NCBI GenBank assembly: GCA_044378415.1
Contig: JBILXO010000001.1
Span: 11,130-75,129, forward strand
Origin: Holosporales bacterium
Lineage (GTDB): Bacteria; Pseudomonadota; Alphaproteobacteria; Holosporales; Holosporaceae
Direction of reading: 5' to 3'
Length of the DNA: 64,000 nucleotides
In this document: positions 1 to 64,000 of the stretch, in pieces
Position numbering within the stretch: the first letter of the stretch is position 1
Layout: every line of letters begins with the position of its first letter
Notes under the pieces: model-generated
The model's database searches: none
Told to the model about the DNA's origin: nothing
What the model saw: the letters and a program-made list of their open reading frames with translations, nothing else
Position numbers and translations under genes: made by a program

Positions 1-543
1 ACCCTTGCCAACAGCAGACCAAATGTCGGTATTTTGTGCCGCAGACAAACCCATCATCATGAACAATCCAATGGCGACTATATCTTGAAACAGCAAAATG
101 GATAGTGCCGTTCGCCCGGATTGAGTGGTGAGTTCATAGCGCTCTGACAGCAGTTGGACCACCACGGCTGTGGAGGAAAAAGACAGGGCGATGGATAAAA
201 TTAAGGCTGTATCCCAGGGCATAAGAAATTGGGTGATGGAAAATAGCACGCCACTGGTTGCAAAAACTTGGACAAGGCCAAATCCGAAAATATAGCGCCT
301 CAATGCACGAATGCGGTGAAAGGGGATTTCCAGACCCACCGTAAACAAAAATAGCAGCAGTCCAACTTGCCCCAAAATAGATAAAAATGGTGTTTTTTCA
401 AACAATCCAAACCCCAATGGACCCAAAACAATGCCAGATAATAGGTAGCCAATGGCAATACTGACTCTGGTTTTTTGACAAATCACAAATGATCCCAAAA
501 CAGTGGCCAACAAAGCTAAAAACGTAAGTAATTCCTGAGGCAT
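1..543 (-). CDS. Kef-type monovalent cation:proton antiporter (CPA2 family), N-terminal 181 codons only; the rest lies left of the window
   Basis: My own minus-strand translation from ATG 543-541 stays open to base 1 (MPQELLTFLALLATVLGSFVICQK..GYLLSGIVLGPLGFGLF..LLLFLFTVGLEIPF..LLFQDIVAIGLFMM). It shows the TM-helix pattern and the GPxGxG and GLE motifs of KefB/KefC-like exchangers. It is absent from the ORF track because it runs off the edge. Confidence 0.7.
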   Translation of the reverse strand, partial: MPQELLTFLALLATVLGSFVICQKTRVSIAIGYLLSGIVLGPLGFGLFEKTPFLSILGQVGLLLFLFTVGLEIPFHRIRALRRYIFGFGLVQVFATSGVLFSITQFLMPWDTALILSIALSFSSTAVVVQLLSERYELTTQSGRTALSILLFQDIVAIGLFMMMGLSAAQNTDIWSAVGKG

Positions 544-1195
544 AGGGCAATGGGAAGAGGTTTTAAGTAATTGTACCCTAGATGGATCCGTATAAAAAGA
601 CTTTTTCAAAGATTATTATTTTTGCTTTTTCGGATAAGTGAGATAGGGCGCAGTCCTTGATAGGGCCATAAAAGGAAAGTGGTAAAAAAAAGATTGTCAT
701 GAGCTTTTAAAAAATCCCATGGATCTTTTGACAAAATTGGACCATAAAAATTAATTAATGGGTGGGGTCAAGGGGCATGGGGACCCGTTCTGCAAGTCTT
801 AACCGGCCGTCTAGAAACTGGGGGAGGCTTAACTTTAAAATTACCCCCAATATTTGAAAACAACCTGGTTGGCAGGACCATCAATCCTGGCCAGCCTTCC
901 AGGCAATCAATGGATTTGGGAAGGAGGGGGATGGTGTGAATTTATGTTCAGAGCAAACAAGGTCTACAGATGGGAACAAGGGGGATCCAATGAGGATTTG
1001 TCATGATTCTACTGAAAAAATGGTCGAAAGAAATCTGAAAAGACCACCTCGGAACATAGAAAGATGGAAAAATCGGGACCTGTATTCAGCTTTCAATCAT
1101 TCTAGCGCAGAAAAAATTTAGAAAAATGCAGGGTGTTTAATAGGGGGGGGAGGCACGCAGCCCAACAGTAAGACAACGGTGGAGGTGGGTCATTG

Positions 1196-1299
1196 ACAGA
1201 TGTCTTTGCAAGAGGAATGTATCAAACAGCATATTTTCGGGATGGAACAGATGCCTTTGCAACAGGAATGTTTTGCCACAGATGTGTTTCAACAAAAAT
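1196..1299. repeat. Three degenerate copies of a ~25-nt motif ACAGATG(T/C)NTTT(G)CAA(G/C)A(G/A)(G/A)AAT, next to the 3' side of tRNA-Val
   Basis: Copies start at about 1196, 1247 and 1278. The overlapping 67-aa and 84-aa ORFs look like repeat artefacts. Confidence 0.4.
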
Positions 1300-1416
1300 C
1301 TTTTTCCAAAAGAATGCATCATCCGAACATACCATCTATATATGGCATCACTCATCCCAATAGTGCCATGATATTGAATAAAATATGGCAAGTGGTATTG
1401 TAAAAAATTTGGAATG

Positions 1417-1488
1417 TGGGCGATGAAGGGATTGAACCATCGACCCTCTCGGTGTAAACGAGACGCTCTGCCGCTGAGCTAATCGCCC
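1417..1488 (-). tRNA. tRNA-Val (anticodon UAC)
   Basis: Minus-strand cloverleaf: GGGCGAT-TA-GCTC-AGCGGCA-GAGC-G-TCTCG-TTTACAC-CGAGA-GGGTC-GATGG-TTCAATC-CCTTC-ATCGCCC-A. The acceptor stem is a perfect 7 bp, the T loop is TTCAATC, and the T stem has one T:T mismatch. CCA is not encoded. Confidence 0.9.
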
Positions 1489-2248
1489 CTACAAAAAATA
1501 GTATCATGCATTGTCCGGAACAAGCAAGTCAATTTTTAGAAAAATATTTTAGAGGGTGTTCCCATTGGGATATTTGTCTTGGAATCCATGACCGGTTGGA
1601 ATATTCTAGCAATATGTTTTGAATTATTTAGACAAACACGAGCATTGGAATAACATTGCCTGAAAAATTTTTCTGAAAATATGGCCAGTCTTTTGGACTT
1701 CTTTTTTCGATTTACTGGGGCCTCTACTTCTAATCTCAAAAATACCACCATCTCACCTTTATTCCGTTTTGTCTCAAGATCTATTTTTTCTACCCAGCCC
1801 CCTTACTCGGATCTTTCCCAGTGCCCTCTGTTCTTATGTACCTTGTTCTTACCTATATCTATATCTCGGGCCTCAGTATTTCCAGGATCAGAATCTTCAA
1901 GGTTATAGCACGCTCCTTGCGATTACATTGGTGTGGGACCTCTCACGGAATGCTCTTTTGTTGTTGGACTTGGTGCCGCTGTCTTTGCCAGTTGCACGGG
2001 CTCTAGATTGATGGGTTGGTGGCCCTACGGATCTGCTTTTAATTGCCCTTATTTTTTGACTTGTCTCAAATTTTTGATTTGCCTCAATCTATGCTGGGCA
2101 GGCCCTGGTGGAGGCCATCTGCCACCGTTTTTTCAGTGACTGTTATTGTTTGCTTTTCATTACCTTACCCAGCAATTTATTTTTTGCACTGCATTTAATT
2201 TTGTCAGATTTATTCTATTGAATGAACGCTATTAAGATTTATTGAAAA

Positions 2249-3196
2249 TCAAAAATCGTCCCTGCTCTTCTTCAATGCTTCAGCCATTTCTTGCCTTTCC
2301 CGCTCTGACTCTATTGATTCAGCCAACGCCATATTCTCCATTTGCACATTAGCTGAATCTAAATCTTCCTGATCCCTCCTATTTTTTTCTTCTGCCGCTG
2401 TTATTTGGCTCCGCCTCATAGCTTCAGCCATTTCCGGATCTTCCTCTTGGACATTTTTTTCAGGTTCTTTGTCCTTGTTTTTGCTAGGGGCCATCTGGAC
2501 CGATCCTGTAGGCTGATTTTTTTGGGCTAATTGTTTTTTGGCGAGGGCTTCCTTCATCTTTTGCTGGGCATCTGTGGAGGCTGCCTTCTTCATGACATCT
2601 TCATATTTGGCTTTTGTTTCATCCTTCAGATTTTCCAAATCAGGCGCCTCATATAAATCATTAAACCCATTCCCTATATTATTTTGTTCCGAGAGTATTC
2701 GATTCATTTCATTATCGTATAAATCTTTTTCTTCATTAGACAAATAATCTTTTTTTTCTATTTCCCTCAATCGAATGTTGTTTAATTTTCTATGAATTGC
2801 AATTGCATTTGAGTGAAAATGAGCGTCAACGTTGGAGTCAACTAATGCTGCAATTTGTTGAGCAAAGGTAAAAATAATACTTCTTTCGCCTAAACTGAAA
2901 TCACTTGCGAACTCCTCCTGCGAAGTGCTTGAGAATGCTGTGAGTAAATCCTCAATGCTACGGCGGTAAGTGGGATCTTTGGCCTCTGTAAATGATTTCG
3001 CCCATGTTGTTTTGAATGCCTCATAATCTCCCTTCGATATCCTAGTAAACATATCGTAAGCTGTGGCCAGGACTTCCAAAATAGCTTTTTCCTCAGCCTT
3101 TCGTTTTTGAATGGAACTGGTGCTCTCAATAGCTTTAATGGGTTTGCTAGGCAGTATTGCCGCTGATAACAAGATTATGGTTAATAAATTTTTCAT
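2249..3196 (-). CDS. Secreted ORFan protein with C-terminal ubiquitin-interacting-motif (UIM)-like repeats
   Basis: 315-aa ORF with a Sec-type signal peptide (MKNLLTIILLSAAILPSKPIKA) in AT-rich DNA. The C-terminal 68 aa contain EEDPEMAEAMRRSQ and ERQEMAEALKKSRDD, which fit the UIM pattern acidic-Phi-x-x-A-x-x-x-S, plus a degenerate third copy (NMALAESIESE). Confidence 0.7.
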   Translation of the reverse strand: MKNLLTIILLSAAILPSKPIKAIESTSSIQKRKAEEKAILEVLATAYDMFTRISKGDYEAFKTTWAKSFTEAKDPTYRRSIEDLLTAFSSTSQEEFASDFSLGERSIIFTFAQQIAALVDSNVDAHFHSNAIAIHRKLNNIRLREIEKKDYLSNEEKDLYDNEMNRILSEQNNIGNGFNDLYEAPDLENLKDETKAKYEDVMKKAASTDAQQKMKEALAKKQLAQKNQPTGSVQMAPSKNKDKEPEKNVQEEDPEMAEAMRRSQITAAEEKNRRDQEDLDSANVQMENMALAESIESERERQEMAEALKKSRDDF

Positions 3197-3538
3197 TTGT
3201 ATATTGTTTATTTTTGCACTTAATCTATATTTAAAGGAATTATTTTAAAATAAAGTTAAAATAATTGGCAATTTTTCGGTATCACCGATTCAAAAAAGTT
3301 CAGTATGAAGAGGTTGTAATTTAGGAGCAGTTGGAATTACCCTCATTGATCCCTCTCACCTCCCACCCATTTCGGTGAAAAAAACCTGGAATATCCATTT
3401 GATCGTAATGCCAAAAATTATTACAAACAAATTTATTTTTTAAGATATTAAATTTACTTATATTTAATGTTATTTATTGTAATATAGTGTTGTGCAAATA
3501 ATTGTGCAAAAATTTAATTTAATAAAAGGATTTTCAAA

Positions 3539-3904
3539 ATGAAAAACTATATGATTTTAAGCCTGGTCCTGTGTTTGGGCGCATCCATCCATGCTGGTCC
3601 AAAAGAGGATTTGATTGATCATCTGGATGGATACCACAACAAAATGTCCAACGATATAGGGCGTGACTTTTCTAGTGCAAAAATGCTTCACGAATTGGGT
3701 AGATCCAGAATGAAAACAATGATCGATGATTCGGTTAAGGCAAATCCGGAAGATTCGGGGGTTCGGGATGTTGCCACAAAATTTGAAAATGGCGCCATAT
3801 TGGTAAGCAAAGCTGCATTTGACAAAGAGGCTGATACTGGAATTAAGGCGGTCAACAATGATCTAGACCTAGAAGCTGGCAATATTGAGGATTTTAAAAA
3901 ATAA
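3539..3904 (+). CDS. Small secreted hypothetical protein
   Basis: 121-aa ORF with signal peptide MKNYMILSLVLCLGASIHA and a very AT-rich 340-bp upstream leader. It is divergent from the 2249-3196 gene. I recognise no family. Confidence 0.6.
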   Translation: MKNYMILSLVLCLGASIHAGPKEDLIDHLDGYHNKMSNDIGRDFSSAKMLHELGRSRMKTMIDDSVKANPEDSGVRDVATKFENGAILVSKAAFDKEADTGIKAVNNDLDLEAGNIEDFKK

Positions 3905-4589
3905 GCCCATAGGAGTCAGGACCACATGGTGAATCATGGGCATAGTGGGCAACAAAGGTGGCAATGGGCAAACCTTCAACTTGGGGCCATGGCTTGACCA
4001 TATCCAGGCTCTGAAAAAACAAGGCCCCATTCCCAAGATCCCTAACTTGGCCGTTTGGCCCAGATTCCTGTGATCCAAAAAACAATTTGTTTCAATGTAA
4101 ACACAATTATTAAAATTGCATTTCAGATATGCAAAATACAGCAATAAAAAATTCTGCCAATCGTCGTATTGGTTTTGTCCCACTTTGATGTTGACTGGGT
4201 GCAGCTTTGATTCACCATGAGCAAGAATTTTCCCCCTCTATAAAATTTCCACTGCATTCCCATCTGTTGCCATTTCTTGTCCCATAGTTAGACTTGATCT
4301 GTATTTTTACCCCGGTTTTCAGGGCAAAATTTTTCTAATTTTCTAAAAAAAATGAGATGGGGGTGTTGAATGCTGTTTTTTTGCTTTCTGCCTGGAAGAG
4401 ATTTCTCGAAAATCTGTGCCATTTCGCAGAAATCAAGCCATATGGAGAGGGGGGGTAACCACCCCCTCTGTAACGTATCGTGCCCTGGGCCGAAATAGGA
4501 TTAACCTTGGAACTTTTTAAGATCCTCCATGGAATCCCAGGAAGGCATTCTCCCGATTCTTGCCTTGGTGCCCTTTCTTCTGGCGATTT

Positions 4590-5147
4590 TTAGGGCACCT
4601 CTTCTTCCGATCCTGGAAATAAGATCCAATGCATTTCATTGTATTTGGAATCTAATTTTGATTCTAGTTCTTCACAATATATCCCTGATAAATATTTAGC
4701 CATATTTATTTCTTGTTTAAAAATGAATTCTTTTTCAATTAAGGTTTTTTTGATATTGCAGCAAGGTGAAATATTCCTTATATCTATGTATTCCAACAAA
4801 GCTTTATGCCGCAATACGTTGACAGCAGTGCCCCTAGCCCACTTTGGGATTGTTGATTTTTTTAAAAAGTCTTTTATTTTTTCACAGAATTCCTTGACCT
4901 CTAGATTGGATTCAAAATCATGAAAATTATTGTATTTTTTTGAAATTTTTAAAGTTAATTTATCCAAAATTTTTGAATTGGAAGATGTAAGTTTTCCATA
5001 TTGTAAATAAGATTCATTTTTATTTTTTGATTGAACCAATTTGGATGATTGATCTAACCCGTTAATATTTTCCACAGGCCATACATGACATGGCCTTATG
5101 CACAAGATCTGAACCAATATCCACAGGATTTTTTTCATTTTCACCAT
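4590..5147 (-). CDS. Secreted hypothetical protein
   Basis: 185-aa ORF, AT-rich and K/N/I-rich, with a hydrophobic N-terminus (MVKMKKILWILVQILCI). I recognise no family. Confidence 0.5.
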   Translation of the reverse strand: MVKMKKILWILVQILCIRPCHVWPVENINGLDQSSKLVQSKNKNESYLQYGKLTSSNSKILDKLTLKISKKYNNFHDFESNLEVKEFCEKIKDFLKKSTIPKWARGTAVNVLRHKALLEYIDIRNISPCCNIKKTLIEKEFIFKQEINMAKYLSGIYCEELESKLDSKYNEMHWILFPGSEEEVP

Positions 5148-5274
5148 TTCAATGCCTATGATTTTAAGATATTGGAAAAGTATAGTTTAATTATTGTAAA
5201 AGATCCATATGGCAAAATATATGGCAACATAGTGGATAAAATTTAGAGAAGATCCCCAACTGTGTATGTTCAAA

Positions 5275-5742
5275 TCAGCCGGAAAAACTGCGGTGAATCT
5301 GGCCCAATGCCATCATCCACCAATAGGCCCGTTGAGCCGAAACGACATCTGATTCATTCCACGCTGAGGCAAAGGCCACATGGACCTGATGGTAATCATG
5401 GGCATTTGGTTGGCGTTCAGCCTCATACCAAGAGAATGTTTCTTGGAACAGGTCTGGAAAAGATGGCAGTGGCCAATGACCAGCCAATTGCAACAGGTGC
5501 TCTGCTCTTTTTTCAGGGCTGCGCAAGATCTGATAGGCTTGGGTGCATTCGGCAGACAGTTCGGTCGCCAAACGTTTTCCAATTTCTGATGACCACAAAT
5601 CAGGATGCACCTGGCGTTGGGCCTGCTCGTAATGCCGTTCCAGAGAAATCAAGCAAATGTCAAAAGATTCTGGTATATCCAGCTTTGAAAAAGCATTTAT
5701 GGTGGTTTTCTTTAAATCAGACATGGGAATCAATGGAATCAT
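5275..5742 (-). CDS. hscB: Fe-S cluster co-chaperone HscB (J-type)
   Basis: Contains a J-domain-like segment (...LERHYEQAQRQVHPDLW...AYQILRSPEKRAEHLL). It lies directly downstream of iscA, and the ATG at 5742 overlaps the iscA stop in an ATGA arrangement. The ORF track extends to 5769. Confidence 0.75.
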   Translation of the reverse strand: MIPLIPMSDLKKTTINAFSKLDIPESFDICLISLERHYEQAQRQVHPDLWSSEIGKRLATELSAECTQAYQILRSPEKRAEHLLQLAGHWPLPSFPDLFQETFSWYEAERQPNAHDYHQVHVAFASAWNESDVVSAQRAYWWMMALGQIHRSFSG

Positions 5743-6068
5743 ACATGAAAAGAAGCCCCACACCCACATTGCCCTTTTTCGTGGGGATTTCGAAAGACAA
5801 AGCCTCTTCGAGTAGGCGTTTCCTGGTAATCCATCTCTGTTCCCACTAAAAACAGCAAAGCCTTGGTGTGAACGTATAAAAAATACCGGTCATTAATGGC
5901 GATATTTTCTTCTTCGACGTTGGGCCGATCAACATATTCCAAGACATAGCTGAGGCCAGAGCAACCGCGTGTGCGCAAACGAATCCGAACCCCATGCTCT
6001 GGGCGCTGATCCAGCAATCGCAGCAACTCTTTTGTGGCGTCGGATGTTAGGCTGATGGCGCTGCGCAT
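5739..6068 (-). CDS. iscA: Iron-sulfur cluster assembly protein IscA/ErpA (HesB family)
   Basis: 109 aa with GCSGLSY and the C-terminal CGCGASFHV motif typical of A-type carriers. Confidence 0.85.
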   Translation of the reverse strand: MRSAISLTSDATKELLRLLDQRPEHGVRIRLRTRGCSGLSYVLEYVDRPNVEEENIAINDRYFLYVHTKALLFLVGTEMDYQETPTRRGFVFRNPHEKGQCGCGASFHV

Positions 6069-6445
6069 GTATTCTTTTTCTGATAATCCAAAATAGCCGA
6101 TCGGATGGCATCCTCGGCCAACATGGAGCAGTGCATTTTAACAGGGGGCAGGGACAGCTCGTTGGATATGTCTGTATTTTTAATGGCGCCCGCCTGGTCC
6201 AGAGTCTTGCCACGCAACATTTCTGTGGCCAACGATGCCGAAGCAATGGCTGATCCACATCCAAAAGTTTTAAATTTGGCCTCAGTGATCACGCCCATTT
6301 TATCCACCAAAATCTGTAATTTCATGACATCGCCACAGGCTGGGGCGCCAACCATGGCTGTTCCAACATTTGGATTTGCCGTATCCATCGTTCCAACATT
6401 TCTGGGATTCTCGAAATGATCAATAACAGTGGGTTTGTAGGCCAT
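6047..6445 (-). CDS. iscU: Fe-S cluster scaffold IscU
   Basis: 132 aa with GAPACGDVMKL, FKTFGCGSAIASAS and LPPVKMHCS motifs (three Cys ligands plus LPPVK). Confidence 0.93.
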   Translation of the reverse strand: MAYKPTVIDHFENPRNVGTMDTANPNVGTAMVGAPACGDVMKLQILVDKMGVITEAKFKTFGCGSAIASASLATEMLRGKTLDQAGAIKNTDISNELSLPPVKMHCSMLAEDAIRSAILDYQKKNTCAAPSA

Positions 6446-6637
6446 AATACATAATTTTGAAAATCTATGTATTCAATATAACACCATTTGTGTCCATGAC
6501 CAATGTTTTTTACAAAAGTTTATGGGTGTGAAAAAATTTACCCCAAGAGCTTTTTCTAACTTGATGCACTTCGTTTTGTTGCTTGACGCACTTCAATTGT
6601 CGTACTCTGAAAAAAGATCCTCTAAAAATACTAAAAA

Positions 6638-8149
6638 ATGCTCAAAAATAAATGCCTACATGAGGCAAAACAAGATTTTACCCCAGATTTTACCTGTGCT
6701 TTGGCCTTGCAAAGTCCTGAAAACGCCCTTCAGGTGGTGGGTTTTTTTTCCAATGGTACATTAACTTGTGCAGATACCCAGGCATGCGCCCCTCTGGTAA
6801 GAGATGCTTTAAAGCACTGCGCCATCAAAGAGGGGGAAAAAATTTTTATATCACCAAATATTTTGGTTATGGCTGCCAATCACCCGGACACATTAAAAGG
6901 TTGGCAAGAGCTGGGCGCAAAGTTGCTTCGTGCCGTTCCAGCTGATCGCGTTGGTGCCCTGATTCTTGATGCCTTGTCTTGGGAAGAGGTTGCAGCTGCA
7001 GCCTATGGTTGCGAGGTGTCTTCCTGGCGTTTAGAGCGCTTTCATACAGCAGCGCGACCTCTGCCCCCACGATGCAAAAAAGCGGTAATCGTCACAGTCC
7101 ATGCCGAAGATGAAGATTTCAAAAAACAGCGGGCACAAGATCATCATTTGGCACAGTCCGTCCATTGGGCAAGAGACATAGCCAACCGCCCTGGAAACGA
7201 TATTACACCAGAACATTTTATGCGTTGTGTGGATGCCTTTAAAGATTTAGGCATTACGGTGAATGTTTTAGATCAAGAAGCCTTGGAAAAGAAGGGGTTT
7301 GGGGCACTTTTAGGGGTGGCTCAAGGCAGCATCCATAAACCTTATGTGGTTACAGCCGAGTGGCGTGGCGCTGGTGCGGATGTTCCCATGGTTGCTTTGG
7401 TTGGCAAGGGCGTGACTTTTGATACTGGAGGCATTTCCATCAAGCCATCGAATAATATGGGGGAAATGAAATTGGATAAAACCGGTGCGGTGGTGGTTGC
7501 TGCCACTGTACGGACCTTGGCACTGCAAAAAGCATGCGTCAATGTGGTGGCGGTTTTGGCCTTGGTGGAAAACATGCCGTCGGGTTCTGCCCAGCGCCCG
7601 GGCGATATTGTGACCTCTTTATCGGGGCAAACCATTGAGGTTTTGGATACCGATGCCGAAGGACGATTGATTCTGGCGGACGCCTTGACCTATGTTGAGG
7701 GAGAATTTTCACCCTCTGTGATTATTGATATAGCTACTTTAACAGGGGCTGTGCGAGCTGCATTGGGCCCAGTCTATGCAGGAGTTTTCAGCAGGCACAA
7801 TGATTTAGTCTCACAATTGGTATCCTCGGGTGAAAAAACAGGGGAGGCTTTGTGGCCATTGCCATTGCACAAAGAATACGACGAAGCCATGAACAGCAAT
7901 TGTGCCGACATGAAGAATATTTCCGGTCCGGGGTTTGGTGCAGGCAGCAGTACGGCGGCTCAATTTTTAGCACGTTTTGTCAAAAAAGATCAAAGATGGG
8001 CGCACTTGGATATTGCCGGTGTAGATATGGCTGGAAAAGAAACTGTGCTGTGTCCCCGTGGGGGCAGTGCTTTTGGGGTGCAGTTATTGGTTCGTTGGCT
8101 CTTGGATCACCATGATTCTGTGGCCACTGGCTCTGATGCATGCCGTTGA
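6638..8149 (+). CDS. pepA: Leucyl aminopeptidase (M17 family)
   Basis: 503 aa with VGKGVTFDTGGISIKP and DTDAEGRLILADAL, the M17 metal-binding signatures. Confidence 0.9.
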   Translation: MLKNKCLHEAKQDFTPDFTCALALQSPENALQVVGFFSNGTLTCADTQACAPLVRDALKHCAIKEGEKIFISPNILVMAANHPDTLKGWQELGAKLLRAVPADRVGALILDALSWEEVAAAAYGCEVSSWRLERFHTAARPLPPRCKKAVIVTVHAEDEDFKKQRAQDHHLAQSVHWARDIANRPGNDITPEHFMRCVDAFKDLGITVNVLDQEALEKKGFGALLGVAQGSIHKPYVVTAEWRGAGADVPMVALVGKGVTFDTGGISIKPSNNMGEMKLDKTGAVVVAATVRTLALQKACVNVVAVLALVENMPSGSAQRPGDIVTSLSGQTIEVLDTDAEGRLILADALTYVEGEFSPSVIIDIATLTGAVRAALGPVYAGVFSRHNDLVSQLVSSGEKTGEALWPLPLHKEYDEAMNSNCADMKNISGPGFGAGSSTAAQFLARFVKKDQRWAHLDIAGVDMAGKETVLCPRGGSAFGVQLLVRWLLDHHDSVATGSDACR

Positions 8150-8170
8150 TTTGGAAGTTGGTTTAGGGAT

Positions 8171-8200
8171 GGGCCTCTTGCAGAGAGGGGCCCTATTGTG
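8171..8200 (+). terminator. Possible pepA terminator hairpin
   Basis: GGGCCTCT-loop-AGAGGGGCCC stem 22 nt after the pepA stop, followed by TATTGTGTT. The U-tract is weak. Confidence 0.4.
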
Positions 8201-8216
8201 TTAAAAATAAGCAAAA

Positions 8217-8243
8217 TTAGCACTCGCTGTCTGGCACTGCTAA
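8217..8243 (+). promoter_or_regulatory. CIRCE element (HrcA operator) upstream of groES
   Basis: TTAGCACTC-N9-CACTGCTAA against the consensus TTAGCACTC-N9-GAGTGCTAA. The left arm is perfect and the right arm matches 7/9. It lies 31 nt upstream of the groES ATG, and the SD AAGGAG is at 8261-8266. Confidence 0.75.
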
Positions 8244-8273
8244 TTCATCATCTTACTGAAAAGGAGACCCCAT

Positions 8274-8588
8274 ATGTCCAATTTTTCTCTCTCATTGCGT
8301 CCATTGCATGACCGCATTGTTATTAAGAGATTAGAGAGCGAGGATGTCACAGCAGGCGGATTGATCATTCCCGATACGGCCAAAGAGAAGCCCATCAAAG
8401 GGGAAGTCATGGCTGTAGGTCCAGGTGCACGGAATGAACAGGGCCTTTTAATGGCCATGGATATCAAGGTGGGGGATCACGTTTTGTTTGGAAAGTGGTC
8501 TGGAACGGAAACTAAAATTGATGGTGTGGATGTTGTGATTATGAAAGAATCCGATGTTTTAGCCATTTTGAACGCACCCTCTGCCTAA
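8274..8588 (+). CDS. groES: Co-chaperonin GroES
   Basis: 104 aa ([14 protein letters not shown]...[22 protein letters not shown]), immediately upstream of groEL. Confidence 0.95.
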
Positions 8589-8644
8589 CCTGTGGGTGGG
8601 ACATTGATTTAGAAAACAAGTATTCATATTAGGAGAAACAAACC

Positions 8645-10336
8645 ATGGCAGCAAAAGATATTCGTTTTAAGGATTCTCAGGGCAGCTTTTTGCGCGGAAT
8701 AAACATTCTGGCCGATGCCGTCAAATCGACATTGGGACCCTGTGGCCGCAATGTCATTTTTGAAAAATCCTTTGGCGCCCCTCGGGTAACTAAAGATGGC
8801 GTGACAGTGGCCAAAGAAATTGAGTTATCAGATCGTTTTGAAAATATGGGTGCCCAAATGGTGCGTGAAGTTGCCTCTAAAACAGCAGATTCTGCTGGTG
8901 ATGGGACGACTACGGCCACTGTTTTGGCCCAAGCGTTGATCCTAGAAGGGGTCAAGGGGGTAGGTTCAGGCATGAATCGTATGGAAATCAAGCGCGGTAT
9001 GGATAAAGCCATCGAGCTGCTGATCGAACAATTGCACAAAAATAGTGTGACGATTAAGGGCAATGCTCATAAAATTTCTCAAGTTGCCACCATTTCAGCC
9101 AACAGCGATCCAGAAATTGGCTCTATTGTTGCCGAAGCCATGCAACGTGTTGGGGATGAGGGCGTTATTACGGTTGAAGAGGCCAAGTCATTGACCACTG
9201 AATTGGATGTGGTCGAAGGCATGCAGTTTGATCGTGGGTACATTTCCTCTTATTTCTGCACCAATTCTGAAAAAATGATTTGTGAGCTGGAAAATCCATA
9301 CATCTTGTTGTGTGATAAAAAAATCAGCTCTTTGCAAACCATTTCTGCTATTTTAGAAGAATTGGTTCGCAAGGGTGCGTCTTGTTTGCTGATCGCAGAA
9401 GATATTGAGGGCGAGGCTTTGGCCACATTGATCATCAATAAAATTCGCATTGGCTTAAAAGTCGTTGCTGTAAAGGCACCTGGATTCGGTGATCGTCGCA
9501 AGGCTATTTTAGAGGACATCGCCGTATTAACAGGCGGTCGCGTGATTTCTGAAGAAGTTGGGATGACCTTAGAAAAAGTGCAACTTACGGATTTGGGTCG
9601 GGCAAAACGCATTGTCATCGATCGCGACAGCACCACCATTGTTGAAGGTGGTATGGGCAACAGCAAGGATGCCATTGCCGGCCGATGCACCTTGATTCGT
9701 CGCCAGATTGAAGACACAACATCTGATTATGATCGTGAAAAATTGCAAGAACGATTGGCCAAATTGGTTGGCGGTGTAGCCGTTATCCGGGTTGGTGGGG
9801 CCACAGAAGCCGAAGTGAAAGAGAAAAAAGATCGCGTGGATGATGCGGCTCATGCAACACGTGCAGCTGTGGAAGAAGGTATCGTTGCAGGCGGTGGTGT
9901 GGCCTTGTTGTATGCTGGCAAAGCGCTGAGTGCCTATATTGCCGATATCACCAAGCCTCAAGCACAAGAGCATACTGCCTTTTCAAACGACTACACCTTT
10001 GGAATGAAGTGCGTCCTAAAAGCTCTGCAAGCCCCTTGTTGCCAAATTGCTGAAAATGCAGGCAAAGAAGGCGCCGTTATTGTTCAAAAATTATTGGAAC
10101 AAAATGCCATGAATTATGGCTATGATGCCTACAGAGATGTCTATGGCGATATGGTGGAAATGGGCGTGATTGATCCGAAAAAAGTCGTGCGTTTGGCCCT
10201 GCAGAATGCAGGATCTATTGCAGGATTGTTTATCACTACAGAAGTCATGATCAGTGAAAAGCCCGCCAAAGAATCCTCAGCCCCACATGGCGGTATGGGT
10301 GGCGGTATGGGCGGTATGGGTGGTATGGACTTCTAG
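8645..10336 (+). CDS. groEL: Chaperonin GroEL
   Basis: 563 aa with [32 protein letters not shown] and a C-terminal [13 protein letters not shown] tail. There is an apparent ~15-aa insertion near [15 protein letters not shown]. Confidence 0.97.
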
Positions 10337-10512
10337 GCCCCCTATCCAAGCTTTAAGTTTTCAACAGCTTTCTGATGAATGTTCTTATTGGATGGTGGAT
10401 CCTACCAGCCCCTTGATCAAGGTTTGGAATTTGGCACCATCATCTGATGGATAATTTTTACAAGAGGTTGAAAAAGACAGCTTCATAGGTGGCTTTTCTG
10501 AAAAAAAAGCAT

Positions 10513-10558
10513 GGGCATGTGCCAGGGACATTAATCTTTCTGGTTCATGCCCCTTTTT
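10513..10558 (+). terminator. Possible groESL terminator (A-run / long hairpin / T-run)
   Basis: GGGCATG...CATGCCC stem with inner CCAG/CTGG pairs. It is preceded by A8 and followed by CTTTTT, about 175 nt after the groEL stop. Confidence 0.4.
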
Positions 10559-10852
10559 ATGCCTTGGGTACAAGATTGGATTGTGCAGATCTTTTCAACA
10601 GATTGCCAATAGAGGAGACCGCATTGATCCTGAAGCATGCTGACCTTTGGGCATTAAGCATTATGGGTTTTGGGCAAAAACAAATACCCGTAAGTGAAAA
10701 TCGCCAATGGCCCGTAAGTAAATTTTCAAGGATGATACCATTTGAAAAGGGTCTGTGTCGTTTTCCTCTATTGGGGAAATGGGTAAAAACGCGTATTATA
10801 TTCTTCAATAACATGGATTGAAGAATCCTTTATAAAAAGAGGAGGGCTGTCG

Positions 10853-12034
10853 ATGATGAAATTAAGCGATCCAAGATTGGCAAAAAAGAGTGCACCAAAA
10901 AAGCGAATTCCGCTGTTTCAAAAAAGTTTGGTGTCCTTTTTTAAGGTCATTTTTCCATTATGCACACCCATATCTTCCAGCATGTATGCTCAAGATTCAC
11001 TGTCAGGGTACGATGCATCCGACAAACAGGACCAGATTCATGCATCTGATTCTGCACGCCCAGCCATCCCGTCCACCGTGACTGATCCACTGGCTGCACC
11101 CAACAACCGTACACCTGGTGAAACAGAGCATGCTGGGCCCCATGAAACCAATGCGAACAATTCTGCTTATTTTGAAAAAAACAGTATAAAAATCGGGAAA
11201 CGTCCATCTTTTTTGAAAAGAATTGCTCAAAAAATGTCTGGCAGGAAAGAAAAATCTCAGATGCGCGGTCAAACAATTCCCAAGGGAGATGTCACCATGG
11301 TGGTCATCAAGGGCGGGGACATTCAGGTGGAATTAGAAGGCAAAGACAGTGATAATTTTGACTTGCAGACCACAGGAACAGCTGTATTGAGTAAAAAAAG
11401 AACCTGTCTCATTGTAAGCGAGGGTAGCGATGGTGCTTTGCATGGAAAAATCACGGTGCCCAACGGTGTACGTGTGGTTTTGGAGGGTGGTTTTGTGAAG
11501 GCTGGAATAGCTCACCTGATTGCAGAGATGGAAATTTCTGGCGGATCAATTGATATTGCTGGACATGGAAAAATTTCACGAATGCAGGTGCGTGCTGGAC
11601 AAGCCAAGATGAATGTGCAGGGGCTAATGGGGCAAACCGACATTTATTGCGGTCACGGAGATATCAATTTAACCTACGTGCCAGAGTCCTTTGAAAAGAT
11701 CGACAGCTTGGAAATTCCGGAACCCATCACAGGAAAAAGACTGGGTCGCAGTGAGGAAAACCCTTATATTTCCTCAGGTTTGAGGTTGCATCAACCATCC
11801 GTACGAATCAAAGTGCATCTGGCCCATGGGCACAGCACTTTCTTTTTTCCCCCAAATACGGGTGTTTCGTATCCTAAGGAAGCAGTGGGGCTCTTTTCCT
11901 TTGTGCGTCATCAATCCAAACGGGCGCCATTCCGTATTTTTCCCTATACAGTATCATCTTCTGCATCCATAACTTTACGCTCTATAGGGGACCCCTTGGA
12001 TGCAAAAGAAGCACTTTCAGGAAGTCAACCTTGA
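10853..12034 (+). CDS. Hypothetical protein; the middle part resembles beta-helical 'sGdI' repeat proteins (DUF4097-like)
   Basis: 393-aa ORF preceded by a strong SD (AGAGGAGGG). It has an N-terminal hydrophobic segment and repeats such as ISGGSIDIAGHGKIS and IYCGHGDINLTY. The family assignment is tentative. Confidence 0.6.
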   Translation: MMKLSDPRLAKKSAPKKRIPLFQKSLVSFFKVIFPLCTPISSSMYAQDSLSGYDASDKQDQIHASDSARPAIPSTVTDPLAAPNNRTPGETEHAGPHETNANNSAYFEKNSIKIGKRPSFLKRIAQKMSGRKEKSQMRGQTIPKGDVTMVVIKGGDIQVELEGKDSDNFDLQTTGTAVLSKKRTCLIVSEGSDGALHGKITVPNGVRVVLEGGFVKAGIAHLIAEMEISGGSIDIAGHGKISRMQVRAGQAKMNVQGLMGQTDIYCGHGDINLTYVPESFEKIDSLEIPEPITGKRLGRSEENPYISSGLRLHQPSVRIKVHLAHGHSTFFFPPNTGVSYPKEAVGLFSFVRHQSKRAPFRIFPYTVSSSASITLRSIGDPLDAKEALSGSQP

Positions 12035-12234
12035 AAAAATGCTCTAGGCAGGATGAGTTGTATGCATCCTGCCCTCAATACAGCCAGAGAGAGCCAGTAT
12101 GTAGTTTTTTTATGCACATATCCTTTGGCCCCACCTTTCCAGAGCATCATGGAGCCATTATGTTGGATATTGTGTGAAAAAAAGAACCAAAAGGGATGGC
12201 CACAGGCGACCCGTCTTGGTAAAATGAAAGATGT

Positions 12235-12765
12235 ATGAAAAAATACACTATGGATCAGATGATGAGCGAAAACTTAAGCGCTTCTCACAGTGCTGTGACG
12301 GACGAGAATATTCTGGAAAATTTAACAATTGATGGCGTCATGCGGGTCATTCCACATCGCTATCCCATGTTATTGCTAGATCGACTGGAAGACATTGTCA
12401 AGGGATCCAGCGCCATTGGAATTAAAAATGTGACCATCAATGAACCATTTTTTGCAGGACACTTTCCAGGAAGGCCTGTAATGCCAGGTGTTTTAATCGT
12501 TGAAGCCATGGCACAAACGGCTGCAGCACTGGTCATGCATTCTTTGGGCATTACCCATCAAGAAACCTACGTTTATTTCATGTCCATTTCAGATGCACGT
12601 TTTCGAAGCCCCGTTATGCCTGGGGATACCTTGCGCCTGCAAGTTGAAAAGAGGCACCAGAGGGGTATGGTTTGGCGTTTTTATGGTCGAGCCATTGTTT
12701 CTGGTAAAGTTATGGCTGAGGCTACCTATACGGCTCAAATTTCAACACACCAGTCTGGAAAGTAA
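12235..12765 (+). CDS. fabZ: 3-hydroxyacyl-ACP dehydratase FabZ
   Basis: IPHRYPMLLLDR...GIKNVTINEPFFAGHFPGRPVMPGVLIVEAMAQ hot-dog motif. The start could be one of several Met codons between 12235 and 12262. Confidence 0.9.
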   Translation: MKKYTMDQMMSENLSASHSAVTDENILENLTIDGVMRVIPHRYPMLLLDRLEDIVKGSSAIGIKNVTINEPFFAGHFPGRPVMPGVLIVEAMAQTAAALVMHSLGITHQETYVYFMSISDARFRSPVMPGDTLRLQVEKRHQRGMVWRFYGRAIVSGKVMAEATYTAQISTHQSGK

Positions 12766-13714
12766 TGGGCCTCCAGATTCATAAGAAATCAGTTTGGAAA
12801 GCAGTGGGCCTCAAAGTTCTATGAGGAATAGAAACTCCTACATTGCCTGTCAGCTGCCCAATAAATACAAATTTGAATGTACAGCTGGCTACCGTCTTGG
12901 AAGGGTGCCCTTCATCGCACCCTTGCAAGATCCTGAGTAAAGTCCACTATTTATAACCATTTGCTCATTCATTCCTTTTCATTTTACAATGTAATGAGGA
13001 GCCAATGGTCCATTGCAATCATGCATCAACGGTACATCGTTGCCTTTTTTATATTTTAAATTCAATTATAGATCTTAAATTTTGCCCCATTTCAGATGAT
13101 CCCATGGTTTCATGCCATTCCATAACTTGATTTGGTTGACCTAAAGTGATTTCGACCTTCTCATTACGGGATACTGCAGCCTGCATATCCGTTTTGGTGT
13201 TTCAAAGAGGACAAGCCGTTTAGGATTACAGACACAAGACAGCACCATTTTCACCAGTAAAGCCTATTTTACAATGCCTCGTATTTTAAGGAGGGGGCAT
13301 CGTTGGGGCAGAATTGTGGCCCTTTTTCATAAATATTGCATACCAACCTGACTGTCTTTGGAAAATTGGACGTTGTATTTGTGCAATGAATGGGCATTGA
13401 CCGCACTATGGAATAAAATATCCGTAACTTGGAAATGGATGCATTGTGCATCCAATACAAGAGATCAGATTGTATCCTGCATGCAGGATTGCTATTTTTT
13501 GCATTTTTCAAATAAACTATCCAGCGCATATGATTTTTGTGGGGCCTAATTTTTACATACAAAATTTTTGTGGGGGTCAATTTCTGCACAATGGATTGAT
13601 GGAGCAACTTTTGATTCAGTGGGGGAATGGCGATGGCATACTGGGGCGCATTCGGCCGGGCACATTAAGCTAGATTGAAGTTGGAATGATTGGCGGTCAT
13701 TGCTCTACCCCAAA

Positions 13715-14179
13715 TCAATCCTGGTAAGCCGAATCCTCATCATCATCACCCTCGTCATCCTCCACATCCTCATCATCATCGAAATAGGCATTCTTTGGCA
13801 GAAGCAGTGGTTTTGTTTCTTCAGATGCCGTTGTCTGTTTTGTTTTTTCAGATGCAATTGTCTGCTTTGTTTTTTCAGATGCAATTGGCTTTTTAATGGG
13901 TGTCACGTTATTCCCATATTTTTCATCCTCATCATCATCCTCTACATCTCCATCATCATCCAAATGGGCACCTTTTTGTATCAGCAGCAGTGGTTTTGTT
14001 TTTTCAGATGCCGTTGTCTGTTTTGTTTCTCTAGATGCAGTTGTCTGTTTTGTTTCTCCAGATGCCGTTGGCTTTTTAATGGGCGAAACATTGGGCCCGC
14101 GGGCATCATCCTCGTCCTCACCATCCTCGTCGTCGTCGCCCTCATCTTCGTCGTCGTCGTCATCCTCCACATCTTCGTT
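13715..14179 (-). repeat. In-frame coding repeats forming the PBP1A tail
   Basis: There are two ~60-aa modules. Each consists of an acidic D/E block, then G(P/N)NV(S/T)PIKKP, then three copies of the octad ASxxTKQT, then KPLLL. A third acidic block follows them. The antisense ORFs at 13690-14284 are repeat shadows. Confidence 0.85.
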
Positions 14180-16162
14180 GAGATTGCTGGAAACGCGTTT
14201 ACCAGGTTTGCCCAAAGCAGCCCACTTAGACTCATTGGGATGACCTTCGGAATCTTCCCAAGCAGGATCCTTTGGATTCTTTAAATAGTGCAACAAAACA
14301 GCATTAAAGCTTTTCCATAAATGCAGAGATGGGGAACCGTTGGACAAATGCGGCATGCCTTTTTCATTATCGCATCCCGTCCATACCCCTGTTACGCACT
14401 GGGGTGTCATGGCAATAAACCACAAATCCCGATCCAATTTACCTTTATTGGACGTACCAGATTTCCCCATCAGTGGCACAGAGCCAATATTGGCCAATCT
14501 GCCTGTACCCGAAATAAAGACTTGGCGAAGAAGGGTTTTCATATCCCGCACGACATTGGATTCCAGTATTGGATCTGTGCGCTCATTTTTATGCCGATAC
14601 AGGCATTTTTTATCGCGATTGTGAACAGCTGCGATGCCATGGGGGCGCGCAGCGTGACCATCGTTCAAAATAACGGCAAAAGCCCCAGTCATTTCCAGTA
14701 AGCGAACCCCAGATGTTCCCAGTGCCAAAGTATAATTTTGAGACTGGGTTGGAATGGGCGATTCAATGCCCATTTTTCGGGCCATTCGAATGATTCTTGG
14801 GATACCTACCCGAACAGCCAAACGGATGGCCACAGCATTAACAGATTTGGAAAAGGCGTTGAGAAGACTGATGGATCCCGTCGAGGTATAGCGAAAATTC
14901 TTAGCTGTCCACTTTCCAAAGCTGATGGGGCGGTCGTCAATGCGAGAATTTGGGGAATATCCAGCTTCCAGTGCAGCCAAATATACAAAGTATTTAAAAG
15001 CCGATCCCGATTGACGCAAAGCCTGGGTAGCGCGATTGTAAGAGCTGTTTTGATAGTCGACGCCCCCAACCATGGCTTGAATGGCACCCCGAGCATCCAT
15101 GGACACCAGGGCGGTTTGATCGGCTTTCCAAGACTTTCCATAGATCTCCATAACTTTTTTAGCTTGGCGCTCGGCTATGCGTTGAACATTGAGATCTAGG
15201 GTGGTGGTGACTCGAAGATCTTGGGATTGGGTATCCACAACTTCCTGTAATTCGTCGATGATCCAGTCTGTAAAATATCGGCCAGAATTTTGACGCGCAG
15301 TGGTGGCCAAAGATGATGGCATAGCCATGGCCGCCAAGGCCTCGTCCTCTCCGATAAATCCAGCTTGAACCATGGCATCTAAAACTTTTTGAGCCCGTAC
15401 TTCCGATCGTGCTTGATTGCGTACCGGAGAGTAAAAAGAAGGCGCTTGAAGCAATCCCATCAGTAGGGCCGATTCGTATAAATTAAGTTCTTGTGCAGAT
15501 CGACCAAAATATTTTAAGGCCGCAGCATCTAGGCCCCAGGTGCCTGAACCCATATACACACGATTCAGGTGCATGGTTAAAATTTGCGCCTTGGTAAAGC
15601 GCCGCTCGATTTGAAACGCCAGCAGTACTTCTGATATTTTTCGATGCAAAGATCGATCGGTATGGGAGTAGACTTTCTTGCTTTGTAAAAAGTTTTTCGC
15701 CAATTGCTGGGTAATGGTGCTGCCTCCCTGTACAACACGCCCTGCCTTTAAATTGGTGTAAAAAGCCCGAGCTATTCCGATGGGATCAACCCCCATATGC
15801 TGATAAAATCGACGATCTTCTATGGCCAAAAGAGCATGAATAACATGGGAAGGCAGGTTCTCTGCGGCGATAGGTCGACCATAAAAATCCCCATAACTGG
15901 CCAAAGGCTGCCCATTGATATCAAATATTTCAATACTTGGACGACGAGAAAGGTGGACCAATCCATCGATATTGGGTAAATCGGAACCAAACCATAAAAC
16001 AATTGCGGTTAAAAACAGGCTGCCCCAAATGGCCATTAAAAATAACCACCTAAGAATGGCACTTATCTTAAAGCAAGACCATCTCTTTTTTTTCTTCGGT
16101 TTGTGAGATTCGATGGGATGGGGGCGCGAATGTTTGCGAGGACGGGACAAAAAACCGGGCAT
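13715..16162 (-). CDS. mrcA: Penicillin-binding protein 1A (bifunctional transglycosylase/transpeptidase) with an acidic repetitive C-terminal tail
   Basis: GT51 motifs [13 protein letters not shown] and [12 protein letters not shown]. Transpeptidase motifs SGSAFK (SxxK) and KSGTS. N-terminal membrane anchor. Confidence 0.85.
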
Positions 16163-16306
16163 TTGAATTGACCCTTATTTTGGAACTATAACATATATTT
16201 TTCGTGTTTATCTATGTACTCTGATAATTTTTTTAAAAAATCATTGTTCTCCACATGTGTTTCATGTTATAGATATTGTCAAGATTCTTTTTTCCATTTT
16301 TTTCAA

Positions 16307-17017
16307 ATGCTTATCCGTCAAGGCGCACGACTGGCACATGCTATTCGCGAGGTTACCCTTACACCCAATGTCACACGATCTGCCGACGGGTCCTGTGCGA
16401 TTAAGGCAGGCAATACCCATATTTTGTGCACGGCCCGCTTGGATACAGATGACATTGGGCTGCATGTAAGTTTTGGAAAATTGCCCAGTTCAGAATATCC
16501 ACGCATTTCCAGGGAGTCTGTAGCATCTAGTTTTGAGACTAGAGACATTCAAAAAGCCATCCATCAGAGCGTGTCCGTAGCATTGGGCTGTGATGTCTTA
16601 AAAAAAGTAGGGATATACCTAGATTGCGATGTCCTAGAGTCCGAAGGGGCCATTAAAACCTCTTGTGTTTCCGGGGGATTTGTAGCCGCAGCCTTGGCTT
16701 TGAGCAAGTGGAAAACATTATTACCATCCAAACTGTCACTCATCAGTCCTGTTGCCGGCATTTCCTGCGGAATTATAAAAGGCGAGATGGTTATCGATCT
16801 AGATCATCAAGAAGCGGAACAAGCAGAAGTGATTGGAGACTTTATGTGCAGTTCTGACGAGCAAATTGTGGGGATGGACCTCAATGTACAGCGCTACCCA
16901 GTATCATTGTCCGTCATAGAAGATATGTCTAAAATGGCTTTGCGCGGGGTAAAGCAAATATTGGCAGCCCAAAAGCTCTGCCTAAGCTCAAATTCAATGT
17001 CTGTGAGAGGTTCGTAA
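16307..17017 (+). CDS. RNase PH-like protein with degenerate catalytic motifs
   Basis: Colinear with RNase PH by eye: REVTLTPNVTRSADGSCAIKAGNTHILCTA matches [30 protein letters not shown], and YLDCDVLESEGAIKTS matches TLDCDVLQADGGTRTAS. I prefer the Met at 16307; the ORF track starts at 16214. Confidence 0.6.
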   Translation: MLIRQGARLAHAIREVTLTPNVTRSADGSCAIKAGNTHILCTARLDTDDIGLHVSFGKLPSSEYPRISRESVASSFETRDIQKAIHQSVSVALGCDVLKKVGIYLDCDVLESEGAIKTSCVSGGFVAAALALSKWKTLLPSKLSLISPVAGISCGIIKGEMVIDLDHQEAEQAEVIGDFMCSSDEQIVGMDLNVQRYPVSLSVIEDMSKMALRGVKQILAAQKLCLSSNSMSVRGS

Positions 17018-17649
17018 AGCCGTCTAATTTATGACTTTCGGGCCTTTCTTTTTTGCACCAAGTGTCAAAAAATTGGTCCGGATTTTACTCAAGAAATCTC
17101 TAGATACAATAGGGATATTGGCTATTTTTTCAGCACTTACAATCATTATGCGATGCATTAATCCTAGTTTTTGGCATTAAGGATCATTGTTCGATGCATC
17201 AATGCGGGGCTATTTCTCCCTGGCTGATTCGGTTTAAAATAGATTCAATGTTCTGTTTTTTACCTCAAGCCAATTGTGCTTTCCTTTTGTTCCCACCCAC
17301 ATTTCTTGAACCTACCCTATGTCAGAACCCTTTGGCAGATCCAACTATGGAAGCAATACATTGTCTTTACAAGGCACCTTACAATCTTATGTATGGAACG
17401 ATTTTGATTGATTCTGACTGGATCTGAGTGTGGTGATCTATATCGCCAATGTTGGGCAATTTTACTGTGAAAAAGACAATCCAGAATATTCCCGTTTTTT
17501 CCCTCTGCAGCCGCCACAGTCACAGAAGATTGCGAGATGTTTTTTTTAAAATCTCTCAAATTCCTTTTCAAAGCCTGTATGATTGAATTCAATTTCTGCC
17601 AGCAAGAATTTCATCCAATACCTTCGGAATGGGAATGGGGAGGATAGCC

Positions 17650-18558
17650 TTAGGAGTTGCCGGGTTCTTCCTCATTGAATCTTCCATCGTCCACATGCCT
17701 GTTTTCTAGGCCACCCATCGCTACTTCACTTCCTGCTGTGATGTCGCCTTCCATTGTGCTGTCCACTGGGCCATCGCCCCTTATGCTGTCCTCGCTGATA
17801 GGGCTGGCCGGTCCAACAACCTTCGTTGTTGTCCTTTCTGTAGGACTGAAAGACTGACTTGGTTTTTTTATCCTTGGGTCATGACATACTGGCAGGCGGC
17901 TGGGTCGGCCCGTGACACTTGGAAAAACCTCTTTCAACGGCCTATTTGTTGGGCTGAAATCCTTGTGATAAAAGGGTACCACTATGGCCGCAACAGCAAA
18001 AAAAATATGGGATGCCAATGTGCTGTATCTGCAGCTTTTTCTGATTTGATCCAGTGTGACATCCCGATCGTTCCAATGATTCTCCTCCCAAGCCTTACTG
18101 AGTTCTTTTTTTTCCAAATTAAAAGCAATGGCAAAGGAAACCATGGCCAAGAAAAGGCCCCACAAAAGGCCCCACATTAGGCCAAAAATGACCTCGTATG
18201 TGATGTTGAAATTCCCTCTAAAAACGCCTTGATTCGTATAAAAAAAGCCAAAACAAGTGGTACCAATAAGTGAATAGGCCGGAAAAGAAAGAACCAGTCC
18301 TATCAAGGTTGAAGACAATGTGGATTTAATAACAGGTTTGAAAATTTCCACAGCCTTTAAACGAGGCAGTCTTTTGCGGATAATCCAGGTGCTTGTCAGG
18401 GCAATGATGCTATAGAAAAGGGCGTAACCTGGGAAAAAAGCAACGTATCCTGCGCTAGGAAAATCAGACAATCTGGCCTGCACGACCATGGGAATACCCC
18501 ACATCAAGGCTGGAACCATGGCAAGAAGGGCTCTATTTGGAAGGGTGCCTTCTTTCAT
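17650..18558 (-). CDS. Multi-pass membrane protein, unknown function, with a hydrophilic C-terminal tail
   Basis: 302-aa ORF with about 6 hydrophobic helices followed by a ~90-aa P/S/T/D/E-rich tail. Confidence 0.55.
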   Translation of the reverse strand: MKEGTLPNRALLAMVPALMWGIPMVVQARLSDFPSAGYVAFFPGYALFYSIIALTSTWIIRKRLPRLKAVEIFKPVIKSTLSSTLIGLVLSFPAYSLIGTTCFGFFYTNQGVFRGNFNITYEVIFGLMWGLLWGLFLAMVSFAIAFNLEKKELSKAWEENHWNDRDVTLDQIRKSCRYSTLASHIFFAVAAIVVPFYHKDFSPTNRPLKEVFPSVTGRPSRLPVCHDPRIKKPSQSFSPTERTTTKVVGPASPISEDSIRGDGPVDSTMEGDITAGSEVAMGGLENRHVDDGRFNEEEPGNS

Positions 18559-19966
18559 AATTTTTCCTCCTGATAATATTTTATATTTAATTAATTTTCA
18601 TACTATATTGTTAAAATTAAATATACATCATTTTTACAATAATATATCGTGAATTTATGAAAAAAAGCAAGAGAGGTTATGCGATAAGGGGGGGTGGTGA
18701 GGATAAATGGGGCTCATTATTTGGCAAAGGTTTGGCGCACTGGCTCAATGTCATTGGCAAAAATGACTCACAGGATGTAATTTATTGTTGGAAATTATTT
18801 GCTTTGCAAGCTGGAATGCCATTGATGGAAACATTGGTCCACGGGATGTGGAAATATTTTGGGCAGAAATGTGGGACCGTTGGCTTATCCCGCAGTCTGG
18901 TATAGTCTTGGATCTGGCGCATCTTTGAATCTGACACAGGCTTGGTTTTTTTTCGAAGGATGGGTTGTTTGGATATTTCTGCAAACATGCCAATATCTTG
19001 ATGGCCCCAATGATTAAAAAATATTCAAATGTTCAATGAAAAATTCGCTGCAATCGATGCAATTGTAATAATAAAAATTCGAATTAAATTAGTCGCCACA
19101 ATTGAGTCAAAATTTGCACTCCAAATGCTTTTTTCAAATGGATCATAGGAGATGCCCCTGGATTGAAAATTATTTTCAATAAATTTAGTGTTTAGAGCCC
19201 CCCTTTATTACAAAATATTTTATGTAAAGATCATAAAAAATTTTCATGAGTATTATAAAAACTATTACAGTAATATTGGTAGCATATGATAATGATGGGA
19301 CTTTATCCGTCAGAATGGGCATTGCCATCTCTTCGAGAGCAAGCCAGGTGATCATTTCTGCCCAAAATATGGGTCACCACAATTCTTTTTTCCATAAACT
19401 GGGTAAAAGAGAATCGATTTTTCTGCACACTAGGTGAAAACACTAAGGATATGGTTAAGAGTCCCATGAAAGTCGGGGAAGTAAACAAACTTAAGAGCTC
19501 CAACACAGAGGAATGGGGATTTTTGGGAAGTGTGGCCCCGTTGCCGTAAGTCACAGAGGTTGGGATCATTAGCCCTATTAGGGGCTTGGACCATTGCATG
19601 AAGGGCAATGGTCCAAAAAAACAAGTCTGTAATTTTTTAAAAAATAGATATGAAATATATGAAATTTTTATCATTTTTCAAAATATCATTAAAAACTATA
19701 TACTATTCATTGTGTATCATAATTGTAAAAAATTACTACAGATACGGATTTGATGCAGCTATAAGTTTGCTGCATCCCTAGAAATCCCATGGATCAAAAC
19801 TTCTGAAAAAAGTAATGCTGTGGTTCTCTATTTTGGTGTTGTGGTTCTGGAAATACCATCTAAAGGGGACGATTGTCTGAAAAACAGGAAAAGAAATGAC
19901 GATATAGGCCTCTGTTTCCAAAGAAAATGATACCGTGGTCTTTGATTTCTAAAAAATGGCGATATA

Positions 19967-20043
<77 letters not shown>

Positions 20044-20217
20044 ATGAAGGACACATTGTGCCCCTTACTTTTTAATCATATCTAGATTTTTAAAAAATAA
20101 ATAGGGGTGTTTTGGGAAAAAACGAGAATGCTTTTGGTGGAAATCCCGGGTTTACGGATTGACGATGGCAGGTTTATTATCGTTAAATAAGGGATACTAT
20201 TTTTTGTCATCATCAAC

Positions 20218-21291
20218 ATGTCCCTTCCTCCTTCTGAATCTCTGGCCCCTTCTAATGTCCTGCATACGGACGACATATCCACCATTGTGGACAGCAAATC
20301 ACCTTTGTTTCGCAGAAATCCTGTATACAAGCCCTTTAGCTATCCTTGGGCCTACACAGCTTGGTTGACACAACAGCGCATTCACTGGCTACCCGATGAA
20401 GTCCCAATGACAGATGACATCAAAGATTGGACCGCACGATTGACCCTGGTAGAGCGCAATTTATTGACTCAAATTTTTCGATTTTTCACCCAAATGGATG
20501 TCGAGGTCGGTAATTGCTATTTGAATTACTATTGCCGTATTTTCCAACCAACAGAAATTAAAATGATGTTGTCGGCTTTTGCAAATATGGAAGCTGTACA
20601 TGTTGCAGCGTATTCCCATTTGTTGGACAGCTTGGGTATTCCCGAAATAGAGTATAGCGCTTTTTTGAAATACAAGGAAATGAAAGACAAGTGGGACTAT
20701 ATGCAGCAATTCCAAAGCGATGACAATACCATCAAGGGTCTGGCCTTGACCATCGCTGCTTATGGTGCCTTTACCGAAGGGTTGCAGCTGTTTGCCTCGT
20801 TTGCCATGTTATTGAATTTCCCCAGATTTAATAAAATGCGGGGTATGGGGCAAATCGTAACCTGGTCTATTCGCGACGAGACACTTCATATTCACTCTAT
20901 GATCAAACTGTTTCACGCCATTCTTGCCGAGCATCCTGGCCTATGGACACCGGGTTTGCAGGCTCAAATTTTAATGATTGCCCAAACAATGGTGGAGCAT
21001 GAGGATGCTTTTATCAAATTGGCTTTCGAAATGGGTCCAATCGAGGGATTGTCTATTGATGAAATGTGCGCCTACATCCGATATATCGCCGATCGCCGTC
21101 TGGAGCAACTGGGCATGCCTGCATTTTATAATATTTCAAAAAATCCCTTGCCATGGATGGATGATATGTTGGGTGGTATTGAATACTCTAACTTTTTTGA
21201 ATCTCGGGCCACCGAATATTCAAAATCGGCCACAGAGGGTACGTGGGAAGATGTCTTTCCTTTGATGCTGGACGAAAGCGCAAATCTATAA
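20218..21291 (+). CDS. nrdB: Ribonucleotide reductase small (beta, R2) subunit, class I
   Basis: Di-iron and radical motifs are present: MDVEVG (Asp ligand), NMEAVHVAAY (ExxH plus a Tyr four residues on), TEGLQLFASF and IRDETLHI (ExxH). Confidence 0.85.
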   Translation: MSLPPSESLAPSNVLHTDDISTIVDSKSPLFRRNPVYKPFSYPWAYTAWLTQQRIHWLPDEVPMTDDIKDWTARLTLVERNLLTQIFRFFTQMDVEVGNCYLNYYCRIFQPTEIKMMLSAFANMEAVHVAAYSHLLDSLGIPEIEYSAFLKYKEMKDKWDYMQQFQSDDNTIKGLALTIAAYGAFTEGLQLFASFAMLLNFPRFNKMRGMGQIVTWSIRDETLHIHSMIKLFHAILAEHPGLWTPGLQAQILMIAQTMVEHEDAFIKLAFEMGPIEGLSIDEMCAYIRYIADRRLEQLGMPAFYNISKNPLPWMDDMLGGIEYSNFFESRATEYSKSATEGTWEDVFPLMLDESANL

Positions 21292-21303
21292 GGAGGAAAG
21301 ATC

Positions 21304-22320
21304 ATGAGCAACATGATAAAAATGCCAGAAGAATGTATTGAACCTAGAAACACTGGGGCCCTGGTAGGGTCCACAGATCAATCCATTGGCCTTTCTAAAA
21401 ACGATGCTGGACCTGTTGAATCTAAGGACGTTTTTGGGAAAGGATGCGTCCAATGGGATTGTCTGGAAAACAAGATGGATCTATCGGACACTGTTGGGTC
21501 AAACGGCAGAGATCTTTCACATACTACAGACTTGTGGGAAAAGATCGCAGAAATGACCCCGCCCCATCTCAAGGGCCAGTTTGACCGCAGCCCATTAAAG
21601 GGGGGGCATGATTCGGATGAAAATGGGGTGCCTTTTTTAGCCAGAACCCCATCAAGCCCATTGAATCAGAGCGGGCAATCTGAACAAGGAGATGTTCCTT
21701 TGGGAAAGTTCTTGGTTCTAGAGGGTGGTGAAGGCGTTGGAAAAAGCACTCAAATTCAAGCCATCGCTCATTTTTTACATACCAACGGCATTGCCCACAT
21801 CTTGACCCGTGAGCCTGGCGGAACGCCCCTTGCTGAACAGCTGCGTGCCGCAATCGTAGGCGAAGAGCTGGACTTGGACCCCATCGAGGAAATGCTGATG
21901 ATTTTGGCAGCCAGGCGGCATCATGTGCGCACGGTTATTCAGCCTGCTTTGTCTGGGGGTATGTGGGTTTTGTGCGATCGTTTTATCGATTCCAGTTTGG
22001 TTTACCAAGGCATTGTTGGTGGCTTGGATATAGATTTGATCGAACAGTGGCACCAATCTATTGGGTGCATTCTGGTTCCAGATAAGACGTTCATCTTGCA
22101 GGTTGACCCATTGGTTGCTTTGGAAAGACGGCGGGCCGATTACCTGGCATGCAATAAATTTGATCAAAAAGGCATTAATTTTCACAATAAAATTCATCAG
22201 GCTTATATTAAAATCGCAGAACGTCATCCTGAAAGAGCCGTTTTGATTGCCGCAGAAGGTGGGGTCGAAGACGTTCTTGCCATTGTGTTAGGGCATGTGA
22301 CCAGTATGATGGGTCTGTAG
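21304..22320 (+). CDS. tmk: Thymidylate kinase with a ~130-aa non-homologous N-terminal extension
   Basis: P-loop LEGGEGVGKST and TREPGGT begin at about residue 137. A strong SD (TAAGGAGGA, overlapping the nrdB stop) precedes ATG 21304. An alternative in-frame TTG at 21700 would give a canonical-length protein. Confidence 0.85.
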   Translation: MSNMIKMPEECIEPRNTGALVGSTDQSIGLSKNDAGPVESKDVFGKGCVQWDCLENKMDLSDTVGSNGRDLSHTTDLWEKIAEMTPPHLKGQFDRSPLKGGHDSDENGVPFLARTPSSPLNQSGQSEQGDVPLGKFLVLEGGEGVGKSTQIQAIAHFLHTNGIAHILTREPGGTPLAEQLRAAIVGEELDLDPIEEMLMILAARRHHVRTVIQPALSGGMWVLCDRFIDSSLVYQGIVGGLDIDLIEQWHQSIGCILVPDKTFILQVDPLVALERRRADYLACNKFDQKGINFHNKIHQAYIKIAERHPERAVLIAAEGGVEDVLAIVLGHVTSMMGL

Positions 22321-22399
22321 CAGTTTGGATTGAATTGGCTGCTAGAGGATTATGGCCATCCATCAGCACGACTAGGTGAAAGCTGAATCAGCTGCGATG

Positions 22400-22458
22400 C
22401 CCCCCCCTGACGAGCCAGGGACAGATTTGTACCCATAATGATTCAATGCGAATTTACC
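22400..22458. repeat. Copy 1 of a ~58-bp direct repeat starting with a C8 tract
   Basis: CCCCCCCCTGA(C/T)GAGCCAGGGACAGATTTGT...ATAATGATT(C)AATG.G.ATTTA.CC is shared with 22646-22704. Confidence 0.8.
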
Positions 22459-22565
22459 TCATAGATTTTGAAGATCTAAACTTCAAATCCGAAACATCTC
22501 TCTTTGCCCGCTTTTTTCTCGAGAAAACCCAACATCTTTATAGCCTATAGGTCCCAAATCTCATT

Positions 22566-22623
22566 CTGCATTGTGTTGATCATGGGACCCTATCCTGTAT
22601 TGTGTTGATCAGGAAACCTATCT
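22566..22623. repeat. Tandem ~29-bp duplication
   Basis: CTGCATTGTGTTGATCATGGGACCCTATC followed directly by CTGTATTGTGTTGATCAGGAAACCTATC. Confidence 0.7.
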
Positions 22624-22645
22624 TTTGCTCATCATCCAAGAAGCA

Positions 22646-22704
22646 CCCCCCCCTGATGAGCCAGGGACAGATTTGTGTCGATAATGATTAATGGGGATTT
22701 AGCC
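22646..22704. repeat. Copy 2 of the ~58-bp C8-tract direct repeat
   Basis: See copy 1. The two copies are 246 bp apart in a 1.7-kb region with no convincing gene. Confidence 0.8.
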
Positions 22705-24047
22705 AGCGGATCTTAATGTTTTCCTTGGGTGAATCTCCATAGAATGAATGTTCATAAATTTGCAACTTTGGAGCTCTTTGTTGGCTGGCTCATAGGGGGA
22801 CGTCTGAGGATGCCTTCAGAAATCCTCTTGCAATTTCCTGCCAACTTCATCTTGGTAGCGCCCCAGAGCTTTACAACTTCATCAGACCTGATTCAAGGGC
22901 AGATAAGGGAAACATAAGTTCAAGAAGAGGCGACCCCGTAGTGGCAAAACCAACGAGCACAATCAATGGGCAGAACCAATGGGTAAAACCAACGAATTTA
23001 CTGAAAACACCTCGATCATCCCAATGGGATTGGAGCATCAATCATCTTGGTTGATGTGTCTATATGGGGACTGGGATGGTGTTTTACCCTCTATCTTGGG
23101 AATAAAGGCATATATTTTTTTTTTAAGATTTGAAATAATAAGCCCTTTGACTTTTTGGACCAGGAGAGCGGGGGGGCAAAAACCAGAAGCAGAGCTGGAA
23201 TGGGTATTTGCAGGCGCAGGAGATGAAAACAGGTGGGGCTGGGGTGGTGATGGAGAAAGATTTGAGATCTCTCGGGTTGATGAATTTTTTAAAAATGCAC
23301 TCTTGGAGTGACGTTCATGCCATTGCGATGGAGAGCCTGTAGGCCAACAAGGGGTTTCTGTTTCAGAGAAAGGTTCGACAATCGGTGCAGAAGACTCGGG
23401 TGACATGGTGTGTGCAGACCAAAGGGTGCTTTTGCATCCACAGCGTGGACTGGTAAGAGACATTTTAGAGGGAATTCCATTCTAACGATGTTCTATCATA
23501 ACAAACCACAGCGCATCAAATGTCAACTGCCTTGAATGCAAAAACCGGTCCTGCATGATACTAGTTTCAGGCACCTCAGTCCATTAGAGTGCATTAGGGT
23601 GGGTTAGCCAGTTAGAGAGATCAATCTTCAAAAAGATCAATGGGTGGAAAAGACAATTGATTCTTGATGGGGCTGCTTGCACCATCATTCCCTGTTACTG
23701 TCCCGATCCCCCCAATGACCATTATCCCATAGGCCAACCTGCGATCCGGCTCTGACGGTACTGGCACCTCTTGGAAGTTTATAAGTATGAAGGGTGAGTA
23801 GGGGAAAAACATTCGTAAGCACCCAAGAAACGGTGCACGGATGCAAAGGAAGTCACAGTTAAAGATCAGAATGGATGTAGGATCTGTGAATTTTATGCGC
23901 CGAAAGGACGGGTTGGCTCTTGACGAGAGAAGGCCTTGCGTCGCATGCTAGAAGCAAGGCCAACGGTAAAAAAGTTCGGAATCATTAATGCGTATTTGGG
24001 ATAAAATTTTAGGGGCCAAAGGGCCTGTTTCACATCATCCAAACGCG

Positions 24048-24491
24048 ATGAATAGAAATTTTGTTCTTCTGGGCTGCGTTGTGGCATTTTTATCGGCTTG
24101 CGAGCGTGCAAATTTTTACCACGGTCACTGCATCAAACAGTGCGAGATCAGCGGATTTCAATTGGGTCGAACCACAAAAAATCAGGTGCTTCAACGCTTG
24201 GGAACACCAACCTGCGTCTTATCTTATGATCCAAATACATTGTACTACCTCAGCCATGTGGTGGCCAGTCAAGCCTTGCTAAAGACGGAACCCCTTTCTT
24301 CCAAATGCTTTGCCTTAACATTTTCAGAATCAGGAAACTTATCCAAAGTTGTTCTTTCAAGCAAGCCCTATCCCCTTGTGTGTTCCAAGGAAAGCACACC
24401 TTTGCCCTCGGAACATAATGAAGGTTTTTGGAAGCAAGTTATTCGTTCCTTCGAAGGCTCCATATCCGAGACGACCATTACTCCTTCTTAG
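24048..24491 (+). CDS. bamE: Outer-membrane lipoprotein BamE (SmpA/OmlA family)
   Basis: Lipobox signal MNRNFVLLGCVVAFLSAC, then GFQLGRTTKNQVLQRLGTPTCV..DPNTLYYLSHVV, typical of SmpA/OmlA. The ORF track starts at 23988. Confidence 0.65.
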   Translation: MNRNFVLLGCVVAFLSACERANFYHGHCIKQCEISGFQLGRTTKNQVLQRLGTPTCVLSYDPNTLYYLSHVVASQALLKTEPLSSKCFALTFSESGNLSKVVLSSKPYPLVCSKESTPLPSEHNEGFWKQVIRSFEGSISETTITPS

Positions 24492-24900
24492 TTCCAGCTG
24501 AGGGTGATGGGCATAATGGTGGTGGATAGGTCATTGCCCTTGCCTAGGGGGGGGCATACATCTTCCTTACCCCCAGAGTACTTCCTTTTAGGCTGTCTGG
24601 CTTCTTGCACATTATTCCCCCTTTTTCCATCCATTTGGATGAGGGTTCGCCATCTGTAGGAACAAGCCATATGTTTGATCTCGGTCTGTTGCATATTCCC
24701 AAGCATCATGGGCAAGGTTGTCATTTTACCTATGCCACTGATGCACACGCCATGGTCTGAATCCCCCTGGATTGAATGGGCGCCTTCAAGGGGAATGAAA
24801 CCCTTGTCCTGGAATTTGATCCCAGATCAGCCGCCTTTGGAACCATGGTTGGAATGTTTGAAAGCGCTTATTTTTAAATTCACGCCATCTTTATTTCTCA

Positions 24901-25785
24901 TCATCGTTTCGCCTGCATCCAAATGACTAAAATGCCCAATAAAATCCGGTATAGGGTGAATGGAACAGTGGACTCTCGACGGGATAAGCCCAACATGATG
25001 TGGAACATTGGCCAACTGCATAAAAAAGTTACAGACGTTATCAGGGTAAAAATCGGCACACAAGGAGAGTTTTTGACTATTTCAGGCAGTGAAAATAGGA
25101 TGCTGCCAGCCAAAACAGGTATTCCAAGGATCAGGCTGTATCGTGTGGCGGTAAAAAGAGAGTGTCCCAACAGGCGGCCCACAGTTACCGTAATGCCCAG
25201 CCGACTGACGCCAGAGCAGAGCATGGCCAACACCTGAGACAAACCAATTAAAAAAGAATCTTTGTAAGAAAAGAAACGAGGGTCCTGGGTCAAGCGATTG
25301 CCTTGCCATCGATTGGCCCACTCCATCCCAAGGGCAAATGCAATATAGACCCAGGCCATTGCAGATAGGGATAGGGTGAATGCATCAAAGAATAGGCGTT
25401 GCATGATGTAGACAACCGTTGCACCACCAATAAGACCCAGACCAGATAGCACAATGCCATTAAAGAAGAGTGCATCTTGGGCTCTTTGGCCGGTGTTTGG
25501 TCCAAATTTTAATCCAAAATGCTGGAAAAATCCCCTCCACAGAGAGACGAATTCATGTCGAAAAATCAAGCACAGGGCAAGAAGTGATCCAGCATGCAAT
25601 CCTGCCGCAATGGCCTTGGATGGCACGATGGCGGCATTCACCCATTGTGAATATACCATTAAATGAAAAGATGAGCTTATAGGAAAAGCCTCTGTTATAC
25701 CCTGAATAACAGCGCATATAATGTAATAATTTAGTAATTGCGACATAATAAGAAAAACAGATGCGGAATGAATAAACGGTACCAT
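24901..25785 (-). CDS. uppP: Undecaprenyl-diphosphate phosphatase
   Basis: ITEAFPISSSFHL (compare TEFLPISSSGHL) and a multi-pass membrane profile. The true start may be the Met at 25746. Confidence 0.85.
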   Translation of the reverse strand: MVPFIHSASVFLIMSQLLNYYIICAVIQGITEAFPISSSFHLMVYSQWVNAAIVPSKAIAAGLHAGSLLALCLIFRHEFVSLWRGFFQHFGLKFGPNTGQRAQDALFFNGIVLSGLGLIGGATVVYIMQRLFFDAFTLSLSAMAWVYIAFALGMEWANRWQGNRLTQDPRFFSYKDSFLIGLSQVLAMLCSGVSRLGITVTVGRLLGHSLFTATRYSLILGIPVLAGSILFSLPEIVKNSPCVPIFTLITSVTFLCSWPMFHIMLGLSRRESTVPFTLYRILLGILVIWMQAKR

Positions 25786-26035
25786 ATTTACCTATTTCGG
25801 AAAAGGCTTTCTGGTATTCTTTTGGACCCCCGGGATGTTTTTTCTGATAACTATTTGGTTTTTCAGCGCATTATTATTTTTATTTTATATTAAATTATTC
25901 CAATATGTTAAAAATAAAATTACATATTTTTCTGAATTCAAAATAAAATGCACTTTAATCTGCAGATATTTTGAGGATTTTTTTGAAATCAAACCTTGTA
26001 TGACAGAGTTGGGATGAATCCCCGTATGATAGAGC

Positions 26036-26767
26036 CTATCTATGTAAAACTTTGGCCAATGTGACGGCATGAATATGGTGGGCTCCGGCTTCACGCAAGG
26101 CATAAGTGCATGCATTCAAAGTAGAGCCAGTTGTAAAAACATCATCAATCAATAAAACGCTTTGACCATCCCAAGAGCGTCGCGATTCAAAAGCACCCAT
26201 GACATTTTCCCGCCTTTGTTGGGCTGAAAACCGACCTTGTGAAGGGGCCTTAAGCGGCCTAGTCAGACCCTGGAGTTTTACAGGAATGCCCGTCAGGCGA
26301 CCAATCTCTGTGGCCAAAATGGCAGCTTGATTGAACCCTCGTCCAGCCAGACGATTTTGGTGCAAAGGCACAGGAATAAGGCAATCAACAGGGTGTTGCA
26401 AAATTATGGGAACAATCCATGGCGCCAAAAGATTGGCCAAATACCGCTGACGCCCATGTTTTAATCCAAAGATAATTCGCCTAGAGACAGTGCCGTATTC
26501 CCACAATGCACGATGTCTGTTGAATAGCGGGGTTTGCAATCGACAAGAGTGACAAAGATCCCGCAGACCAAGAACACCTGGATTGCCACATAAATCACAA
26601 TAAGGCGGGGTGATAAAATGCAATTTCATCCAACATTGGGGGCAAAACCCTGGTGTATGGACGCAAGTCTGGCACCCTGGACACAGGTGCGGTAAAATAA
26701 AATCAAGCAATGCGCGCATAAGTCCTTTGGATTGGGGGAATGTGCTGTAAGTTGAGGTGAGGGCCAT
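26036..26767 (-). CDS. comF: ComF-family phosphoribosyltransferase-like protein
   Basis: Cys-rich N-terminus (CPGC..CPQC..C..C) plus the PRT motif VLLIDDVFTTGSTL. Confidence 0.75.
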   Translation of the reverse strand: MALTSTYSTFPQSKGLMRALLDFILPHLCPGCQTCVHTPGFCPQCWMKLHFITPPYCDLCGNPGVLGLRDLCHSCRLQTPLFNRHRALWEYGTVSRRIIFGLKHGRQRYLANLLAPWIVPIILQHPVDCLIPVPLHQNRLAGRGFNQAAILATEIGRLTGIPVKLQGLTRPLKAPSQGRFSAQQRRENVMGAFESRRSWDGQSVLLIDDVFTTGSTLNACTYALREAGAHHIHAVTLAKVLHR

Positions 26768-27371
26768 TTATAAAACTGTCACTGGGGCCTATAGGATAGG
26801 GATATTCCTATGAAAAAAAATCTAGATTTTTAAAAATTCCCTCTGTTTCTTGCATCTGCAAAATTTTTTTGAATGACAGTGGGATCCAGTGTACCAGGGA
26901 AAAAATCTTTACCATAGATTGCAGTCTAAATGACCCAGAATTCTGGGTTTCCAGCCCTACGTATTGTGGATTTCTAGCCCTGTTTTTGCGCGCCTTAATC
27001 AAAAGAATTCAAGGGGAAAAACTTCCAGATGGGCAGCTATTTCGTAAAAAGCTCTAGCAAGGAAGTCGGAATTAAGGGGCTTTGGATGACTCCAGCAGTG
27101 AAGTAAGAAAAATTTTAGAGCTGGGTAAAAGCTTGGAAGATTGAAAATTTCCAGCAATGATGGAGGCAAATCCCGAAGGCTTTTTTATGTGTTGCCTGGG
27201 TGGTCGCGTTACTGGTGTGGCCGTATTGCCGGTGTGGGGCTTGGCAGGATTAAACCCAATTGGCCCTATCTGCTTACCTATTGGATTCTGGTACCAGCCC
27301 CATGGGCATTCTATCCATATCTCCACACGGCTGGTATGATCTGTGTTGTTTGCGTGCAAAGATATTGCCAG

Positions 27372-27617
27372 ATGCAGCCTCGTGAAATTTTTGTTCATGT
27401 TACGCCAGGTGCTCGCTCTGCCCGTATCGTGGTGCGCCAAGATCCTGATCGCGGAGAAATCATCGGTGTTTATGTGACGGCAAGGGCCCACAATGGAAAG
27501 GCCAATCAGGCTGTGATCAAGGCACTGGCAGAACATTTTGCCATTCCGCCTTCGTACTTTCGCATCAAGCGGGGCATTCTGTGTCGGGATAAGACTATTT
27601 TGGTGTACCAATCTTAA
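27372..27617 (+). CDS. DUF167 (YggU-like) small protein
   Basis: MQPREIFVHVTPGARSARIV...IGVYVTARAHNGKANQAVIKALAEHFAIPPSYFRIKRG fits the DUF167 pattern (v.pgak / dGkAN / G..sr.K). The longer 27141 ORF start and the antisense 211-aa ORF were not preferred. Confidence 0.6.
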   Translation: MQPREIFVHVTPGARSARIVVRQDPDRGEIIGVYVTARAHNGKANQAVIKALAEHFAIPPSYFRIKRGILCRDKTILVYQS

Positions 27618-27846
27618 GTGGACTGATTTTCCCAGCAATGTCACTGGATTCATGTTATTGAGGCGCTTTATTGGGACTAATCTTCCCAGCAATGCTCTTT
27701 TTTTCATCTTATTGGGGCGCTTTATTGCCCCAAGATTCCCAAGATTTAGATTTTTTTGGGATTTCTCCCCATTCAGGGTGAGAATTTTTTGAATTGCACT
27801 TGAATTTCACTTATTGCCCATCCAAAATGTCCTGACCTTTAGGTCC

Positions 27847-27949
27847 CTGGGTAGAAAATTTTGGATGAATTCAGTCCATCAGATTGAGCCATTTCCAGAG
27901 ACGATTGTTTTTAGAGCCATGGCATGAATGCGGCCATGACGCATGTGAT
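27847..27949. repeat. Left copy of a 103-bp direct repeat; an orphan duplicate of the bolA 3' end
   Basis: 100/103 identical to 29700-29802. Read on the minus strand it encodes HMRHGRIHAMALKTIVSGNGSI-stop, against HMRQGRIH... in the intact gene. Confidence 0.9.
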
Positions 27950-28155
27950 ATCTGGCCCGGGGTGAGTCAGCGATCCATGGAATACAGAGTCACCGGCAAG
28001 AGCAGGTATTTTTAGGGTATAGGTAGGTGAAGCTGGCAGAATCCGAATTAAATCATGGATATGCAATGCCATCGATATGCAATGCTTGGGGTGCGTATTC
28101 ACACCCCGATTGATAAAAAAAATGTAATTTTATATTATTTTTTCAGTTTTTTATT

Positions 28156-29502
28156 TTAAAAGTTTAAAAGTCTGTACAATCTTTCTTGAAGTTTTTCATG
28201 ATCTTTTGAAACTTGTTTAAGATTTTCCAATTCTTTTTTCATCCAATCTTTGTAAGAGCTTTTATCCATTTTATTCACTACACTGCTTTCTATCATTTCC
28301 GCACTTTGTTCTATATTTGGAATTACGGTATCGCAAATACTGTCGATATTTTCAATATCCTTTTTTCTCATATAGCCTTGTTTTTCAGCATTCGTTACAT
28401 CAGCTCGAATCTGTCCTACAAAATTATTTGCTGCACTTAAGTAAGAACTAATTGACTCAAAAACTCCTTGTTGCATTACATTATCAAGTAATTCAAATGT
28501 TCCTACTATTTTAAGACCCAGTATTTTATAAACTGCACCGCTGACATTAGTGATAGATTCTCTGGAAGCATCTTCTAATGTCAGAGTCCTGAAAATGGAT
28601 CTCGCATCCTCTAATACTGAAGTGAATTCACGAAATGATTTGTTGTTAGCGCTTTTGTATTCGTCATATTGCTGTTGTTGGTATTGCTGGTATTGCTGGT
28701 ATTGCTCTTGTTGCTGCTGATTTCTCTGTTGTTGTTGGTATTGTTGGTATTGCTCTTGCTGCTGTCTCTGTTGCTGATATTGATTCCACCCTGTCTGTTC
28801 TTGTTGTTGTTGCTGATTCCACCCTGGCTGTTGCTGCTGCTGTCTCTGTTGCTGATATTGATTCCACCCTGTCTGTTCTTGTTGTTGTTGCTGATTCCAC
28901 CCTGGCTGTTGCTGCTGTTGTTTCTGTTGTTGTTGCTGATTCCACCCTGGCTGTTGCTGCTGCTGTCTCTGTTGCTGATATTGATTCCACCCTGTCTGTT
29001 CTTGTTGTTGTTGCTGATTCCACCCTGGCTGTTGCTGCTGTTGTTTCTGTTGCTGCTGCTGATTGTTTTTTTCGGCATTATCTTTTGACTCTTCATCATT
29101 CCCATTCGAGTCTTTAAGTGGATTGCTTTTTTTATTTTTATCAAAATTAGACGTAAATATCTTATAGAATTTATTCATACTCTCTTCAGTAGATTCGTCA
29201 ATTGACAATTTTTTCAGTAAAGTTTTTATTTTGTCTGGATGAAATAAAAGGCCCATTGCTCCTTTTAAACTTCGACCTCTGTTCAAAGTATTGGGAAGGT
29301 CTGTTTTAAATGTTTCTATGAATTCTTCATTTGAAAAGTTTGGATTTTCTTCTGAAAATTTGCTAATTTTTTTGATTAGCTCAACATTTACATCATCTTT
29401 TTCATCGATAGTTTTGTTTTTTTTTGTAAGTTCACTCATCATGGCATCTGTATTGTTTGTCAAGCATTGTGAAAGCAATAGAATAATTATTATTTTTTTC
29501 AT
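28156..29502 (-). CDS. Secreted protein with a central Gln/aromatic-rich prion-like repeat domain
   Basis: 448-aa ORF with signal peptide MKKIIIILLLSQCLTNNTDA. Residues ~148-282 are almost pure Q, with seven (P/T)GWNQ motifs followed by QQYQQYQQQQ-type repeats. A helical-looking C-terminal domain follows. The flanks are very AT-rich. Confidence 0.8.
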   Translation of the reverse strand: MKKIIIILLLSQCLTNNTDAMMSELTKKNKTIDEKDDVNVELIKKISKFSEENPNFSNEEFIETFKTDLPNTLNRGRSLKGAMGLLFHPDKIKTLLKKLSIDESTEESMNKFYKIFTSNFDKNKKSNPLKDSNGNDEESKDNAEKNNQQQQQKQQQQQPGWNQQQQQEQTGWNQYQQQRQQQQQPGWNQQQQQKQQQQQPGWNQQQQQEQTGWNQYQQQRQQQQQPGWNQQQQQEQTGWNQYQQQRQQQEQYQQYQQQQRNQQQQEQYQQYQQYQQQQYDEYKSANNKSFREFTSVLEDARSIFRTLTLEDASRESITNVSGAVYKILGLKIVGTFELLDNVMQQGVFESISSYLSAANNFVGQIRADVTNAEKQGYMRKKDIENIDSICDTVIPNIEQSAEMIESSVVNKMDKSSYKDWMKKELENLKQVSKDHEKLQERLYRLLNF

Positions 29503-29699
29503 AAATTTTCCCTATGTTGTTTGTTTTTTGCTAAAATTTTTTAACAAATTTAGCGCATCTATAATATAATAAAATGAATTAATTAAAAAAACAATATAAA
29601 ATATGTGAGATTCTTGATTGATTGTCAAGATTTTTTTGAATATCGCAATAAGTGAACGACAGTTGATTTACATCTGAATTGCCAAATGAATTTAACGTG

Positions 29700-29802
29700 C
29701 TGGGTAGAAAATTTTGGATGAATTCAGTCCATCAGATTGAGCCATTTCCAGAGACGATTGTTTTTAGGGCCATGGCATGAATACGGCCCTGACGCATGTG
29801 AT
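29700..29802. repeat. Right copy of the 103-bp direct repeat (3' end of intact bolA plus 32 nt downstream)
   Basis: See 27847-27949. Confidence 0.9.
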
Positions 29803-30391
29803 CCAAGGCAGCATAAACCATTTGATGACAGGCCATTCTGGATTTTTCAGAAAAAGCCGCACTGGCAACAGTGACCGACAAATGCTGATCGTCACCCCTG
29901 GTATCCTGCACCTGAATGACCCCATTGGGAAAAGCGGCAATCAGGCGCGCCTGAATCCAATCCACATTAGACATGAGCGCGTCAGAATCGTTTTCAAAAT
30001 TGCGAAAACGGTCCGCACCCTCGGCATCAGCCAAAGTCTGGCTGCTTTTTGAGGTTCTGGCACTTGTCAAATCCCCTGCATCAGTTTCCTTCCCAGTGCC
30101 CATTGCATGGCCCCTTGGAAGAACACCAATTTCTGCAAGAACAGGGGCCTGACCATTGAAAATTTCATCCCGAAAGCCAATGACCCTATGGGTAGGGGCT
30201 GCTGCTGGGTCAGCCGTTTCTTCAGATTCATGTTCAGAAACCTCTAAAACAGGCGATGGGATTCTGCCATACGCCCTGCCTTTCCCCCCGATGGGTTCTT
30301 TTTCCACAACATCCTCCGCCACGCCACCCATTTCTTTGGTTGCACCAAGGGTGTTGCTTGGAATGGTCCTGGGATGTGAAAAATAAATCAT
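29732..30391 (-). CDS. bolA: BolA-family protein; the BolA domain is the C-terminal 80 aa and the start is uncertain
   Basis: MSNVDWIQARLIAAFPNGVIQVQDTRGDDQHLSVTV..FSEKSRMACHQMVYAAL....RIHAMALKT is a BolA signature. A canonical-size protein would start at 29974. The open frame continues to 30391 as a low-complexity extension. Confidence 0.65.
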   Translation of the reverse strand: MIYFSHPRTIPSNTLGATKEMGGVAEDVVEKEPIGGKGRAYGRIPSPVLEVSEHESEETADPAAAPTHRVIGFRDEIFNGQAPVLAEIGVLPRGHAMGTGKETDAGDLTSARTSKSSQTLADAEGADRFRNFENDSDALMSNVDWIQARLIAAFPNGVIQVQDTRGDDQHLSVTVASAAFSEKSRMACHQMVYAALDHMRQGRIHAMALKTIVSGNGSI

Positions 30392-30450
30392 TGCAATTAC
30401 TCTGGATGGCGTGGATAGAGGGTGAGACTGGGGGCAATAAATAACAGGGT

Positions 30451-31425
30451 TCAGGATTGAATAATGGGCATCAAATTTGGAAAGATCAAAACATTTTTTG
30501 GCAAATCCTTGGCATTCAATGGCATCGGTGAAAGGCTGTGGTCAGATGGCGCCACAAAGCCAGTGGAACTGAATTCGGATGAATCTGATGGCATGATGGT
30601 GTTTTGGAGATTTTTGATGTTTTGGAATCCATGGTTTTGAGGGTCTTTTTGCTCGCCTGAATGCTGTGCATCGGATCTTAAATCTAAAGATTCTCCCATT
30701 TCAGATTTTTGAGAAGGTCCTTGGGTATACACACCCAGTCGTCGGGCCAATAGAATATAGGGCACCAAAGGAGATGTTTCAGATTCTGCCGATGGATTCA
30801 TGTTCCAAATTTCCCCTGTGCGCAAATCCCGCAGCAATAAATTTTCTGGGGCCAACGGTCCAGCCACAACAAAAGGATCCTCGAAAGAACGGGCCAGTGT
30901 CAGTTGAATCTCGATTAAACTGAGGTCCCAAGCCACCAACAATCCCTGCAAGCAATGGGTTGTTCGCAGTGCCAATGCATGAATTTCATCGATCTCATCT
31001 TGATCAACCCACCCCATGGCCATCAAAAAATCATCGTTTGCATGATATTTCAAGGAAGGCGTTATGTACTCAATGAGGGGAGGATCAAATACGATGTCTT
31101 CTGGAATATGGAAATCCTTGGACAAATCTGCATTGGCGCGACTGTGAATGCGCAGTGTAAAGGGCAGAGGGTGGGTTGCCTGCATCAAGGATTCACGCAT
31201 ATTGCGTGTGCCCAAAAAATGGTTTGGGATATTGAGCTGGGTTAATTTTGAAAAAAGAAAAGCTGAAATGCGATGAGAAAGGGCACCCTTTCCAGGAATT
31301 TCACGGGATAGGCCCGTTATGGGACAACAATGGGTATCGCTGAAAAAATGATACACTTGCCCGGGATGATCGCCTTCGTAAATGGTGTGCCCTGGGAATT
31401 GATCAATGATTTTTTTATAGGTCAA
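30451..31425 (-). CDS. SAICAR synthetase (PurC)-like protein, divergent, with a ~90-aa C-terminal extension
   Basis: Colinear with PurC by eye (IYEGDHPGQVY / IPGKGALSHRISAFLFSKLTQLNIPNHFL / LIEY), but conserved motifs are altered. No other pur genes are nearby. Confidence 0.55.
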   Translation of the reverse strand: MTYKKIIDQFPGHTIYEGDHPGQVYHFFSDTHCCPITGLSREIPGKGALSHRISAFLFSKLTQLNIPNHFLGTRNMRESLMQATHPLPFTLRIHSRANADLSKDFHIPEDIVFDPPLIEYITPSLKYHANDDFLMAMGWVDQDEIDEIHALALRTTHCLQGLLVAWDLSLIEIQLTLARSFEDPFVVAGPLAPENLLLRDLRTGEIWNMNPSAESETSPLVPYILLARRLGVYTQGPSQKSEMGESLDLRSDAQHSGEQKDPQNHGFQNIKNLQNTIMPSDSSEFSSTGFVAPSDHSLSPMPLNAKDLPKNVLIFPNLMPIIQS

Positions 31426-31784
31426 AATAATGCATGAATGAATATAGTTTCTTTAGGATAGTAAAAAAAAGGGATCAATGCAATTTATTTCCAACTTATT
31501 GATAATTTTTTTTCAGAATCCCACCCTGCAGATCTGCCATTTTTGATTCCTCATTGGAAAGACCTCGCACCTTGTTGAAAACTGAACTTTTCCTTGATTT
31601 TCAGGGGAAAAAACAACTTTCTTTTGGGTGAAAATTGTTCTGCTCAGGATATTCAATTATTTTAATCAGGACGCTTTGTTTCTGTGTTATTGCATGTTTG
31701 ACAGAAAAAACAAAAACTTTTTATTGCATCCCACATTTAAATGGTGTAAGAATGAATAGGAAATGTAAAATAAAAGGAACTGAT

Positions 31785-32294
31785 ATGAGTAGTCGTTTAT
31801 GGGAAAATAAGGACAACGTTAAAGATAGAGAGCATATTTTGGAAGCTCTTGGCCGTATTGTCGCTTCTTATGTGGCACGCAATGAGATGCAGCCATCAGA
31901 GGTTTCAGGATTTGTTCAACAGATTTTCTCAACCCTCTGCAATCTTCACCACACGCCCAATGTGCGGTCGCTTCCCCAAGCGCCTGTGGATATCGAAAAG
32001 TCCATTACAGCAGAGTATTTGGTATGTCTCGAAGATGGAAAGCGTTTAAAAATGCTCAAAAGACATTTAAGGACTTCCTATGGTTTGACACCAGAGCAAT
32101 ACCGCGAAAGATGGTCTTTGCCTATGGATTATCCTATGGTTGCCCCTAATTATGCAAAAAAGCGCAGCGCTTTGGCTAAGAACAACGGCCTGGGCACATC
32201 GCGCTCACGGGTCTACCAGCAAAATGCAGCCATGGCAACAATGGGCAAAGAATCTGAATTGGTAGAGGGGCGCTCCACTGTTGTTGGGTTCTAG
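31785..32294 (+). CDS. mucR: MucR/Ros-family transcriptional regulator
   Basis: EYLVCLEDGKRLKMLKRHLRTSYGLTPEQYRERWSLPMDYPMVAPNYAKKRSALAKNNGLG is a near-canonical Ros/MucR C-terminal domain. SD AAGGAA precedes ATG 31785. The ORF track starts at 31635. Confidence 0.8.
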   Translation: MSSRLWENKDNVKDREHILEALGRIVASYVARNEMQPSEVSGFVQQIFSTLCNLHHTPNVRSLPQAPVDIEKSITAEYLVCLEDGKRLKMLKRHLRTSYGLTPEQYRERWSLPMDYPMVAPNYAKKRSALAKNNGLGTSRSRVYQQNAAMATMGKESELVEGRSTVVGF

Positions 32295-32373
32295 TATGAG
32301 ATTTCCAGGATCCAAAAGCCTTTAAACGTGGTTTTTTATCCTGGTTTTCAATGACACTAGGGGCCAGTTTGGT

Positions 32374-32416
32374 AAGGCAATGAGAGATTTTTGATTCTTC
32401 ATTGCCTTTCTTTTAT
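32374..32416 (+). terminator. Rho-independent terminator of mucR
   Basis: Perfect 10-bp stem AAGGCAATGA / TCATTGCCTT with a 15-nt loop, followed by TCTTTTATATTT, about 80 nt after the mucR stop. Confidence 0.7.
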
Positions 32417-32604
32417 ATTTGGTACGCCTTTTTTTCGTTTTAGATTCTATCGAAAAATCTAAAAAATACATAATGAATGAAATAATCAAAAAACAGTTTT
32501 AAAATGGTTTTTTCAAAAAAAATACATCCTTTTTTCAAAAGTAGTTTTTCCTTTGAATAGAGTGGTTTCTGCAAACAAGGGAGAAGAGATTTTTGCTGAA
32601 GTGA

Positions 32605-33438
32605 ATGGCGGTTCATTTGTCTGTACAAAAAACAACACAATCGAACAACAAGAAAAGCAAGGCTGTTCTCTTTATTCATGGGGGATCGTGGGAAGCATCT
32701 GAGTATATGAAGGCCAATCTTTCTTCTGAGGCGCTAAAAAGCCACAACGTCCTCTTTATTACCATCAGAGAAGTTGCGGAAAATCTGTTGATGTAAAAAT
32801 AAGGAAAGACAATCACTTTCTTTGGGATGCAGCAGAAAATTTGGAAGTCGTTTTCAAAATTTTGAAAGAAACAGGGCAGAAAAAAGTCAACATCATGGAA
32901 CACCCTTATGGTGGGGTTCTGGTATCAGGATATGCTTCAAAAAATTCGAATAGAGTCAATAAAATGATCCTTTTTTCCTCAATGCCGATGGGTAAAAAGT
33001 ATGCTGGTGTGACCCCGGATTCCATTGGCAAAAAAGACAAGCTGGATGAAAGAAAATCAAAACATTGGGATTAAAGAGGGTGACACCAGAAGCACCAATC
33101 AAAAGCATGGGCTGGATATATTTCCAATTGGAGAAAAGCCAAGAAATGCCTTTAAAAAATCTCTTAATAAGGTGCAAGAAAATTTAAAAAAGAGTGTGCA
33201 ACTAAAAAATAATAATATTTTGACCAAGCGGATGCTTGAAAATGAATTTTTCCAACATGCTCTCAATGGTAAGGGGATCTTGGGTGGTATAAAATGCAAA
33301 ACCTTGATTATTCAAGGGAAACAGGATTGTATATCCATAGAAAATCCGCGCTTTATAAAAAACACCATTGCAAACGCAGTATTGCAAACGATTCCTGACC
33401 GCGGACATTATCCGCACTTGGAGCAACCAAAAAATTGA
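32605..33438 (+). pseudogene. Alpha/beta-hydrolase pseudogene (in-frame stop, frameshifts, lost nucleophile)
   Basis: Three consecutive ORF fragments in different frames: AVLFIHGGSWE (HG motif), VNIMEHPYGGVLVSGYA (GHSxGG degraded to EHPYGG), and KCKTLIIQGKQD...IPDRGHYPHLEQP (catalytic His region). Confidence 0.75.
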
Positions 33439-33888
33439 TCAAGGAGATCCAAGATTTCTTGAAGCAATCTTAAAAAATAATGGCAAAGGCAATCAGAACC
33501 ATGAGGATGATGGCAGTGGTGAGAATGGTTAGAGCGCTGATGTTGATTGGAACCGTGGGGGCGGTCAGAGCCATTGGAGTGATGAGAGCAATAGGATCTC
33601 TTGGTGAGACCCCCCCGCATCACAGTGGGATTTTACTTGCATCACAAGAGGTTCCTGGCCCTGTTCAATAGGCTTTATCCCCAGAGCTATGGCAGAAAAG
33701 GTAGTGAGGAAAAAAAAGCAACAATGTTTTGGAAGAAGATATAAAAACTATGGGTGCTGAGCAATGGCAGGGCCCTGTTAACATGGCGCAAGATTGTAAG
33801 GGCCAGTACAAATGTGATTGTGGCCAAGCTTTGTAGGGATGAATTGCAATGCTCTGAACCAAAGTGATTCCGGCAGGGCGCAATTGTC

Positions 33889-33924
33889 AGGGGGGATTTT
33901 GTCCAATGTCTCCCCCCTTTTTTT
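33889..33924 (+). terminator. Orphan Rho-independent terminator-like hairpin (G6/C6 type)
   Basis: AGGGGGGA - 14-nt loop - TCCCCCCT followed by T7. No intact plus-strand gene lies upstream. Confidence 0.5.
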
Positions 33925-34226
33925 CACCACCGAGACGGCCATTTTTATTGGAACTGCCACGGAAAATTCCGGATACGACTTGTGAAAACAGGCCAAGAGC
34001 GCCCTGTGGCGCCCTGTTTCTTGCCTGATATCTCGTTCAATAATGACAGAATCTACTTCGGCAATAAGACCTTGATAGTGAACCCATGATTTAAAGTAAA
34101 TCAGTCGAGTGCTTCAAAATCCACTATTGTCAGTATTTTCTTTTTCGCAGTCGAGGCTTCTAAAGGATTTTTTACATCGCAATAGCTGTCCTCTTTCCCA
34201 TTTGCCACGTGTAATGTTGCGTTTGT

Positions 34227-35363
34227 TTAATCTTTTTTGGATTCTTCTGGTTGTTCTAGACTTTGAATTGGCTCTAAATTTTTCATTACTTCCCGATGAT
34301 TTGCCTCGAAATTTATTATTGCTTCCCAATTTATTTTTATTTTTTTATTTATTTTAAATTTCGAAAATACATCATCTATTTGGTTGACAATTTCAGTAAA
34401 ATATTTAATTTTATTATTTAATTCATCAATTTTATCAAATATTTCAACTTTATTGACTTCTGTACAGTACTTTAAAGAAACTAGAGTATCTTTTAATCCA
34501 TACAAGTGGCTGTCGATAAAACGTTCGGATTCATTTTCCAAGAGATTAAAAGTTTTTTCAATATTTTCTCTTTGTGATTGCAATATTTCTGAACTATTTT
34601 TCATACTATTTGTAAAATCAATTGAAGATTTTTTAAATGCTTTTTCACTTTCTGATTCAATTTTAAAAGTAGATTCTCTCCATGTAAAATTGGATGGTGT
34701 CGATCTAAAATTGGCCCATATCCATCCAAAATTGGATGCAGTATTTTTAGATGCAGGCAATTCACTAATTTTAACAAAAGAATCTTCGACTGGTGCTTTT
34801 ATTTCAGATCCGTCAGTTTTCAATGAATTTTCATTAGCTACATTGGAATTAATTGATTTCCAAAGATCCTCTATAGCAGATTGCAAATCAATGATCCCTT
34901 TTACAGCCATATGATCTGCTATTTGAAAAATGTAATTTTCCTCATCATTCAATGTGCCATCTTTTGATTTAAATTTAGAAACAAAACGATCACGGATAGT
35001 TTTATCATCGAGGATGTGCAAAATATGACCAACAATGGCTATATTATTTTCGTGAGTAGATTTAACTTTATAATTAAAGGAACCATCAATAAAATAACTT
35101 TTTCCATTGATATTAAATTCAAAATCCTTTCTAGACAATAATGCATCAAGTACATTCCTTGATATATTTTTCACATAAGTAGGGTGAGGGACTTCTTTTA
35201 GAAATTCTTTAAAATCCTCTTTATTTGCCTTGGAAGAATATTTTTTATTGCGCATTACCGGCCCAGTTGGTTCTTTGTAATGTTGCGCATTAAACACAGC
35301 ATGGGTGGAATAGGATGACATTGCCAGAACGGCCATAGCGATTTTTTTATAATTTTTTATCAT
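34227..35363 (-). CDS. Secreted ORFan protein
   Basis: 378-aa ORF, AT-rich, with signal peptide MIKNYKKIAMAVLAMSSYSTHA. It is K/N/E/I-rich and I recognise no family. Confidence 0.65.
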   Translation of the reverse strand: MIKNYKKIAMAVLAMSSYSTHAVFNAQHYKEPTGPVMRNKKYSSKANKEDFKEFLKEVPHPTYVKNISRNVLDALLSRKDFEFNINGKSYFIDGSFNYKVKSTHENNIAIVGHILHILDDKTIRDRFVSKFKSKDGTLNDEENYIFQIADHMAVKGIIDLQSAIEDLWKSINSNVANENSLKTDGSEIKAPVEDSFVKISELPASKNTASNFGWIWANFRSTPSNFTWRESTFKIESESEKAFKKSSIDFTNSMKNSSEILQSQRENIEKTFNLLENESERFIDSHLYGLKDTLVSLKYCTEVNKVEIFDKIDELNNKIKYFTEIVNQIDDVFSKFKINKKIKINWEAIINFEANHREVMKNLEPIQSLEQPEESKKD

Positions 35364-35881
35364 ACATTTAACCTTTTGTTAACCTAAAAATAGCTTAACA
35401 TTGAATTATTCAAAATGCAACTTTAAAAAGTAAAAAATTTTATTTTTACCGTTATTCTATTGCATTAAATCGTTTTTTTGAATAACTATCAGTAGTTTGC
35501 ATTGGAAAAAATATGAACATGGCCTCTATGTTCCACTTTTTGTAAAAAATCAAGAATGCGCCCAAGCCTGATGGATTGGGGTGAACATCATTGGCCCATC
35601 AGGGCCAGGGGAAATGGACAAGCAGGTCAAGCTTGGGACCAATGGAAAAATCAGTTTTGGGGCCAAAATAGATTCACCGGACGGGCCTTATTCAATGGGC
35701 TACTGGGGAGGTGCATCCAAGGACAGTTCTGTGGGTCCATCAACCTTTTTGATCCCCTATTGGCTTCAGAGATGTCTTCATATCTCTACGCGCCATCCAT
35801 ACCACAAATGGTGTATGGGGGGATTGCCTTCACCCAATAGCCCCCATCACCCAATGGTCGTTTGTAAGAACTGTTTTCTCC

Positions 35882-36832
35882 CTAGAGATGGAAATGAGGC
35901 CAATCAGGGCCATAATCCACACGCGTCAAATACAGACCATGGGCTGGGGCTGTGGTGGCGCGCTGCAGCTTTTTCCCAAGGTTTCCCCTTAGGGGCAAAT
36001 CCAAAGAATCCCCTGATGATTCCAATGATTCTGCCAGCTGCAGATTTTCTCCAAGGTTTCTTGCCACAAGGCCATCCAAAGAATCGGCTGATGATGCAAT
36101 CAAAGATGTTCCCAGCTGGGGCTGATCCAAAGCACCCCAACACTGGCCCCCAGGATTCAACAACCTGACCAGATGATCGCACCCCCATTGCCCTCGTCCC
36201 AGGGCCACCAAAGCCCCCACCATGATGCGCACTTGGCGATGTAGAAAAGAACGCGCCGTGACGCGAATGACCAAAGTGTTGTCGCCCCCATCTTCCAGAG
36301 TCAAAGAATCAACTGTTTTCCAGGGAGAAGCGCTCTGACAATCGCGATGGCGAAAATAGGAAAAATCGTGGTGACCCTGCAAGTAAGCACACCCCTCTAT
36401 CATGGCTTGGCGATTCAAAGGTACAGGAACCCACCAAGCCCGCTTTTCTATCAAAGCACTGGCACTGGACCGATTCAATATTATGTACTGATAATGACGG
36501 GATAGAGCAGAAAATCGGGCATGAAAAGGGTGTGGGGCTTGGCAAACCTGTATAATTTTTATAGGAATATCCTTGAGGTAAAAATTCAGGCCTCGACGCA
36601 GGGCATCCAAAGGCCAAACACGGGATAGGTCCATGTGTGCCACTTGGCCCAAGGCATGAACCCCGCTGTCTGTACGACCTGCTGCATACAGCCTGATGTC
36701 CTCACCCACCAATGAACGGATGGCTTGCTCTAGGGTGGTTTGAACGGATGGTTTGTCTTTTTGCCATTGCCACCCTGAAAAAAAGGACCCATCATATTCC
36801 AAGATCAGCGCATATCGATTAATGGTGGACAC
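35882..36832 (-). CDS. truA: tRNA pseudouridine(38-40) synthase TruA with a repeat-derived insertion
   Basis: RYALILEYDGSFFSGWQWQ and AAGRTDSGVHALGQVAH (catalytic Asp), ending TAPAHGLYLTRVDY. The homologous N-terminus begins at GTG 36832. The ORF-track start at 37087 would add 85 non-homologous residues antisense to folC. Confidence 0.85.
   Translation of the reverse strand: MSTINRYALILEYDGSFFSGWQWQKDKPSVQTTLEQAIRSLVGEDIRLYAAGRTDSGVHALGQVAHMDLSRVWPLDALRRGLNFYLKDIPIKIIQVCQAPHPFHARFSALSRHYQYIILNRSSASALIEKRAWWVPVPLNRQAMIEGCAYLQGHHDFSYFRHRDCQSASPWKTVDSLTLEDGGDNTLVIRVTARSFLHRQVRIMVGALVALGRGQWGCDHLVRLLNPGGQCWGALDQPQLGTSLIASSADSLDGLVARNLGENLQLAESLESSGDSLDLPLRGNLGKKLQRATTAPAHGLYLTRVDYGPDWPHFHL
35962..36140 (-). 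repeat. ~75-bp in-frame tandem duplication (about 2.3 copies) inside truA
   Basis: On the plus strand, GCTGCAGCTTTTTCCCAAGGTTTC..ATCCAAAGAATCCCCTGATGAT is followed by GCTGCAGATTTTCTCCAAGGTTTC..ATCCAAAGAATCGGCTGATGAT and a partial third unit. The protein reads SSADSLDGLVARNLGENLQ / SSGDSLDLPLRGNLGKKLQ. Confidence 0.75.
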
Positions 36833-38207
36833 AGAGCTTTTAAAATCCTTATTTAAGGGTTGCGAAACAGGAAAATCCTTTGAAATAATTACAAATCTTT
36901 TAGGCTCATTTGGCAACCCCCAATACCGATTGCCCCCCGTTATCCATATTGGGGGCACCAATGGTAAGGGCTCGACCACAGCTTTTTTGTATGCCGCCCT
37001 CACTGCTGCTGGTTTTCGAGTCCATCGTTTGACCTCGCCCCATTTATGCGATGTAACCGAGCGCATTACCCTGGCCAATGTGCCCATTACAGAGGATATA
37101 ATGGGATCTTATTTGCAAGAAATGGCCCACAGAACCCATGGAGAGATGTCTTTTTTCGAAGCCATTACGGCAACGGCAATCTGGGCATTTTCAGAAACAC
37201 CAGCAGACATAGCCTTAATCGAGGTGGGCATGGGCGGACTGTGGGATGGCACCAATGCGGTGACAACCACCTGTGCCAGTGTGATTACCCCGATTTCCAT
37301 GGATCATCAAGAAATTTTAGGCAAAACCTATGGCGACATTGCCCTTCAAAAGAGTGGCATTATGCGCTCAAATATACCGTGTATCTCTGCTCCACAATCA
37401 TCAGATGTGGCCACAGTAATGGTGCAGCAGGCTAAACGCTTAGGCAGCCCCTTGCTCATGGCTGGGGAAGATTGGTTCTTTGTTCCCCAGGATGAGGGTG
37501 TTCTGGTTCACTATGCTGCATCCGACCCATCAGACAGTGATTTTTTTACCCATGTCGGATTGGTGGGGGCACATCAGCGGGCAAATGCAGCCCTGGCAGC
37601 CATGGTTTTGCATACCCAGCGTGCCCTTTGCGTGCCTTTTTCAGCCATTGACCAAGGATTCCGGTCTGTTTTTTGGCCAGGTCGATTGCAGAAAATGAAA
37701 TCCTCTGTAACTGGAATGACTCAATTGGGCCTCGTTGCGCCATGGCACGAGGCATGGATCGATGGGGCACACAACGAAGGGGGGGCCAGAATATTGGCGG
37801 ATCATATCGTCACAGAAGGGTGGAATTTTGGGGCAGGCTCCAACCAACCCCTGATTATAGTCTTGGGTATTTTGCCTCGAAAAGATCCCGTCTCTTTTTG
37901 GACATTGTTGGCGCAAATGGCCCATCAGGTTTGGGTTTTGGAATCTTGGGGAAAAGAGAAGGGGGTCTCTTTGAATGCTATGCGGTGTGGGTTAAAAGAG
38001 GCTGCATGGTCCAATAATTTGTACCATGGGTCAGATCTTACAAGTGCCCAATGTTGGGCAGAAAAAGCCCGGCATTTTCCCACATTGGAGGCCTTAACAG
38101 AGGCTTCGTTACTGTTGACAAAATCAAGGTTTCTGTTTTGCGGGTCCCTGTATTTGGTGGGAGAAATTTTAAAAAAAGAACAGCAAACTGACCAGAAGGT
38201 CGATTAA
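36822..38207 (+). CDS. folC: Dihydrofolate synthase / folylpolyglutamate synthase
   Basis: Mur-ligase P-loop IHIGGTNGKGST, and DGAHNEGGA. I prefer ATG 36822; the ORF-track TTG at 36753 would be antisense to the conserved truA N-terminus. Confidence 0.85.
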   Translation: MVDTELLKSLFKGCETGKSFEIITNLLGSFGNPQYRLPPVIHIGGTNGKGSTTAFLYAALTAAGFRVHRLTSPHLCDVTERITLANVPITEDIMGSYLQEMAHRTHGEMSFFEAITATAIWAFSETPADIALIEVGMGGLWDGTNAVTTTCASVITPISMDHQEILGKTYGDIALQKSGIMRSNIPCISAPQSSDVATVMVQQAKRLGSPLLMAGEDWFFVPQDEGVLVHYAASDPSDSDFFTHVGLVGAHQRANAALAAMVLHTQRALCVPFSAIDQGFRSVFWPGRLQKMKSSVTGMTQLGLVAPWHEAWIDGAHNEGGARILADHIVTEGWNFGAGSNQPLIIVLGILPRKDPVSFWTLLAQMAHQVWVLESWGKEKGVSLNAMRCGLKEAAWSNNLYHGSDLTSAQCWAEKARHFPTLEALTEASLLLTKSRFLFCGSLYLVGEILKKEQQTDQKVD

Positions 38208-38315
38208 AAAATTAGGTTTTTATTGGTGAGCATAGGTACCATTGACCATCTTTTCCAATTTAAGAGACAAGCATCGTATTTTTTTAGATGCCCATGGCCA
38301 GAGCCCTTTGTGCCA

Positions 38316-38555
38316 ATGGCGATGGAGATCATCCAGACCATGGGCCTGCTGGGTGCCAGCCTGGTGCTGGGGTGGTCCATTTCAGAGATATTGGCCAGGC
38401 TGTTGTTCAAAGTTTGGTCGTCTGGATCTATTTCCGAGGCTCGAATCGTGGTCCAAACCAGCGTGGTGGGCTTTTTGCTGCTGCGGTATGTCGTGTGCAA
38501 AAAACGTTTCCATTTCCTTGGATTTGGCGTTTTGGGCTGTTGGGCTTGGTCATGA
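38316..38555 (+). CDS. Small two-helix membrane protein (hypothetical)
   Basis: MAMEIIQTMGLLGASLVLGWSISEILARLLFKVWSSG...; its stop overlaps the next ATG (ATGA). Confidence 0.3.
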   Translation: MAMEIIQTMGLLGASLVLGWSISEILARLLFKVWSSGSISEARIVVQTSVVGFLLLRYVVCKKRFHFLGFGVLGCWAWS

Positions 38556-38722
38556 TTAATTTTTGGCTGCCGATGGACCTATTGGCCAGGCTGTTGTTCG
38601 AAATTTATCCCTCGGGCCCTTTTCGCCCTTCGTGGGGCATTCAAAGAGTCGTCTTTGGATCTTGTTCACCGATATTGGACTGGATCATTCACAAAGATCG
38701 TGGGGATCATTGGAGTTCATAA
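38552..38722 (+). CDS. Small hypothetical protein, partial paralog of the preceding ORF
   Basis: MINFWLPMDLLARLLFEIYPSGP... shares the LARLLF(K/E)(V/I)(W/Y)(S/P)SG motif. The DNA motif TTGGCCAGGCTGTTGTTC occurs at about 38391 and 38581. Confidence 0.3.
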   Translation: MINFWLPMDLLARLLFEIYPSGPFRPSWGIQRVVFGSCSPILDWIIHKDRGDHWSS

Positions 38723-39009
38723 AGCTGTTCTTGCTTTAAAGTTCAGGGTGAGGGGGCAAGGGCCCTAGTAATGTCTCCGTGACATTCCCAGTGACATCAC
38801 ATGATGCTCGAAGAGTGAAAAAGACCCAAGACCACCTAGAACAACTTGAAAAACTGAGTCCCATCATTTATCCGTGGTGTTTTTTCAGGATTTATCTGGT
38901 AACTCACCTGCTGTTTTCAAAGATAGGTGGAATTTTTAAAGCACGTAAGAGACGATTTATTTGATTTTTTTCTAAAAATAAAATAATATATTTTTGTTAT
39001 AATTTTTTT

Positions 39010-39531
39010 TTGCAATATATGTTGTATTTGGATGAAGTGCTGAAGGGTATGTTTGATCCTGTGGGATACCCCTATGTGCTAGCCTATTTTTTTGTGATTA
39101 TTTGTTTGGTTGGCGCTCCATTTTATTGTATGTTGCGGTTTTTTATCCATGTTCTTACAAAAATATGTAAGAATTTGAGCAAAGAATCAATTCATCTGAT
39201 TTCTTTTGCAATTCCTGCCCTGATCTATTCATTGGCGCTGCCCCTCATTATGGGGACGAGCATATCCTTCCGGCTATGTTTGGGCTTTCTTCTGCTTGGC
39301 CTTATTCCAAGCATTCCATTTTATGTGACCCTGTGGTACTTTCTTGGAATTTTTCAAAGGGTGCTTCCAAACCGATCCAATAAATTGACCCAATTGGTAT
39401 CAATCCATTTCATTTCATTTGCAACAACTGCCCTGATTTTTTCTTTAATTCCCCTAATGTTGGCTTTTATTGCGCGCTCTGGTTGCGAAGATGATCATAA
39501 AAATGGGACGTGTTGGTGCCAAAAAATGTAA
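39010..39531 (+). CDS. Membrane protein with internal duplication (hypothetical)
   Basis: 173-aa ORF with 4-5 hydrophobic helices. There is an internal repeat, SIHLISFAIPALIYSLALPLIM / SIHFISFATTALIFSLIPLMLA. Confidence 0.45.
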   Translation: MQYMLYLDEVLKGMFDPVGYPYVLAYFFVIICLVGAPFYCMLRFFIHVLTKICKNLSKESIHLISFAIPALIYSLALPLIMGTSISFRLCLGFLLLGLIPSIPFYVTLWYFLGIFQRVLPNRSNKLTQLVSIHFISFATTALIFSLIPLMLAFIARSGCEDDHKNGTCWCQKM

Positions 39532-39675
39532 ATCCCAGGGTTCAATAGGCCTTGTTGTGATGCTTCCCTGCAAAGAAAAGGGGGGGGTGAAAATAATCCC
39601 GCTCCCCATCGTACTGTTTTTTGACATTTTGTGTGGTATTTTCAAAGATAGATGAAATTTTAGAATTGTATAAAT

Positions 39676-40749
39676 ATGCTGCCCTTTTTAATATCGGTTT
39701 TGGCCTTTGTGGGGGTTTTGTCGCCGCTGGTTTTTTTACATGAATTGGGGCACTATTTAGCCGCCAAGGCTTGTGGTGTTCATGTTGAGCGCTTTTCCAT
39801 CGGTTTTGGCCCAAAAATTCTATCCTGGAAGGACAAGTCCGGAACAGAATGGATTTTTTCATGGATTTTATTGGGCGGATATGTTCAGATGTTGGGCGAT
39901 GCCAATGTCGCCAGCAGCGTATCCAAAGAAGTATCCGGGATAGATGGTTCTCGCACCATGGCTGGAAAAACCCATCTACAGCGCATTGCCATTGCGGCGG
40001 CTGGACCAGCTGTCAATTATTTCATTGCATTTGTGATGTTCGTGACCTTGTTTGTCAATGTGGGAAAGCCATACCACAAAACCACCGTGGGGGATGCGCC
40101 AGAAACATCGTATGCCTATCAATCAGGCATTCGAAAAAACGACGTGATTGACAAAGTTCAAGGCCAATCTGTGGAAACATTCGAAGGCGTATTGAACATT
40201 TTGAAAGGCAGTTCAGCAACGCAACCTTTAGAAATATCGATTATGCGGGATAAAGAGCCCGTCAATCTGGTCATCAATCCCCTTGTTGGTATGTCGAAAA
40301 CCGATGTTTGGTTCGGTAAATTACAGTTTTCTCCTGAAAAAACCACGCAATTTTACGAAAAGCAATCCATGGGTAAGGCCATAGGCGATACATTGTCGGC
40401 CATGAATCCATGGAGCATGCTGGAATCAATGAATTTGAAATCCATGGGCGGACCCATTGCCATTGCCCATCAGGCAGGCAACGTCATTCAACAAGGCTGG
40501 GTTCCTGTATTGTTCTTGATGGCCGGCTTATCTTTGGGCTTGGGTTTTTTCAATTTATTGCCTTTGCCTGTTTTGGATGGTGGCATGATATTCATAGAGG
40601 CCTTGGAATGGGTCAGTGGACGCTCTATATCTGCAAAAGTTCGTCAGGGCATTTCTGTGGCGGCTTTTGGAGCCCTCCTTTTACTGCTGGTTGTTTTGTC
40701 CTGGGGGGATTTGATGAAAATTCCAGCCATAGCAGCCTTGTTGTCCTGA
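39676..40749 (+). CDS. rseP: RIP zinc metalloprotease RseP (site-2 protease)
   Basis: HELGHYLAAKACGV (HExxH) and C-terminal FNLLPLPVLDGG, with a PDZ-like middle region. Confidence 0.9.
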   Translation: MLPFLISVLAFVGVLSPLVFLHELGHYLAAKACGVHVERFSIGFGPKILSWKDKSGTEWIFSWILLGGYVQMLGDANVASSVSKEVSGIDGSRTMAGKTHLQRIAIAAAGPAVNYFIAFVMFVTLFVNVGKPYHKTTVGDAPETSYAYQSGIRKNDVIDKVQGQSVETFEGVLNILKGSSATQPLEISIMRDKEPVNLVINPLVGMSKTDVWFGKLQFSPEKTTQFYEKQSMGKAIGDTLSAMNPWSMLESMNLKSMGGPIAIAHQAGNVIQQGWVPVLFLMAGLSLGLGFFNLLPLPVLDGGMIFIEALEWVSGRSISAKVRQGISVAAFGALLLLLVVLSWGDLMKIPAIAALLS

Positions 40750-40982
40750 TAGAATCATTCTAAAATTTGGTCGATCTGGGATATTTTGGAGATGGGGGAC
40801 GGGAAATGTTCTTGGGGCAGGGGTGGCGGGGTCCGTCAAAGGGATCTGGCCATCAACTCAGAGCTGGGCGCGCCTAGAAAAAATAACAGGCTGTTCTAAC
40901 CCCGTGCATCTTGGTATGTCCTGATTGCCTTTCGTCAGAACTTGGTTGACAATCAAATTATCGGTTTGTGTTTTCTATGTAA

Positions 40983-42422
40983 ATGGGTATGCCTTGTAAC
41001 CCGTCAAATACCTCTGGGGGCGTGTCGTCTAAAAAATTGCGCAATGTGGTCACATCCTGCATGATCGGCAATGCTTTGGAATGGTATGATTTCGCATTGT
41101 ATGGATATTTTGCCACGATTATAGGAAAGCTGACCTTTCCCCCTGATCAAAGCCCTGTATCCTTGTTGCTAAAAAGCTATGCTGTTTTTTTTCTGGGATT
41201 CATCATGCGCCCTTTGGGAGCTGTGGTTTTTGGATACATAGGAGATCGACATGGGCGAAAAAAAGCCCTGGTATGGTCCATTTATTGCATGGCCATTCCG
41301 ACAACGCTGATTGGATTGTTGCCAACATACAGTCAAGTGGGTGCCTGGTCGGCCGTATTGCTCATCGTATTGCGTCTATTTCAAGGGCTCTCTATGGGTG
41401 GAGAATTTACGGGATCCATGATTTTTGTCGTCGAGCATGCGCCAGAAGGTAAAAAGGGATTCTGGGGCAGCTGGTCATCTTTAAGTGTATTGATTGGATT
41501 GCTGTTGGGCTCTGTTTTTGGCATGATCATTAGCACTGTGCTGGACTCGGCTCAATTAGAGAGTTGGGGGTGGAGACTGCCGTTTTTACTCAGTTTTGGA
41601 GGCAGCTGGGTGGGTTCTGTTTTAAGAAAAGCCACAGAAGATTCTCGCGACGTTGCAGACGAAGAATGCAATCAGGGGTCTGATTTGAAGGGGGTTTGCC
41701 AAGAGGTCGGCCCTTTGAAGGAAAAATTTGAACACAGGAATCTTGCAGATGTCAAAGATGGGCACAGAAAATCCAATGCCACCGCTGAAAAGCCAAAGCC
41801 ATCGCCCATGCTTTTAGGCCAATTATTTGGACATTATTGGCGGGACATGATTCGGGTCGTGGTCATTGATGTGGTGGTGGCTATTGGTTTTTTCTTGGTT
41901 TGTATTTATATCATGACTTATGTTCAAACTTTCTCAAACGTCAGTTATCGATTTGCTGTTATGACCAATACGTTGAGTATGCTTGCTTTTGCAGCAACCA
42001 TACCTATGGCTGGATGGCTTAGTGATCGATGGGGAAGCATTGTGGTTATGCAGCGATCCATCGTTTTTCTAAGTCTGCTCAGCGTGCCATGTTTTTCTGC
42101 TCTAGGAAGTGGCAAACCCTGGATGATTCTGTGTGCTCACGGCTTGCTGTCTGCTGTCATGGGGTGTGTTTTTGCACCAGTTCCTGCGCTGATGGTCTCG
42201 ATTTTTCCACCCCATGTGCGGTATTCTGGGGTATCCATTGCCCACAATATCAGTATGGCAATTTTTGGAGGCAGCGCTCCAGAAGTGGCTACGTATTTGG
42301 TTGAACGGACCCAAAACACCCTGATGCCAGGGATTTTTCTGGCGTTGGCTGGGGGGGTGTCTTGGCTTGGACTTCAAAATTTAAGGGCATCAAGGTCCGA
42401 TGGTGTGTCAAAAATTATTTAA
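40983..42422 (+). CDS. MFS transporter, metabolite:H+ symporter (ProP-like) family
   Basis: GNALEWYDFALYGYFA and GYIGDRHGRKKAL signatures. Twelve TM helices with an enlarged charged central loop. Confidence 0.8.
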   Translation: MGMPCNPSNTSGGVSSKKLRNVVTSCMIGNALEWYDFALYGYFATIIGKLTFPPDQSPVSLLLKSYAVFFLGFIMRPLGAVVFGYIGDRHGRKKALVWSIYCMAIPTTLIGLLPTYSQVGAWSAVLLIVLRLFQGLSMGGEFTGSMIFVVEHAPEGKKGFWGSWSSLSVLIGLLLGSVFGMIISTVLDSAQLESWGWRLPFLLSFGGSWVGSVLRKATEDSRDVADEECNQGSDLKGVCQEVGPLKEKFEHRNLADVKDGHRKSNATAEKPKPSPMLLGQLFGHYWRDMIRVVVIDVVVAIGFFLVCIYIMTYVQTFSNVSYRFAVMTNTLSMLAFAATIPMAGWLSDRWGSIVVMQRSIVFLSLLSVPCFSALGSGKPWMILCAHGLLSAVMGCVFAPVPALMVSIFPPHVRYSGVSIAHNISMAIFGGSAPEVATYLVERTQNTLMPGIFLALAGGVSWLGLQNLRASRSDGVSKII

Positions 42423-42476
42423 CCTCTTTTCCATGAAAGAGTGGCTATTGTTTTAAAAAAGGGTTGATTTAATTCT

Positions 42477-43625
42477 ATGCAGATTGTGGTGAAAAAGTTT
42501 GGCGGAACGTCCTTGGCCAATGTGGACTGCATTCGTCATGTGGCCAATGTAATCCATCAAGCCCATCAAAAGCAGCAATCCTGCGTTATTGTGGTCTCTG
42601 CTATGGCTGGAACCACCAATCAGCTAGAGCACTGGGCCAACCAAGTGGGTGCTTCCTTGGGTCCCAACTCAGATCGGGACATGATCTTGTCCTCTGGGGA
42701 AATGATTACTGCAGGACTGTTGTCCCTGGCACTGCAAGCACGGGGGATAAAGTCGCGTTCATGGACTGGGTGGCAGGTACCTATAGTAACAACAGAGGAT
42801 TGGGGGCGATCTGATTCTGTTTTTGTTGGCACCCAGGGGCTATTGGCCGATATATCCCAGGGCATCATTCCTGTTATTTGTGGATTTCAGGGGGTTACAC
42901 CGGGTGGGCGAACAACAACGTTGGGTCGGGGCGGATCCGATACAACCGCTGTCATTATTGCCTCAGCGCTTGATGCAAAAACTTGTGAAATTTTCACCGA
43001 TGTTCAGGGTGTGTACAGCGCTGATCCTGCTTATGTAAAATCGGCATCGCCCTATAGTTCCCTATCCTATGAAAGCATGCTGATGCTGAGTCAGCATGGT
43101 GCCAAAGTTATGCATGCCAAGGCCATTGAATGGGCGCAACGACATCGTATCCCCATCCATGTTCTTTCGACCATGAAGCCCGATCAATCAGGGACATGGA
43201 TTATGGATAATGCCCCAGACGTCTGTGGTATTGTGTACAAGCCGGTGTTGAGCTGGAGAATGGATTGCTTGCCACAAGGGGAAATATTTCAAGAAAGGTC
43301 CAGAGAAAATCGTTGCGGAATAGCTTTTGTGGATTGGGTCGTTTCGGCCAAGGGATTGCACTTTTTAACCTGGGCCGAAGATTACCACCAGGTTCGATCT
43401 CAGTGGCCAGATGCGCGCTACTCTGATCCTAAAATGCTGATTAGCCTCATCGGATCTTCCCCAGCCACAGCCCAAGCCATGACATCTCATGCCTCTATTC
43501 CTATTGAACATTGTGTGCGGCAATCTGGTATGATAGGCGTTATGATTGAACAGAAGCATGCATACGATATGATTCGACATGCGCACAAACATTTGGAGAT
43601 GTATGCCAAATCATCTGGGGTATAA
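42477..43625 (+). CDS. lysC: Aspartate kinase
   Basis: VVKKFGGTSLANVD, VVVSAMAGTTNQL, LGRGGSDTTAV and FTDVQGVYSADP. Confidence 0.85.
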   Translation: MQIVVKKFGGTSLANVDCIRHVANVIHQAHQKQQSCVIVVSAMAGTTNQLEHWANQVGASLGPNSDRDMILSSGEMITAGLLSLALQARGIKSRSWTGWQVPIVTTEDWGRSDSVFVGTQGLLADISQGIIPVICGFQGVTPGGRTTTLGRGGSDTTAVIIASALDAKTCEIFTDVQGVYSADPAYVKSASPYSSLSYESMLMLSQHGAKVMHAKAIEWAQRHRIPIHVLSTMKPDQSGTWIMDNAPDVCGIVYKPVLSWRMDCLPQGEIFQERSRENRCGIAFVDWVVSAKGLHFLTWAEDYHQVRSQWPDARYSDPKMLISLIGSSPATAQAMTSHASIPIEHCVRQSGMIGVMIEQKHAYDMIRHAHKHLEMYAKSSGV

Positions 43626-44703
43626 GGGGCAACTGGATCCCCTCTGGTCCAAGGGCTTGTCCTTTTTGGGATGCCGATACAGCATTTTAGGGGGGGCTAT
43701 GACATGGATTTCCAACCATACTTTGGTATCAGCCCTTTCTCGAGCAGGAGGATTTGGCGTATTGGCTTGTGGGGCTTTGCCACCGCAGGCATTGCGTCTG
43801 GAAATCGAGCTAACCCAAAAATTAGCTTTGGGCCTGCCTTTTGGGGTCAATTTGATTATTTTTCACCCTAACATTGAGGAACTGGTCCGTGTATGTGGGG
43901 AAATGGGGGTCACCCATGTTTTCTTAGGTGGCGGCATTCCATCCCAGCCTCTGGTGCAACTTTTGCGCGATTGGGACATTCGCGTTATTGGATTTGCGCC
44001 CTCTGTCTTGGTGGCTCGGCGCATGATACGTATGGGGGTGCAAGCTTTGGTCATTGAGGGGCACGAGGCCGGTGGGCATGTGGGGCCCGTATCAACCCAA
44101 GTATTGGCCCAGGAAATTTTACCTCAAATAGAGGTCCCTGTCTTTGTAGCAGGCGGCATTGGTGATGGTCGATCCATTGTCAGTTATTTGGCTATGGGGG
44201 CATCTGGGTGCCAATTGGGTACGCGGTTTGTTTGTGCAACAGAGTCGTGTGCCCATGCGGCTTTTAAAGAGGCTTTTATTCGCGCATCTGCCCGAGATGC
44301 CACCCTGTCCCCTCAATTAGACCCTACATTTCCCATTATCCCTGTTCGAGCTCTTGAAAATGATGGCAAAAAGAAATTCATGGAATATCAGGCCGAAATG
44401 ATTCAGGCCTATAAAGACCAGAAATTGAGCAAAGAAGAGGCCCAGATGAACATTGAGATGTTTTGGGCCGGTGCTTTGCGTCGTGCCGTCATGGAGGGCG
44501 ATGTTCAGTACGGATCTGTGATGGCAGGTCAAAGTGTGGGTATGGTGCGGCAAATTGAATCATGTCAAAGCATTATAGATACCCTGGTATGCCAAGCTGT
44601 AGAGCATTGGGAAGGGTTAAAAAAGCATTTTGTGGAGGTTGGAGATGCTGTTGAGGTTAGAGATACCCAAGTTTTAGAAGTCCCCTCCATGAGATCGTTG
44701 TAG
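43603..44703 (+). CDS. Nitronate monooxygenase-family flavoprotein, possible enoyl-ACP reductase FabK
   Basis: ILGGAMTWIS..LVSALSRAGGFGVLA, IEGHEAGGHVG and VAGGIGDGRSIVSYLAMGASGCQLGTRF. The start is uncertain (ATG 43579 or 43603 overlap lysC; TTG 43657 is possible). Confidence 0.65.
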   Translation: MPNHLGYKGQLDPLWSKGLSFLGCRYSILGGAMTWISNHTLVSALSRAGGFGVLACGALPPQALRLEIELTQKLALGLPFGVNLIIFHPNIEELVRVCGEMGVTHVFLGGGIPSQPLVQLLRDWDIRVIGFAPSVLVARRMIRMGVQALVIEGHEAGGHVGPVSTQVLAQEILPQIEVPVFVAGGIGDGRSIVSYLAMGASGCQLGTRFVCATESCAHAAFKEAFIRASARDATLSPQLDPTFPIIPVRALENDGKKKFMEYQAEMIQAYKDQKLSKEEAQMNIEMFWAGALRRAVMEGDVQYGSVMAGQSVGMVRQIESCQSIIDTLVCQAVEHWEGLKKHFVEVGDAVEVRDTQVLEVPSMRSL

Positions 44704-45046
44704 ATGGGTCCATCTTTTTAGAATATTGGGCATTTTTGGCTCTTTTGAAGAGCTGGAAAATTGAGAAGTTCTGGCTGAAAGACAATGGGATGCCAAGTAG
44801 GTCGGAATCAATAAATTGGAATAAAGCGGGCGCGCCATTAATTCTAAAAATTCTTGATTCCATTGATGGTGCCATCCCTGAGGCCATTTTTACCCCCCTC
44901 CTTTTTCGCCCACCCCTAATAGGTTGCATGTTTCTGAAATAGGAACAGTGCAGGTGGGTCCAAGTTACCCACAATACAAAAAGATTCATTGACAGAACTC
45001 TAAAAATCTTTTTATCTAGAGCACAGCAGAGCTTTGTTCCCTCCAT

Positions 45047-45823
45047 ATGTTTTTGTTCCCAGATCCCATCGCGTTTTCCATTGGACCCTATTCCATCAAA
45101 TGGTATGGTCTGGCTTATGTTTTCGGGATTATCTTGGCATGGGTTTATGGGCGAACATGCATTCGCTTGGGGCGTTTTTCAAAGATCGGTCTTGGGGATT
45201 GGGATGGTGCCATAAATAGCATGATGCTTGGCGTTGTGATTGGGGGTCGTTTGGGATATTTTGCCCTGTATTCCCCTGAAACATTCTGGAGGGATCCATT
45301 GGAAATCATCCAAATATGGCGCCCTGGAATGGCTTTTCATGGCGGCCTCATTGGTGTCATTGGGGCTGTGTTTATTTACGCCCATTTGCGATCGTTGCAC
45401 CCATGGGTTCTGATGGATATAGCGGCTGTTTCAGCCCCCATAGGATTGTTTTTAGGCCGTTTGGCCAATTTTGTCAATCAAGAACATTGTGGATATTTGA
45501 CGAACATGCCCTGGGGGGTGGTGTTCCCAACGCTGCCCGATGGTCCAAGGCACCCCAGTCAGTTGTATGAGGCTGGATTAGAGGGCATTGGGCTGTTCTT
45601 AATTTTGAAGGCACTGATGCGGTCCAACCACGCAGGATATCCTGGGCAATTGAGCGGTATATTCCTAATAGGTTATGGCGTTATGCGCATCATTAGCGAG
45701 TTGTTCCGCATGCCTGATGGGATTTGGAAGGGTCTTACATTGGGACAGTGGTATTGCATCCCCTGCATTATTGCTGGGTGTATTTTGTATTTTTGGCCTT
45801 CGAAAGCCTGGAGCAGCCTTTGA
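45047..45823 (+). CDS. lgt: Prolipoprotein diacylglyceryl transferase
   Basis: IKWYGLAYVFGI, GMAFHGGLIGV, GRLANFVNQE and HPSQLYEA. Confidence 0.9.
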   Translation: MFLFPDPIAFSIGPYSIKWYGLAYVFGIILAWVYGRTCIRLGRFSKIGLGDWDGAINSMMLGVVIGGRLGYFALYSPETFWRDPLEIIQIWRPGMAFHGGLIGVIGAVFIYAHLRSLHPWVLMDIAAVSAPIGLFLGRLANFVNQEHCGYLTNMPWGVVFPTLPDGPRHPSQLYEAGLEGIGLFLILKALMRSNHAGYPGQLSGIFLIGYGVMRIISELFRMPDGIWKGLTLGQWYCIPCIIAGCILYFWPSKAWSSL

Positions 45824-45926
45824 AAAATTCAAAAAAATCAGTAGGATTTTTTTGAATTCTGTGTTCTGACTGTGCATGGAATGGTTTTTGCACTATTATG
45901 AACAAAATGACAAAAATGTTCTTAGT

Positions 45927-47939
45927 ATGAAACACTCTTTTTTCAAAAGCTTATCGTGGACAACAGTGGCGTTCTTATTGGGCTGTCAACCTGCCTTTTG
46001 CCCCCCTGGAAACAATGCCTCTGTCAAAAAAATCAACGCCATTAAAAAGAAAAAAAACAACAGCACATCTGGAATAAAGTCTGTTACAGAAGCTTTTCAA
46101 ATGGCCTATATTTACAATACAGACATTCAGACGGCCTTCAATAGTCTGAAAATGGCCCAGGAAAATTGCTTTAGAATGCGTTCAGAATGGATGCCAAATA
46201 TTACTGCGAATATAAACGCAAGTAAAAGTCCTACAAAAAATTTTATAACGAACAATGTTGGAACACTGGAAAATGTGGTTGAGGACTCCTATATCCAGAA
46301 ACAAGAAAACCGGAGCTGTACCGCCAACTTTCAAATTGTTCAGAACTTATACAATGGTGGGGCAACTAGGGCGAAAAATGAACAGGCCTTTGAGGTGTTC
46401 AAGGAACACTATTGTGATTTCAAAAACACAATACAGAATGTTTTTAACGAGGTTTTGAGGGCTTTTGTAGATATGTGTTGTTCCAGAGAGTATTATTTGA
46501 TCAGTAAAATGCGCGAAAAGAGCTTGAGTGTTTTGCGTGAAATGGCGAGAAATCGCTATGTTGCAGGGGATCAGCGCATGGTGGACGTTTCTCTGGCCAA
46601 TGCCCAGTGCATTCGCCAGACCATTGATGTGAACAACGCAAGGCTAGAATATATGAGCAAAAAATTAGAATTGGAGGCTTTAACGGGTAGTATTTTTTCC
46701 GATACCTTTGATTTTCCAGTACCGCTAGAGGTTGACCTTTACTCGGTCCAGGATTTTACTGCCTTGTGCTTGAAATCTAATCCAGTTATACAAAAACAGG
46801 TCCACGCTCAGCGTGCAGCGCGCTGCAGAGTCAATGAGTCTGCATCCAATTTTTTACCCAAAGTAGAGCTTCAATTAAACCAGAACCTGTCGGACACCTA
46901 TCAATTTGATCATAACGACAACTTTGAGTCCTTTCCAACCATCAACTCTACCCGAGGTTTTTCAGCTGCAATTGGTGTTGCGATCCCTATTCTTGATGGG
47001 GGTGGATTTCAGGCAGACTATCGTAGAACAGAATTAGAGGTCAAAGGCACTCGATTGAATTCAGAGGCTGTAAAAAGAAACCTGATTCGTGAAGTCAAGT
47101 CCACAATTGCCGCATACCAATTGTCATTGCAAAATGTTGTTTCTGCCAGGGAGGCTCTGAAGGAACAGGGTGCTGCATTTGCTTCTTCCAGACAGGAGTA
47201 CGCCCTGGGGGCAACAACCATGGTGGACTTGCTGGGACTAGAGGACCAATACGTCAATGCCATCAGGACATTGGTCGATGCCTTGGGGAAGGTGGTGCAA
47301 TACTCCTATAGCTTAAAGCGTCTATTGGGGCAATTGACACCCAATATGGTACATATCCAATCTATCAATAAAGATATTGTCGCCTATCGCAAATCATTTC
47401 AAACTGTTCTGTTTGCCTTGGGGGAAAATCAGTCCAAGACATCTCTTTATGAACAATCACCTTTGGATAAATCTAAAGGTGGCAGCGATATCTTAAAGGG
47501 CTGCGACGAGGGTGAGGGAGCGCTGGATTCCATTGAGTCTGCATTGAAAGAAGGTATCGATTGGTATCCTGTAGAAGGCATTGCTTTGGAAGAGGGCAGT
47601 TCGGATTCTTTGAAAGATCTGAATCCCGATATATTGCAAGAATTGTTGCTCAAGCAGGAAGGTGAATCATCGTCTAATTCGAATGCCAAGAATATGGATA
47701 TAGAGGCTTTGATGAATGCACCATTGGTAGAGTCCATTGAAAATCCTGGGCCAGGATCCGATAAAAACGGGATATCGGCTGATTTGAACAAGGGTCCTGA
47801 TTCTGACGTACTCCCTAGGGATGGGAAGGAAAATAAATCTAAAAAAAGACCAGATGTGAATTCTAAAAAATCTAAAAAATCTAAAAATGGACAAGTCGTT
47901 GATGGAGATGGGTCTAAAAAAACCAATGCAGAAATATAA
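45927..47939 (+). CDS. TolC-family outer-membrane efflux protein with a ~180-aa low-complexity C-terminal tail
   Basis: Lipoprotein-like signal (MKHSFFKSLSWTTVAFLLGC). Two OEP-type helical/beta repeats (LTEAFQMAYIYNTDIQTAF...; LTALCLKSNPVIQKQ...). The tail is D/E/S/G/K-rich. The ORF track starts at 45876. Confidence 0.65.
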   Translation: MKHSFFKSLSWTTVAFLLGCQPAFCPPGNNASVKKINAIKKKKNNSTSGIKSVTEAFQMAYIYNTDIQTAFNSLKMAQENCFRMRSEWMPNITANINASKSPTKNFITNNVGTLENVVEDSYIQKQENRSCTANFQIVQNLYNGGATRAKNEQAFEVFKEHYCDFKNTIQNVFNEVLRAFVDMCCSREYYLISKMREKSLSVLREMARNRYVAGDQRMVDVSLANAQCIRQTIDVNNARLEYMSKKLELEALTGSIFSDTFDFPVPLEVDLYSVQDFTALCLKSNPVIQKQVHAQRAARCRVNESASNFLPKVELQLNQNLSDTYQFDHNDNFESFPTINSTRGFSAAIGVAIPILDGGGFQADYRRTELEVKGTRLNSEAVKRNLIREVKSTIAAYQLSLQNVVSAREALKEQGAAFASSRQEYALGATTMVDLLGLEDQYVNAIRTLVDALGKVVQYSYSLKRLLGQLTPNMVHIQSINKDIVAYRKSFQTVLFALGENQSKTSLYEQSPLDKSKGGSDILKGCDEGEGALDSIESALKEGIDWYPVEGIALEEGSSDSLKDLNPDILQELLLKQEGESSSNSNAKNMDIEALMNAPLVESIENPGPGSDKNGISADLNKGPDSDVLPRDGKENKSKKRPDVNSKKSKKSKNGQVVDGDGSKKTNAEI

Positions 47940-48205
47940 GTAATGTATAAAATTGAGGTCACCAGAGTCACCAGACGGCTTTAGGAGCCCTTGAATCTGA
48001 TACAAATGAAGTATTTCGGTGGGGTAAATCTGGCAAGTTGGCCCACTTTAATTGGGATTAATTTGCTGATTCAACCTCCCCCAATTGATACATAATAAGT
48101 GCAGCAATGATCCCAATTCACATCTTGAAATGACAAAATGGTATGGGTAAAAAGCTGGTATGGTGAATAGAAAAAAGATATTTTTTGAAAGGAGCAGGGC
48201 CAACC

Positions 48206-48763
48206 ATGTCATCGAAACCAATACCCTTGTCTGTGCCTGCGGAAAAAGAAAATGAGCCTATGGAATCCGTGGATGATTTGCTAAGTTCCATTCGCCAACT
48301 GATGTCTCCTGAAAAATTATCAGACGATGCTGTTATCGATCTCAATCGTCCCGTTCAGCCTGATACATGGCGCCTATCTGAAAAAACATTATCCGAAAGC
48401 ACCTGCGCCTTATCCTCCTTTATCAGTGCCTTGGAAGAGCCAATCCCCGGCTCCCCGGAAAATGGCTCTGGGCATTCTTTCCAAAAAACATCTGAAACAG
48501 TGGGGAAAAATCGAGATAATGGACATGCGGAAAGTATGCGCGTGGAAGATTTGGTGGCGCAGTGCTTGCAGGCCCCCCTGGATCGATGGATTCGTGAGCA
48601 TTCAGATGTGGTTGCAGCCACGATGCGCAGTCAAGTTAATTTGCACGTTATTGATTTATTGCAACAATGGCTGGATCAACATTTGTCCGCATTGATTAAA
48701 GAATCCATTGATGGGCATTTGCAATCTTTGGTGAATATTGTTCGAAAAAACTCAAAAGAATAG
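48206..48763 (+). CDS. PopZ-like (DUF2497) pole-organizing protein homolog
   Basis: N-terminal NEPMESVDDLLSSIRQLMS (compare PopZ EPSMEEILASIRRII). The middle is P/S/E-rich. The C-terminal part reads VEDLV...LLQQWLDQHLSALIKESIDGHLQSLV (compare LKEWLDANLPSLVERLVREEIERV). SD AGGAG lies upstream of ATG 48206. Confidence 0.6.
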   Translation: MSSKPIPLSVPAEKENEPMESVDDLLSSIRQLMSPEKLSDDAVIDLNRPVQPDTWRLSEKTLSESTCALSSFISALEEPIPGSPENGSGHSFQKTSETVGKNRDNGHAESMRVEDLVAQCLQAPLDRWIREHSDVVAATMRSQVNLHVIDLLQQWLDQHLSALIKESIDGHLQSLVNIVRKNSKE

Positions 48764-48829
48764 AGTGTTCATTTTTAAAATCAGAGTGAAGAGATGGGTG
48801 GCGCCAGGCACAAAATCTTTTTAATGGTT

Positions 48830-48935
48830 ACGTTGTTGATTTATTCCAACAATGACTGGATCAATATTTGTCCGCATTGATTAAAGAATCCATTGATGGG
48901 CATTTGCAATCTTTGGTGAATATTGTTCGAAAAAA
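48830..48935 (+). pseudogene. Decayed duplicate of the last ~106 nt of the popZ-like gene
   Basis: About 96% identical to 48645-48750, offset by 185 nt, and it contains an in-frame TGA (CAACAATGACTGG against CAACAATGGCTGG). Confidence 0.85.
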
Positions 48936-49592
48936 TGGCCAGTTCTAATACAAGAAATGGGACCAAAAAAGACCGGTATCTTGGATTTTAAAGTGGATTC
49001 AGGGTGAAGGGGGGGGTGGGCTTGATACTCCGTGAAAACTTTTTCCAATCAGAACCTTGTCATTGCACCCTGTGTCCCCACCGGATTCATTCCGTATCTC
49101 TGCCAGAAAGCTGCTTTTGCGAACACATTCATTCATCTTGGGGTGCACCCAGTGACAAAATGTCGCGACACCTGTGTTTTTAATAACATATCTGAACTTT
49201 CTGTGAAAAATGGCCTTATGCCATGATTTTACAATCTGCTTTCACCAACTTTTATAAAGATCCAACTGCAAGTACCCGGCATTTTTTGGTGTAAATAAAT
49301 AGACCACAATGGATCCAAAAATTTCCCCTAGGGGTAATTTTCAATACAGTCCACATGTATTAATATTTATTTTCACTATTTCAAATAATTTCCAAAAAAA
49401 TTAATATATTTCCAATCTATTTAATTTGTAAATTATATTTTTTGTTTATATACCGGTACAATGAAATAAAATAATTAAAAGAAATAGGCCTGTGCTTGCC
49501 CAATTTTTTCCAAGGCCATTAGGGCGCAGTGAGGGTTGCGCATTTTTAATGGTTAATATATTATCAAAATTAATAAAAAATAAAAATAAAAA

Positions 49593-50030
49593 ATGAATTT
49601 ATTTGAAATAAAAAACTATTATATGCCAATAATAATGATTGGATTTTTTACGAACAGCACTGTTTGTGCAGCAGAGCATGGGCAAAGAGTCACTTGCCCA
49701 AAGCGTTGCGGCGACTTTTTTAAAAGACTCTCTTTCAGGGGAGGCGAAACAGAGCTGCCAGCCATAAATGCTGGGGCGAATCCGCAGAGGAACTCTTTAG
49801 ACAGCAGTGCATTTGATTTGGAGAGAGGCCCAAATCGCACAGAGAATCTTCCAGCCATTACCTCAGTCTATGATGCGAATGATGCAAAAAAAATGATGCT
49901 ATTTTCTAAAGCAGAACCCCAGTTTCTGGGCAGACCCAGATCGCCCAGTATCCTGGACTGCGACCTTGGTCCGGCATATTTAGGGTCAAGAACCTGGCCT
50001 AATGGCCCCCGTTTCATTGATGGGCATTGA
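49593..50030 (+). CDS. Secreted hypothetical protein, possibly the 5' part of a frameshifted gene
   Basis: 145-aa ORF behind a 350-bp extremely AT-rich leader, with a hydrophobic N-terminus (YMPIIMIGFFTNSTVCAA). Confidence 0.45.
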   Translation: MNLFEIKNYYMPIIMIGFFTNSTVCAAEHGQRVTCPKRCGDFFKRLSFRGGETELPAINAGANPQRNSLDSSAFDLERGPNRTENLPAITSVYDANDAKKMMLFSKAEPQFLGRPRSPSILDCDLGPAYLGSRTWPNGPRFIDGH

Positions 50031-50325
50031 TGTCAACCGTTCTCAATCCAATGAATTGGATTTACTGAATGCATCTTTTTATCAGGAAAATTCTCAATTC
50101 AATGGCTCGAATTTGCAGAATAGGTCCTTTGATGAGGGGAATCCTCAATCCAATGACTCCGATACTCTTTGGCCGCACCTTCCATCTGACGGGCAATCTG
50201 GCGTAAATGACTCCATGACAGCTCAACAGCATTCTCACAATGGGGATCCCATTGGTGCTGAAATCAACCTTCAATTTATTTTGCAGGGTAACTCAATGGA
50301 AAATTTAAAAACACAGCCCATATAG
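50002..50325 (+). CDS. N/Q/S-rich ORF overlapping the previous ORF by 29 nt in another frame
   Basis: 107-aa ORF with repeated xNxQSN(E/D) motifs. It may continue 49593-50030 after a frameshift. Confidence 0.3.
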   Translation: MAPVSLMGIDVNRSQSNELDLLNASFYQENSQFNGSNLQNRSFDEGNPQSNDSDTLWPHLPSDGQSGVNDSMTAQQHSHNGDPIGAEINLQFILQGNSMENLKTQPI

Positions 50326-50499
50326 TTGCATTCAATTCTGTTGCATTGATCTGAATTTTTTTTTAAATACTTCTTACCATCAAAAAAGGCGAATCTGATG
50401 AGATCTTGGCGCAAGGATCAAGATCTGTGGAATTAAATTTGTGGACAACACACACCCAATAGCCAGATAAAATGGGGACTGATGCAGAGAGCCGATACC

Positions 50500-50766
50500 C
50501 AGAAGAACAACAGGGCGGCCAGTTGTACAAGAATGGATACTTTTATTGATTGTTGAAAATTCATCAATATCAATGCAATAGATGCAAAAATCTAAAAACC
50601 GATGCGTTCAGGATGGCGTACGCGTGAAACATTCAGAAGAACAACAAAGCGGCCAGTTGTACAAGAATGGACACTTTTATTGATTGTTGAAAATTCATCA
50701 ATATCAATGCAATAGATGCAAAAATCTAAAAACCGATGCGTTCAGGATGGCGTACGCGTGAAACAT
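50500..50766. repeat. Tandem duplication, 2 x ~134 bp
   Basis: CAGAAGAACAACA(G/A)(G/A)GCGGCCAGTTGTACAAGAATGGA(T/C)ACTTTTATTGATTGTTGAAAATTCATCAATATCAATGCAATAGATGCAAAAATCTAAAAACCGATGCGTTCAGGATGGCGTACGCGTGAAACAT occurs twice, head to tail, with about 3 mismatches. Each unit holds the inverted repeat TATTGAT-N12-ATCAATA. Confidence 0.9.
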
Positions 50767-51286
50767 GCAGGCAGATTTTTGAGAAGGAATTTGGGGTATT
50801 TTTGAAAAGGACTTTGGCACGTATACCAGACATAAGTGTATGGTTGGTATGCTTTGTCAGGCTTGCAATCTGCATTGAAAAAATAGGGTGAAGAGATGTT
50901 GCCCTAGGAAAATAGTCCCTTTGCCTTATAGAATGCATTTGCTGATTGGATCCCAAAATACCATGCAGCCTGTCAATGGGGCCCATTGTATGAATTGGTG
51001 TTAGGGTATTCCAAGGGCGGGTGGGGTTTTCTATGTTATTTGTGCCCAGTCAAGAAGCAATTTGCAGCATGAAAGAGACGGATGGGTTTTGTTCATCTTG
51101 AGGCAGCTGTGTAAGGCTTTGAGAAATGGATGCAATGGGCTTGATCCCATACAGGAAAAGGGGTTCCACCGCTGCAACGATTTCAGAGCCCTAGAAGGGC
51201 GATGTTATTGGGATGGGACCCAAGTCTTACCACAACGCATCACGGCAAAAACACCAAATCCCCCAATATCGAACCCTGTGGAAACC

Positions 51287-52294
51287 CTAGAGACTCGAGA
51301 ATCCAAATTCATCCAACCAGCGTTGATCATTGAGAAAAAGATGCCGTATATCCTCTATTCCGTATTTCAACATGGCCAGACGTTCCAGTCCCATTCCAGC
51401 GGCAAATCCTGTGACAGTTTCCGTCACGCCACATGACCGGAAAACTTTTGGATTGACCATGCCACAGCCTAAAATTTCCAACCAAGAATCCCCAGATCCC
51501 ATGTGCAATTGCCCTCCTTTGCGGTGACAAGCAATATCAACCTCGGCCGATGGAGATGTAAAGGGAAAAAAGCTGGGTCGAAAACGCATCTTGACAGATC
51601 TTCCAAAGAAATGGTCCAAAAAAGCAGATAAACATCCCTTTAAATGCCCCATATGCACGCCAGGTTCAACGACCAAGCATTCCGCCTGATGAAACATGGG
51701 TGTGTGGGTGCGGTCATGGTCAGAACGATAGACTCGGCCAGGCGAAATGATGCGCAAAGGCAGGGGCTCACTGGTCAGAGTCCTAATTTGGACAGGTGAA
51801 GTTTGGGTGCGCAAGACATGTCCCTTTGGCATATAAAAGGTATCCTGCATGGCACGTGCTGGGTGATCGGCTGGCACATTGAGAGCATCAAAATTGTAAA
51901 ATTCTGTTTCAACATCCGGCCCTCGTCGGACTGAAAAACCCATCATGGCAAAAATCTCGATGATTTCCTGCATGACCTGGTGCAACGGGTGCCCTCTGCC
52001 TACACCCGTCAACGGCGTAGGCACAGTCACATCGATGCTTTGATCTTGCAATGTGGTGGCCCATTGTTGGGCTTCGATGACCTGACTTTGAGTATCTATT
52101 GCTGCCAAAAGCTGGGATTTACAGACATTTAAACTGGCTGCTTCGATTTTACGTTTGTCCTCTGGTAAAGAGCCCAGGCCCCTTAGGGCCACAGTCAATT
52201 GTCCGGTTTTCCCAAAAATTTCTGTGCGAATGCGACCCAAATCTTCAACCGTTTGGGCATTCTGAATGCGAAATATAAAAGAGTGTAGATCCAC
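51287..52294 (-). CDS. pheS: Phenylalanine--tRNA ligase alpha subunit
   Basis: HPARAMQDTFY, FRPSFFPFTSPSAEVD (motif 2) and GFAAGMGLERLAMLKYG (motif 3). Confidence 0.93.
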   Translation of the reverse strand: MDLHSFIFRIQNAQTVEDLGRIRTEIFGKTGQLTVALRGLGSLPEDKRKIEAASLNVCKSQLLAAIDTQSQVIEAQQWATTLQDQSIDVTVPTPLTGVGRGHPLHQVMQEIIEIFAMMGFSVRRGPDVETEFYNFDALNVPADHPARAMQDTFYMPKGHVLRTQTSPVQIRTLTSEPLPLRIISPGRVYRSDHDRTHTPMFHQAECLVVEPGVHMGHLKGCLSAFLDHFFGRSVKMRFRPSFFPFTSPSAEVDIACHRKGGQLHMGSGDSWLEILGCGMVNPKVFRSCGVTETVTGFAAGMGLERLAMLKYGIEDIRHLFLNDQRWLDEFGFSSL

Positions 52295-52564
52295 AGTGTT
52301 TGACCCTGGTTATTCAGAAAAAAGCGCCCCCTCAGTGTAATGATTTTCATGAAAAAAAACAGGTCCTTTCTATGAAAAATATATTTTTTTAAAAAGCGTA
52401 GTGTATTTTTTTCCAGTAATGCCGGCATATGCCCACCTGCAATCCCTTGTTTTTGAGCCCCGAAAACATTTCAAAAAAGTGCTATAAAATTAATTTAATA
52501 ATAATCATTTTTTTACAATAATTGCATTATAATTATTTTAAATAAATAAAAATTGCGACTGACT

Positions 52565-53629
52565 ATGTTAAAAGAAACTGCAGCAAAAAACCCAGCAGTG
52601 GCGCGATATTTCATGGGTAGCTTATGGTATGGATGGATTTGTTTTTGCCCCATGACGGTTGTACTGGGCGAGATACAAGATGGTGCGTCGCCATGGAGAA
52701 TAGAGCGCAACGCTGCTGAGAAAAAAGATTTCTTTGCCGCAGATGTTTTTAAAAAAACAGGGATTCATTTGGAAAAAATCACCTCAAAAAAGTATGGATA
52801 TGTGCCTTTTGTTGGACAAAATTCCAAAAGAAACCATATATTCTATCGCCCCGCAGATGCCGTCATTTCTAGCATTGTTTTGCACGATACCATCGGGTCA
52901 CTTTTTTCCACACTGAATAAATTTTCAGATGCCAAGGAACCATTGCTCAATGCCCACTATGTTGTAACGCAAAGAGACAAAAACATCTCGGGTGGCATTG
53001 CCATCGAAATGGTCCCACCGGAATATATGGCTCAGCATGCTTGGCCCAGTTGGTTTGGGGGGAAGGATGATTGCAACCAATTTTCCATAGGCATTGAGCT
53101 GGTGGGCAAGGGCTTTGTCAGTCATGGGGGCAAGCGATTTTTTTATCCTTACGACGCCGATCAAATAAAAACTCTGGGCCCATTGCTGCAAGGATTGGTC
53201 CAAAAATACGGCATCAGGCCTGAAAACATCCACAGTCATGGGGATGTGTCTCCTCAGCGCAAATACGACGTAACCATTGCCTTTCCTTGGAAGACTTTGT
53301 ACGAAAAATATGGGGTGGGTATGGGGTTAAGTACCAACGAGAATACAGAGCAGGCCATTGTCAAAAAGTACCAACCCGTTGTGCCCTTGCCTCAAAAATT
53401 TGATGGTCTGTTTTTTCAAAAATGCTTGTCTCAATTGGGGTATGATACGCGTTTCGCAGAGGACGCCTCCCTCTCTTCAGCGGACCGAGGTGGAAAATGG
53501 ACCAACGTGTACCAGGCTTTTTATGGGCATTTTTCTCGCAACGGAGAATCCCCCAGATGGAGAGGTTCCCCCGATTACAAAGATATGTTTTGGGCCTGGG
53601 CCTTGCTGGCGAAATATTTCCAATCCTAA
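52565..53629 (+). CDS. N-acetylmuramoyl-L-alanine amidase (amidase_2 / AmpD-PGRP fold) with a C-terminal PG-binding-like domain, paralog 1
   Basis: IVLHDT, NAHYVV, FSIGIELVGKG and HSHGDVSPQRKYDVT. N-terminal hydrophobic anchor. The C-terminus (LSQLGYD...FYGHFSRNGESPRW) is shared with paralog 2. Confidence 0.75.
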   Translation: MLKETAAKNPAVARYFMGSLWYGWICFCPMTVVLGEIQDGASPWRIERNAAEKKDFFAADVFKKTGIHLEKITSKKYGYVPFVGQNSKRNHIFYRPADAVISSIVLHDTIGSLFSTLNKFSDAKEPLLNAHYVVTQRDKNISGGIAIEMVPPEYMAQHAWPSWFGGKDDCNQFSIGIELVGKGFVSHGGKRFFYPYDADQIKTLGPLLQGLVQKYGIRPENIHSHGDVSPQRKYDVTIAFPWKTLYEKYGVGMGLSTNENTEQAIVKKYQPVVPLPQKFDGLFFQKCLSQLGYDTRFAEDASLSSADRGGKWTNVYQAFYGHFSRNGESPRWRGSPDYKDMFWAWALLAKYFQS

Positions 53630-53744
53630 AAAAGAGGGGGGCATTGGAAGGGCTGGGTGCAATTTATGGGGTAGGCAGCTTACAACAAATGTGGAAAAAG
53701 TGTATGATCTTTTTATCAATTTCCAATATTAAAAAGTAAACATC

Positions 53745-54866
53745 ATGAGAAAAAAAATTTTGATATATTTTTTGCCAACACTCTGTCTTTTGGCATCTAT
53801 ATTTTTCAAGCCTGGGGCCATTGATCAGGATCCAATAAATTCCCACGATGCCATAGTCGCAATTGCGAAAAAAAATGGTATTACGGTGGAACCACAGAGC
53901 CATTTGCCCGGTGTTCACTATACATTTAAGAAATTTTCAGATGAGAAATTTTCAGAAAAAGAGCATCCAAGAAACCACAGTTTTGAAAGGGAAAATGGTC
54001 AAAAGCCCACATGGATCATCGTTCACGATACGTGTGAGAATTTAGGGCCCACCTTTGGGATATTTACGAGTGGTAAAGAGCCCAGGGTCAATGCCCATTA
54101 TGTAATCAGTGAGAAGGAGATCGGTGGGGCGGGGGAGGATGAGATCCCAGGGGGACAGGTGATTCAAATGGTGGACCCCGTTGATTTGGCTCGGCATGCA
54201 GGTGAGAGCGCCTTTCGTGGAAAAGTCAAATACAACAACCATGCCATAGGCATAGAATTGGTGGGCCGTGGACCCAGATACTCTGAAAATAAAGAAATAC
54301 GCTTTTTTACATTCAATGATCCGGAAAATCTGAAAAAAACCAGATTTCCTTCTTACGATAAAGATCAAATCAGGGCTTGCTTTGGGTTGATTAAAATTTT
54401 ATGTGAAAAATATGGCATACCAAAGGAAAATATTGTCAGCCATGGTGACGTTGCGCCGCAACGCAAATACGATGTGACCATTCGTTTTCCCTGGGCTGAA
54501 TTGTTCCAAGAAGGTTACGGAATGGGCCTAACAAAAAATGAGCTGCAGAATATCAAAAGCAGGATTCCCTCGACATTTAATAGGGACGTTTTCATTCAAT
54601 CGTTGAAAAAATTGGGATACGACATGTCCTTTTGTGAGAAAAAAATAGGGGATAAGCCAGGGGAAATCCAATTAAATGGCACCGAATCAGATGAGTTTCA
54701 ACAGAAGTTTAAAATGGTTTGTCTTCAATTCTATGCCCATTTTTCCCGCAATGGGGAGAGCGAGCGATGGAATGGCGATCCTGACCACAACGACATGGCT
54801 TGGGCAGCTGCTTTGGCTGAAAAATACGAACAATCCTCGTCGGATGATGCCGTAAAAAAGATTTGA
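53745..54866 (+). CDS. N-acetylmuramoyl-L-alanine amidase (amidase_2) with a C-terminal PG-binding-like domain, paralog 2, secreted
   Basis: Signal peptide MRKKILIYFLPTLCLLASIFF. IIVHDT, NAHYVI, HAIGIELVGRG and SHGDVAPQRKYDVT. C-terminus LKKLGYD...FYAHFSRNGESERW. Confidence 0.75.
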   Translation: MRKKILIYFLPTLCLLASIFFKPGAIDQDPINSHDAIVAIAKKNGITVEPQSHLPGVHYTFKKFSDEKFSEKEHPRNHSFERENGQKPTWIIVHDTCENLGPTFGIFTSGKEPRVNAHYVISEKEIGGAGEDEIPGGQVIQMVDPVDLARHAGESAFRGKVKYNNHAIGIELVGRGPRYSENKEIRFFTFNDPENLKKTRFPSYDKDQIRACFGLIKILCEKYGIPKENIVSHGDVAPQRKYDVTIRFPWAELFQEGYGMGLTKNELQNIKSRIPSTFNRDVFIQSLKKLGYDMSFCEKKIGDKPGEIQLNGTESDEFQQKFKMVCLQFYAHFSRNGESERWNGDPDHNDMAWAAALAEKYEQSSSDDAVKKI

Positions 54867-55182
54867 AAGAGGGGGGGCTTTGCATCACCATTGCCCTGGA
54901 ACCCCATGTGGGGATCCCACCCATTGCAAGATGTTTTGATTCTTATTGAACTTTCCATGCTTTGAATCATGTGCAACGTTTGGGCACCCATATTGATCTC
55001 GAGATTTTTTTATAAGATCTGGGGGCATAAGATCTGGTGGCCCCCCCTTTGGATTTTTCACAAAGCGTTCTTTTTATTGAATCATTTCATTGTTTTAAAT
55101 TGTGAGAAAAAAGGGGCAATAACCCCGAAAATGAACGCCATTGCAGTGATAATATTTGAAATATTGGTTACGAATATTATTC

Positions 55183-55653
55183 CTATCTCCAATTACGAAT
55201 AATATTCTTTTCTTCTAATTTTTCTCCAATTGCATTTACAAGTTCTCTAATTATACCTGTGTCATAGTCGTATGTTTGGCCATATTCGTCACCCGGTAAA
55301 AAACATATCAATTCCTTTTTACCGGGTGCTGACATATCCCTATCGGCCATTTCTTTGTCCACGTCTTTTATAAAACGAACCAAATTTTCTACTAATTTGT
55401 CCAAGCCTCCTTCTTCAATGACAGATTTGCCAGATGGCCCCCCACATTTCCATGGACCAAGGCGTAGTTGAGTACGAGCTTCTTCAAGGCATTGACCAAT
55501 TTGAACCTTTTGCTCGGGTGTTATATTCAGCAATGCTCTTTTGGTTGAGGGCAGGCTATCTTGGGCTTGCGGCCCAATGCTCTCAACGGCAGAAACAGTT
55601 GCAATGCTTCCAAAAATGGCCAAAATCGCCATTATTCTCGTACTCATTTTCAT
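55183..55653 (-). CDS. Small secreted hypothetical protein
   Basis: 156-aa ORF with signal peptide MKMSTRIMAILAIFGSIATVSA. I recognise no family. Confidence 0.6.
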   Translation of the reverse strand: MKMSTRIMAILAIFGSIATVSAVESIGPQAQDSLPSTKRALLNITPEQKVQIGQCLEEARTQLRLGPWKCGGPSGKSVIEEGGLDKLVENLVRFIKDVDKEMADRDMSAPGKKELICFLPGDEYGQTYDYDTGIIRELVNAIGEKLEEKNIIRNWR

Positions 55654-56196
55654 TCCCTATTTTTAATTTTTTTGAACGAACGTATTCATGATAAATCATT
55701 TTGATATTAAAATCTTTAATAGGGTATCATGCATCTGGGATATATTTTTCGAAAAAAATAAACATTGCTTGCAAGGGGGCCCTTCTCGATAAAATCTAGG
55801 CTCTGGGGTGCATTGCTGGCAAACCGGACTGTTTATTGGGTGGTTTGTGGGCCTTGCCTCCTGATTAGGCACTTGTGCGTCTTGTGTCCATGGTCCTAGA
55901 TAGGGGAAAAACTGGATTTTCGTATGAAAAAATTTCCTCCAAAGACTTTTTTAGGAAAACCCCTGGATCCATGGGGCTTTGCGACCACTTATTTTTTCTA
56001 ATCTTTTTGCAGGTAAGTTGAAAAAAAGATCATTCCATGGCCAAATGATGCTGTTGGACCTTGTTCCTATAAGGAAAATTATGCTATAGCTAAATCTGAA
56101 TCAGTTTAAAACAAAAGCCTTTACATTTTTTTCAAATTTTTCAATGATTATAGAGAACGTAAGACAGATTCACACCAAAAACGAAGGACTTTAACG

Positions 56197-56676
56197 ATGA
56201 AACATTATGCTTGGTACGCCTTATTGATTGCAGCAGGCCTTGTTCAGGTTCAGGCAGCACAAGAAGCAGAAGTAGCCGCCGCCGCACCAGAAGATGAAGC
56301 AGAGGTTGCCGCACCAGAAGGAGCCCCAGTAGATGAAGCAGGGGTCGCCCCTGCAGCAGTAGAAGAGGCCCCTGCGCTAGAAGGAGCTGATGCAGATCGA
56401 GATGCTGTGGAAAAGAAATCAGAAAAGAAGACTAAGGGCAAAAAGCATCGCAAAAACCATGGCAAAAGAAGGATTAAAGGCCGCAAAGGCAAACGCCATG
56501 GTTCAAAGCGCAAGGGGAAAATTCAAGTCATCCCAACTCAACCACGCAGCCTAGAAGTCCTAAGAGCCCGTAAAGATGGGTGTGGCATGTCAGGATCATC
56601 GGCCATGAATATGGAGACAGAAATGATGGCTCCAGCAGCCTCATCATGTGCAACAGGTGCCTGCCCAGCTGCATAG
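56197..56676 (+). CDS. Secreted charge-block protein: acidic A/E/P repeats, then an extreme K/R/G/H tract
   Basis: 159-aa ORF with signal peptide MKHYAWYALLIAAGLVQVQA. It then has (E)AEVAAAPE-type repeats, then KKSEKKTKGKKHRKNHGKRRIKGRKGKRHGSKRKGK, and ends CATGACPAA. It looks more GC-rich than the other secreted ORFans. SD GAAGGA lies upstream. Confidence 0.65.
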   Translation: MKHYAWYALLIAAGLVQVQAAQEAEVAAAAPEDEAEVAAPEGAPVDEAGVAPAAVEEAPALEGADADRDAVEKKSEKKTKGKKHRKNHGKRRIKGRKGKRHGSKRKGKIQVIPTQPRSLEVLRARKDGCGMSGSSAMNMETEMMAPAASSCATGACPAA

Positions 56677-57192
56677 AAGTTGGTGGGATGGAATTCTGAT
56701 GAATGGGGGATGGGGCCAGGTGGGCTAGAAGCCAAAAAACAAGGGGGGGCATCTTAGGGACACGGAAGATGAGAACTCTTTCTGCACCCTGCCAGCCTCT
56801 CCCCATTTGCAGCCTTTCCTTAAGGCTTTGCACAGGGTTCCTTAACGCATACACTCCCCTGGTGCAAAATTTTTAAATAATTTTGATCATACATTTTTTA
56901 TGTCACGACAATTTATCAGGCATACCTTGTATGGCATTTTGACCATTTTTGATCGTTATTTGATGGCAGGTATCAGGGCGCGGTCTCTGTTGTATCTTTG
57001 CATTTTAGACCACCGGAAAGTTCTTAGACCCGGTATTTTTGAAATTGGACAAGCTCTGGAATGGGGTATTGTGCACTGCCAGAAAGTTCTGGGTTGAAAC
57101 TAAGGGGGTGTGCCAGTGGTGGAAAAAGGGGGGGGTTCGTCCTGGAAAACCCTTGTATTGATCAGAGGTGTTTGGCCGATCTGGTTGGGTTC

Positions 57193-57283
57193 ATTGGGGG
57201 GGGTAGACCAAAGCCCCCCCCAACAATTTCAGCCCCATCCCTGGTTTTCGCCAATAATGCCATCAATGACGCAACTGTCAGGC
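57193..57283. repeat. Left arm of a ~90-bp inverted repeat (includes a G8/C8 hairpin)
   Basis: ATTGGGGGGGGTAGACCAAAGCCCCCCCCAACAATTTCAGCCCCATCCCTGGTTTTCGCCAATAATGCCATCAATGACGCAACTGTCAGGC. The reverse complement of 59101-59187 matches it at roughly 90%. Confidence 0.85.
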
Positions 57284-57512
57284 CCATGCCATGTCATGGA
57301 ATAGAGCATCTTGTAAGAATTTTTGACGATAACTCTTGAAACCCAGATTGACCTTCTTGATGCGAGAAAAACCTGTTGAATGGCGCTCTTGATAAGATCC
57401 TAAAGTTTGACTTATTATTTTGACCACTTTTTCGCCAATAAATCTAAAAAACACTCTACTGTACCGGTGTAATGCTGTACCCTTATAAAAAATCCCTACA
57501 TGGTGGAATTCT

Positions 57513-57938
57513 GTGGCCAAAACCATTCGACTTTATGTTGGTGGGCGCGTCAAAAATAGCTTATTTCAAGGGGCGTGGGATACGTATAATGCCCGCATTC
57601 GCCACTGGTCCATCCAAACCATAGAATGTGGTGACAAACAATTTGAAACATTGCGTCCCAGAAAGGGCGAGCTGTGGATTGCCTTGGATGAGGGTGGCAT
57701 ATCCTGGAGCAGCCCCCAGTTTTGTCAAAAATTAATCCAATGGGTTGAAGGGCCCACGGTACCATGTTTTTTAATTGGTCCCAGTGATGGATTGCCCCCT
57801 GAACTGGTTGCATCATGCACCCACTGCCTGTCTTTTTCCCCCATGACATGGCCCCATTTGATGGCACGTGTGCTGCTGATAGAGCAAATTTATCGTGCCC
57901 AACAGCGCCTTTTGAATCATCCCTACAGCTTTGTATAG
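57513..57938 (+). CDS. rlmH: 23S rRNA (pseudouridine1915-N3)-methyltransferase RlmH
   Basis: SPOUT/DUF163 pattern: IRLYVGGRVKN..., IALDEGG, FLIGPSDGLP, and SFSPMTWPHLMARVLLIEQIYRA. GTG start. Confidence 0.85.
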   Translation: MAKTIRLYVGGRVKNSLFQGAWDTYNARIRHWSIQTIECGDKQFETLRPRKGELWIALDEGGISWSSPQFCQKLIQWVEGPTVPCFLIGPSDGLPPELVASCTHCLSFSPMTWPHLMARVLLIEQIYRAQQRLLNHPYSFV

Positions 57939-58078
57939 CTGCTTTTCATGAATTTTCATTAATTTTAATATCATCAAATCTTAGCCATTGAAAATCAACC
58001 AATAGTTGCATGGTTTTGATCTATCATTGACAATTTAAATAATGCATTTACATTGTTTTAGATATAGTTTACGGTAAA

Positions 58079-59059
58079 ATGAGAATGATCAAAAAAATTA
58101 AAACCATGTATAAAAAATTCATAGCCGTCGCCACTGCTGTTAGTGGTTTGGGGGCCTTGGGTACAGTTGGCGCGGTAGAACAGACCGGGGTCGATGGTTT
58201 AGGGGCCTTGGGTACAGTTAGAGCAAAGAAGGGGGAAATTATTGTTACATCGGATGGAATTGATTTTGATCACATGAATAACACTGAAATTATGAACATT
58301 ATTGTTTCAAACTTTAATAAAGCGCATGCAGAATGTGAGAGATTGGATGCCATCATTCAGGAACAGGCCGATCTTGCTGATATTATTTCAAAACATGGAG
58401 AGCTGAGTCCCGTTGAAATTAAAAAAATGATTGAATTTTCTGCACAGCATATTTTAAGAACATTGCGTCTATTGGATACAATGAATATAATGATTGATTT
58501 TTATTTTCGCAATGAATCAACTTCCATAGATCATTTCGGTCCTATGAAACAATATATTCAAAAAAAAATAGAACTAATGTCTTACGATAATGCAAAGGTT
58601 GTAGCATATCTTGGATCTAAAAATGCAGTAAAGGAGCATTTCTCAAAAATTGAAAAAAAATCTGAAGATGATAAAAAGCATTTCTTGAAAATTAAAGAAA
58701 AACCTATATATGATAGAGAATCTATTCTAGGATCAAATGAACAAATAAATGCATTTAGTGAGTTATTGAAAAAAGAATGCAGTAATGATGAAAAACTCAG
58801 TCAGGCGATTGCTGGATGGTCAACACTTCAAGATAAGAATAATCCCGCAATCATCACCATAACCAAAACCCTGACCGATTGTTTTCACACTAGAAAAGGT
58901 CTAAAAGCAATGTTCGGAATTGTTCTTGCATCGGTGCAGCGACAACCCCGGCCAGAATCAGATCTGATAGGAGTACAGCCGCAAAATTTAGGCGCCGATA
59001 ATGCGGAAAGAGTAAAAATTGTGGAAAAATATTTCAGAGAACCCCAGGAGCACATATGA
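58079..59059 (+). CDS. Secreted ORFan protein
   Basis: 326-aa ORF, AT-rich, with an N-terminal signal/anchor and a duplicated GLGALGTV(G/R)A motif. I recognise no family. Confidence 0.65.
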   Translation: MRMIKKIKTMYKKFIAVATAVSGLGALGTVGAVEQTGVDGLGALGTVRAKKGEIIVTSDGIDFDHMNNTEIMNIIVSNFNKAHAECERLDAIIQEQADLADIISKHGELSPVEIKKMIEFSAQHILRTLRLLDTMNIMIDFYFRNESTSIDHFGPMKQYIQKKIELMSYDNAKVVAYLGSKNAVKEHFSKIEKKSEDDKKHFLKIKEKPIYDRESILGSNEQINAFSELLKKECSNDEKLSQAIAGWSTLQDKNNPAIITITKTLTDCFHTRKGLKAMFGIVLASVQRQPRPESDLIGVQPQNLGADNAERVKIVEKYFREPQEHI

Positions 59060-59100
59060 AACCAAACCATGTGAGTTTTTTGAAAAAGCTCATGGCCTCT

Positions 59101-59187
59101 GCCTGACAGTTGGGTCATTGATGACATTGTTGGCGAAAACCAGGGATGGGGCTGAGATTATTGGGGGGGCTTTGGTCTCCCCCAATA
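59101..59187. repeat. Right arm of the ~90-bp inverted repeat
   Basis: See 57193-57283. It contains the hairpin TTATTGGGGG-loop-CCCCCAATAA at 59158-59188. Confidence 0.85.
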
Positions 59188-59627
59188 AATGCATCCTAGT
59201 TAGACCTAAACGAAGCCAATGAACTCATCAAACCAAACCAGATGGGCGCCAAATGCCCCTTGGTCAATGCGATCCCTATCTGGCTCATGAAAACCCTTCT
59301 AGTCCCCCTGGTCGAAACAAGGGTTTTCCGGGACCCAGCACCATTGCCCATCACCGGCATTTGGGGGCCACCTTTCAACTCGGTCAGATTCATCATTGGG
59401 AACTCATTCCATTGCGAAACTTTTGCAGCTTTGCAAGACATTGAATCCCACAACTTTCTTGGTTTCAAAACATACCTTGATTTCGAAAACAGTTGGCCCC
59501 AGGCTTGTGCAATTTCCAAAATACCCAGTCCCAGAACTTTCCCAAAAAAATCCATTTAGATTCATAAAGGGATGCATTTATAGCTTCAAAAATACCCAGT
59601 CTCAGACCCCCCTCAAAAGAATGGCTT

Positions 59628-60590
59628 TCAAATCAGAGCAGCCATAATGGCCTTGGGGAAATCTTCGATGCTCAGGGATCCATCCAGAACCATGGATATG
59701 CTTTGGATAATGGGCGTGGGCACTGTCCAGTCAGGGGATCCAAGGGTGTGCTGCTGAAAGGCCCGCAAAGTATCCAGCCCCTCCACCAAGGACTTTGGCG
59801 ACTGGGGAAATAACTGCCCATAGGCCCGATTACGCCCCGCAGGACAATGGCTGGTCAAAATCAAGTCTCCGATCCCTGCAAAAGACAGCGCCGTAGAGCT
59901 CTTCCCACCCTTGGCATGAACGATGGCTGCGATTTCCTGGGTACTTAGCGTTAGAAAAGTGGCGGACATGTTGTGCCCCACCGCACTTTGCTGCAACAAT
60001 CCATACCCGATGGCCATCACATTTTTCAAGGCCCCCCACCATTGCACCCCCACCACATCTTGACAAGTTTGAATGCCAAGTGATGTGTTGGAAAACAGCG
60101 CCTTGCCCCCGACCAAAACTTCTTCATCGGCGCAAGCCATGGTCATGCCGCAACCTAGTCCATCTTCAATTTCCCTGGCAATGTTTGGACCGCTTAAAAC
60201 GCCCATGATGCAATGGGGGAAATAGGATGAAATTCCTGTACTTAGAATGGTTCCTGTTGCGCTGTCCAGACCTTTGGAAGCAATCCAACAGATGCGAGGG
60301 GTGATATTGGCTTCAAGCATGGAGCCACATACGCTGAGTGCGTGCTGGACAGCGATGGCTAGGATCATTTCACATTCTGGTGGAGCCGCATGTTTTAAAA
60401 GCGATGTCGTGCCAGGTTTTGGGGTGCGATTCCACAGGGTGACAGAGGTGCCGTTGCCCCGTATTGCATGGGCCAGCGCCGATCCCCAAGCACCAGCACC
60501 AAAAATAGAAATAGAGCGCCGGCTGGAATCACAACCAGATCCAGAATTTTGCTGCCTGTTGGAACTAGAGTGTGAGTCAGGATAATTCAT
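59628..60590 (-). CDS. gpsA: NAD(P)H-dependent glycerol-3-phosphate dehydrogenase
   Basis: ISIFGAGAWGSALAHAI Rossmann motif preceded by a ~25-aa S/N/Q-rich leader. The ORF track extends to 60662. Confidence 0.88.
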   Translation of the reverse strand: MNYPDSHSSSNRQQNSGSGCDSSRRSISIFGAGAWGSALAHAIRGNGTSVTLWNRTPKPGTTSLLKHAAPPECEMILAIAVQHALSVCGSMLEANITPRICWIASKGLDSATGTILSTGISSYFPHCIMGVLSGPNIAREIEDGLGCGMTMACADEEVLVGGKALFSNTSLGIQTCQDVVGVQWWGALKNVMAIGYGLLQQSAVGHNMSATFLTLSTQEIAAIVHAKGGKSSTALSFAGIGDLILTSHCPAGRNRAYGQLFPQSPKSLVEGLDTLRAFQQHTLGSPDWTVPTPIIQSISMVLDGSLSIEDFPKAIMAALI

Positions 60591-61260
60591 TGTGATTCCC
60601 AGTAGAATGGATGGTTTTTTGAACCTGACCAGATTTGATGGATCCACCCACCAGTGTACCAATTTTTACACTTAAAACCATTGGCCTATGGACACCGCCC
60701 CCCTTAGTAACAATAGTGTAATGTGCCTAGGTCACTTTGGTGCGTTGTATTTGTCTTTGTCTTTAAAATCATGGGCCCTCCATAAATATAAGGATAGGGG
60801 TGTATCTCGGTGCGCCTACATCCATGGCTCTGTAACCGGGGTTGGTCCCAGGGCATATAGGTATTGGAAAAAAGTAGGGCCTGTCAAACATTGTGAGTTG
60901 ACCTGAATGGTGCGGAAAAAAGGGGCCTGCAGCATAAAAATAGTTTTTAAAGGATGCCATTCTGAAAACCAAGATGGGTCATTTGTCCCAGGATAAGGCT
61001 GGCAGGATAAAGTGTATAGGGGTGGTATAGGGTTGGCAAGGAAAAGTGCATAGAGACAGAGTGTATAGGGGGGGGGCTAAGATAGTCTGCCCCCTATACA
61101 GACGCCGTTCATTCAGTTGTCCAAGCATCTAGGGCATATTCCCACACATGGCCCCCAATGAGTCAATGGCTGTATTTTGTGGGCCAACGCCACCAATACG
61201 CATGGCCCACATGACCCCATACACCCCAATACCACCAAAGAATGGCCCCAGTTGATTTTT

Positions 61261-61575
61261 CTAGGATGGATTGATTTTTTCGCGCAATGTGGATCCCGGA
61301 CGAAATGTTGGCACAACAGATGCTTTGACCTGAATTTCTTCACCGGTAGCAGGATTGCGAGCCGTACTGGCCTTGCGATCACGGGTGCTGAAAATGCCGA
61401 AACCTGTCAAACGCACGTCGTGCCTTTGATGCAAATGATTGGATACGATGTCAATAAAAGCATCGAGAACCCTGTCGACATCGTTTTGAGACATGTTGAT
61501 AGATTCACCAATATCTTTGACCAAGTTTTTCTTTGTAATTTTTGCACTTGTGGCATTTGTGCTTGTAACGGACAT
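61261..61575 (-). CDS. hup: HU/IHF-family DNA-binding protein
   Basis: LTGFGIFSTRDRKASTARNPATGEEIQVKASVVPTFRPGSTLRE beta-arm signature, with a 12-aa N-terminal extension. Confidence 0.85.
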   Translation of the reverse strand: MSVTSTNATSAKITKKNLVKDIGESINMSQNDVDRVLDAFIDIVSNHLHQRHDVRLTGFGIFSTRDRKASTARNPATGEEIQVKASVVPTFRPGSTLREKINPS

Positions 61576-61622
61576 GATAATTCTCCTAAAAAATAAAATA
61601 ATACAATCGGTTAAAGTTGATT

Positions 61623-63131
61623 TTAAAACTGGATTTTGACGCCTACAATGGCTGCGTTTGTAAATGTTTCCTTACCTGGAATGCCAGAAAATTCAAATTG
61701 TGTCAATGATGGAATCATGGACGTGGCATAAGCCCAATCTGGGTTGGTTAATTTAAATGTCCCAAGCTCTAAATAGGGGACAAATCCCGGAATAGAGTTG
61801 TACTGTGCAGACAAGACGTACCCTTTGCAGGCTGCTTTGTGGCTGGTGGTTTGACCTTCTCCTAGAAAACCAGTTTTTATGCTCGATTGCAAGTAGGAGA
61901 GGCTTATACCATAATCCAATCCAGTATAACCAATGCACAAAGTCAGTATTTTTCCATCACCTGCTTGGGCAGCTACATATTCCTTGGGCTCGAATGTTTG
62001 GTCCGAGCCGTTGAAATTAATGGTTCCAGGAGATACGCCCTGAACAGCAATGCTCCCATCTTCCTTGTTGATGATTGGATTGAAATCATTGGCAAGAGTG
62101 TGGGATTTTCCATTGTAGATGTACTCTGCTGCAAAGGAAATTGGGCCTAAAGACAGGGCACCCCCAATTTGCCAGGCTTGTGTATTGCAGCGATCCAGTT
62201 CGTTTCCGTTGATGGCTGGGGATCCCGCCTCTACAATTTTTCCAGTCTCAGGGTCTGTTATTTGAGATTTCGCATCTTGGGCAACCAGAGGCTTTTCAGC
62301 CTGTGTCGTGGCCTGGATGCGCACAAAGGACAAGCCAAAACTACCTTTTTCCCACTGCGTTAAATAATTTGCACCCAAGGACAAGCTGTTTAGATCAAAT
62401 GGCATAAAAGCCTCGCGCATTGGGGAAACCCCTGTATTCAGCGAAGTCTCTCCCCGATGAATGGCGTTGGGCGTATAGGATGTGGCCATTTGAATCCCCT
62501 TTAACGGCCCCTCTTTGATGCGGGCAGTGATGTATCGAATCTTTGTTGCAGTGGCCGTATCCCCCACCATACTGGGATAAGTCAAAACGCCAGTGGTTGG
62601 AGCGATAAATTTAAACATTGATCCTGCAACACCTCCCGAACCTTGCATAATGTCACAGGGACCCATGGAGGTAACTTCTTCAATACCATAAGTATTTCCC
62701 ATGGCAATGGTTCCTAACAAGGGGTGATCAACCAGGATATAGGCCTCTCTAACCTGGCCCCTAGCCCCAGCGCCTTGGTTAAGGTTAAGGGCACCAACAA
62801 GAGAAACCTTCCAATCGTTGCCTATGGCCCTAGATCCTATAATCTGGAATTTAGATCTATTGAGCACAAACATATTTGTGGCATTGAATGTTTCAAATGT
62901 CGTTGCCGGTTTATTTTGAAATAATTTTGAAATTCCTGCGCCACTAAATAAAAACGACTGTTGATTTTGGTTGGCTCCAAAGGGCATATCAAAGGACATG
63001 GCTCCGCTGAAAACCAGTTCATAGTCATTTTTACCAGATAAGCTTTTTGCTATGGTGGGAGAAGGTTCGCAAAGATTGGCCACTGGATACAGCCAAAGGC
63101 TGAAAACTGCCAAAAGAACTTTATTTCGCAT
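61623..63131 (-). CDS. Outer-membrane beta-barrel porin (family not assigned)
   Basis: 502-aa ORF with signal peptide MRNKVLLAVFSLWLYPVA, an alternating amphipathic strand pattern, G/Y/N/T-rich composition, and a C-terminal ...AIVGVKIQF ending in Phe. Confidence 0.55.
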   Translation of the reverse strand: MRNKVLLAVFSLWLYPVANLCEPSPTIAKSLSGKNDYELVFSGAMSFDMPFGANQNQQSFLFSGAGISKLFQNKPATTFETFNATNMFVLNRSKFQIIGSRAIGNDWKVSLVGALNLNQGAGARGQVREAYILVDHPLLGTIAMGNTYGIEEVTSMGPCDIMQGSGGVAGSMFKFIAPTTGVLTYPSMVGDTATATKIRYITARIKEGPLKGIQMATSYTPNAIHRGETSLNTGVSPMREAFMPFDLNSLSLGANYLTQWEKGSFGLSFVRIQATTQAEKPLVAQDAKSQITDPETGKIVEAGSPAINGNELDRCNTQAWQIGGALSLGPISFAAEYIYNGKSHTLANDFNPIINKEDGSIAVQGVSPGTINFNGSDQTFEPKEYVAAQAGDGKILTLCIGYTGLDYGISLSYLQSSIKTGFLGEGQTTSHKAACKGYVLSAQYNSIPGFVPYLELGTFKLTNPDWAYATSMIPSLTQFEFSGIPGKETFTNAAIVGVKIQF

Positions 63132-63305
63132 ATACGCCTATTTTCAATAATCTTCTACGTATATATCACGGGTTTTCCGATTAAACAAGGGAAAAGTTAC
63201 TCTTTCTTAGCTTTTTTTTTACCAAAAACTAAATTATTCCATTGGAAAATCAGAAAATTCATATATTACTAAATCTTAATTAATATAAAATAAACTAATT
63301 TTTAA

Positions 63306-64000
63306 CTATTGAAATAAAACAGATGTAAGTATATAATTTATTATAAGTATAAGTGTGCTAGATTGAACAACGCTGCGGGTGGTGGCGATACCCACACCCT
63401 GAGTTCCACCACTGGCATAATAGCCCTGGTAACACCCAACCAATCCAATGATGAGTCCAAAAATGCTGGCCTTGATCAAACCAGAGCATACGTCGGAAAA
63501 AACCAAAACGTCTAAAATTTTAGATATATATTGCCCAGATAACATGGAGCACTGCTGAGTGGCGATAATGCCACCTCCAAAAATACCAATAACATCGGCT
63601 AAAAAAATCAAAAAAGGCATGGCCATTGTTGCAGCCAACACCCTTGGAACCACCAAATAGCGCAAGGGATGGGTCGACAATGTCACCAGCGCATCAATTT
63701 GATCTGTCACACGCATGGTGGATATTTCCGCAGCCATGGCTGATCCCCACCGGCCGGCCATCATCAAACCACCTAAAACCGGGGCCAGTTCCCGTATTAT
63801 GGATAAAGTAACGATGTGGGGCAAAGTTGCTTCAGCGGAAAAGCTGGCAAAAGCAGAGGCGCTTTGCAAGGCCAAAACCATGCCAGTAAACAGAGCCGTT
63901 AAAGCCATTAATGGGATGGAATCAAAGGCCATAGAGCGCAAATGCCCCAGAAAAATCGTCCCATAAAAAGGTTTCTGAAGTCCAGCGGCCAAGGTGCGTA
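63306..64000 (-). CDS. mlaE: MlaE-family ABC transporter permease (phospholipid transport); the 5' end probably lies beyond the window
   Basis: ...IIRELAPVLGGLMMAGRWGSAMAAEISTMRVTDQIDAL... and C-terminal GGTQGVGIATTRSVVQSSTLILIINYILTSVLF are typical of MlaE/YrbE. The frame is open to base 64000. Confidence 0.8.
   Translation of the reverse strand, partial: RTLAAGLQKPFYGTIFLGHLRSMAFDSIPLMALTALFTGMVLALQSASAFASFSAEATLPHIVTLSIIRELAPVLGGLMMAGRWGSAMAAEISTMRVTDQIDALVTLSTHPLRYLVVPRVLAATMAMPFLIFLADVIGIFGGGIIATQQCSMLSGQYISKILDVLVFSDVCSGLIKASIFGLIIGLVGCYQGYYASGGTQGVGIATTRSVVQSSTLILIINYILTSVLFQ

Follow-up and report, generated by a model that had tools for sequence, protein, structure and literature searches.

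A predicted exported orphan protein of a Holosporales bacterium with a duplicated helical tail resembling ubiquitin-interacting motifs

The locus described in this report raises the question of whether an exported bacterial protein ends in ubiquitin-interacting motifs (UIMs) of the eukaryotic type. A sequence-only reading of a 64,000-nucleotide stretch of DNA (the window) had assigned two such motifs, with a third, off-register copy between them, to the end of a 315-residue signal-peptide protein. The segment concerned, 2249..2455, is the last 68 codons plus the stop of an open reading frame (ORF) at 2249..3196 on the reverse strand. The protein is indeed 315 residues long with a Sec-type N-terminus, as judged by eye, and the three strings cited for the motifs are all present, at residues 250-264 (QEEDPEMAEAMRRSQ), 285-298 (QMENMALAESIESE) and 298-314 (ERERQEMAEALKKSRDD). 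The features of the locus are listed in Table 1.

Table 1. Features of the locus and their positions in the window
Feature	Position	Strand	Remarks
Coding sequence, 315-aa exported orphan protein	2249..3196	(-)	including stop codon; sole long ORF in the stretch
Sigma-70-like promoter match TTGCCA-18-TAAAAT	3242..3271	(-)	10/12 positions, 46 nt upstream of ATG; consensus match only
Predicted Sec (SPase I) signal peptide, residues 1-22	3131..3196	(-)	n-region MKN, h-region LLTIILLSAAIL, c-region PSKPIKA; read from the sequence by eye
All-helical body of mature protein, residues 23-226	2519..3130	(-)	AlphaFold2 single-sequence model: helices only, pLDDT mostly <60
Lys/Pro/Asn/Gln-rich linker, residues 227-253, predicted disordered	2438..2518	(-)	pLDDT <50 at 228-241; no secondary structure predicted at 227-253
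Degenerate fourth copy, residues 211-222 (QQKMKEALAKKQ)	2531..2566	(-)	self-comparison score 27-28 versus copy 3; without Ser and acidic flank
UIM-like copy 1, residues 250-266 (QEEDPEMAEAMRRSQIT)	2399..2449	(-)	core M256, A259, M260, S263; regex match
Off-register copy 2, residues 283-297 (NVQMENMALAESIES)	2306..2350	(-)	shares NVQ...MA.A with copy 1
UIM-like copy 3, residues 298-315 (ERERQEMAEALKKSRDDF)	2252..2305	(-)	core M304, A307, L308, S311; regex match

A spurious or decaying frame without function would be in keeping with three observations: the ORF adjoins a 760-bp stretch without long ORFs, no clear Shine-Dalgarno sequence was found before its ATG, and its product has no homologues among the proteins searched (see below). 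We nonetheless consider this highly improbable. An open run of 315 codons would be improbable by chance in DNA that is here 38-40% G+C, and the G+C content by codon position follows GC1>GC3>GC2 (0.47/0.38/0.34), as in real genes nearby. The frame begins with a well-formed signal peptide, has a promoter-like site upstream, and is unbroken in a second assembly; a metagenome contig (L001) matches the ORF at 99.95% DNA identity and encodes a protein, P0001, that is 100% identical.

The source genome is that of a Holosporales bacterium. Its PepA is 59-67% identical to those of Ca. Finniella and Holosporales metagenome-assembled genomes (MAGs), with which it also has in common the gene order tRNA-Val...hscB-iscA-pepA-groEL, and Ca. 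Finniella is a closer relative of the organism than Holospora is. The Holosporales live in obligate association with eukaryotic hosts (PMC11909080), so that an effector is a reasonable idea for this lineage, and a review of the group reports no experimentally known effectors of these bacteria (PMC11909080). The position of the gene is a variable one, taken up by orphan proteins with signal peptides, and it is at sites of this kind that factors acting on a host evolve. In related MAGs the equivalent slots are filled by unrelated proteins, and those that we compared directly (L002 and L003) showed no similarity to the target.

Several searches bear on the distribution of the protein. A word-indexed search of 5.8 billion clustered proteins, an exhaustive HMMER search of 1.84 billion representative proteins, and searches of 185,579 species genomes and of metagenome contigs together returned only the protein itself (P0001, 100%) and a 30-residue fragment (P0002), and no orthologue. 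These results point to a lineage-specific orphan, found in no organism other than this bacterial symbiont of protists. When the protein and its tail were scanned with Pfam and NCBIfam, the only matches were noise below threshold (DUF3040, DUF7041 and a PatA-type protease). A match to the cathepsin propeptide inhibitor (I29) was rejected: it came from the single PDB chain 3qj3_A (E 0.055-0.29, about 32 residues), and neither another procathepsin match nor a Pfam match accompanied it.

The N-terminus, read by eye, is MKNLLTIILLSAAILPSKPIKA followed by IE; a basic n-region leads into 12 hydrophobic residues, the h-region, and I-K-A stands ahead of the probable cleavage site. The signal peptide contains no Cys, and the protein is therefore not a lipoprotein; cleavage probably follows Ala22, which would leave the mature protein periplasmic or released. 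A Sec signal leads to the periplasm or the cell exterior; it does not show that the protein gets into the host cytosol, the compartment that contains ubiquitin. The AlphaFold2 single-sequence model of the whole protein is poor (mean pLDDT 53), and a Foldseek comparison of this model with the PDB gave a best E value of 1.1, which is meaningless. After the unstructured linker, residues 254-314 were modeled as one helix with pLDDT values of 64-80. The last ~62 residues are 44% charged, with a net charge of -7. The objection that these helices might form an ordinary coiled coil, raised along with the original proposal, falls because the tail shows no heptad pattern: in a crude test, the best register had 29% strong hydrophobics at a/d positions, and the hydrophobic moment was 0.01-0.32. 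The tail is thus predicted to be an exposed, charged, non-coiled-coil helix, and real UIMs usually sit in just such a setting, exposed and behind a flexible linker.

The final 25 residues abound in Glu, Ser, Arg, and Lys, and Glu-rich C-terminal signals occur in type IV secretion substrates. The acidic C-terminus might on these grounds be a translocation signal in the style of such substrates, and not a binding motif. We think this very unlikely, as an N-terminal Sec signal is atypical of type IV substrates, no type IV genes were seen within the 64-kb window, and the conserved candidate secretion system given in the review of the group is type VI rather than type IV (PMC11909080). Type VI genes were likewise not seen in the window, which does encode a TolC-like outer-membrane protein.

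The tail contains EEDPEMAEAMRRSQ, NMALAESIESE, and RQEMAEALKKSRDD. The core spacing of a UIM, Phi-x-x-Ala-(Phi)-x-x-Ser, is present in copies 1 and 3, both of which match the regular expression Phi-x-x-A-Phi-x-x-S preceded by five residues of which two or more are acidic. Copy 2 has this spacing in no single register, in agreement with its original description: aligned on A289-x3-S293 it has no hydrophobic residue at -3, and aligned on M288-x2-A291 it has Ser at +2/+5 and not at +4. The acidic lead-in is E-E-D-P-E in copy 1, like those of Vps27 and S5a, but R-E-R-Q-E in copy 3, with only two acidic residues and an Arg between them, and a poor V-Q-M-E-N in copy 2. Beyond the Ser, copy 1 runs Q-I-T-A, with no acidic residue within 4 positions, and the residue at Ser+3 is Thr in copy 1 and the acidic Asp in copy 3. 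Of the UIM consensus claimed for both motifs, the core is present in copies 1 and 3, a good acidic lead-in in copy 1, and the acidic residue expected after the Ser only in copy 3. A further departure lies in the residue before the Ser (position 11), which is Arg or Lys in copies 1 and 3 compared to Leu, Met, Val, or Glu in 16/16 reference UIMs.

Copies 1 and 3 are related by an in-frame duplication of 27 nt, 81% identical and 144 nt apart (2264-2290 versus 2408-2434). The duplicated unit is EMAEA[ML][RK][RK]S, repeated at a distance of 48 codons, and all nine of its positions are identical or conservatively substituted; the 9-mers of copies 1 and 3 align with a BLOSUM score of 33 (P about 0.001). 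As products of this duplication, the two copies represent one event and not two independent matches. This bears on the result of shuffling the 72-residue tail at constant composition, where one regex match had a P of about 0.009 and two matches arose in 0/30,000 shuffles. EMAEA is encoded by 14 consecutive identical nucleotides in both copies. The duplication may accordingly be recent, and if so, the similarity of the copies to one another is little evidence of selection.

The duplicated helix could be a binding module for a partner other than ubiquitin, such as another host protein, ATG8, NEDD8, or some other ubiquitin-like protein, or a component of the bacterial envelope. The duplication has been kept in frame with its nine positions conserved, the exposed charged helix sits on a flexible linker, and some UIMs bind NEDD8 (PMC7226360). 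Nothing positive points to any particular partner, however, and the possible recency of the duplication weakens the first of these points, so we rate a module of this kind as improbable.

For profile comparisons we used a reference set of 16 literature UIMs, 4/16 of which were validated against Pfam. The Pfam search that the original proposal had named as its check came back silent. Neither UIM (PF02809) nor UIM_2 (PF23625) matched the whole protein, the 68- and 72-residue tails, or the three isolated motifs at E<=10, where the lack of a hit means a score below about 11 bits, given the HMMER speed filters. Ten variants with 1-3 substitutions toward the consensus likewise gave no UIM or UIM_2 match at E<=10. 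Four genuine UIM controls, from S5a, Vps27, and Hrs, scored 16.7-26.9 bits in the same run. An HMM built from the 16 UIMs gave copy 1 a score of 6-7 bits and copy 3 at most 2.6, compared to 15.8-26.8 for genuine UIMs in leave-one-out scoring. The corresponding PSSM scores were 12.0 bits for copy 1, -3.9 for copy 2 (in the A-x3-S register), and -1.8 for copy 3, compared to 18.2-35.8 for genuine UIMs. Copy 1 is the top-scoring 17-mer by PSSM among the 95,087 ORF residues scanned. It is also the only copy to exceed composition-matched shuffles (P 0.017-0.027); the expectation that a UIM profile should score the tail above shuffled sequence was thus borne out marginally for copy 1 (P about 0.02-0.03) and failed for copies 2 and 3, which scored no better. 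The three copies aligned together to the UIM alignment in the correct register by hhalign, with a probability of 14% and a P of 0.0019. Sequence searches of the PDB with the tail, the whole protein, and the three-copy profile returned no UIM chain and nothing significant.

The base rate of the minimal motif is high. The regular expression found 6 other matches in 56,153 ORF residues, two of them within the window, and ordinary ORFs here carry the pattern about once per 10,000-14,000 residues. Scanning metagenome contigs with a degenerate DNA pattern for EMAEA[LM][KR/Q][KR/Q]S, we found EMAEA[LM]xxS in 25 stretches, in varied in-frame contexts, none like the target; all 25 belong to unrelated proteins, and their number is near chance expectation by our own estimate. 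Because ordinary bacterial proteins fit the UIM consensus this often, the consensus is too loose for a match in a charged helix to be equated with ubiquitin binding, which it should not be without profile, conservation, or binding evidence. Even a close fit to the sequence is insufficient for binding, since UIM3 of ataxin-3, although well conserved in sequence, did not bind ubiquitin in a pull-down (PMC2951365).

The original interpretation is, then, partly supported. The exported orphan protein is real, and its helical tail does contain a duplication, but the UIM likeness of that tail is most likely fortuitous, a view that we hold as probable rather than firm, because helices rich in Glu, Ala, Met, and Ser readily yield Phi-x-x-Ala-x-x-x-Ser. 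In the reading that we prefer, the gene is a genuine, lineage-specific one of a Holosporales bacterium and encodes an all-alpha-helical protein that would be exported by Sec and be periplasmic or released once its signal peptide is cut, and in which a disordered linker of ~27 residues would tether a solvent-exposed, charged helix of ~62 residues to the body. The tail was built by in-frame duplication of EMAEA[ML][RK][RK]S, with a decayed middle copy and a Ser-less fourth copy upstream, and is more likely to be a charged, flexible arm of a generic kind, used for interaction or as a spacer by an envelope or surface protein, than a receptor dedicated to ubiquitin.

The chief competing explanation is that the helices are functional UIMs. 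The exported protein would then reach the host cytosol, and copies 1 and 3, perhaps also copy 2, would weakly bind the Ile44 patch of ubiquitin; as far as the sequence allows a judgment, we consider this unlikely. An equally low estimate applies to such binding taken jointly with its supposed effect, in which poly-ubiquitin or ubiquitylated cargo would be held by avidity and host sorting, autophagy, or degradation would be disturbed. Eukaryotic UIMs (PF02809; S5a/Rpn10, Vps27, Hrs, ataxin-3, and RAP80) are likewise short single-helix motifs with an acidic lead-in and a hydrophobic-x-x-Ala-hydrophobic-x-x-Ser core, and the tail resembles them also in carrying tandem copies on an exposed, non-coiled-coil helix near a flexible linker. 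Core and lead-in occur twice here, and the Met/Ala/Ser spacing equals that of the ubiquitin-contacting residues Leu229/Ala232/Ser236 of ataxin-3 (PMC2951365). Copy 1, besides its highest PSSM score, has an EEDPE cap and begins, like Vps27 UIM1, with EEDP[DE]-Phi. The organism belongs to the Holosporales symbionts (PMC11909080), and Holospora, according to references given in the same review, releases periplasmic proteins into its host when infecting it.

On the other side, every profile test failed or was marginal, the tail motifs going undetected by Pfam and lying 10-25 bits under genuine UIMs in our own profiles. Unlike eukaryotic UIMs, the tail has Met in place of Leu at the first hydrophobic position, Glu before the Ala, and a basic residue (Arg/Lys) before the Ser, at a position that is hydrophobic or Glu in the reference UIMs. 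In copy 1 the trailing Glu is missing, as is any other trailing acidic residue, and the acidic run of copy 3 is weak and broken by Arg. The two copies are not independent, the motif is frequent in ordinary proteins, and its carrier is a bacterial Sec-exported orphan without orthologues that could show selection on the motif. The Sec signal also speaks against the type VI system, the conserved candidate of the group, as the delivery route (PMC11909080).

Several observations count against the fortuitous reading that we favor. Copy 1 starts as Vps27 UIM1 does and is the top PSSM 17-mer, copies 1 and 3 keep the Phi, Ala, Phi, and Ser contact positions at the right spacing, and the copies stand in tandem, as low-affinity UIMs typically do (PMC7226360). 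The helix is exposed, shows no heptads, and follows a linker, the organism is associated with eukaryotes (PMC11909080), and the gene sits in a variable orphan slot. The spacer-arm role has no positive evidence of its own.

It is also conceivable, though we would not expect it, that the tail represents convergent mimicry, in which tandem UIM-type helices arose by duplication in a fast-evolving orphan, and not by gene transfer from a eukaryote, and bind ubiquitin, poly-ubiquitin, or a ubiquitin-like protein. If this were so, short-motif mimicry of the host ubiquitin system would have been caught near its origin.

The nearest bacterial precedent for a functional UIM-type helix is the degenerate "UIM-like" region of the secreted Mycobacterium tuberculosis protein PtpB; reports on PtpA conflict (PMC13275282). 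The PtpB helix is reported to bind host mono-ubiquitin (PMC13275282). It forms part of a phosphatase fold, where it switches catalysis allosterically, whereas the present copies form a predicted free tandem C-terminal tail, with no catalytic domain. A search of the literature for genuine UIMs in effectors of Legionella or other symbionts produced nothing beyond these M. tuberculosis reports. Should the tail bind ubiquitin, it would be a rare bacterial case of free tandem UIM-type helices, the known cases being degenerate regions inside enzymes, and it would provide a first molecular handle on the manipulation of protist hosts by Holosporales other than Holospora. As it stands, the case serves mainly as a warning about the looseness of the textbook UIM consensus.

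Two other kinds of protein resemble the target in part. Stable single alpha-helices typically show a balanced pattern of Glu, Lys, and Arg. The tail is like charged single alpha-helices and acidic envelope tails in its many charges, absence of heptads, long predicted helix, and internal repetition, but it differs from the stable single alpha-helices in being net acidic (-7). The stage-specific 89-kDa, 63-kDa, and 5.4-kDa periplasmic proteins of Holospora, which are released toward the host in the course of infection according to references listed in PMC11909080, are from the same order and, like the target, are lineage specific and exported by a signal peptide, although the target has no sequence similarity to them.

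The target gene is real and, judging by the N-terminus, its product is very probably exported. The sequence-only reading had described a signal-peptide protein of 315 aa, and this stands: the final 68 codons and stop codon of the ORF occupy 2249..2455, and its other end encodes what by inspection is a classical Sec/SPase I signal peptide (MKNLLTIILLSAAILPSKPIKA, followed by IE) without a lipobox Cys, which would direct the product to the periplasm or outside the cell. The ATG has a sigma-70-like site (10/12 positions) 46 nt upstream of it and no clear Shine-Dalgarno sequence before it, and the reading frame is also present in a 2.2-kb JGI metagenome contig (L001) with 99.95% identity over window positions 959..3176. 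We regard a non-functional gene as highly improbable.

Features of the target, of the related loci L002 and L003 (from metagenome-assembled genomes, MAGs), and of the window
Feature	Location	Strand	Details
Target ORF	2249..3196	-	315 aa
UIM-like copy 1	Q250-EEDPEMAEAMRRSQ	-	core 9-mer EMAEAMRRS
Off-register copy 2	Q285-MENMALAESIESE	-	
UIM-like copy 3	E298-RERQEMAEALKKSRDD	-	core 9-mer EMAEALKKS
Fourth copy, without Ser (QQKMKEALAKKQ)	residues 211-222	-	
Orphan, tRNA-Val-hscB slot	L003 6292..7173	+	signal-peptide-like N-terminus
Orphan, tRNA-Val-hscB slot	L002 5312..6454	+	
Orphan, tRNA-Val-hscB slot	L002 7706..8374	-	signal-peptide-like N-terminus
Orphan ORF	3539..3904	+	signal-peptide-like N-terminus; G+C 0.41; no Pfam match
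Orphan ORF	4590..5147	-	signal-peptide-like N-terminus; G+C 0.30; no Pfam match
Orphan ORF	34227..35363	-	signal-peptide-like N-terminus; G+C 0.29; no Pfam match
Class A penicillin-binding protein	13715..16162		
Long TolC-like outer-membrane efflux protein	45876..47939	+	687 aa, unusually long
N-acetylmuramoyl-L-alanine amidase (Amidase_2), paralogue 1	52553..53629	+	adjoins paralogue 2
N-acetylmuramoyl-L-alanine amidase (Amidase_2), paralogue 2	53745..54866	+	adjoins paralogue 1

AlphaFold2 without an alignment gave a poor, all-helical model of the target (mean pLDDT 53), which assigns no secondary structure to residues 227-253 (pLDDT <50 for 228-241) and a single helix to residues 254-314 (pLDDT 64-80). 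The tail has 44% charged residues and a net charge of -7. It does not have the look of a coiled coil, an outcome that had been named as telling against ubiquitin-interacting motifs (UIMs), since strong hydrophobic residues occupy at most 29% of the a/d positions in any heptad register. As modeled, the duplicated tail forms an acidic helix that is exposed; such a helix might be a binding module for some other partner, which we consider rather improbable. A Foldseek search of the target model against the PDB returned nothing (best E, 1.1). Residues 57-89 (about 2930..3028, minus strand; YEAFKTTWAKSFTEAKDPTYRRSI) resemble an insect cathepsin L-like propeptide (PDB 3qj3_A; WENFKTTYARSYVNAKEETFRKQI) at E 0.055-0.29, a likeness confined to 3qj3_A, with no other procathepsin and no Pfam I29 match, and probably due to chance.

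All three tail peptides quoted in the sequence-only reading are present in the target. Copies 1 and 3 derive from one duplication: nt 2264-2290 and 2408-2434 are 81% identical at a spacing of 144 nt (48 codons), and the two core 9-mers align with a score of 33 (P ~0.001 against shuffles). The "two UIMs" therefore count as a single chance-or-not event, copied. The proposed third, off-register copy was also found; copy 2 has NVQ..MA.A in common with copy 1 and is slipped by one or two residues relative to it.

The tail has the core spacing of eukaryotic UIMs: copies 1 and 3 keep Phi/Ala/Phi/Ser (Phi, hydrophobic) at the spacing of Leu229/Ala232/Ser236 of ataxin-3, which contact ubiquitin (PMC2951365), and copy 1 has an EEDPE cap, as in Vps27 and S5a. 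The claim that both copies fit the consensus holds for this spacing but not for the acidic residue after Ser, which copy 1 lacks. Further departures are Glu preceding Ala, Arg or Lys before Ser (all 16 reference UIMs have L, M, V or E there), and, in copy 3, a weak acidic run interrupted by Arg. Sequence fit alone is insufficient, since ataxin-3 UIM3 showed no ubiquitin binding in pull-down (PMC2951365).

Across 56,153 residues from ORFs of ≥150 aa (window and related loci), the minimal pattern, Phi-x-x-A-Phi-x-x-S with two acidic residues within the preceding five, is matched six further times, twice within the window. This corresponds to about one match per 10,000-14,000 residues and, extrapolated, to tens in a genome. 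Screening metagenomes with a degenerate DNA pattern encoding EMAEA[LM]xxS gave 25 stretches, which in frame had varied contexts, none like the target. This nine-residue string is a common helical sequence and no single-family signature. It recurs in many unrelated prokaryotic proteins (metagenome contigs L011-L035).

The Pfam search suggested by the sequence-only reading went against it. UIM (PF02809) and UIM_2 (PF23625), at E≤10, matched neither the whole protein, the tail, nor the isolated motifs, a non-match here meaning a score below roughly 11 bits owing to HMMER filters, whereas genuine UIMs were detected in the same scan (S5a UIM1, 26.9 bits; S5a UIM2, 16.7; Vps27 UIM1, 18.8; Hrs, 18.4). 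Motifs altered by Met to Leu, Arg/Lys before Ser to Leu, or Thr to Glu, singly or together, still gave no match. For profiles of our own, an HMM and a PSSM, we used 16 UIMs from the literature, 4 of them validated against Pfam. Genuine UIMs scored 15.8-26.8 bits (HMM) and 18.2-35.8 bits (PSSM) in leave-one-out, compared to 6-7 and 12.0 bits for copy 1, at most 2.6 and -1.8 bits for copy 3, and -3.9 bits (PSSM) for copy 2. Composition-preserving shuffles, a comparison also proposed there, were exceeded by copy 1 (P 0.017-0.027) and not by copies 2 and 3. Aligned by hhalign to the UIMs, the three copies fell in the correct register, but with a probability of 14% (P 0.0019). True ubiquitin binding, favored by the kept spacing, the cap, and the rank of copy 1 as the top-scoring 17-mer by PSSM among 95,087 ORF residues, seems unlikely for a tail that fails profile tests detecting genuine UIMs and is read as UIMs through a minimal consensus of low specificity. 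The resemblance is probably fortuitous.

If ubiquitin binding were true, it would be a modestly novel addition to the bacterial proteins already known to mimic those of eukaryotes. Literature searches turned up no bacterial protein in which free canonical UIMs stand in tandem; the nearest known counterparts are eukaryotic UIMs, the stage-specific proteins that Holospora exports, and the UIM-like regions of Mycobacterium tuberculosis PtpB, reported to bind ubiquitin, and PtpA, which is disputed (PMC13275282). An effector is reasonable in principle, given that the Holosporales live in obligate association with eukaryotes (PMC11909080). That the tail is a C-terminal secretion signal strikes us as very unlikely. 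A type VI system is named as the likely effector route of the group (PMC11909080), and Sec signals are not used by that route. Periplasmic proteins of Holospora, however, are released into its host (references in PMC11909080), and a TolC-like gene is also in the window.

Beyond the target itself and a 30-aa fragment, no homologue was found by a word-indexed search of 5.8 billion protein clusters, by exhaustive HMMER against 1.84 billion representatives, in 185,579 species genomes, or in the metagenome contigs scanned. The tRNA-Val-hscB interval of related MAGs is occupied by other orphan proteins, none similar to the target and two of the three with signal-peptide-like N-termini; this interval beside a tRNA gene is a slot whose exported proteins vary. 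The two plus-strand slot orphans look mutually related (SWKDWNKFF / SWDDWYRFF). The G+C of the target and its neighbors is below that of housekeeping genes. Among the three small or medium orphan ORFs of the window, only 3539..3904 has a homologue (33% identity; L003 7469..7849, Holosporales MAG), and, with the target included, these ORFs point to a fast-evolving set of exported proteins scattered among housekeeping genes.

A further orphan of 448 aa (28156..29502, minus strand; G+C 0.35; no Pfam match) has a signal peptide and about 150 residues of tandem repeats, rich in glutamine and exemplified by QQQQQPGWNQQQQQEQTGWNQYQQQRQQ, for which Tandem Repeats Finder gives 78-nt and 123-nt periods (94-98% identity). 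Its prion-like, Q-rich composition calls to mind the proteins of amoebozoan hosts, and as a candidate for mimicry this orphan may surpass the UIM-like tail.

The window is ordinary bacterial chromosomal DNA with iscA, hscB, pepA, groEL, fabA, the genes for RNase PH and a class A penicillin-binding protein, nrdB, tmk, bamE, uppP, lgt, pheS, and gpsA, along with genes for a TolC-like protein, a porin, and two amidases. PepA is 59-67% identical, and groEL DNA about 81% identical, to those of MAGs labelled Ca. Finniella inopinata, Holosporales, or Holosporaceae, and the window and related MAGs have in common the gene order tRNA-Val ... hscB-iscA-pepA-groEL, which together place the organism in the Holosporales as an undescribed bacterium. 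The TolC-like, amidase, and penicillin-binding protein genes show that this symbiont keeps full peptidoglycan machinery. Between tRNA-Val (1416..1488, minus strand) and the target stop, 760 bp (1489..2248) contain no ORF of >80 aa and no Rfam match at gathering thresholds; with a terminator-like hairpin at 2106..2124 (plus strand), this stretch could be decayed gene remains or an unannotated RNA.

What the first reader, a model, noticed from the sequence alone, without database searches (positions are those of the whole stretch)
27847..29802. AT-rich cassette bracketed by 103-bp direct repeats that duplicate the bolA 3' end
The Q-rich gene and its promoter region (about 27950-29699, visibly far more AT-rich than its surroundings) lie between two 103-bp direct repeats that are 100/103 identical. 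The right copy is the true 3' end of bolA plus 32 nt of downstream DNA. The left copy is an orphan fragment still reading HMRHGRIHAMALKTIVSGNGSI-stop.

Of the three differences, two are synonymous. A 103-bp duplication is far longer than any transposase target-site duplication, and no mobility gene is present. This points to insertion by an unusual duplicative or recombinational mechanism. The same type of footprint is seen at the popZ-like gene.
Basis: seen in the sequence. Interest (0 to 1): 0.65.

Follow-up and report, generated by a model that had tools for sequence, protein, structure and literature searches.

The report
Strain-variable gene cassette with att-like repeats
A 1.85-kb, single-gene AT-rich cassette sits just after the bolA gene of an uncultured lake alphaproteobacterium, bracketed by two 103-nt copies of the bolA 3' end; sister strains in the same lakes lack it and keep one copy, which is the classic footprint of a circular DNA integrating into a gene's 3' end, here with no integrase left.

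Summary
Two 103-nt direct repeats (27847-27949 and 29700-29802) match at 100 of 103 positions and have sharp edges. They bracket a signal-peptide, Q-rich ORFan and its promoter. The right copy is the real bolA 3' end plus 32 nt. The left copy is an orphan C-terminal fragment.

New here: the cassette is a genuine presence/absence polymorphism. Several independent lake-metagenome assemblies carry both copies and the cassette. A strain about 0.7% divergent has zero cassette DNA and a precise empty site with a single repeat copy.

No integrase or transposase lies in the window or in about 10 kb more on each side. The cassette has no terminal inverted repeats.

The best reading is a Campbell-type single-crossover integration, giving attL/attR-like repeats as at e14 in E. 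coli icd. What remains is an integrase-less islet, like a cis-mobilizable element (CIME). The 68-nt identical block could support loss by homologous recombination.

Gain versus loss is unresolved, and so is integrase versus RecA. Interest is moderate.

The parts
27847..27949 (-). Left repeat copy (attL-like). It is an orphan bolA 3' fragment: 22 codons, the stop, and 32 nt downstream. It carries all three differences from the empty-site allele (A69, G84, A90; Q to H).
27950..28110 (.). Cassette segment with host-like composition (49% GC). It is non-coding and unique in the window, and it is absent from the empty-allele strain. It contains the hairpin GGGGTGCG-TATT-CACACCCC about 50 nt downstream of the cargo gene's stop.
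28156..29502 (-). Cargo gene encoding a 448-aa ORFan. It has an N-terminal signal peptide, a helical N-domain, a Q-rich tandem-repeat core (78-nt period) and a helical C-domain. GC is 35%. Length variants of 422 and 407 aa occur in other samples.
29503..29699 (-). AT-rich upstream region of the cargo gene. It has a sigma-70-like match, TTGACA-17-CATATT, at 29628-29600.
29700..29802 (-). Right repeat copy (attR-like). It is the functional bolA 3' end plus 32 nt downstream. It matches the empty-site allele at all three diagnostic positions.
29732..30391 (-). BolA-domain ORF, the target gene. It is 219 aa as the longest ORF. The BolA domain proper is the last 80 aa (29732-29974). One strain has a 1-nt deletion at 29975 that splits the ORF into 149 + 80 aa.
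27336..27617 (+). DUF167 (YggU) gene, convergent with bolA. It is the other border of the insertion locus. Its downstream spacer (27618-27846) is contiguous with the single repeat copy in the empty allele.

Best explanation
The 1,853-bp unit (one repeat copy plus 27950-29699) is a small integrated element. It entered the bolA-DUF167 spacer by a single reciprocal crossover between a circular DNA carrying a ~103-nt copy of the bolA 3' end and the chromosomal bolA 3' end (Campbell-type integration).

Such a crossover produces, in one step, the structure flank-copy-cargo-copy-gene. bolA stays intact and an orphan 3' fragment ends up at the far side. These are attL- and attR-like sites.

The element now has no recombinase of its own. 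It is best described as a decayed, integrase-less islet of the cis-mobilizable-element (CIME) type. Its only cargo is an AT-rich gene for a secreted, Q-rich, length-variable protein.

What is shown: the repeat anatomy; the intact target gene; the exact empty site with a single copy in a sister strain; the lack of any mobility gene; the lack of terminal inverted repeats.

What is inferred: that the incoming DNA was circular; that a tyrosine recombinase acting in trans, or lost by deletion, made the crossover rather than RecA; that the crossover lay in the 68-nt perfectly identical part (repeat positions 1-68); that the 68-nt identity allows the cassette to be lost again by homologous recombination.

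Whether the empty allele is ancestral (gain) or derived (loss) is not resolved.
For: (1) The 103-nt direct repeats have abrupt edges and span the stop codon of a housekeeping gene, which stays intact.

(2) A precise empty site exists. L008 and Logan contigs of runs X10, X11 and X13 join 27846 directly to 29700, with cassette-unique depth 0 and flank depth about 4-5. X14 likewise has flanks but no cassette-unique DNA, and X12 runs from the flank into a single R-type copy.

(3) Occupied alleles in three independent assemblies keep the same L and R sequences.

(4) The cargo is compositionally foreign (33% GC against 43%) and is an ORFan restricted to this species.

(5) Known elements behave this way. 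Tyrosine-recombinase elements integrate into the 3' ends of housekeeping protein genes with a flanking repeat that includes the gene end. CIMEs keep attL/attR after losing integration genes (PMC5704250). E. coli e14 shows a 166-nt icd/icdC duplication at 93% identity with a sharp inner edge (PMC13626634).

(6) The cassette ends have no terminal inverted repeats.

(7) The empty allele matches R, not L, at positions 69, 84 and 90. That fits a crossover, at integration or at deletion, inside the 68-nt identical block.
Against: There is no integrase, excisionase or relaxase in the cassette, the window, or about 10 kb beyond each end, roughly 80 kb in all.

The element is tiny, with a single gene. 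Its repeat (103 nt, 68 nt perfect) is longer than the 8-60 bp quoted as usual for integrative and mobilizable elements (PMC5704250).

No circular or tandem joint appears in any contig set. Contigs would miss rare forms, so this is weak.

Presence and absence track strain background perfectly in the runs examined, so nothing shows ongoing mobility.

The pattern of differences is odd for a diverged foreign copy of the gene end: 0 of 68 against 3 of 35, and all three fall in a 25-nt inverted repeat.

The same genome carries many short tandem duplications at gene 3' ends, which offers another route to a 103-nt duplication.
Confidence: 0.55

Rival explanations
1. Duplicative capture without a site-specific recombinase. 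A break with long staggered ends, or a replication template switch, duplicated 103 nt of target and trapped foreign DNA at the joint. The same process would produce this genome's many 54-246-nt tandem duplications. In effect this is a very long target duplication with a 1.75-kb filler.
For: The window holds at least seven tandem or near-tandem duplications with units of 54-246 nt, mostly at or just after gene 3' ends. They are at 27620-27727, 48645-48935, 13743-14083, 35962-36118, 22400-22701, 38389-38623 and 50500-50770. The popZ-like case has about 70 nt of unrelated DNA between its copies, a possible small-filler intermediate. No recombinase gene lies nearby. The two copies are identical over 68 nt, including 32 nt of non-coding DNA, as expected if both came from the same chromosome.
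Against: No bacterial mechanism is known that gives a 103-nt target duplication around a kilobase insert. There is no clear microhomology at the four junctions. The three differences cluster in one copy. A single Campbell crossover explains the structure with established biology. This is the only repeat-flanked indel in the roughly 37 kb compared between the two strains.
Confidence: 0.2
2. Two separate events. A simple 103-nt tandem duplication of the bolA 3' end came first, of the kind common in this genome. A foreign gene then inserted exactly at the joint between the copies, or replaced DNA between them.
For: Tandem duplications of similar length are abundant in this genome and tolerated at gene 3' ends.
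Against: The insertion would have to hit the exact joint, about 1 chance in 200 for a random site inside the 206 nt. Both copies are full length with no loss. The empty allele has one copy, not two. No strain with an adjacent 2 x 103 arrangement was seen.
Confidence: 0.07
3. RecA-only Campbell integration. A circularised fragment from another strain, carrying cargo plus 103 nt of bolA homology, entered by homologous recombination. No site-specific recombinase was ever involved. This is a sub-variant of the best explanation that differs in the enzyme.
For: A 68-nt perfect identity is enough for RecA-dependent exchange (established knowledge). No integrase is present. The differences lie outside the identical block.
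Against: It needs a prior illegitimate event to build and circularise a cargo-plus-homology molecule. The choice of a housekeeping gene's stop-codon region is what site-specific elements typically show (PMC5704250).
Confidence: 0.15
4. Assembly or binning artefact: a chimeric join, or a collapsed repeat.
For: The source is a metagenome assembly. Logan k=31 unitigs break inside the 68-nt identical block.
Against: Three independent assemblies give the same two-copy structure with copy-specific differences. All four junctions are crossed by contigs in several runs. Cassette depth equals flank depth in occupied samples and is zero in empty samples.
Confidence: 0.01

Closest known systems
Cryptic prophage e14 (and phage 21) integrated in the E. 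coli icd gene, leaving the icdC pseudogene
   Same: Both show a direct duplication of the 3' end of a housekeeping protein gene. The gene stays intact and an orphan C-terminal fragment lies at the far end. The differences between copies are few and mostly silent, and the inner boundary is sharp. Measured here for e14: 166 nt with 12 mismatches. Excision or loss gives a single chimeric copy (PMC13626634).
   Different: e14 is 15 kb and encodes intE and xisE. This cassette is 1.75 kb with one cargo gene and no recombinase. In e14 the gene-attached copy is element-derived and differences are spread along the block. Here the gene-attached copy matches the empty allele, and the differences cluster in the inner 35 nt of the orphan copy.
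[quoted passage not shown]
   Same: [quoted passage not shown] It has no integrase or transfer genes. It is present or absent among strains.
   Different: Descent from an ICE or IME, and mobilisation by a cognate integrase in trans, are not shown here. This element is far smaller than described CIMEs, and its repeat is longer than the usual 8-60 bp.
Genomic islets or islands at tRNA/tmRNA and protein-gene 3' ends (tyrosine-recombinase att sites)
   Same: The target is a gene 3' end, the target function is preserved, the cargo is compositionally foreign, and occupancy varies between strains.
   Different: No recombinase and no tRNA target. The cargo is a single gene.
Target-site duplications of DDE transposons and insertion sequences
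   Same: Direct repeats of target DNA flank an insert.
   Different: Those duplications are 2-14 bp, with terminal inverted repeats and a transposase. Here the repeat is 103 nt, with no terminal inverted repeats and no transposase.

Membership tests
Site-specific integrative element (prophage, ICE or IME with a tyrosine recombinase) | Encodes its own integrase, usually at one end of the element | tested here: not met
   No recombinase Pfam hit in the cassette, in any ORF of 120 aa or more in the 64-kb window, or among called genes about 10 kb beyond each end.
Site-specific integrative element (prophage, ICE or IME with a tyrosine recombinase) | [quoted passage not shown] | tested here: met
   The 103-nt repeats span the bolA stop codon, and the ORF is intact. 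The feature definition is from PMC5704250.
Site-specific integrative element (prophage, ICE or IME with a tyrosine recombinase) | An unoccupied attB with a single repeat copy exists in related genomes | tested here: met
   L008 and runs X10, X11 and X13 join the flank directly to a single copy and then bolA, with cassette depth 0. X12 and X14 agree.
Site-specific integrative element (prophage, ICE or IME with a tyrosine recombinase) | An excised circular form (attP joint) is detectable | tested here: inconclusive
   No 'goes back' joint linking 29699 to 27950 through one copy appears in any contig set. Only assembled contigs were available, not raw reads, so rare forms would be missed.
CIME (cis-mobilizable element) | Retains attL and attR but lacks integration and transfer genes | tested here: met
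   Both repeat copies are present and there is no mobility gene.
CIME (cis-mobilizable element) | Derived from an ICE or IME, and excisable by a related element's integrase in trans | not testable with these tools
   The rest of the genome is not available, no related element was found, and both metagenome-contig scans returned nothing.
DDE transposon or insertion sequence | Terminal inverted repeats, a short (2-14 bp) target duplication and a transposase | tested here: not met
   No terminal inverted repeats at 27950 and 29699. The duplication is 103 nt. No transposase is present.
Integron gene cassette | An attC recombination site at the cassette end and an intI/attI platform nearby | tested here: not met
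   No integrase in the roughly 80 kb examined. The flanking repeat is a copy of the bolA 3' end, not an attC-type imperfect palindrome shared with other cassettes. There are only two copies in the window.
Simple tandem duplication (replication slippage) | The copies lie head to tail, with no or minimal intervening DNA | tested here: not met
   1,750 nt of unrelated, compositionally distinct DNA separate the copies.

The most novel reading that the evidence does not exclude
This divergent alphaproteobacterial lineage may have a recombinase-independent, duplicative way of acquiring genes. The process that litters its gene 3' ends with 50-250-nt tandem duplications would occasionally trap foreign DNA at the duplication joint. 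The bolA cassette (103-nt duplication, 1.75-kb filler) and the popZ-like locus (about 110-nt duplication, about 70-nt filler) would be two products of that one mechanism. It would install AT-rich secreted-protein genes without any mobile-element machinery.
Probability: 0.15. Interest if true: 0.7.

Novelty: new variant of a known kind. Interest (0 to 1): 0.4.

Why it matters
This is a clean natural example of a single accessory gene switching between present and absent in co-occurring strains of an uncultured freshwater alphaproteobacterium. GroEL is at most 66% identical to any of the 80 best-matching genomes kept by the scan of GTDB species representatives, so the lineage is very divergent. 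Both alleles were recovered from public metagenomes.

It shows that att-like repeats can persist around a minimal, integrase-less, one-gene islet. It also shows that a 68-nt perfect repeat could make such a gene reversibly dispensable.

The cargo is a signal-peptide, Q-rich ORFan whose length varies between strains. It belongs to a set of AT-rich secreted ORFans scattered along this chromosome, at least one other of which also differs between strains. This looks like a fast-evolving surface or host-interaction repertoire.

If the minority reading is right, it would point to an undescribed route of gene acquisition.

Tried and rejected
1. Relatives in GTDB species genomes. A scan with the adjacent purC-like protein found nothing. 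A GroEL scan returned only relatives at 60-66% identity. Synteny in an outgroup could therefore not be examined, and the species is not among the GTDB representatives.

2. Two scans of metagenome contigs, one with a degenerate and one with an exact repeat pattern, both returned 0. That collection evidently lacks these samples. The population evidence came from the look-up of encoding contigs and from Logan contigs instead.

3. Homologues of the cargo protein.
- The full-length search found only the 407-aa and 422-aa variants.
- An exhaustive HMMER search with the C-terminal domain gave only weak hits to repetitive eukaryote-like proteins (P0009-P0011), which I judge spurious.
- The N-domain search returned nothing, oddly not even the species' own variants, so I treat it as uninformative.
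- Pfam and PHROGs gave no hit.

4. Structure. Single-sequence AlphaFold2 gave mean pLDDT 49 and an all-helical model. Foldseek against the PDB gave no match with E below 1.

5. Polarity from an outgroup BolA. The nearest homologue, P0004, is 48% identical and uninformative at the Q/H site, and its contig has different neighbours.

6. Dating from the L-R differences. Three were observed against 0.7-2.2 expected, depending on the neutral rate assumed, giving P from 0.04 to 0.37. This is not decisive.

7. Crossover inside the 25-nt inverted repeat at positions 67-91. Rejected, because the left copy differs from the empty allele on both sides of it.

8. Other possibilities. No Rfam family matches in or near the cassette; only two tRNAs elsewhere. 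The repeat contains no dif-like site by inspection. The AT-rich ORFans of the window show no paralogy with one another.

Full report
**The observation**

The window carries a 103-nt direct repeat at 27847-27949 (L) and 29700-29802 (R), identical at 100 of 103 positions. A pairwise alignment with 47 nt of flank on each side shows similarity starting and stopping abruptly at both edges. A 58-nt core occurs exactly twice in the 64 kb, and 100 dinucleotide-preserving shuffles gave none. It is therefore neither a chance match nor a dispersed family.

R consists of 2 nt of a codon, the last 22 codons and the stop (29732-29734) of a BolA-domain ORF on the minus strand (Pfam PF01722, E = 2e-12), plus 32 nt downstream. 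In the same frame L reads ...YHMRHGRIHAMALKTIVSGNGSI-stop, with stop codons further upstream, so it is an orphan fragment.

The three differences lie at repeat positions 69, 84 and 90. Two are synonymous and one changes Q to H.

Between the copies lie four parts:
- 161 nt of host-like, non-coding DNA (27950-28110, 49% GC) ending in a strong hairpin.
- A 448-aa ORF on the minus strand (28156-29502, 35% GC) with a signal peptide and a Q-rich tandem-repeat core.
- A short AT-rich spacer between that hairpin and the ORF's stop.
- A very AT-rich upstream region with a sigma-70-like match.

Overall 28111-29699 is 32.9% GC, against 43.3% for the window.

**It is real, and it is polymorphic**

Exact-protein look-ups recovered independent metagenome contigs from several lake samples. 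L001, L004 and L005 carry the arrangement purC-like, bolA, R, cargo, L, DUF167, with L and R each identical to the window's copies. Over 27300-30400 these contigs differ from the window only by 78-nt and 123-nt deletions inside the Q repeat and by a 1-nt deletion at 29975.

Contig L008 instead runs from the DUF167-side spacer straight into a single repeat copy and on into bolA. That could have been a chimera made through the repeat, so I checked it with Logan contigs of public lake-water runs.
- In X1, X2, X3, X5, X8 and X9 the cassette is present at about the depth of its flanks. Contigs cross all four junctions.
- In X10, X11 and X13 the flanks are present at depth about 4-5, cassette-unique DNA has depth 0, and contigs join 27846 to 29700 directly, with 68 nt ambiguous. 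X14 shows the same flanks and no cassette-unique DNA, and X12 runs from the flank into a single R-type copy.

So there is a true empty allele. The empty-allele strain differs from the window strain at about 0.7% of positions, 223 of 31,610 compared.

Its single copy carries the R-type base at all three diagnostic positions. It also has two changes of its own, at positions 18 and 29 in the 32-nt non-coding part.

In the roughly 37 kb compared between the two strains, this is the only repeat-flanked presence/absence indel.

**Context**

The window is ordinary chromosome from a very divergent alphaproteobacterium. It encodes GroEL, PepA, a class A penicillin-binding protein, RNase PH, NrdB, Tmk, UppP, ComF-like, DUF167, BolA, PurC-like, MucR, TruA, a Mur ligase, RseP, Lgt, a PopZ-like protein (DUF2497), PheS, RlmH, GpsA, a porin and MlaE. 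GroEL is only 60-66% identical to any of the 80 best-matching genomes kept by the scan of GTDB species representatives.

No ORF in the window hits an integrase, transposase or other recombinase family. Neither do the called genes about 10 kb beyond each end.

Interspersed are several AT-rich ORFans with signal peptides and no family match, at 4590-5147, 28156-29502, 34227-35363 and 58079-59059. They are not detectably related to one another.

**The cargo**

The Q-rich protein has no relatives other than 422-aa and 407-aa variants from the same species. The length differences correspond to the 78-nt repeat period.

An exhaustive HMMER search with the C-terminal domain found only weak hits to repetitive proteins, which I consider spurious. 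There is no Pfam or PHROG hit. AlphaFold2 without an alignment gives a low-confidence all-helical model with no fold match.

One freshwater metatranscriptome contig covers 28518-28721 and nothing else in 26000-32400. This is weak evidence that the gene is transcribed.

**Mechanism**

The structure flank-copy-cargo-copy-gene, with the gene intact and an orphan 3' fragment at the far side, is what one reciprocal crossover yields when a circular DNA carrying a copy of the gene end meets the chromosomal gene end.

This is how tyrosine-recombinase elements that target the 3' ends of housekeeping genes integrate. One flanking repeat includes the gene end, so the gene is not disrupted. Elements that later lose their integration genes but keep attL/attR are called CIMEs (PMC5704250).

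I measured the textbook case for comparison. In E. coli K-12, e14 is flanked by icd and the icdC pseudogene (PMC13626634). The duplication is 166 nt with 12 mismatches, and its gene-internal boundary is equally sharp.

The cassette ends have no terminal inverted repeats, and 103 nt is far outside transposase target duplications.

I therefore favour a Campbell-type integration footprint, now an integrase-less, one-gene islet.

The empty allele matches R at positions 69, 84 and 90. So the exchange that made or removed the cassette lay within the 68-nt perfectly identical block. That holds whether the empty allele is ancestral (integration there) or derived (deletion by recombination between L and R). 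I could not resolve the polarity. The nearest BolA homologue is too distant, and the count of differences is statistically indecisive.

**What does not fit neatly**

- There is no recombinase within about 80 kb.
- The element is unusually small.
- The repeat is longer than the 8-60 bp usually quoted.
- No circular joint is seen, though only contigs were available.
- Occupancy tracks strain background, so nothing shows current mobility.
- The differences are oddly distributed: 0 of 68 against 3 of 35. All three fall inside a 25-nt inverted repeat (AGGGCC-N13-GGCCCT, positions 67-91) that is intact in R and in the empty allele but broken in L.
- Both changes specific to the empty strain fall in a 15-nt near-palindrome, GGATGAATTCAGTCC, that ends just before the stop codon. 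These may be recombinase core-like sites or coincidence.

Finally, the genome is rich in tandem or near-tandem duplications of 54-246 nt at or just after gene 3' ends. It is present in both strains and encloses only about 70 nt.

This leaves room for a recombinase-independent duplicative capture, which I rate at about 0.15-0.2. A two-step model, tandem duplication followed by insertion at the joint, rates lower, and an assembly artefact is effectively excluded.

**Verdict**

Relative to known systems this is a new variant of a known kind: a minimal, integrase-less, att-bracketed single-gene islet at a protein-gene 3' end in a poorly known lineage. Interest is moderate.

Noticed in passing
window 27620-27727; 13743-14083; 22400-22701; 35962-36118; 38389-38623; 48645-48935; 50500-50770: There is an unusually high density of tandem or near-tandem duplications with units of 54-246 nt and 74-97% identity. 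Most lie at or just downstream of gene 3' ends. They include 2 x 54 nt right after the DUF167 stop, the C-terminal coding part of the class A penicillin-binding protein (PBP) gene, and 2 x 134 nt in an intergenic region.
   Followed up: partly
window 48645-48750 and 48830-48935: The 3' end of the PopZ-like (DUF2497) gene, lacking its last 13 nt, is duplicated 185 nt downstream at 96% identity. Only about 70 nt of other DNA lie between the copies. The second copy would encode an alternative C-terminus (...VRKNGQF*). The duplication is present in both strains.
   Followed up: partly
window 57200-57293 and 59091-59183: A 94-nt inverted repeat (89% identity) with a G8/C8 hairpin brackets rlmH plus the AT-rich signal-peptide ORFan at 58079-59059. 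No Rfam family matches. Both strains carry it.
   Followed up: partly
window 34227-35363: The most AT-rich ORFan in the window (378 aa, 29% GC, with a signal peptide) is replaced by unlike sequence in the empty-allele strain. Depth is about 0 across 34670-35336, and the contig continues with DNA that does not match. It is a second strain-variable secreted ORFan, and it is not flanked by repeats.
   Followed up: partly
window 28650-29100: The Q-rich core of the cargo gene is a hypervariable tandem repeat with a 78-nt period. Otherwise identical contigs differ by 78-nt and 123-nt deletions, giving proteins of 448, 422 and 407 aa.
   Followed up: yes
window 29732-30391; L001/L010: The 219-aa 'bolA' ORF is probably an 80-aa BolA (29732-29974) preceded by an unrelated upstream ORF. 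One strain has a 1-nt deletion at 29975 that separates them into 149 + 80 aa.
   Followed up: partly
window 27612-27884: In occupied-allele runs X8 and X9 no contig matches this DUF167-downstream spacer at 95% identity or more, although both neighbouring stretches are covered. This spacer, which contains the 54-nt repeats, seems to have a third haplotype.
   Followed up: no
repeat positions 67-91 (window 29766-29790) and 17-31 (29716-29730): All three L/R differences fall in a 25-nt inverted repeat (AGGGCC-N13-GGCCCT) that is intact in R and in the empty allele but broken in L. Both SNPs specific to the empty strain fall in a 15-nt near-palindrome, GGATGAATTCAGTCC, that ends just before the bolA stop codon. 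These may be recombinase core-like sites, an mRNA hairpin, or chance.
   Followed up: partly
window 8645-10336: GroEL is only 60-66% identical to any of the 80 best-matching genomes kept by the scan of GTDB species representatives. The adjacent purC-like and BolA proteins have almost no relatives among 5.8 billion proteins. The source is a deep-branching, fast-evolving alphaproteobacterium from lake water, and its many signal-peptide ORFans suggest a host-associated lifestyle.
   Followed up: partly
window 28518-28721: A freshwater metatranscriptome run (X23) has one 204-nt contig with 2 mismatches on the cargo gene and nothing on the neighbouring housekeeping genes. This hints that the cargo gene is relatively highly transcribed in situ.
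   Followed up: partly
window 49060/49061 and 49487-49571: The empty-allele strain has a 35-nt insertion at 49060. One run shows an 83-nt replacement at 49487-49571, in the intergenic region upstream of the ORF at 49593-50030.
   Followed up: no
window 31635-32294: A MucR/Ros-family regulator gene lies 1.8 kb from the cassette. MucR proteins are reported to act as H-NS-like silencers of AT-rich DNA in alphaproteobacteria (from my own knowledge, not tested here). That could be relevant to control of the AT-rich ORFans.
   Followed up: no

Follow-up and report, generated by a model that had tools for sequence, protein, structure and literature searches.

Organization of the locus

The window analysed here is a 64-kb stretch of DNA whose source, as judged by sequence comparison, is an undescribed freshwater Holosporales bacterium, uncultured and related to Ca. 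Finniella. The nearest relatives of the purC-like gene adjacent to the locus, found by an alignment-based scan of genome contigs, are from Holosporales MAGs and a Ca. Finniella inopinata MAG, at 57–71% identity. The Holosporales are obligately host-associated (PMC11909080). The group lives within protists, and ciliates are frequent hosts.

Between a bolA-like gene and a DUF167/YggU gene lies an ORF encoding an orphan protein of 448 aa (Table 1). A first-pass annotation of this DNA had divided the protein into four parts, and reading of the ORF sequence supports that layout: after a signal-like N-terminus come a K/E/N-rich domain, then the low-complexity domain of Q, W and Y, and lastly a C-domain predicted to be helical. 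The same ORF is present in at least six assemblies, in which the sequence outside the repeat is identical. It is preceded by a Shine–Dalgarno (SD)-like sequence and a sigma-70-like promoter match, and the count of promoter-like sites in the region is not above that in shuffled sequence. No canonical intrinsic terminator was found 3' of the 448-aa ORF.

Table 1. Features of the orphan gene, its insertion and the flanking genes, with positions in the window
Feature	Position	Strand	Basis and remarks
Whole CDS, orphan protein	28156..29502	-	ORF list; 448 aa + stop
Signal-peptide-like N-terminus, aa 1-20	29443..29502	-	By inspection: MKK / IIIILLLSQCL / TNNTDA
K/N/E-rich N-domain, aa 21-147	29062..29442	-	GC 0.28; composition
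Q/W/Y low-complexity repeat domain, aa 148-282	28657..29061	-	ABC-ABC-B units, then QY-rich tail
123-nt segment (41 aa, one ABC super-unit) absent from 407-aa allele	28840..28962	-	Protein alignment and DNA alignment of five loci
C-domain, aa 283-448 (166 aa)	28159..28656	-	GC 0.32; predicted all-helical, low confidence
SD-like AGGGA	29509-29513	-	6 nt 5' of ATG
Sigma-70-like promoter match TTGACA-17-CATATT	29600..29628	-	10/12 positions
Inserted segment between repeats, 1750 nt	27950..29699	.	GC profile; empty site in relatives
Direct repeat copy A	29700..29802	.	Last 71 nt of bolA-like ORF including stop (22 codons + stop) and 32 nt downstream
Direct repeat copy B	27847..27949	.	Orphaned copy of last 22 aa of BolA
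bolA-like gene, upstream flank	29732..30391	-	Pfam BolA on JGI gene call, NCBIfam, tblastn to relatives; 3' end is the duplicated target
DUF167/YggU gene, downstream flank	27141..27617	+	Pfam, synteny; direct bolA neighbour in related genomes

Insertion at the 3' end of bolA

The gene lies in an AT-rich block (28100–29699) with GC of 0.235–0.33 outside the repeat, a sharp drop; a 150-nt piece of normal GC (27950–28100) completes the inserted segment. Direct repeats of 103 nt, with three mismatches between the two copies and sharp borders, flank this segment. In four relatives (L005/L008, L010, L011 and GCA_041447055.1) bolA directly adjoins DUF167 and the site is empty, and no similarity of the 1750-nt segment to the rest of the window or to relatives was found. 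Thus the three features sought in a genomic islet, att-like repeats of the target 3' end, atypical composition and absence in relatives, are all present. The gene is shown to have come as, or inside, this 1.75-kb AT-rich segment. Recombination of the segment at the bolA 3' end left behind the 103-nt direct repeats. It is a lineage-specific accessory gene. A decayed bolA copy beside repeat copy B was considered and rejected, since the duplication is limited to the last 22 codons.

The junction is occupied in all nine same-species contigs that reach it, and the gene is intact in each of at least nine samples. No excised form was detected, there being no empty site among these nine junction-spanning contigs. 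A circular junction of the islet, in minus-strand orientation, would read ...CCGGGCCAGAT, repeat, CACGTTAAATTC... Among the called genes from 22.7 to 34.8 kb of the window there is no integrase, transposase, recombinase or other mobility gene.

The Q/W/Y repeat domain

Residues 148–282 had been described as nearly pure glutamine, and the count agrees: 83 of the 135 residues (61%) are Gln, accompanied by 10 Tyr, 8 Asn, 7 Gly and 7 Trp. There is no A, V, L, I, M, F or C, and 13 of the 135 residues are charged. Against the 18 backbone ORFs of the window, in which Gln makes up 4.2%, the Gln excess has a binomial P of 9e-78. A Trp or Tyr occurs every 3–15 residues along the 135-aa Q-rich region. 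The seven (P/T)GWNQ motifs reported earlier are recovered exactly, at aa 159, 170, 185, 200, 211, 226 and 237, giving Trp-to-Trp spacings of 11, 15, 15, 11, 15 and 11.

The modular grammar proposed for this region also stands, with A = QQQQQKQQQQQPGWN, B = QQQQQEQTGWN and C = QYQQQRQQQQQPGWN in the order ABC-ABC-B, followed by a QY-rich tail. Tandem Repeats Finder returns periods of 123 nt (98% matches) and 78 nt (94%). The two ABC super-units differ by two synonymous bases over 123 nt; the B copies are identical in DNA, as are both full C copies. At the DNA level, the seven motifs are very recent duplicates of three unit types and not seven independent events. The Gln codons are mixed (43 CAA and 40 CAG) and the longest uninterrupted Q run is five residues, with interruptions by K/E/R and, every 11–15 residues, by P-G or T-G. 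Such short, regularly interrupted runs would disfavour long beta strands of the polyQ type.

The Michelitsch–Weissman criterion for prion-like composition is at least 30 Q+N per 80-residue window. The best 80-aa window here, starting at aa 146, contains 57, and together with predicted disorder and the complete lack of aliphatic residues this upholds the prion-like character first proposed for the domain. The FoldIndex of the Q/W/Y domain is -0.68 (predicted disorder), and in a single-sequence AF2 model pLDDT is below 50 over most of aa 123–233. AF2 also draws one continuous helix over aa 232–308, with pLDDT 58–73 at aa 231–270. Some of the nominally disordered domain could thus be a helix or coiled coil rich in Gln.

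Different assemblies, with flanks 99.9–100% identical, carry alleles of 448, 422 and 407 aa, all of them in frame. The 407-aa allele lacks one ABC super-unit (Table 1) and the 422-aa allele is 78 nt shorter (one BC), so that alleles carry 4, 5 or 7 GW motifs. Collapse of the repeat in other data had been named in advance as a reason for doubting the domain. Shorter in-frame alleles (407 and 422 aa) do occur in other short-read assemblies, and the repeat is a breakpoint for several contigs; the 448-aa form, on the other hand, was assembled twice independently. Because of these breaks, the length variation could be a product of short-read assembly.

The GW dipeptides recall, by analogy, the Argonaute hook. 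As a mimic of such hooks, the motifs would occupy Trp pockets in the host's Argonaute or Piwi proteins and interfere with small-RNA pathways. All seven (4–7 across alleles) lie in a predicted-disordered region among the polar neighbours P/T-G-W-N-Q, and with a spacing of 11–15 residues and a FoldIndex of -0.68 the domain is a disordered multi-GW region of the kind by which GW platforms are defined. The bacterial effector HopT1-1 (bioRxiv 10.1101/215590) and viral GW suppressors such as SPMMV P1 (PMC2904775) act through GW platforms in this manner, and ciliates, frequent hosts of Holosporales, use GW-repeat Piwi partners (PMC5666084). However, the regularity of the GW motifs follows trivially from the recent DNA duplication of three units, and a Trp amid Gln may just as well be an aromatic sticker. 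Mimicry of this kind is highly improbable. It is just as doubtful that such hooks sequester or mislocalise host small-RNA effectors, possibly in Q-rich condensates, with hook number tuned by unequal recombination.

Homology and predicted structure of the end domains

Searches by phmmer among 1.84e9 (1.84 billion) representative proteins yielded no homologue of the flanking domains beyond their own cluster. The only other matches, P0003 and P0004, were rejected as homologues, being unrelated membrane proteins whose resemblance is one of Q/Y/P composition. A word-indexed search of 5.8e9 proteins gave no remote homologue, its candidate list being saturated by poly-Q words. No match to the end domains was found in Pfam, NCBIfam or PHROGs, or to the N-domain and C-domain in a PDB sequence search, and tblastn against plasmids and phages was likewise negative. 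The first-pass annotation knew of no described family with this architecture, and across Pfam and the 5.8e9 and 1.84e9 protein searches none, described or otherwise, came to light. Nor did sequence and profile searches of the end domains place the protein in a known structural family, an outcome that would have told against the original reading.

The two single-sequence AF2 models are poor (pLDDT 49 and 54). In the N-domain a helical core spans roughly aa 35–125, the sole part of the model at pLDDT 65–83, and the C-domain modelled alone forms six helices (pLDDT 54). Foldseek comparison with the PDB and BFVD returned only generic helical bundles at E > 0.05; one of these is the best PDB match to the C-domain (E = 0.06, rmsd 13.8 Å). 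The sequence LLFHPDK at aa 85–91, with HPD at aa 88–90 followed by an F..I..F helix, suggested a degenerate J-domain (DnaJ/Hsp40), which was rejected. The isolated N-domain has no match to DnaJ in Pfam even at E <= 5, phmmer against the PDB gives no J-domain at E <= 10, and there is none among the Foldseek matches of the N-domain model (pLDDT 65–83).

Other AT-rich orphan ORFs are present in the window. In a second insertion 5 kb away, the ORF at 34227–35363 has a GC of 0.29 and a signal-like N-terminus, and no homologues of it were found. The apparent gene debris in this neighbouring insertion consists of small ORFs without a Pfam match. Four more AT-rich ORFs with signal peptides and no family assignment lie elsewhere in the window; no paralogy was found between the 448-aa ORF and the window's other AT-rich signal-peptide ORFans. 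This set of ORFs, two of which are shown to be homologue-free, forms a pattern typical of the fast-turnover secretome of a host-restricted bacterium.

A gene of this kind may also be an ORF that is young or in decay and does little or nothing, in AT-rich DNA of acquired or local origin, whose repeat changes neutrally by slippage and unequal recombination. No homologue turned up in the searches above, and the alleles are identical outside the repeat. The near-identical DNA units indicate very recent, possibly neutral duplication, the number of promoter-like sites is at chance level, and the neighbouring insertion contains the apparent debris described above. However, 313 codons outside the repeat remain free of stops at approximately 30% GC (P about 5e-12), and the gene is intact in all of the samples, at least nine in number. 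In addition, the signal-like N-terminus is well formed and is accompanied by an SD-like site and a TTGACA -35 box, and the mixture of Gln codons is unlike the product of pure trinucleotide slippage. Loss or lack of function is unlikely.

Signal-like N-terminus and proposed export

The N-terminal sequence is MKKIIIILLLSQCLTNNTDA. Its n-region carries a charge of +2 and the peak 9-aa Kyte–Doolittle hydropathy is 2.79. The candidate cleavage site, judged by eye, lies between TDA and MM, with T at -3 and A at -1. By inspection, the division MKK / IIIILLLSQCL / TNNTDA resembles the SPase I layout of a positive n-region, a hydrophobic h-region of 7–15 residues and a polar c-region, with small residues at -3 and -1. 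Processing by SPase II as a bacterial lipoprotein was rejected, since the lipobox [LVI][ASTVI][GAS]C is not matched; the sequence LSQ-C has Gln at -1. These features suggest that the 448-aa protein is exported by Sec, to the envelope or beyond.

A Sec signal alone takes a protein to the periplasm and no farther. No means of crossing the outer membrane was found for the 448-aa protein, and there are no dedicated secretion genes near its ORF among the annotated ORFs. TolC is encoded within the window. Substrates of type I systems carry no N-terminal signal, and for this reason TolC offers no ready route. Type VI systems do not take Sec-signal substrates. It is a type VI system that is the conserved secretion system across Holosporales (PMC11909080).

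The protein may instead belong to the bacterial envelope alone, in the periplasm or on the outer membrane, and have no host target. Its Q-rich segment would then be a flexible or coiled-coil spacer that separates the two helical domains. The Sec-type N-terminus is the sole targeting feature, dedicated secretion genes are lacking nearby, AF2 predicts a continuous helix at aa 232–308, and Q-rich linkers are common among bacterial proteins (PMC6400439). A housekeeping role, however, ill suits an ORFan missing from all relatives, and the foreign composition and rapid length change also fit poorly. A purely bacterial role is rather unlikely.

Extracellular functional amyloid of the curli type is another possible fate for a Sec-exported repeat protein. 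The 26-aa BC pairs or the 15-aa units would act as strand-turn-strand rungs, and P-G or T-G turns, Gln ladders and stacked Trp would build a surface fibre or matrix. A Sec signal combined with imperfect repeats that are rich in Q/N/G/aromatics and contain regularly placed turn-formers resembles the general design of CsgA. However, there is no match to Pfam Curlin_rpt at E <= 1, no CsgG/E/F-like export gene among the annotated ORFs of the window and no beta structure in the AF2 prediction, and a biofilm matrix is of no obvious use to an intracellular symbiont. Membership of the CsgA-type class was rejected on the first two of these grounds, and a curli-like fibre in general is very unlikely.

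Proposed role

We tentatively favour, with a probability of roughly 0.4, a young accessory protein that is exported by Sec to the envelope or secreted, and whose disordered Q/W/Y region mediates multivalent association with itself or with the host. Sec would carry the protein to the cell envelope, from where it may be released, and the helical end domains may serve in anchoring or oligomerization. The Q/W/Y region would act as a multivalent 'sticker and spacer' segment in which aromatics and the side chains of Gln engage in numerous weak interactions. These could lead to self-association, as a gel, coiled coil or amyloid-like assembly, or to adhesion to host proteins at the bacterium–host interface. 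Unequal recombination between units would shift the valency from 4 to 5 to 7 GW motifs with the reading frame kept.

The 448-aa protein is named here a candidate host-interaction factor. The first-pass annotation went further and proposed a candidate effector that acts on the host by aggregating or by targeting condensates, which is wholly speculative. At present the protein is hypothetical and unvalidated, and its sequence comes from metagenome assemblies of a bacterium not in culture.

If the protein is exported and self-associating, it would represent a rare natural Sec-dependent Q/aromatic prion-like domain in an obligate protist symbiont, and a compact, sequence-simple model for bacterial low-complexity 'sticker' domains at the host interface. 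Some protists, such as Dictyostelium, have unusually Q/N-rich proteomes (PMC6400439). The case also shows the birth and turnover of such genes, with a single-gene AT-rich insertion on a strictly conserved syntenic backbone and a repeat number that shifts while the remaining genome stays clonal. Should the Argonaute-hook reading be true, a gene without ancestry would have supplied the first GW-platform effector of an intracellular protist symbiont.

Comparison with known systems

The insertion resembles 3'-end genomic islets with att-like repeats in its AT-rich foreign composition, in the 103-nt repeats that restore the target 3' end and in its absence from relatives. It differs from typical islets in carrying a single gene and no mobility gene among the called genes of the 22.7–34.8 kb region, and neither a vacant site within the species nor a second location of the islet came to light.

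N/Q-rich disordered proteins number about four per bacterial proteome, and Q-rich disordered regions are therefore not rare (PMC6400439). The domain is like bacterial candidate prion-like domains, of which PLAAC, PAPA and fLPS predict thousands and the N-terminal domain of Clostridium botulinum Rho is an example, in its extreme Q/N bias (57/80), predicted disorder, interspersed aromatics, few charges and zero aliphatics. Like most of them, it has a sporadic, lineage-restricted distribution (PMC6400439). The Rho domain, however, is N-rich, cytoplasmic and joined to a conserved enzyme, whereas the present domain is Q-rich with Trp and lies between two orphan helical domains behind a signal-like N-terminus.

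Likeness to the yeast Sup35 N-domain had also been noted. It holds for composition, in that the QY tail (QQYQQYQQQQ...) and the pattern of Q/aromatic stickers recall the QN-rich tract of Sup35 with its oligopeptide repeats, but not for sequence homology. The repeats here are PGWN/TGWN, where those of Sup35 are PQGGYQQYN, and Q runs do not exceed five residues. Moreover, in contrast to Sup35 and eukaryotic Q/Y domains, the aromatics of the first 94 residues are mainly Trp rather than Tyr.

Multiple GW motifs in a disordered, polar context with spacings above 10 residues are shared with GW182/TNRC6, Tetrahymena Wag1p/CnjBp, viral P1/P38 and Pseudomonas HopT1-1. The flanks of Ago-hook GW motifs are Gly/Ser/Asp-rich. 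Here, unlike in the GW/WG Argonaute platforms, the flanks are Gln-rich and the motifs are recent duplicates. The Listeria-type GW module, an SH3b-like unit of about 80 aa, was rejected: there is no Pfam match, and GW occurs here in low-complexity units of 11–15 aa.

Precedents for secreted low-complexity or tandem-repeat effectors are provided by the Ehrlichia TRPs and the fungal PEPSI prion-like effectors (PMC8112483; bioRxiv 10.64898/2026.05.15.725075). The Ehrlichia TRPs differ from the 448-aa protein in being acidic and Ser-rich type I substrates without an N-terminal signal peptide, and in having demonstrated host targets. Assignment to this class of T1SS effectors, which carry a C-terminal type I secretion signal, was rejected, as a signal-like N-terminus is present and the repeats are Gln-rich and nearly uncharged. 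The 448-aa protein is nevertheless like TRP32, TRP47 and TRP120 in being a species-specific, disordered, tandem-repeat protein of variable repeat number from an intracellular alphaproteobacterium, and may plausibly be their functional analogue (PMC8112483).

The Q/W/Y repeat domain

The orphan ORF containing the Q/W/Y repeat domain is not a chance reading frame, since its 313 non-repeat codons lie in ~30% GC DNA, in which the probability of their staying open is ~5e-12. The glutamine-rich domain claimed in the first-pass annotation is real: aa 148–282 include 83 Gln (61%), 10 Tyr, 8 Asn, 7 Gly, 7 Trp, 6 Glu, 4 Pro and 4 Arg, with no aliphatic residues. Compared with 18 housekeeping ORFs from the window (4.2% Q), the Gln excess has a binomial P of 9e-78, and the best 80-residue window contains 57 Q+N. 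The longest unbroken Gln run in the domain is 5, and Gln codons are mixed (43 CAA, 40 CAG; 7 CAA and 1 CAG in the rest of the gene).

Tandem Repeats Finder detects a 123-nt period (2.1 copies, 98% matches) and a 78-nt period (2.6 copies, 94%). At the protein level, units A (QQQQQKQQQQQPGWN), B (QQQQQEQTGWN) and C (QYQQQRQQQQQPGWN) are ordered ABC-ABC-B, followed by a QY-rich tail, which is the module pattern previously described. The count of seven (P/T)GWNQ motifs (aa 159, 170, 185, 200, 211, 226 and 237) also stands, but these are not seven independent motifs. The two ABC super-units differ at 2 synonymous bases in 123 nt, and DNA identity is complete among the three B copies and between both full C copies; the motifs thus represent three older unit types, very recently duplicated. 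The signature of Argonaute-binding platforms is a series of GW dipeptides within a disordered, polar stretch; such platforms are used by ciliate Piwi partners (PMC5666084), viral suppressors (PMC2904775) and the bacterial effector HopT1-1 (bioRxiv 10.1101/215590). However, the regular GW spacing here follows from recent duplication, and mimicry of an Argonaute hook, for which the protein would have to reach the host, is the least probable explanation considered.

Flanking domains and homology searches

The N-terminus (aa 1–20, MKKIIIILLLSQCLTNNTDA) is organised like a Sec signal peptide, in n, h and c regions, and carries T at -3 and A at -1, which suggests export. Read as a lipobox, it has Gln at -1 and fails. 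The K/N/E-rich region that follows (aa 21–147) reaches pLDDT 65–83 in single-sequence AlphaFold2 solely over a helical core (aa ~35–125). The C-domain (aa 283–448) is predicted to be all helix with low confidence (pLDDT 54 folded alone); its FoldIndex is +0.09, versus -0.68 for the Q/W/Y domain. As the full-length model draws aa 232–308 as one helix (pLDDT 58–73 over aa 231–270), the QY tail may form a Q-rich helix or coiled coil instead of a random coil.

Pfam searches with the whole protein and with each end domain gave nothing above noise, PHROGs gave nothing, and PDB sequence searches gave no meaningful match. Foldseek hits in PDB and BFVD were limited to generic helical bundles (E > 0.05), and tblastn was negative for the plasmid and phage collections. 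A word-indexed search of 5.8 billion proteins returned only two near-identical sequences; because poly-Q words saturated its candidate list, an exhaustive phmmer search of 1.84 billion representatives was run. This recovered the protein's own cluster and two weak matches (P0003 and P0004), rejected as unrelated membrane proteins with Q/Y/P-rich linkers that match only in the low-complexity region. The protein belongs to no sequence family, in keeping with the first-pass claim that no known family has the GWNQ architecture. A curli-like extracellular amyloid is very unlikely: Pfam shows no curlin repeat, and the annotated ORFs of the window include no curli-type export genes. A degenerate J-domain, considered from LLFHPDK (aa 85–91), was rejected after negative results with Pfam, PDB sequences and Foldseek.

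Length alleles

At least six independent metagenomes yielded an assembled copy of the gene. Protein identity outside the repeat is 100%, and 2.3 kb of DNA differs at the repeat only. The 448-aa form (7 GW motifs) is supported twice, by the window (from a 136-kb NCBI contig) and JGI 3300044533. A 422-aa allele (5 GW motifs) in one sample is shorter by one BC pair (78 nt) and carries E250Q, and a 407-aa allele (4 GW motifs) in three samples lacks one ABC super-unit (123 nt); all three are in frame. Several further contigs stop just before the repeat or at a flanking direct repeat, and because contigs break at these repeats the shorter alleles could reflect short-read collapse. Neutral drift of repeats in a young, functionless ORF is an unlikely explanation. 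The genome seems prone to local duplication, and other duplications in the window are tabulated.

Features of the window discussed in the text
Feature	Coordinates	Strand	Details
Q/W/Y repeat ORF	28156-29502	-	448 aa
Q/W/Y domain	28657-29061	-	aa 148-282
Direct repeat, bolA copy	29700-29802		103 nt
Direct repeat, distal copy	27847-27949		103 nt
DUF167	27141-27617	+	
bolA-like	29732-30391	-	219 aa
PurC-like	30451-31425	-	~80-aa tail
MucR/Ros	31635-32294	+	
Second insertion	32295-35881		5 kb from repeat ORF
Family-less ORF	34227-35363	-	GC 0.29, 378 aa
Family-less ORF	4590-5147	-	GC 0.30, no Pfam match
Family-less ORF	58079-59059		GC 0.36, AT-rich
Family-less ORF	2249-3196	-	below-average GC, no Pfam match
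Family-less ORF	55183-55653	-	below-average GC, no Pfam match
Inverted repeat	57215-57293 / 59091-59169		79 nt, 90% complementary
RlmH-like (by eye)	57513-57938		
Amidase_2	52553-53629	+	
Amidase_2	53745-54866	+	signal-like N-terminus
Tandem duplication	50500-50767		134 nt x2 (97%)
Near-tandem duplication	48636-48935		115 nt x2, 185 nt apart (93%)
Duplication in PBP1A ORF	13799-14092		111 nt x2 (86%)
Duplication, DUF167 gene 3' end	27620-27727		54 nt x2 (80%)

Insertion at bolA

The neighbouring genes are housekeeping genes of an alphaproteobacterial backbone (GroEL, PBP1A, RNase PH, RNR small subunit, Tmk, BamE, UppP, ComF, DUF167, BolA, a PurC-like protein, MucR, TruA, FolC, RseP, Lgt, TolC, PheS and MlaE). 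Alignment of PurC-like homologues identified four loci in the species-representative genome set (57–71% identity), in two Holosporales/Holosporaceae MAGs, one 'Alphaproteobacteria' MAG and one Candidatus Finniella inopinata MAG. The window therefore derives from an undescribed member of the Holosporales, a taxonomy that supports the earlier description of an intracellular symbiont. Only ~aa 117–215 of the bolA-like ORF match the 112–114-aa BolA of relatives, which points either to an N-terminal extension or to a wrongly placed start. The PurC-like protein, at 40 bits, falls below the TIGR00081 cut-off (189.9) and is possibly not a functional SAICAR synthase. Two Amidase_2 (N-acetylmuramoyl-L-alanine amidase) paralogues are neighbours elsewhere in the window, at least the second with a signal-like N-terminus.

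The order MucR-PurC-BolA-DUF167-ComF-UppP-BamE is conserved in relatives, in which the DUF167 gene directly follows bolA across a GC-rich spacer of 170–250 nt; the distance in the window is 2.1 kb. The extra DNA is bounded by direct repeats 1750 nt apart that comprise the last 22 bolA codons, the stop codon and 32 nt downstream; the repeats have sharp borders and 3 mismatches, all in the bolA-proximal third. GC falls from 0.47–0.48 to 0.235–0.33 exactly over 28100–29699, and outside its repeat the gene has GC 0.28–0.32 and GC3 ~0.25, versus 0.42–0.49 in backbone genes. This is the topology expected if a small circular element had integrated at the bolA 3' end, by site-specific recombination or by a single crossover. 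No integrase or transposase was found on any called gene between 22.7 and 34.8 kb of the window, and the inserted DNA matched neither the rest of the window nor relatives. The insertion is present in all nine same-species contigs extending to the junction and is thus fixed in the sampled population.

Other family-less ORFs

Five other ORFs in the window have a signal-like N-terminus, AT-rich or below-average GC composition and no family match (NCBIfam was applied to 2249-3196 among the three marked 'no Pfam match'). No paralogy was found among them or with the Q/W/Y repeat protein. ORF 34227-35363, with no homologue among 5.8 billion proteins, lies in a second lineage-specific insertion. In a related Holosporales MAG the gap between MucR and TruA is 170 nt; here this insertion widens it to 3.6 kb, and no repeats were detected at its flanks. 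ORFan 58079-59059 and the RlmH-like ORF are bracketed by the inverted repeat, which could represent either a repeat element dispersed in the genome or a segment able to invert or move. Given these several ORFs, the Q/W/Y repeat protein appears to belong to a fast-turnover, species-specific set of probably exported proteins, the kind of repertoire that a host-restricted bacterium would be expected to use in interacting with its host. The two AT-rich insertions flank the MucR/Ros gene. As MucR in Alphaproteobacteria silences foreign AT-rich DNA in the manner of H-NS, the ORFans of these insertions may be under its control.

Possible function

We tentatively favour, at a probability of about 0.4, a recently acquired exported protein whose Q/W/Y segment is a multivalent self- or host-association region. 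The basis for this is an intact, recently acquired gene, the signal-like N-terminus, two orphan, predicted helical domains, a centre of predicted disorder that is nearly all Gln, with Trp or Tyr every 3–15 residues, and a repeat number that shifts in frame. Sec would carry the protein to the envelope, with possible release, and the end domains would anchor or oligomerise it. The Q/W/Y segment could then act as a multivalent sticker-and-spacer region, through which the protein would either self-associate (as a condensate, gel, coiled coil or amyloid-like assembly) or adhere to proteins of the host, and unequal recombination between 78- and 123-nt units would tune valency. Precedents are the disordered or repeat effectors of Ehrlichia (PMC8112483) and the secreted prion-like PEPSI effectors of fungi (bioRxiv 10.64898/2026.05.15.725075).

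Against this mechanism, there is no known route for the protein across the outer membrane, and the Q runs are short, broken by charges and by P-G or T-G. Sec substrates are not taken by the T6SS, which also counts against it. The T6SS is the conserved Holosporales secretion system (PMC11909080). The data neither support nor exclude a host-effector role, and a purely bacterial envelope protein in which the Q-rich segment is a spacer is a rather unlikely alternative. The sequence is striking and the insertion tidy; any function we infer is for a protein of an uncultured organism.

Comparison with known systems

The protein stands out for its Sec-type N-terminus, its extreme Gln content combined with Trp-based PGWN/TGWN units, and its encoding by a single-gene AT-rich islet with 103-nt flanking repeats. 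It is otherwise like bacterial proteins with a Q-rich prion-like low-complexity domain, of which there are ~4 per proteome, typically with a sporadic distribution (PMC6400439), and it is similar to the tandem-repeat proteins that intracellular Alphaproteobacteria secrete.
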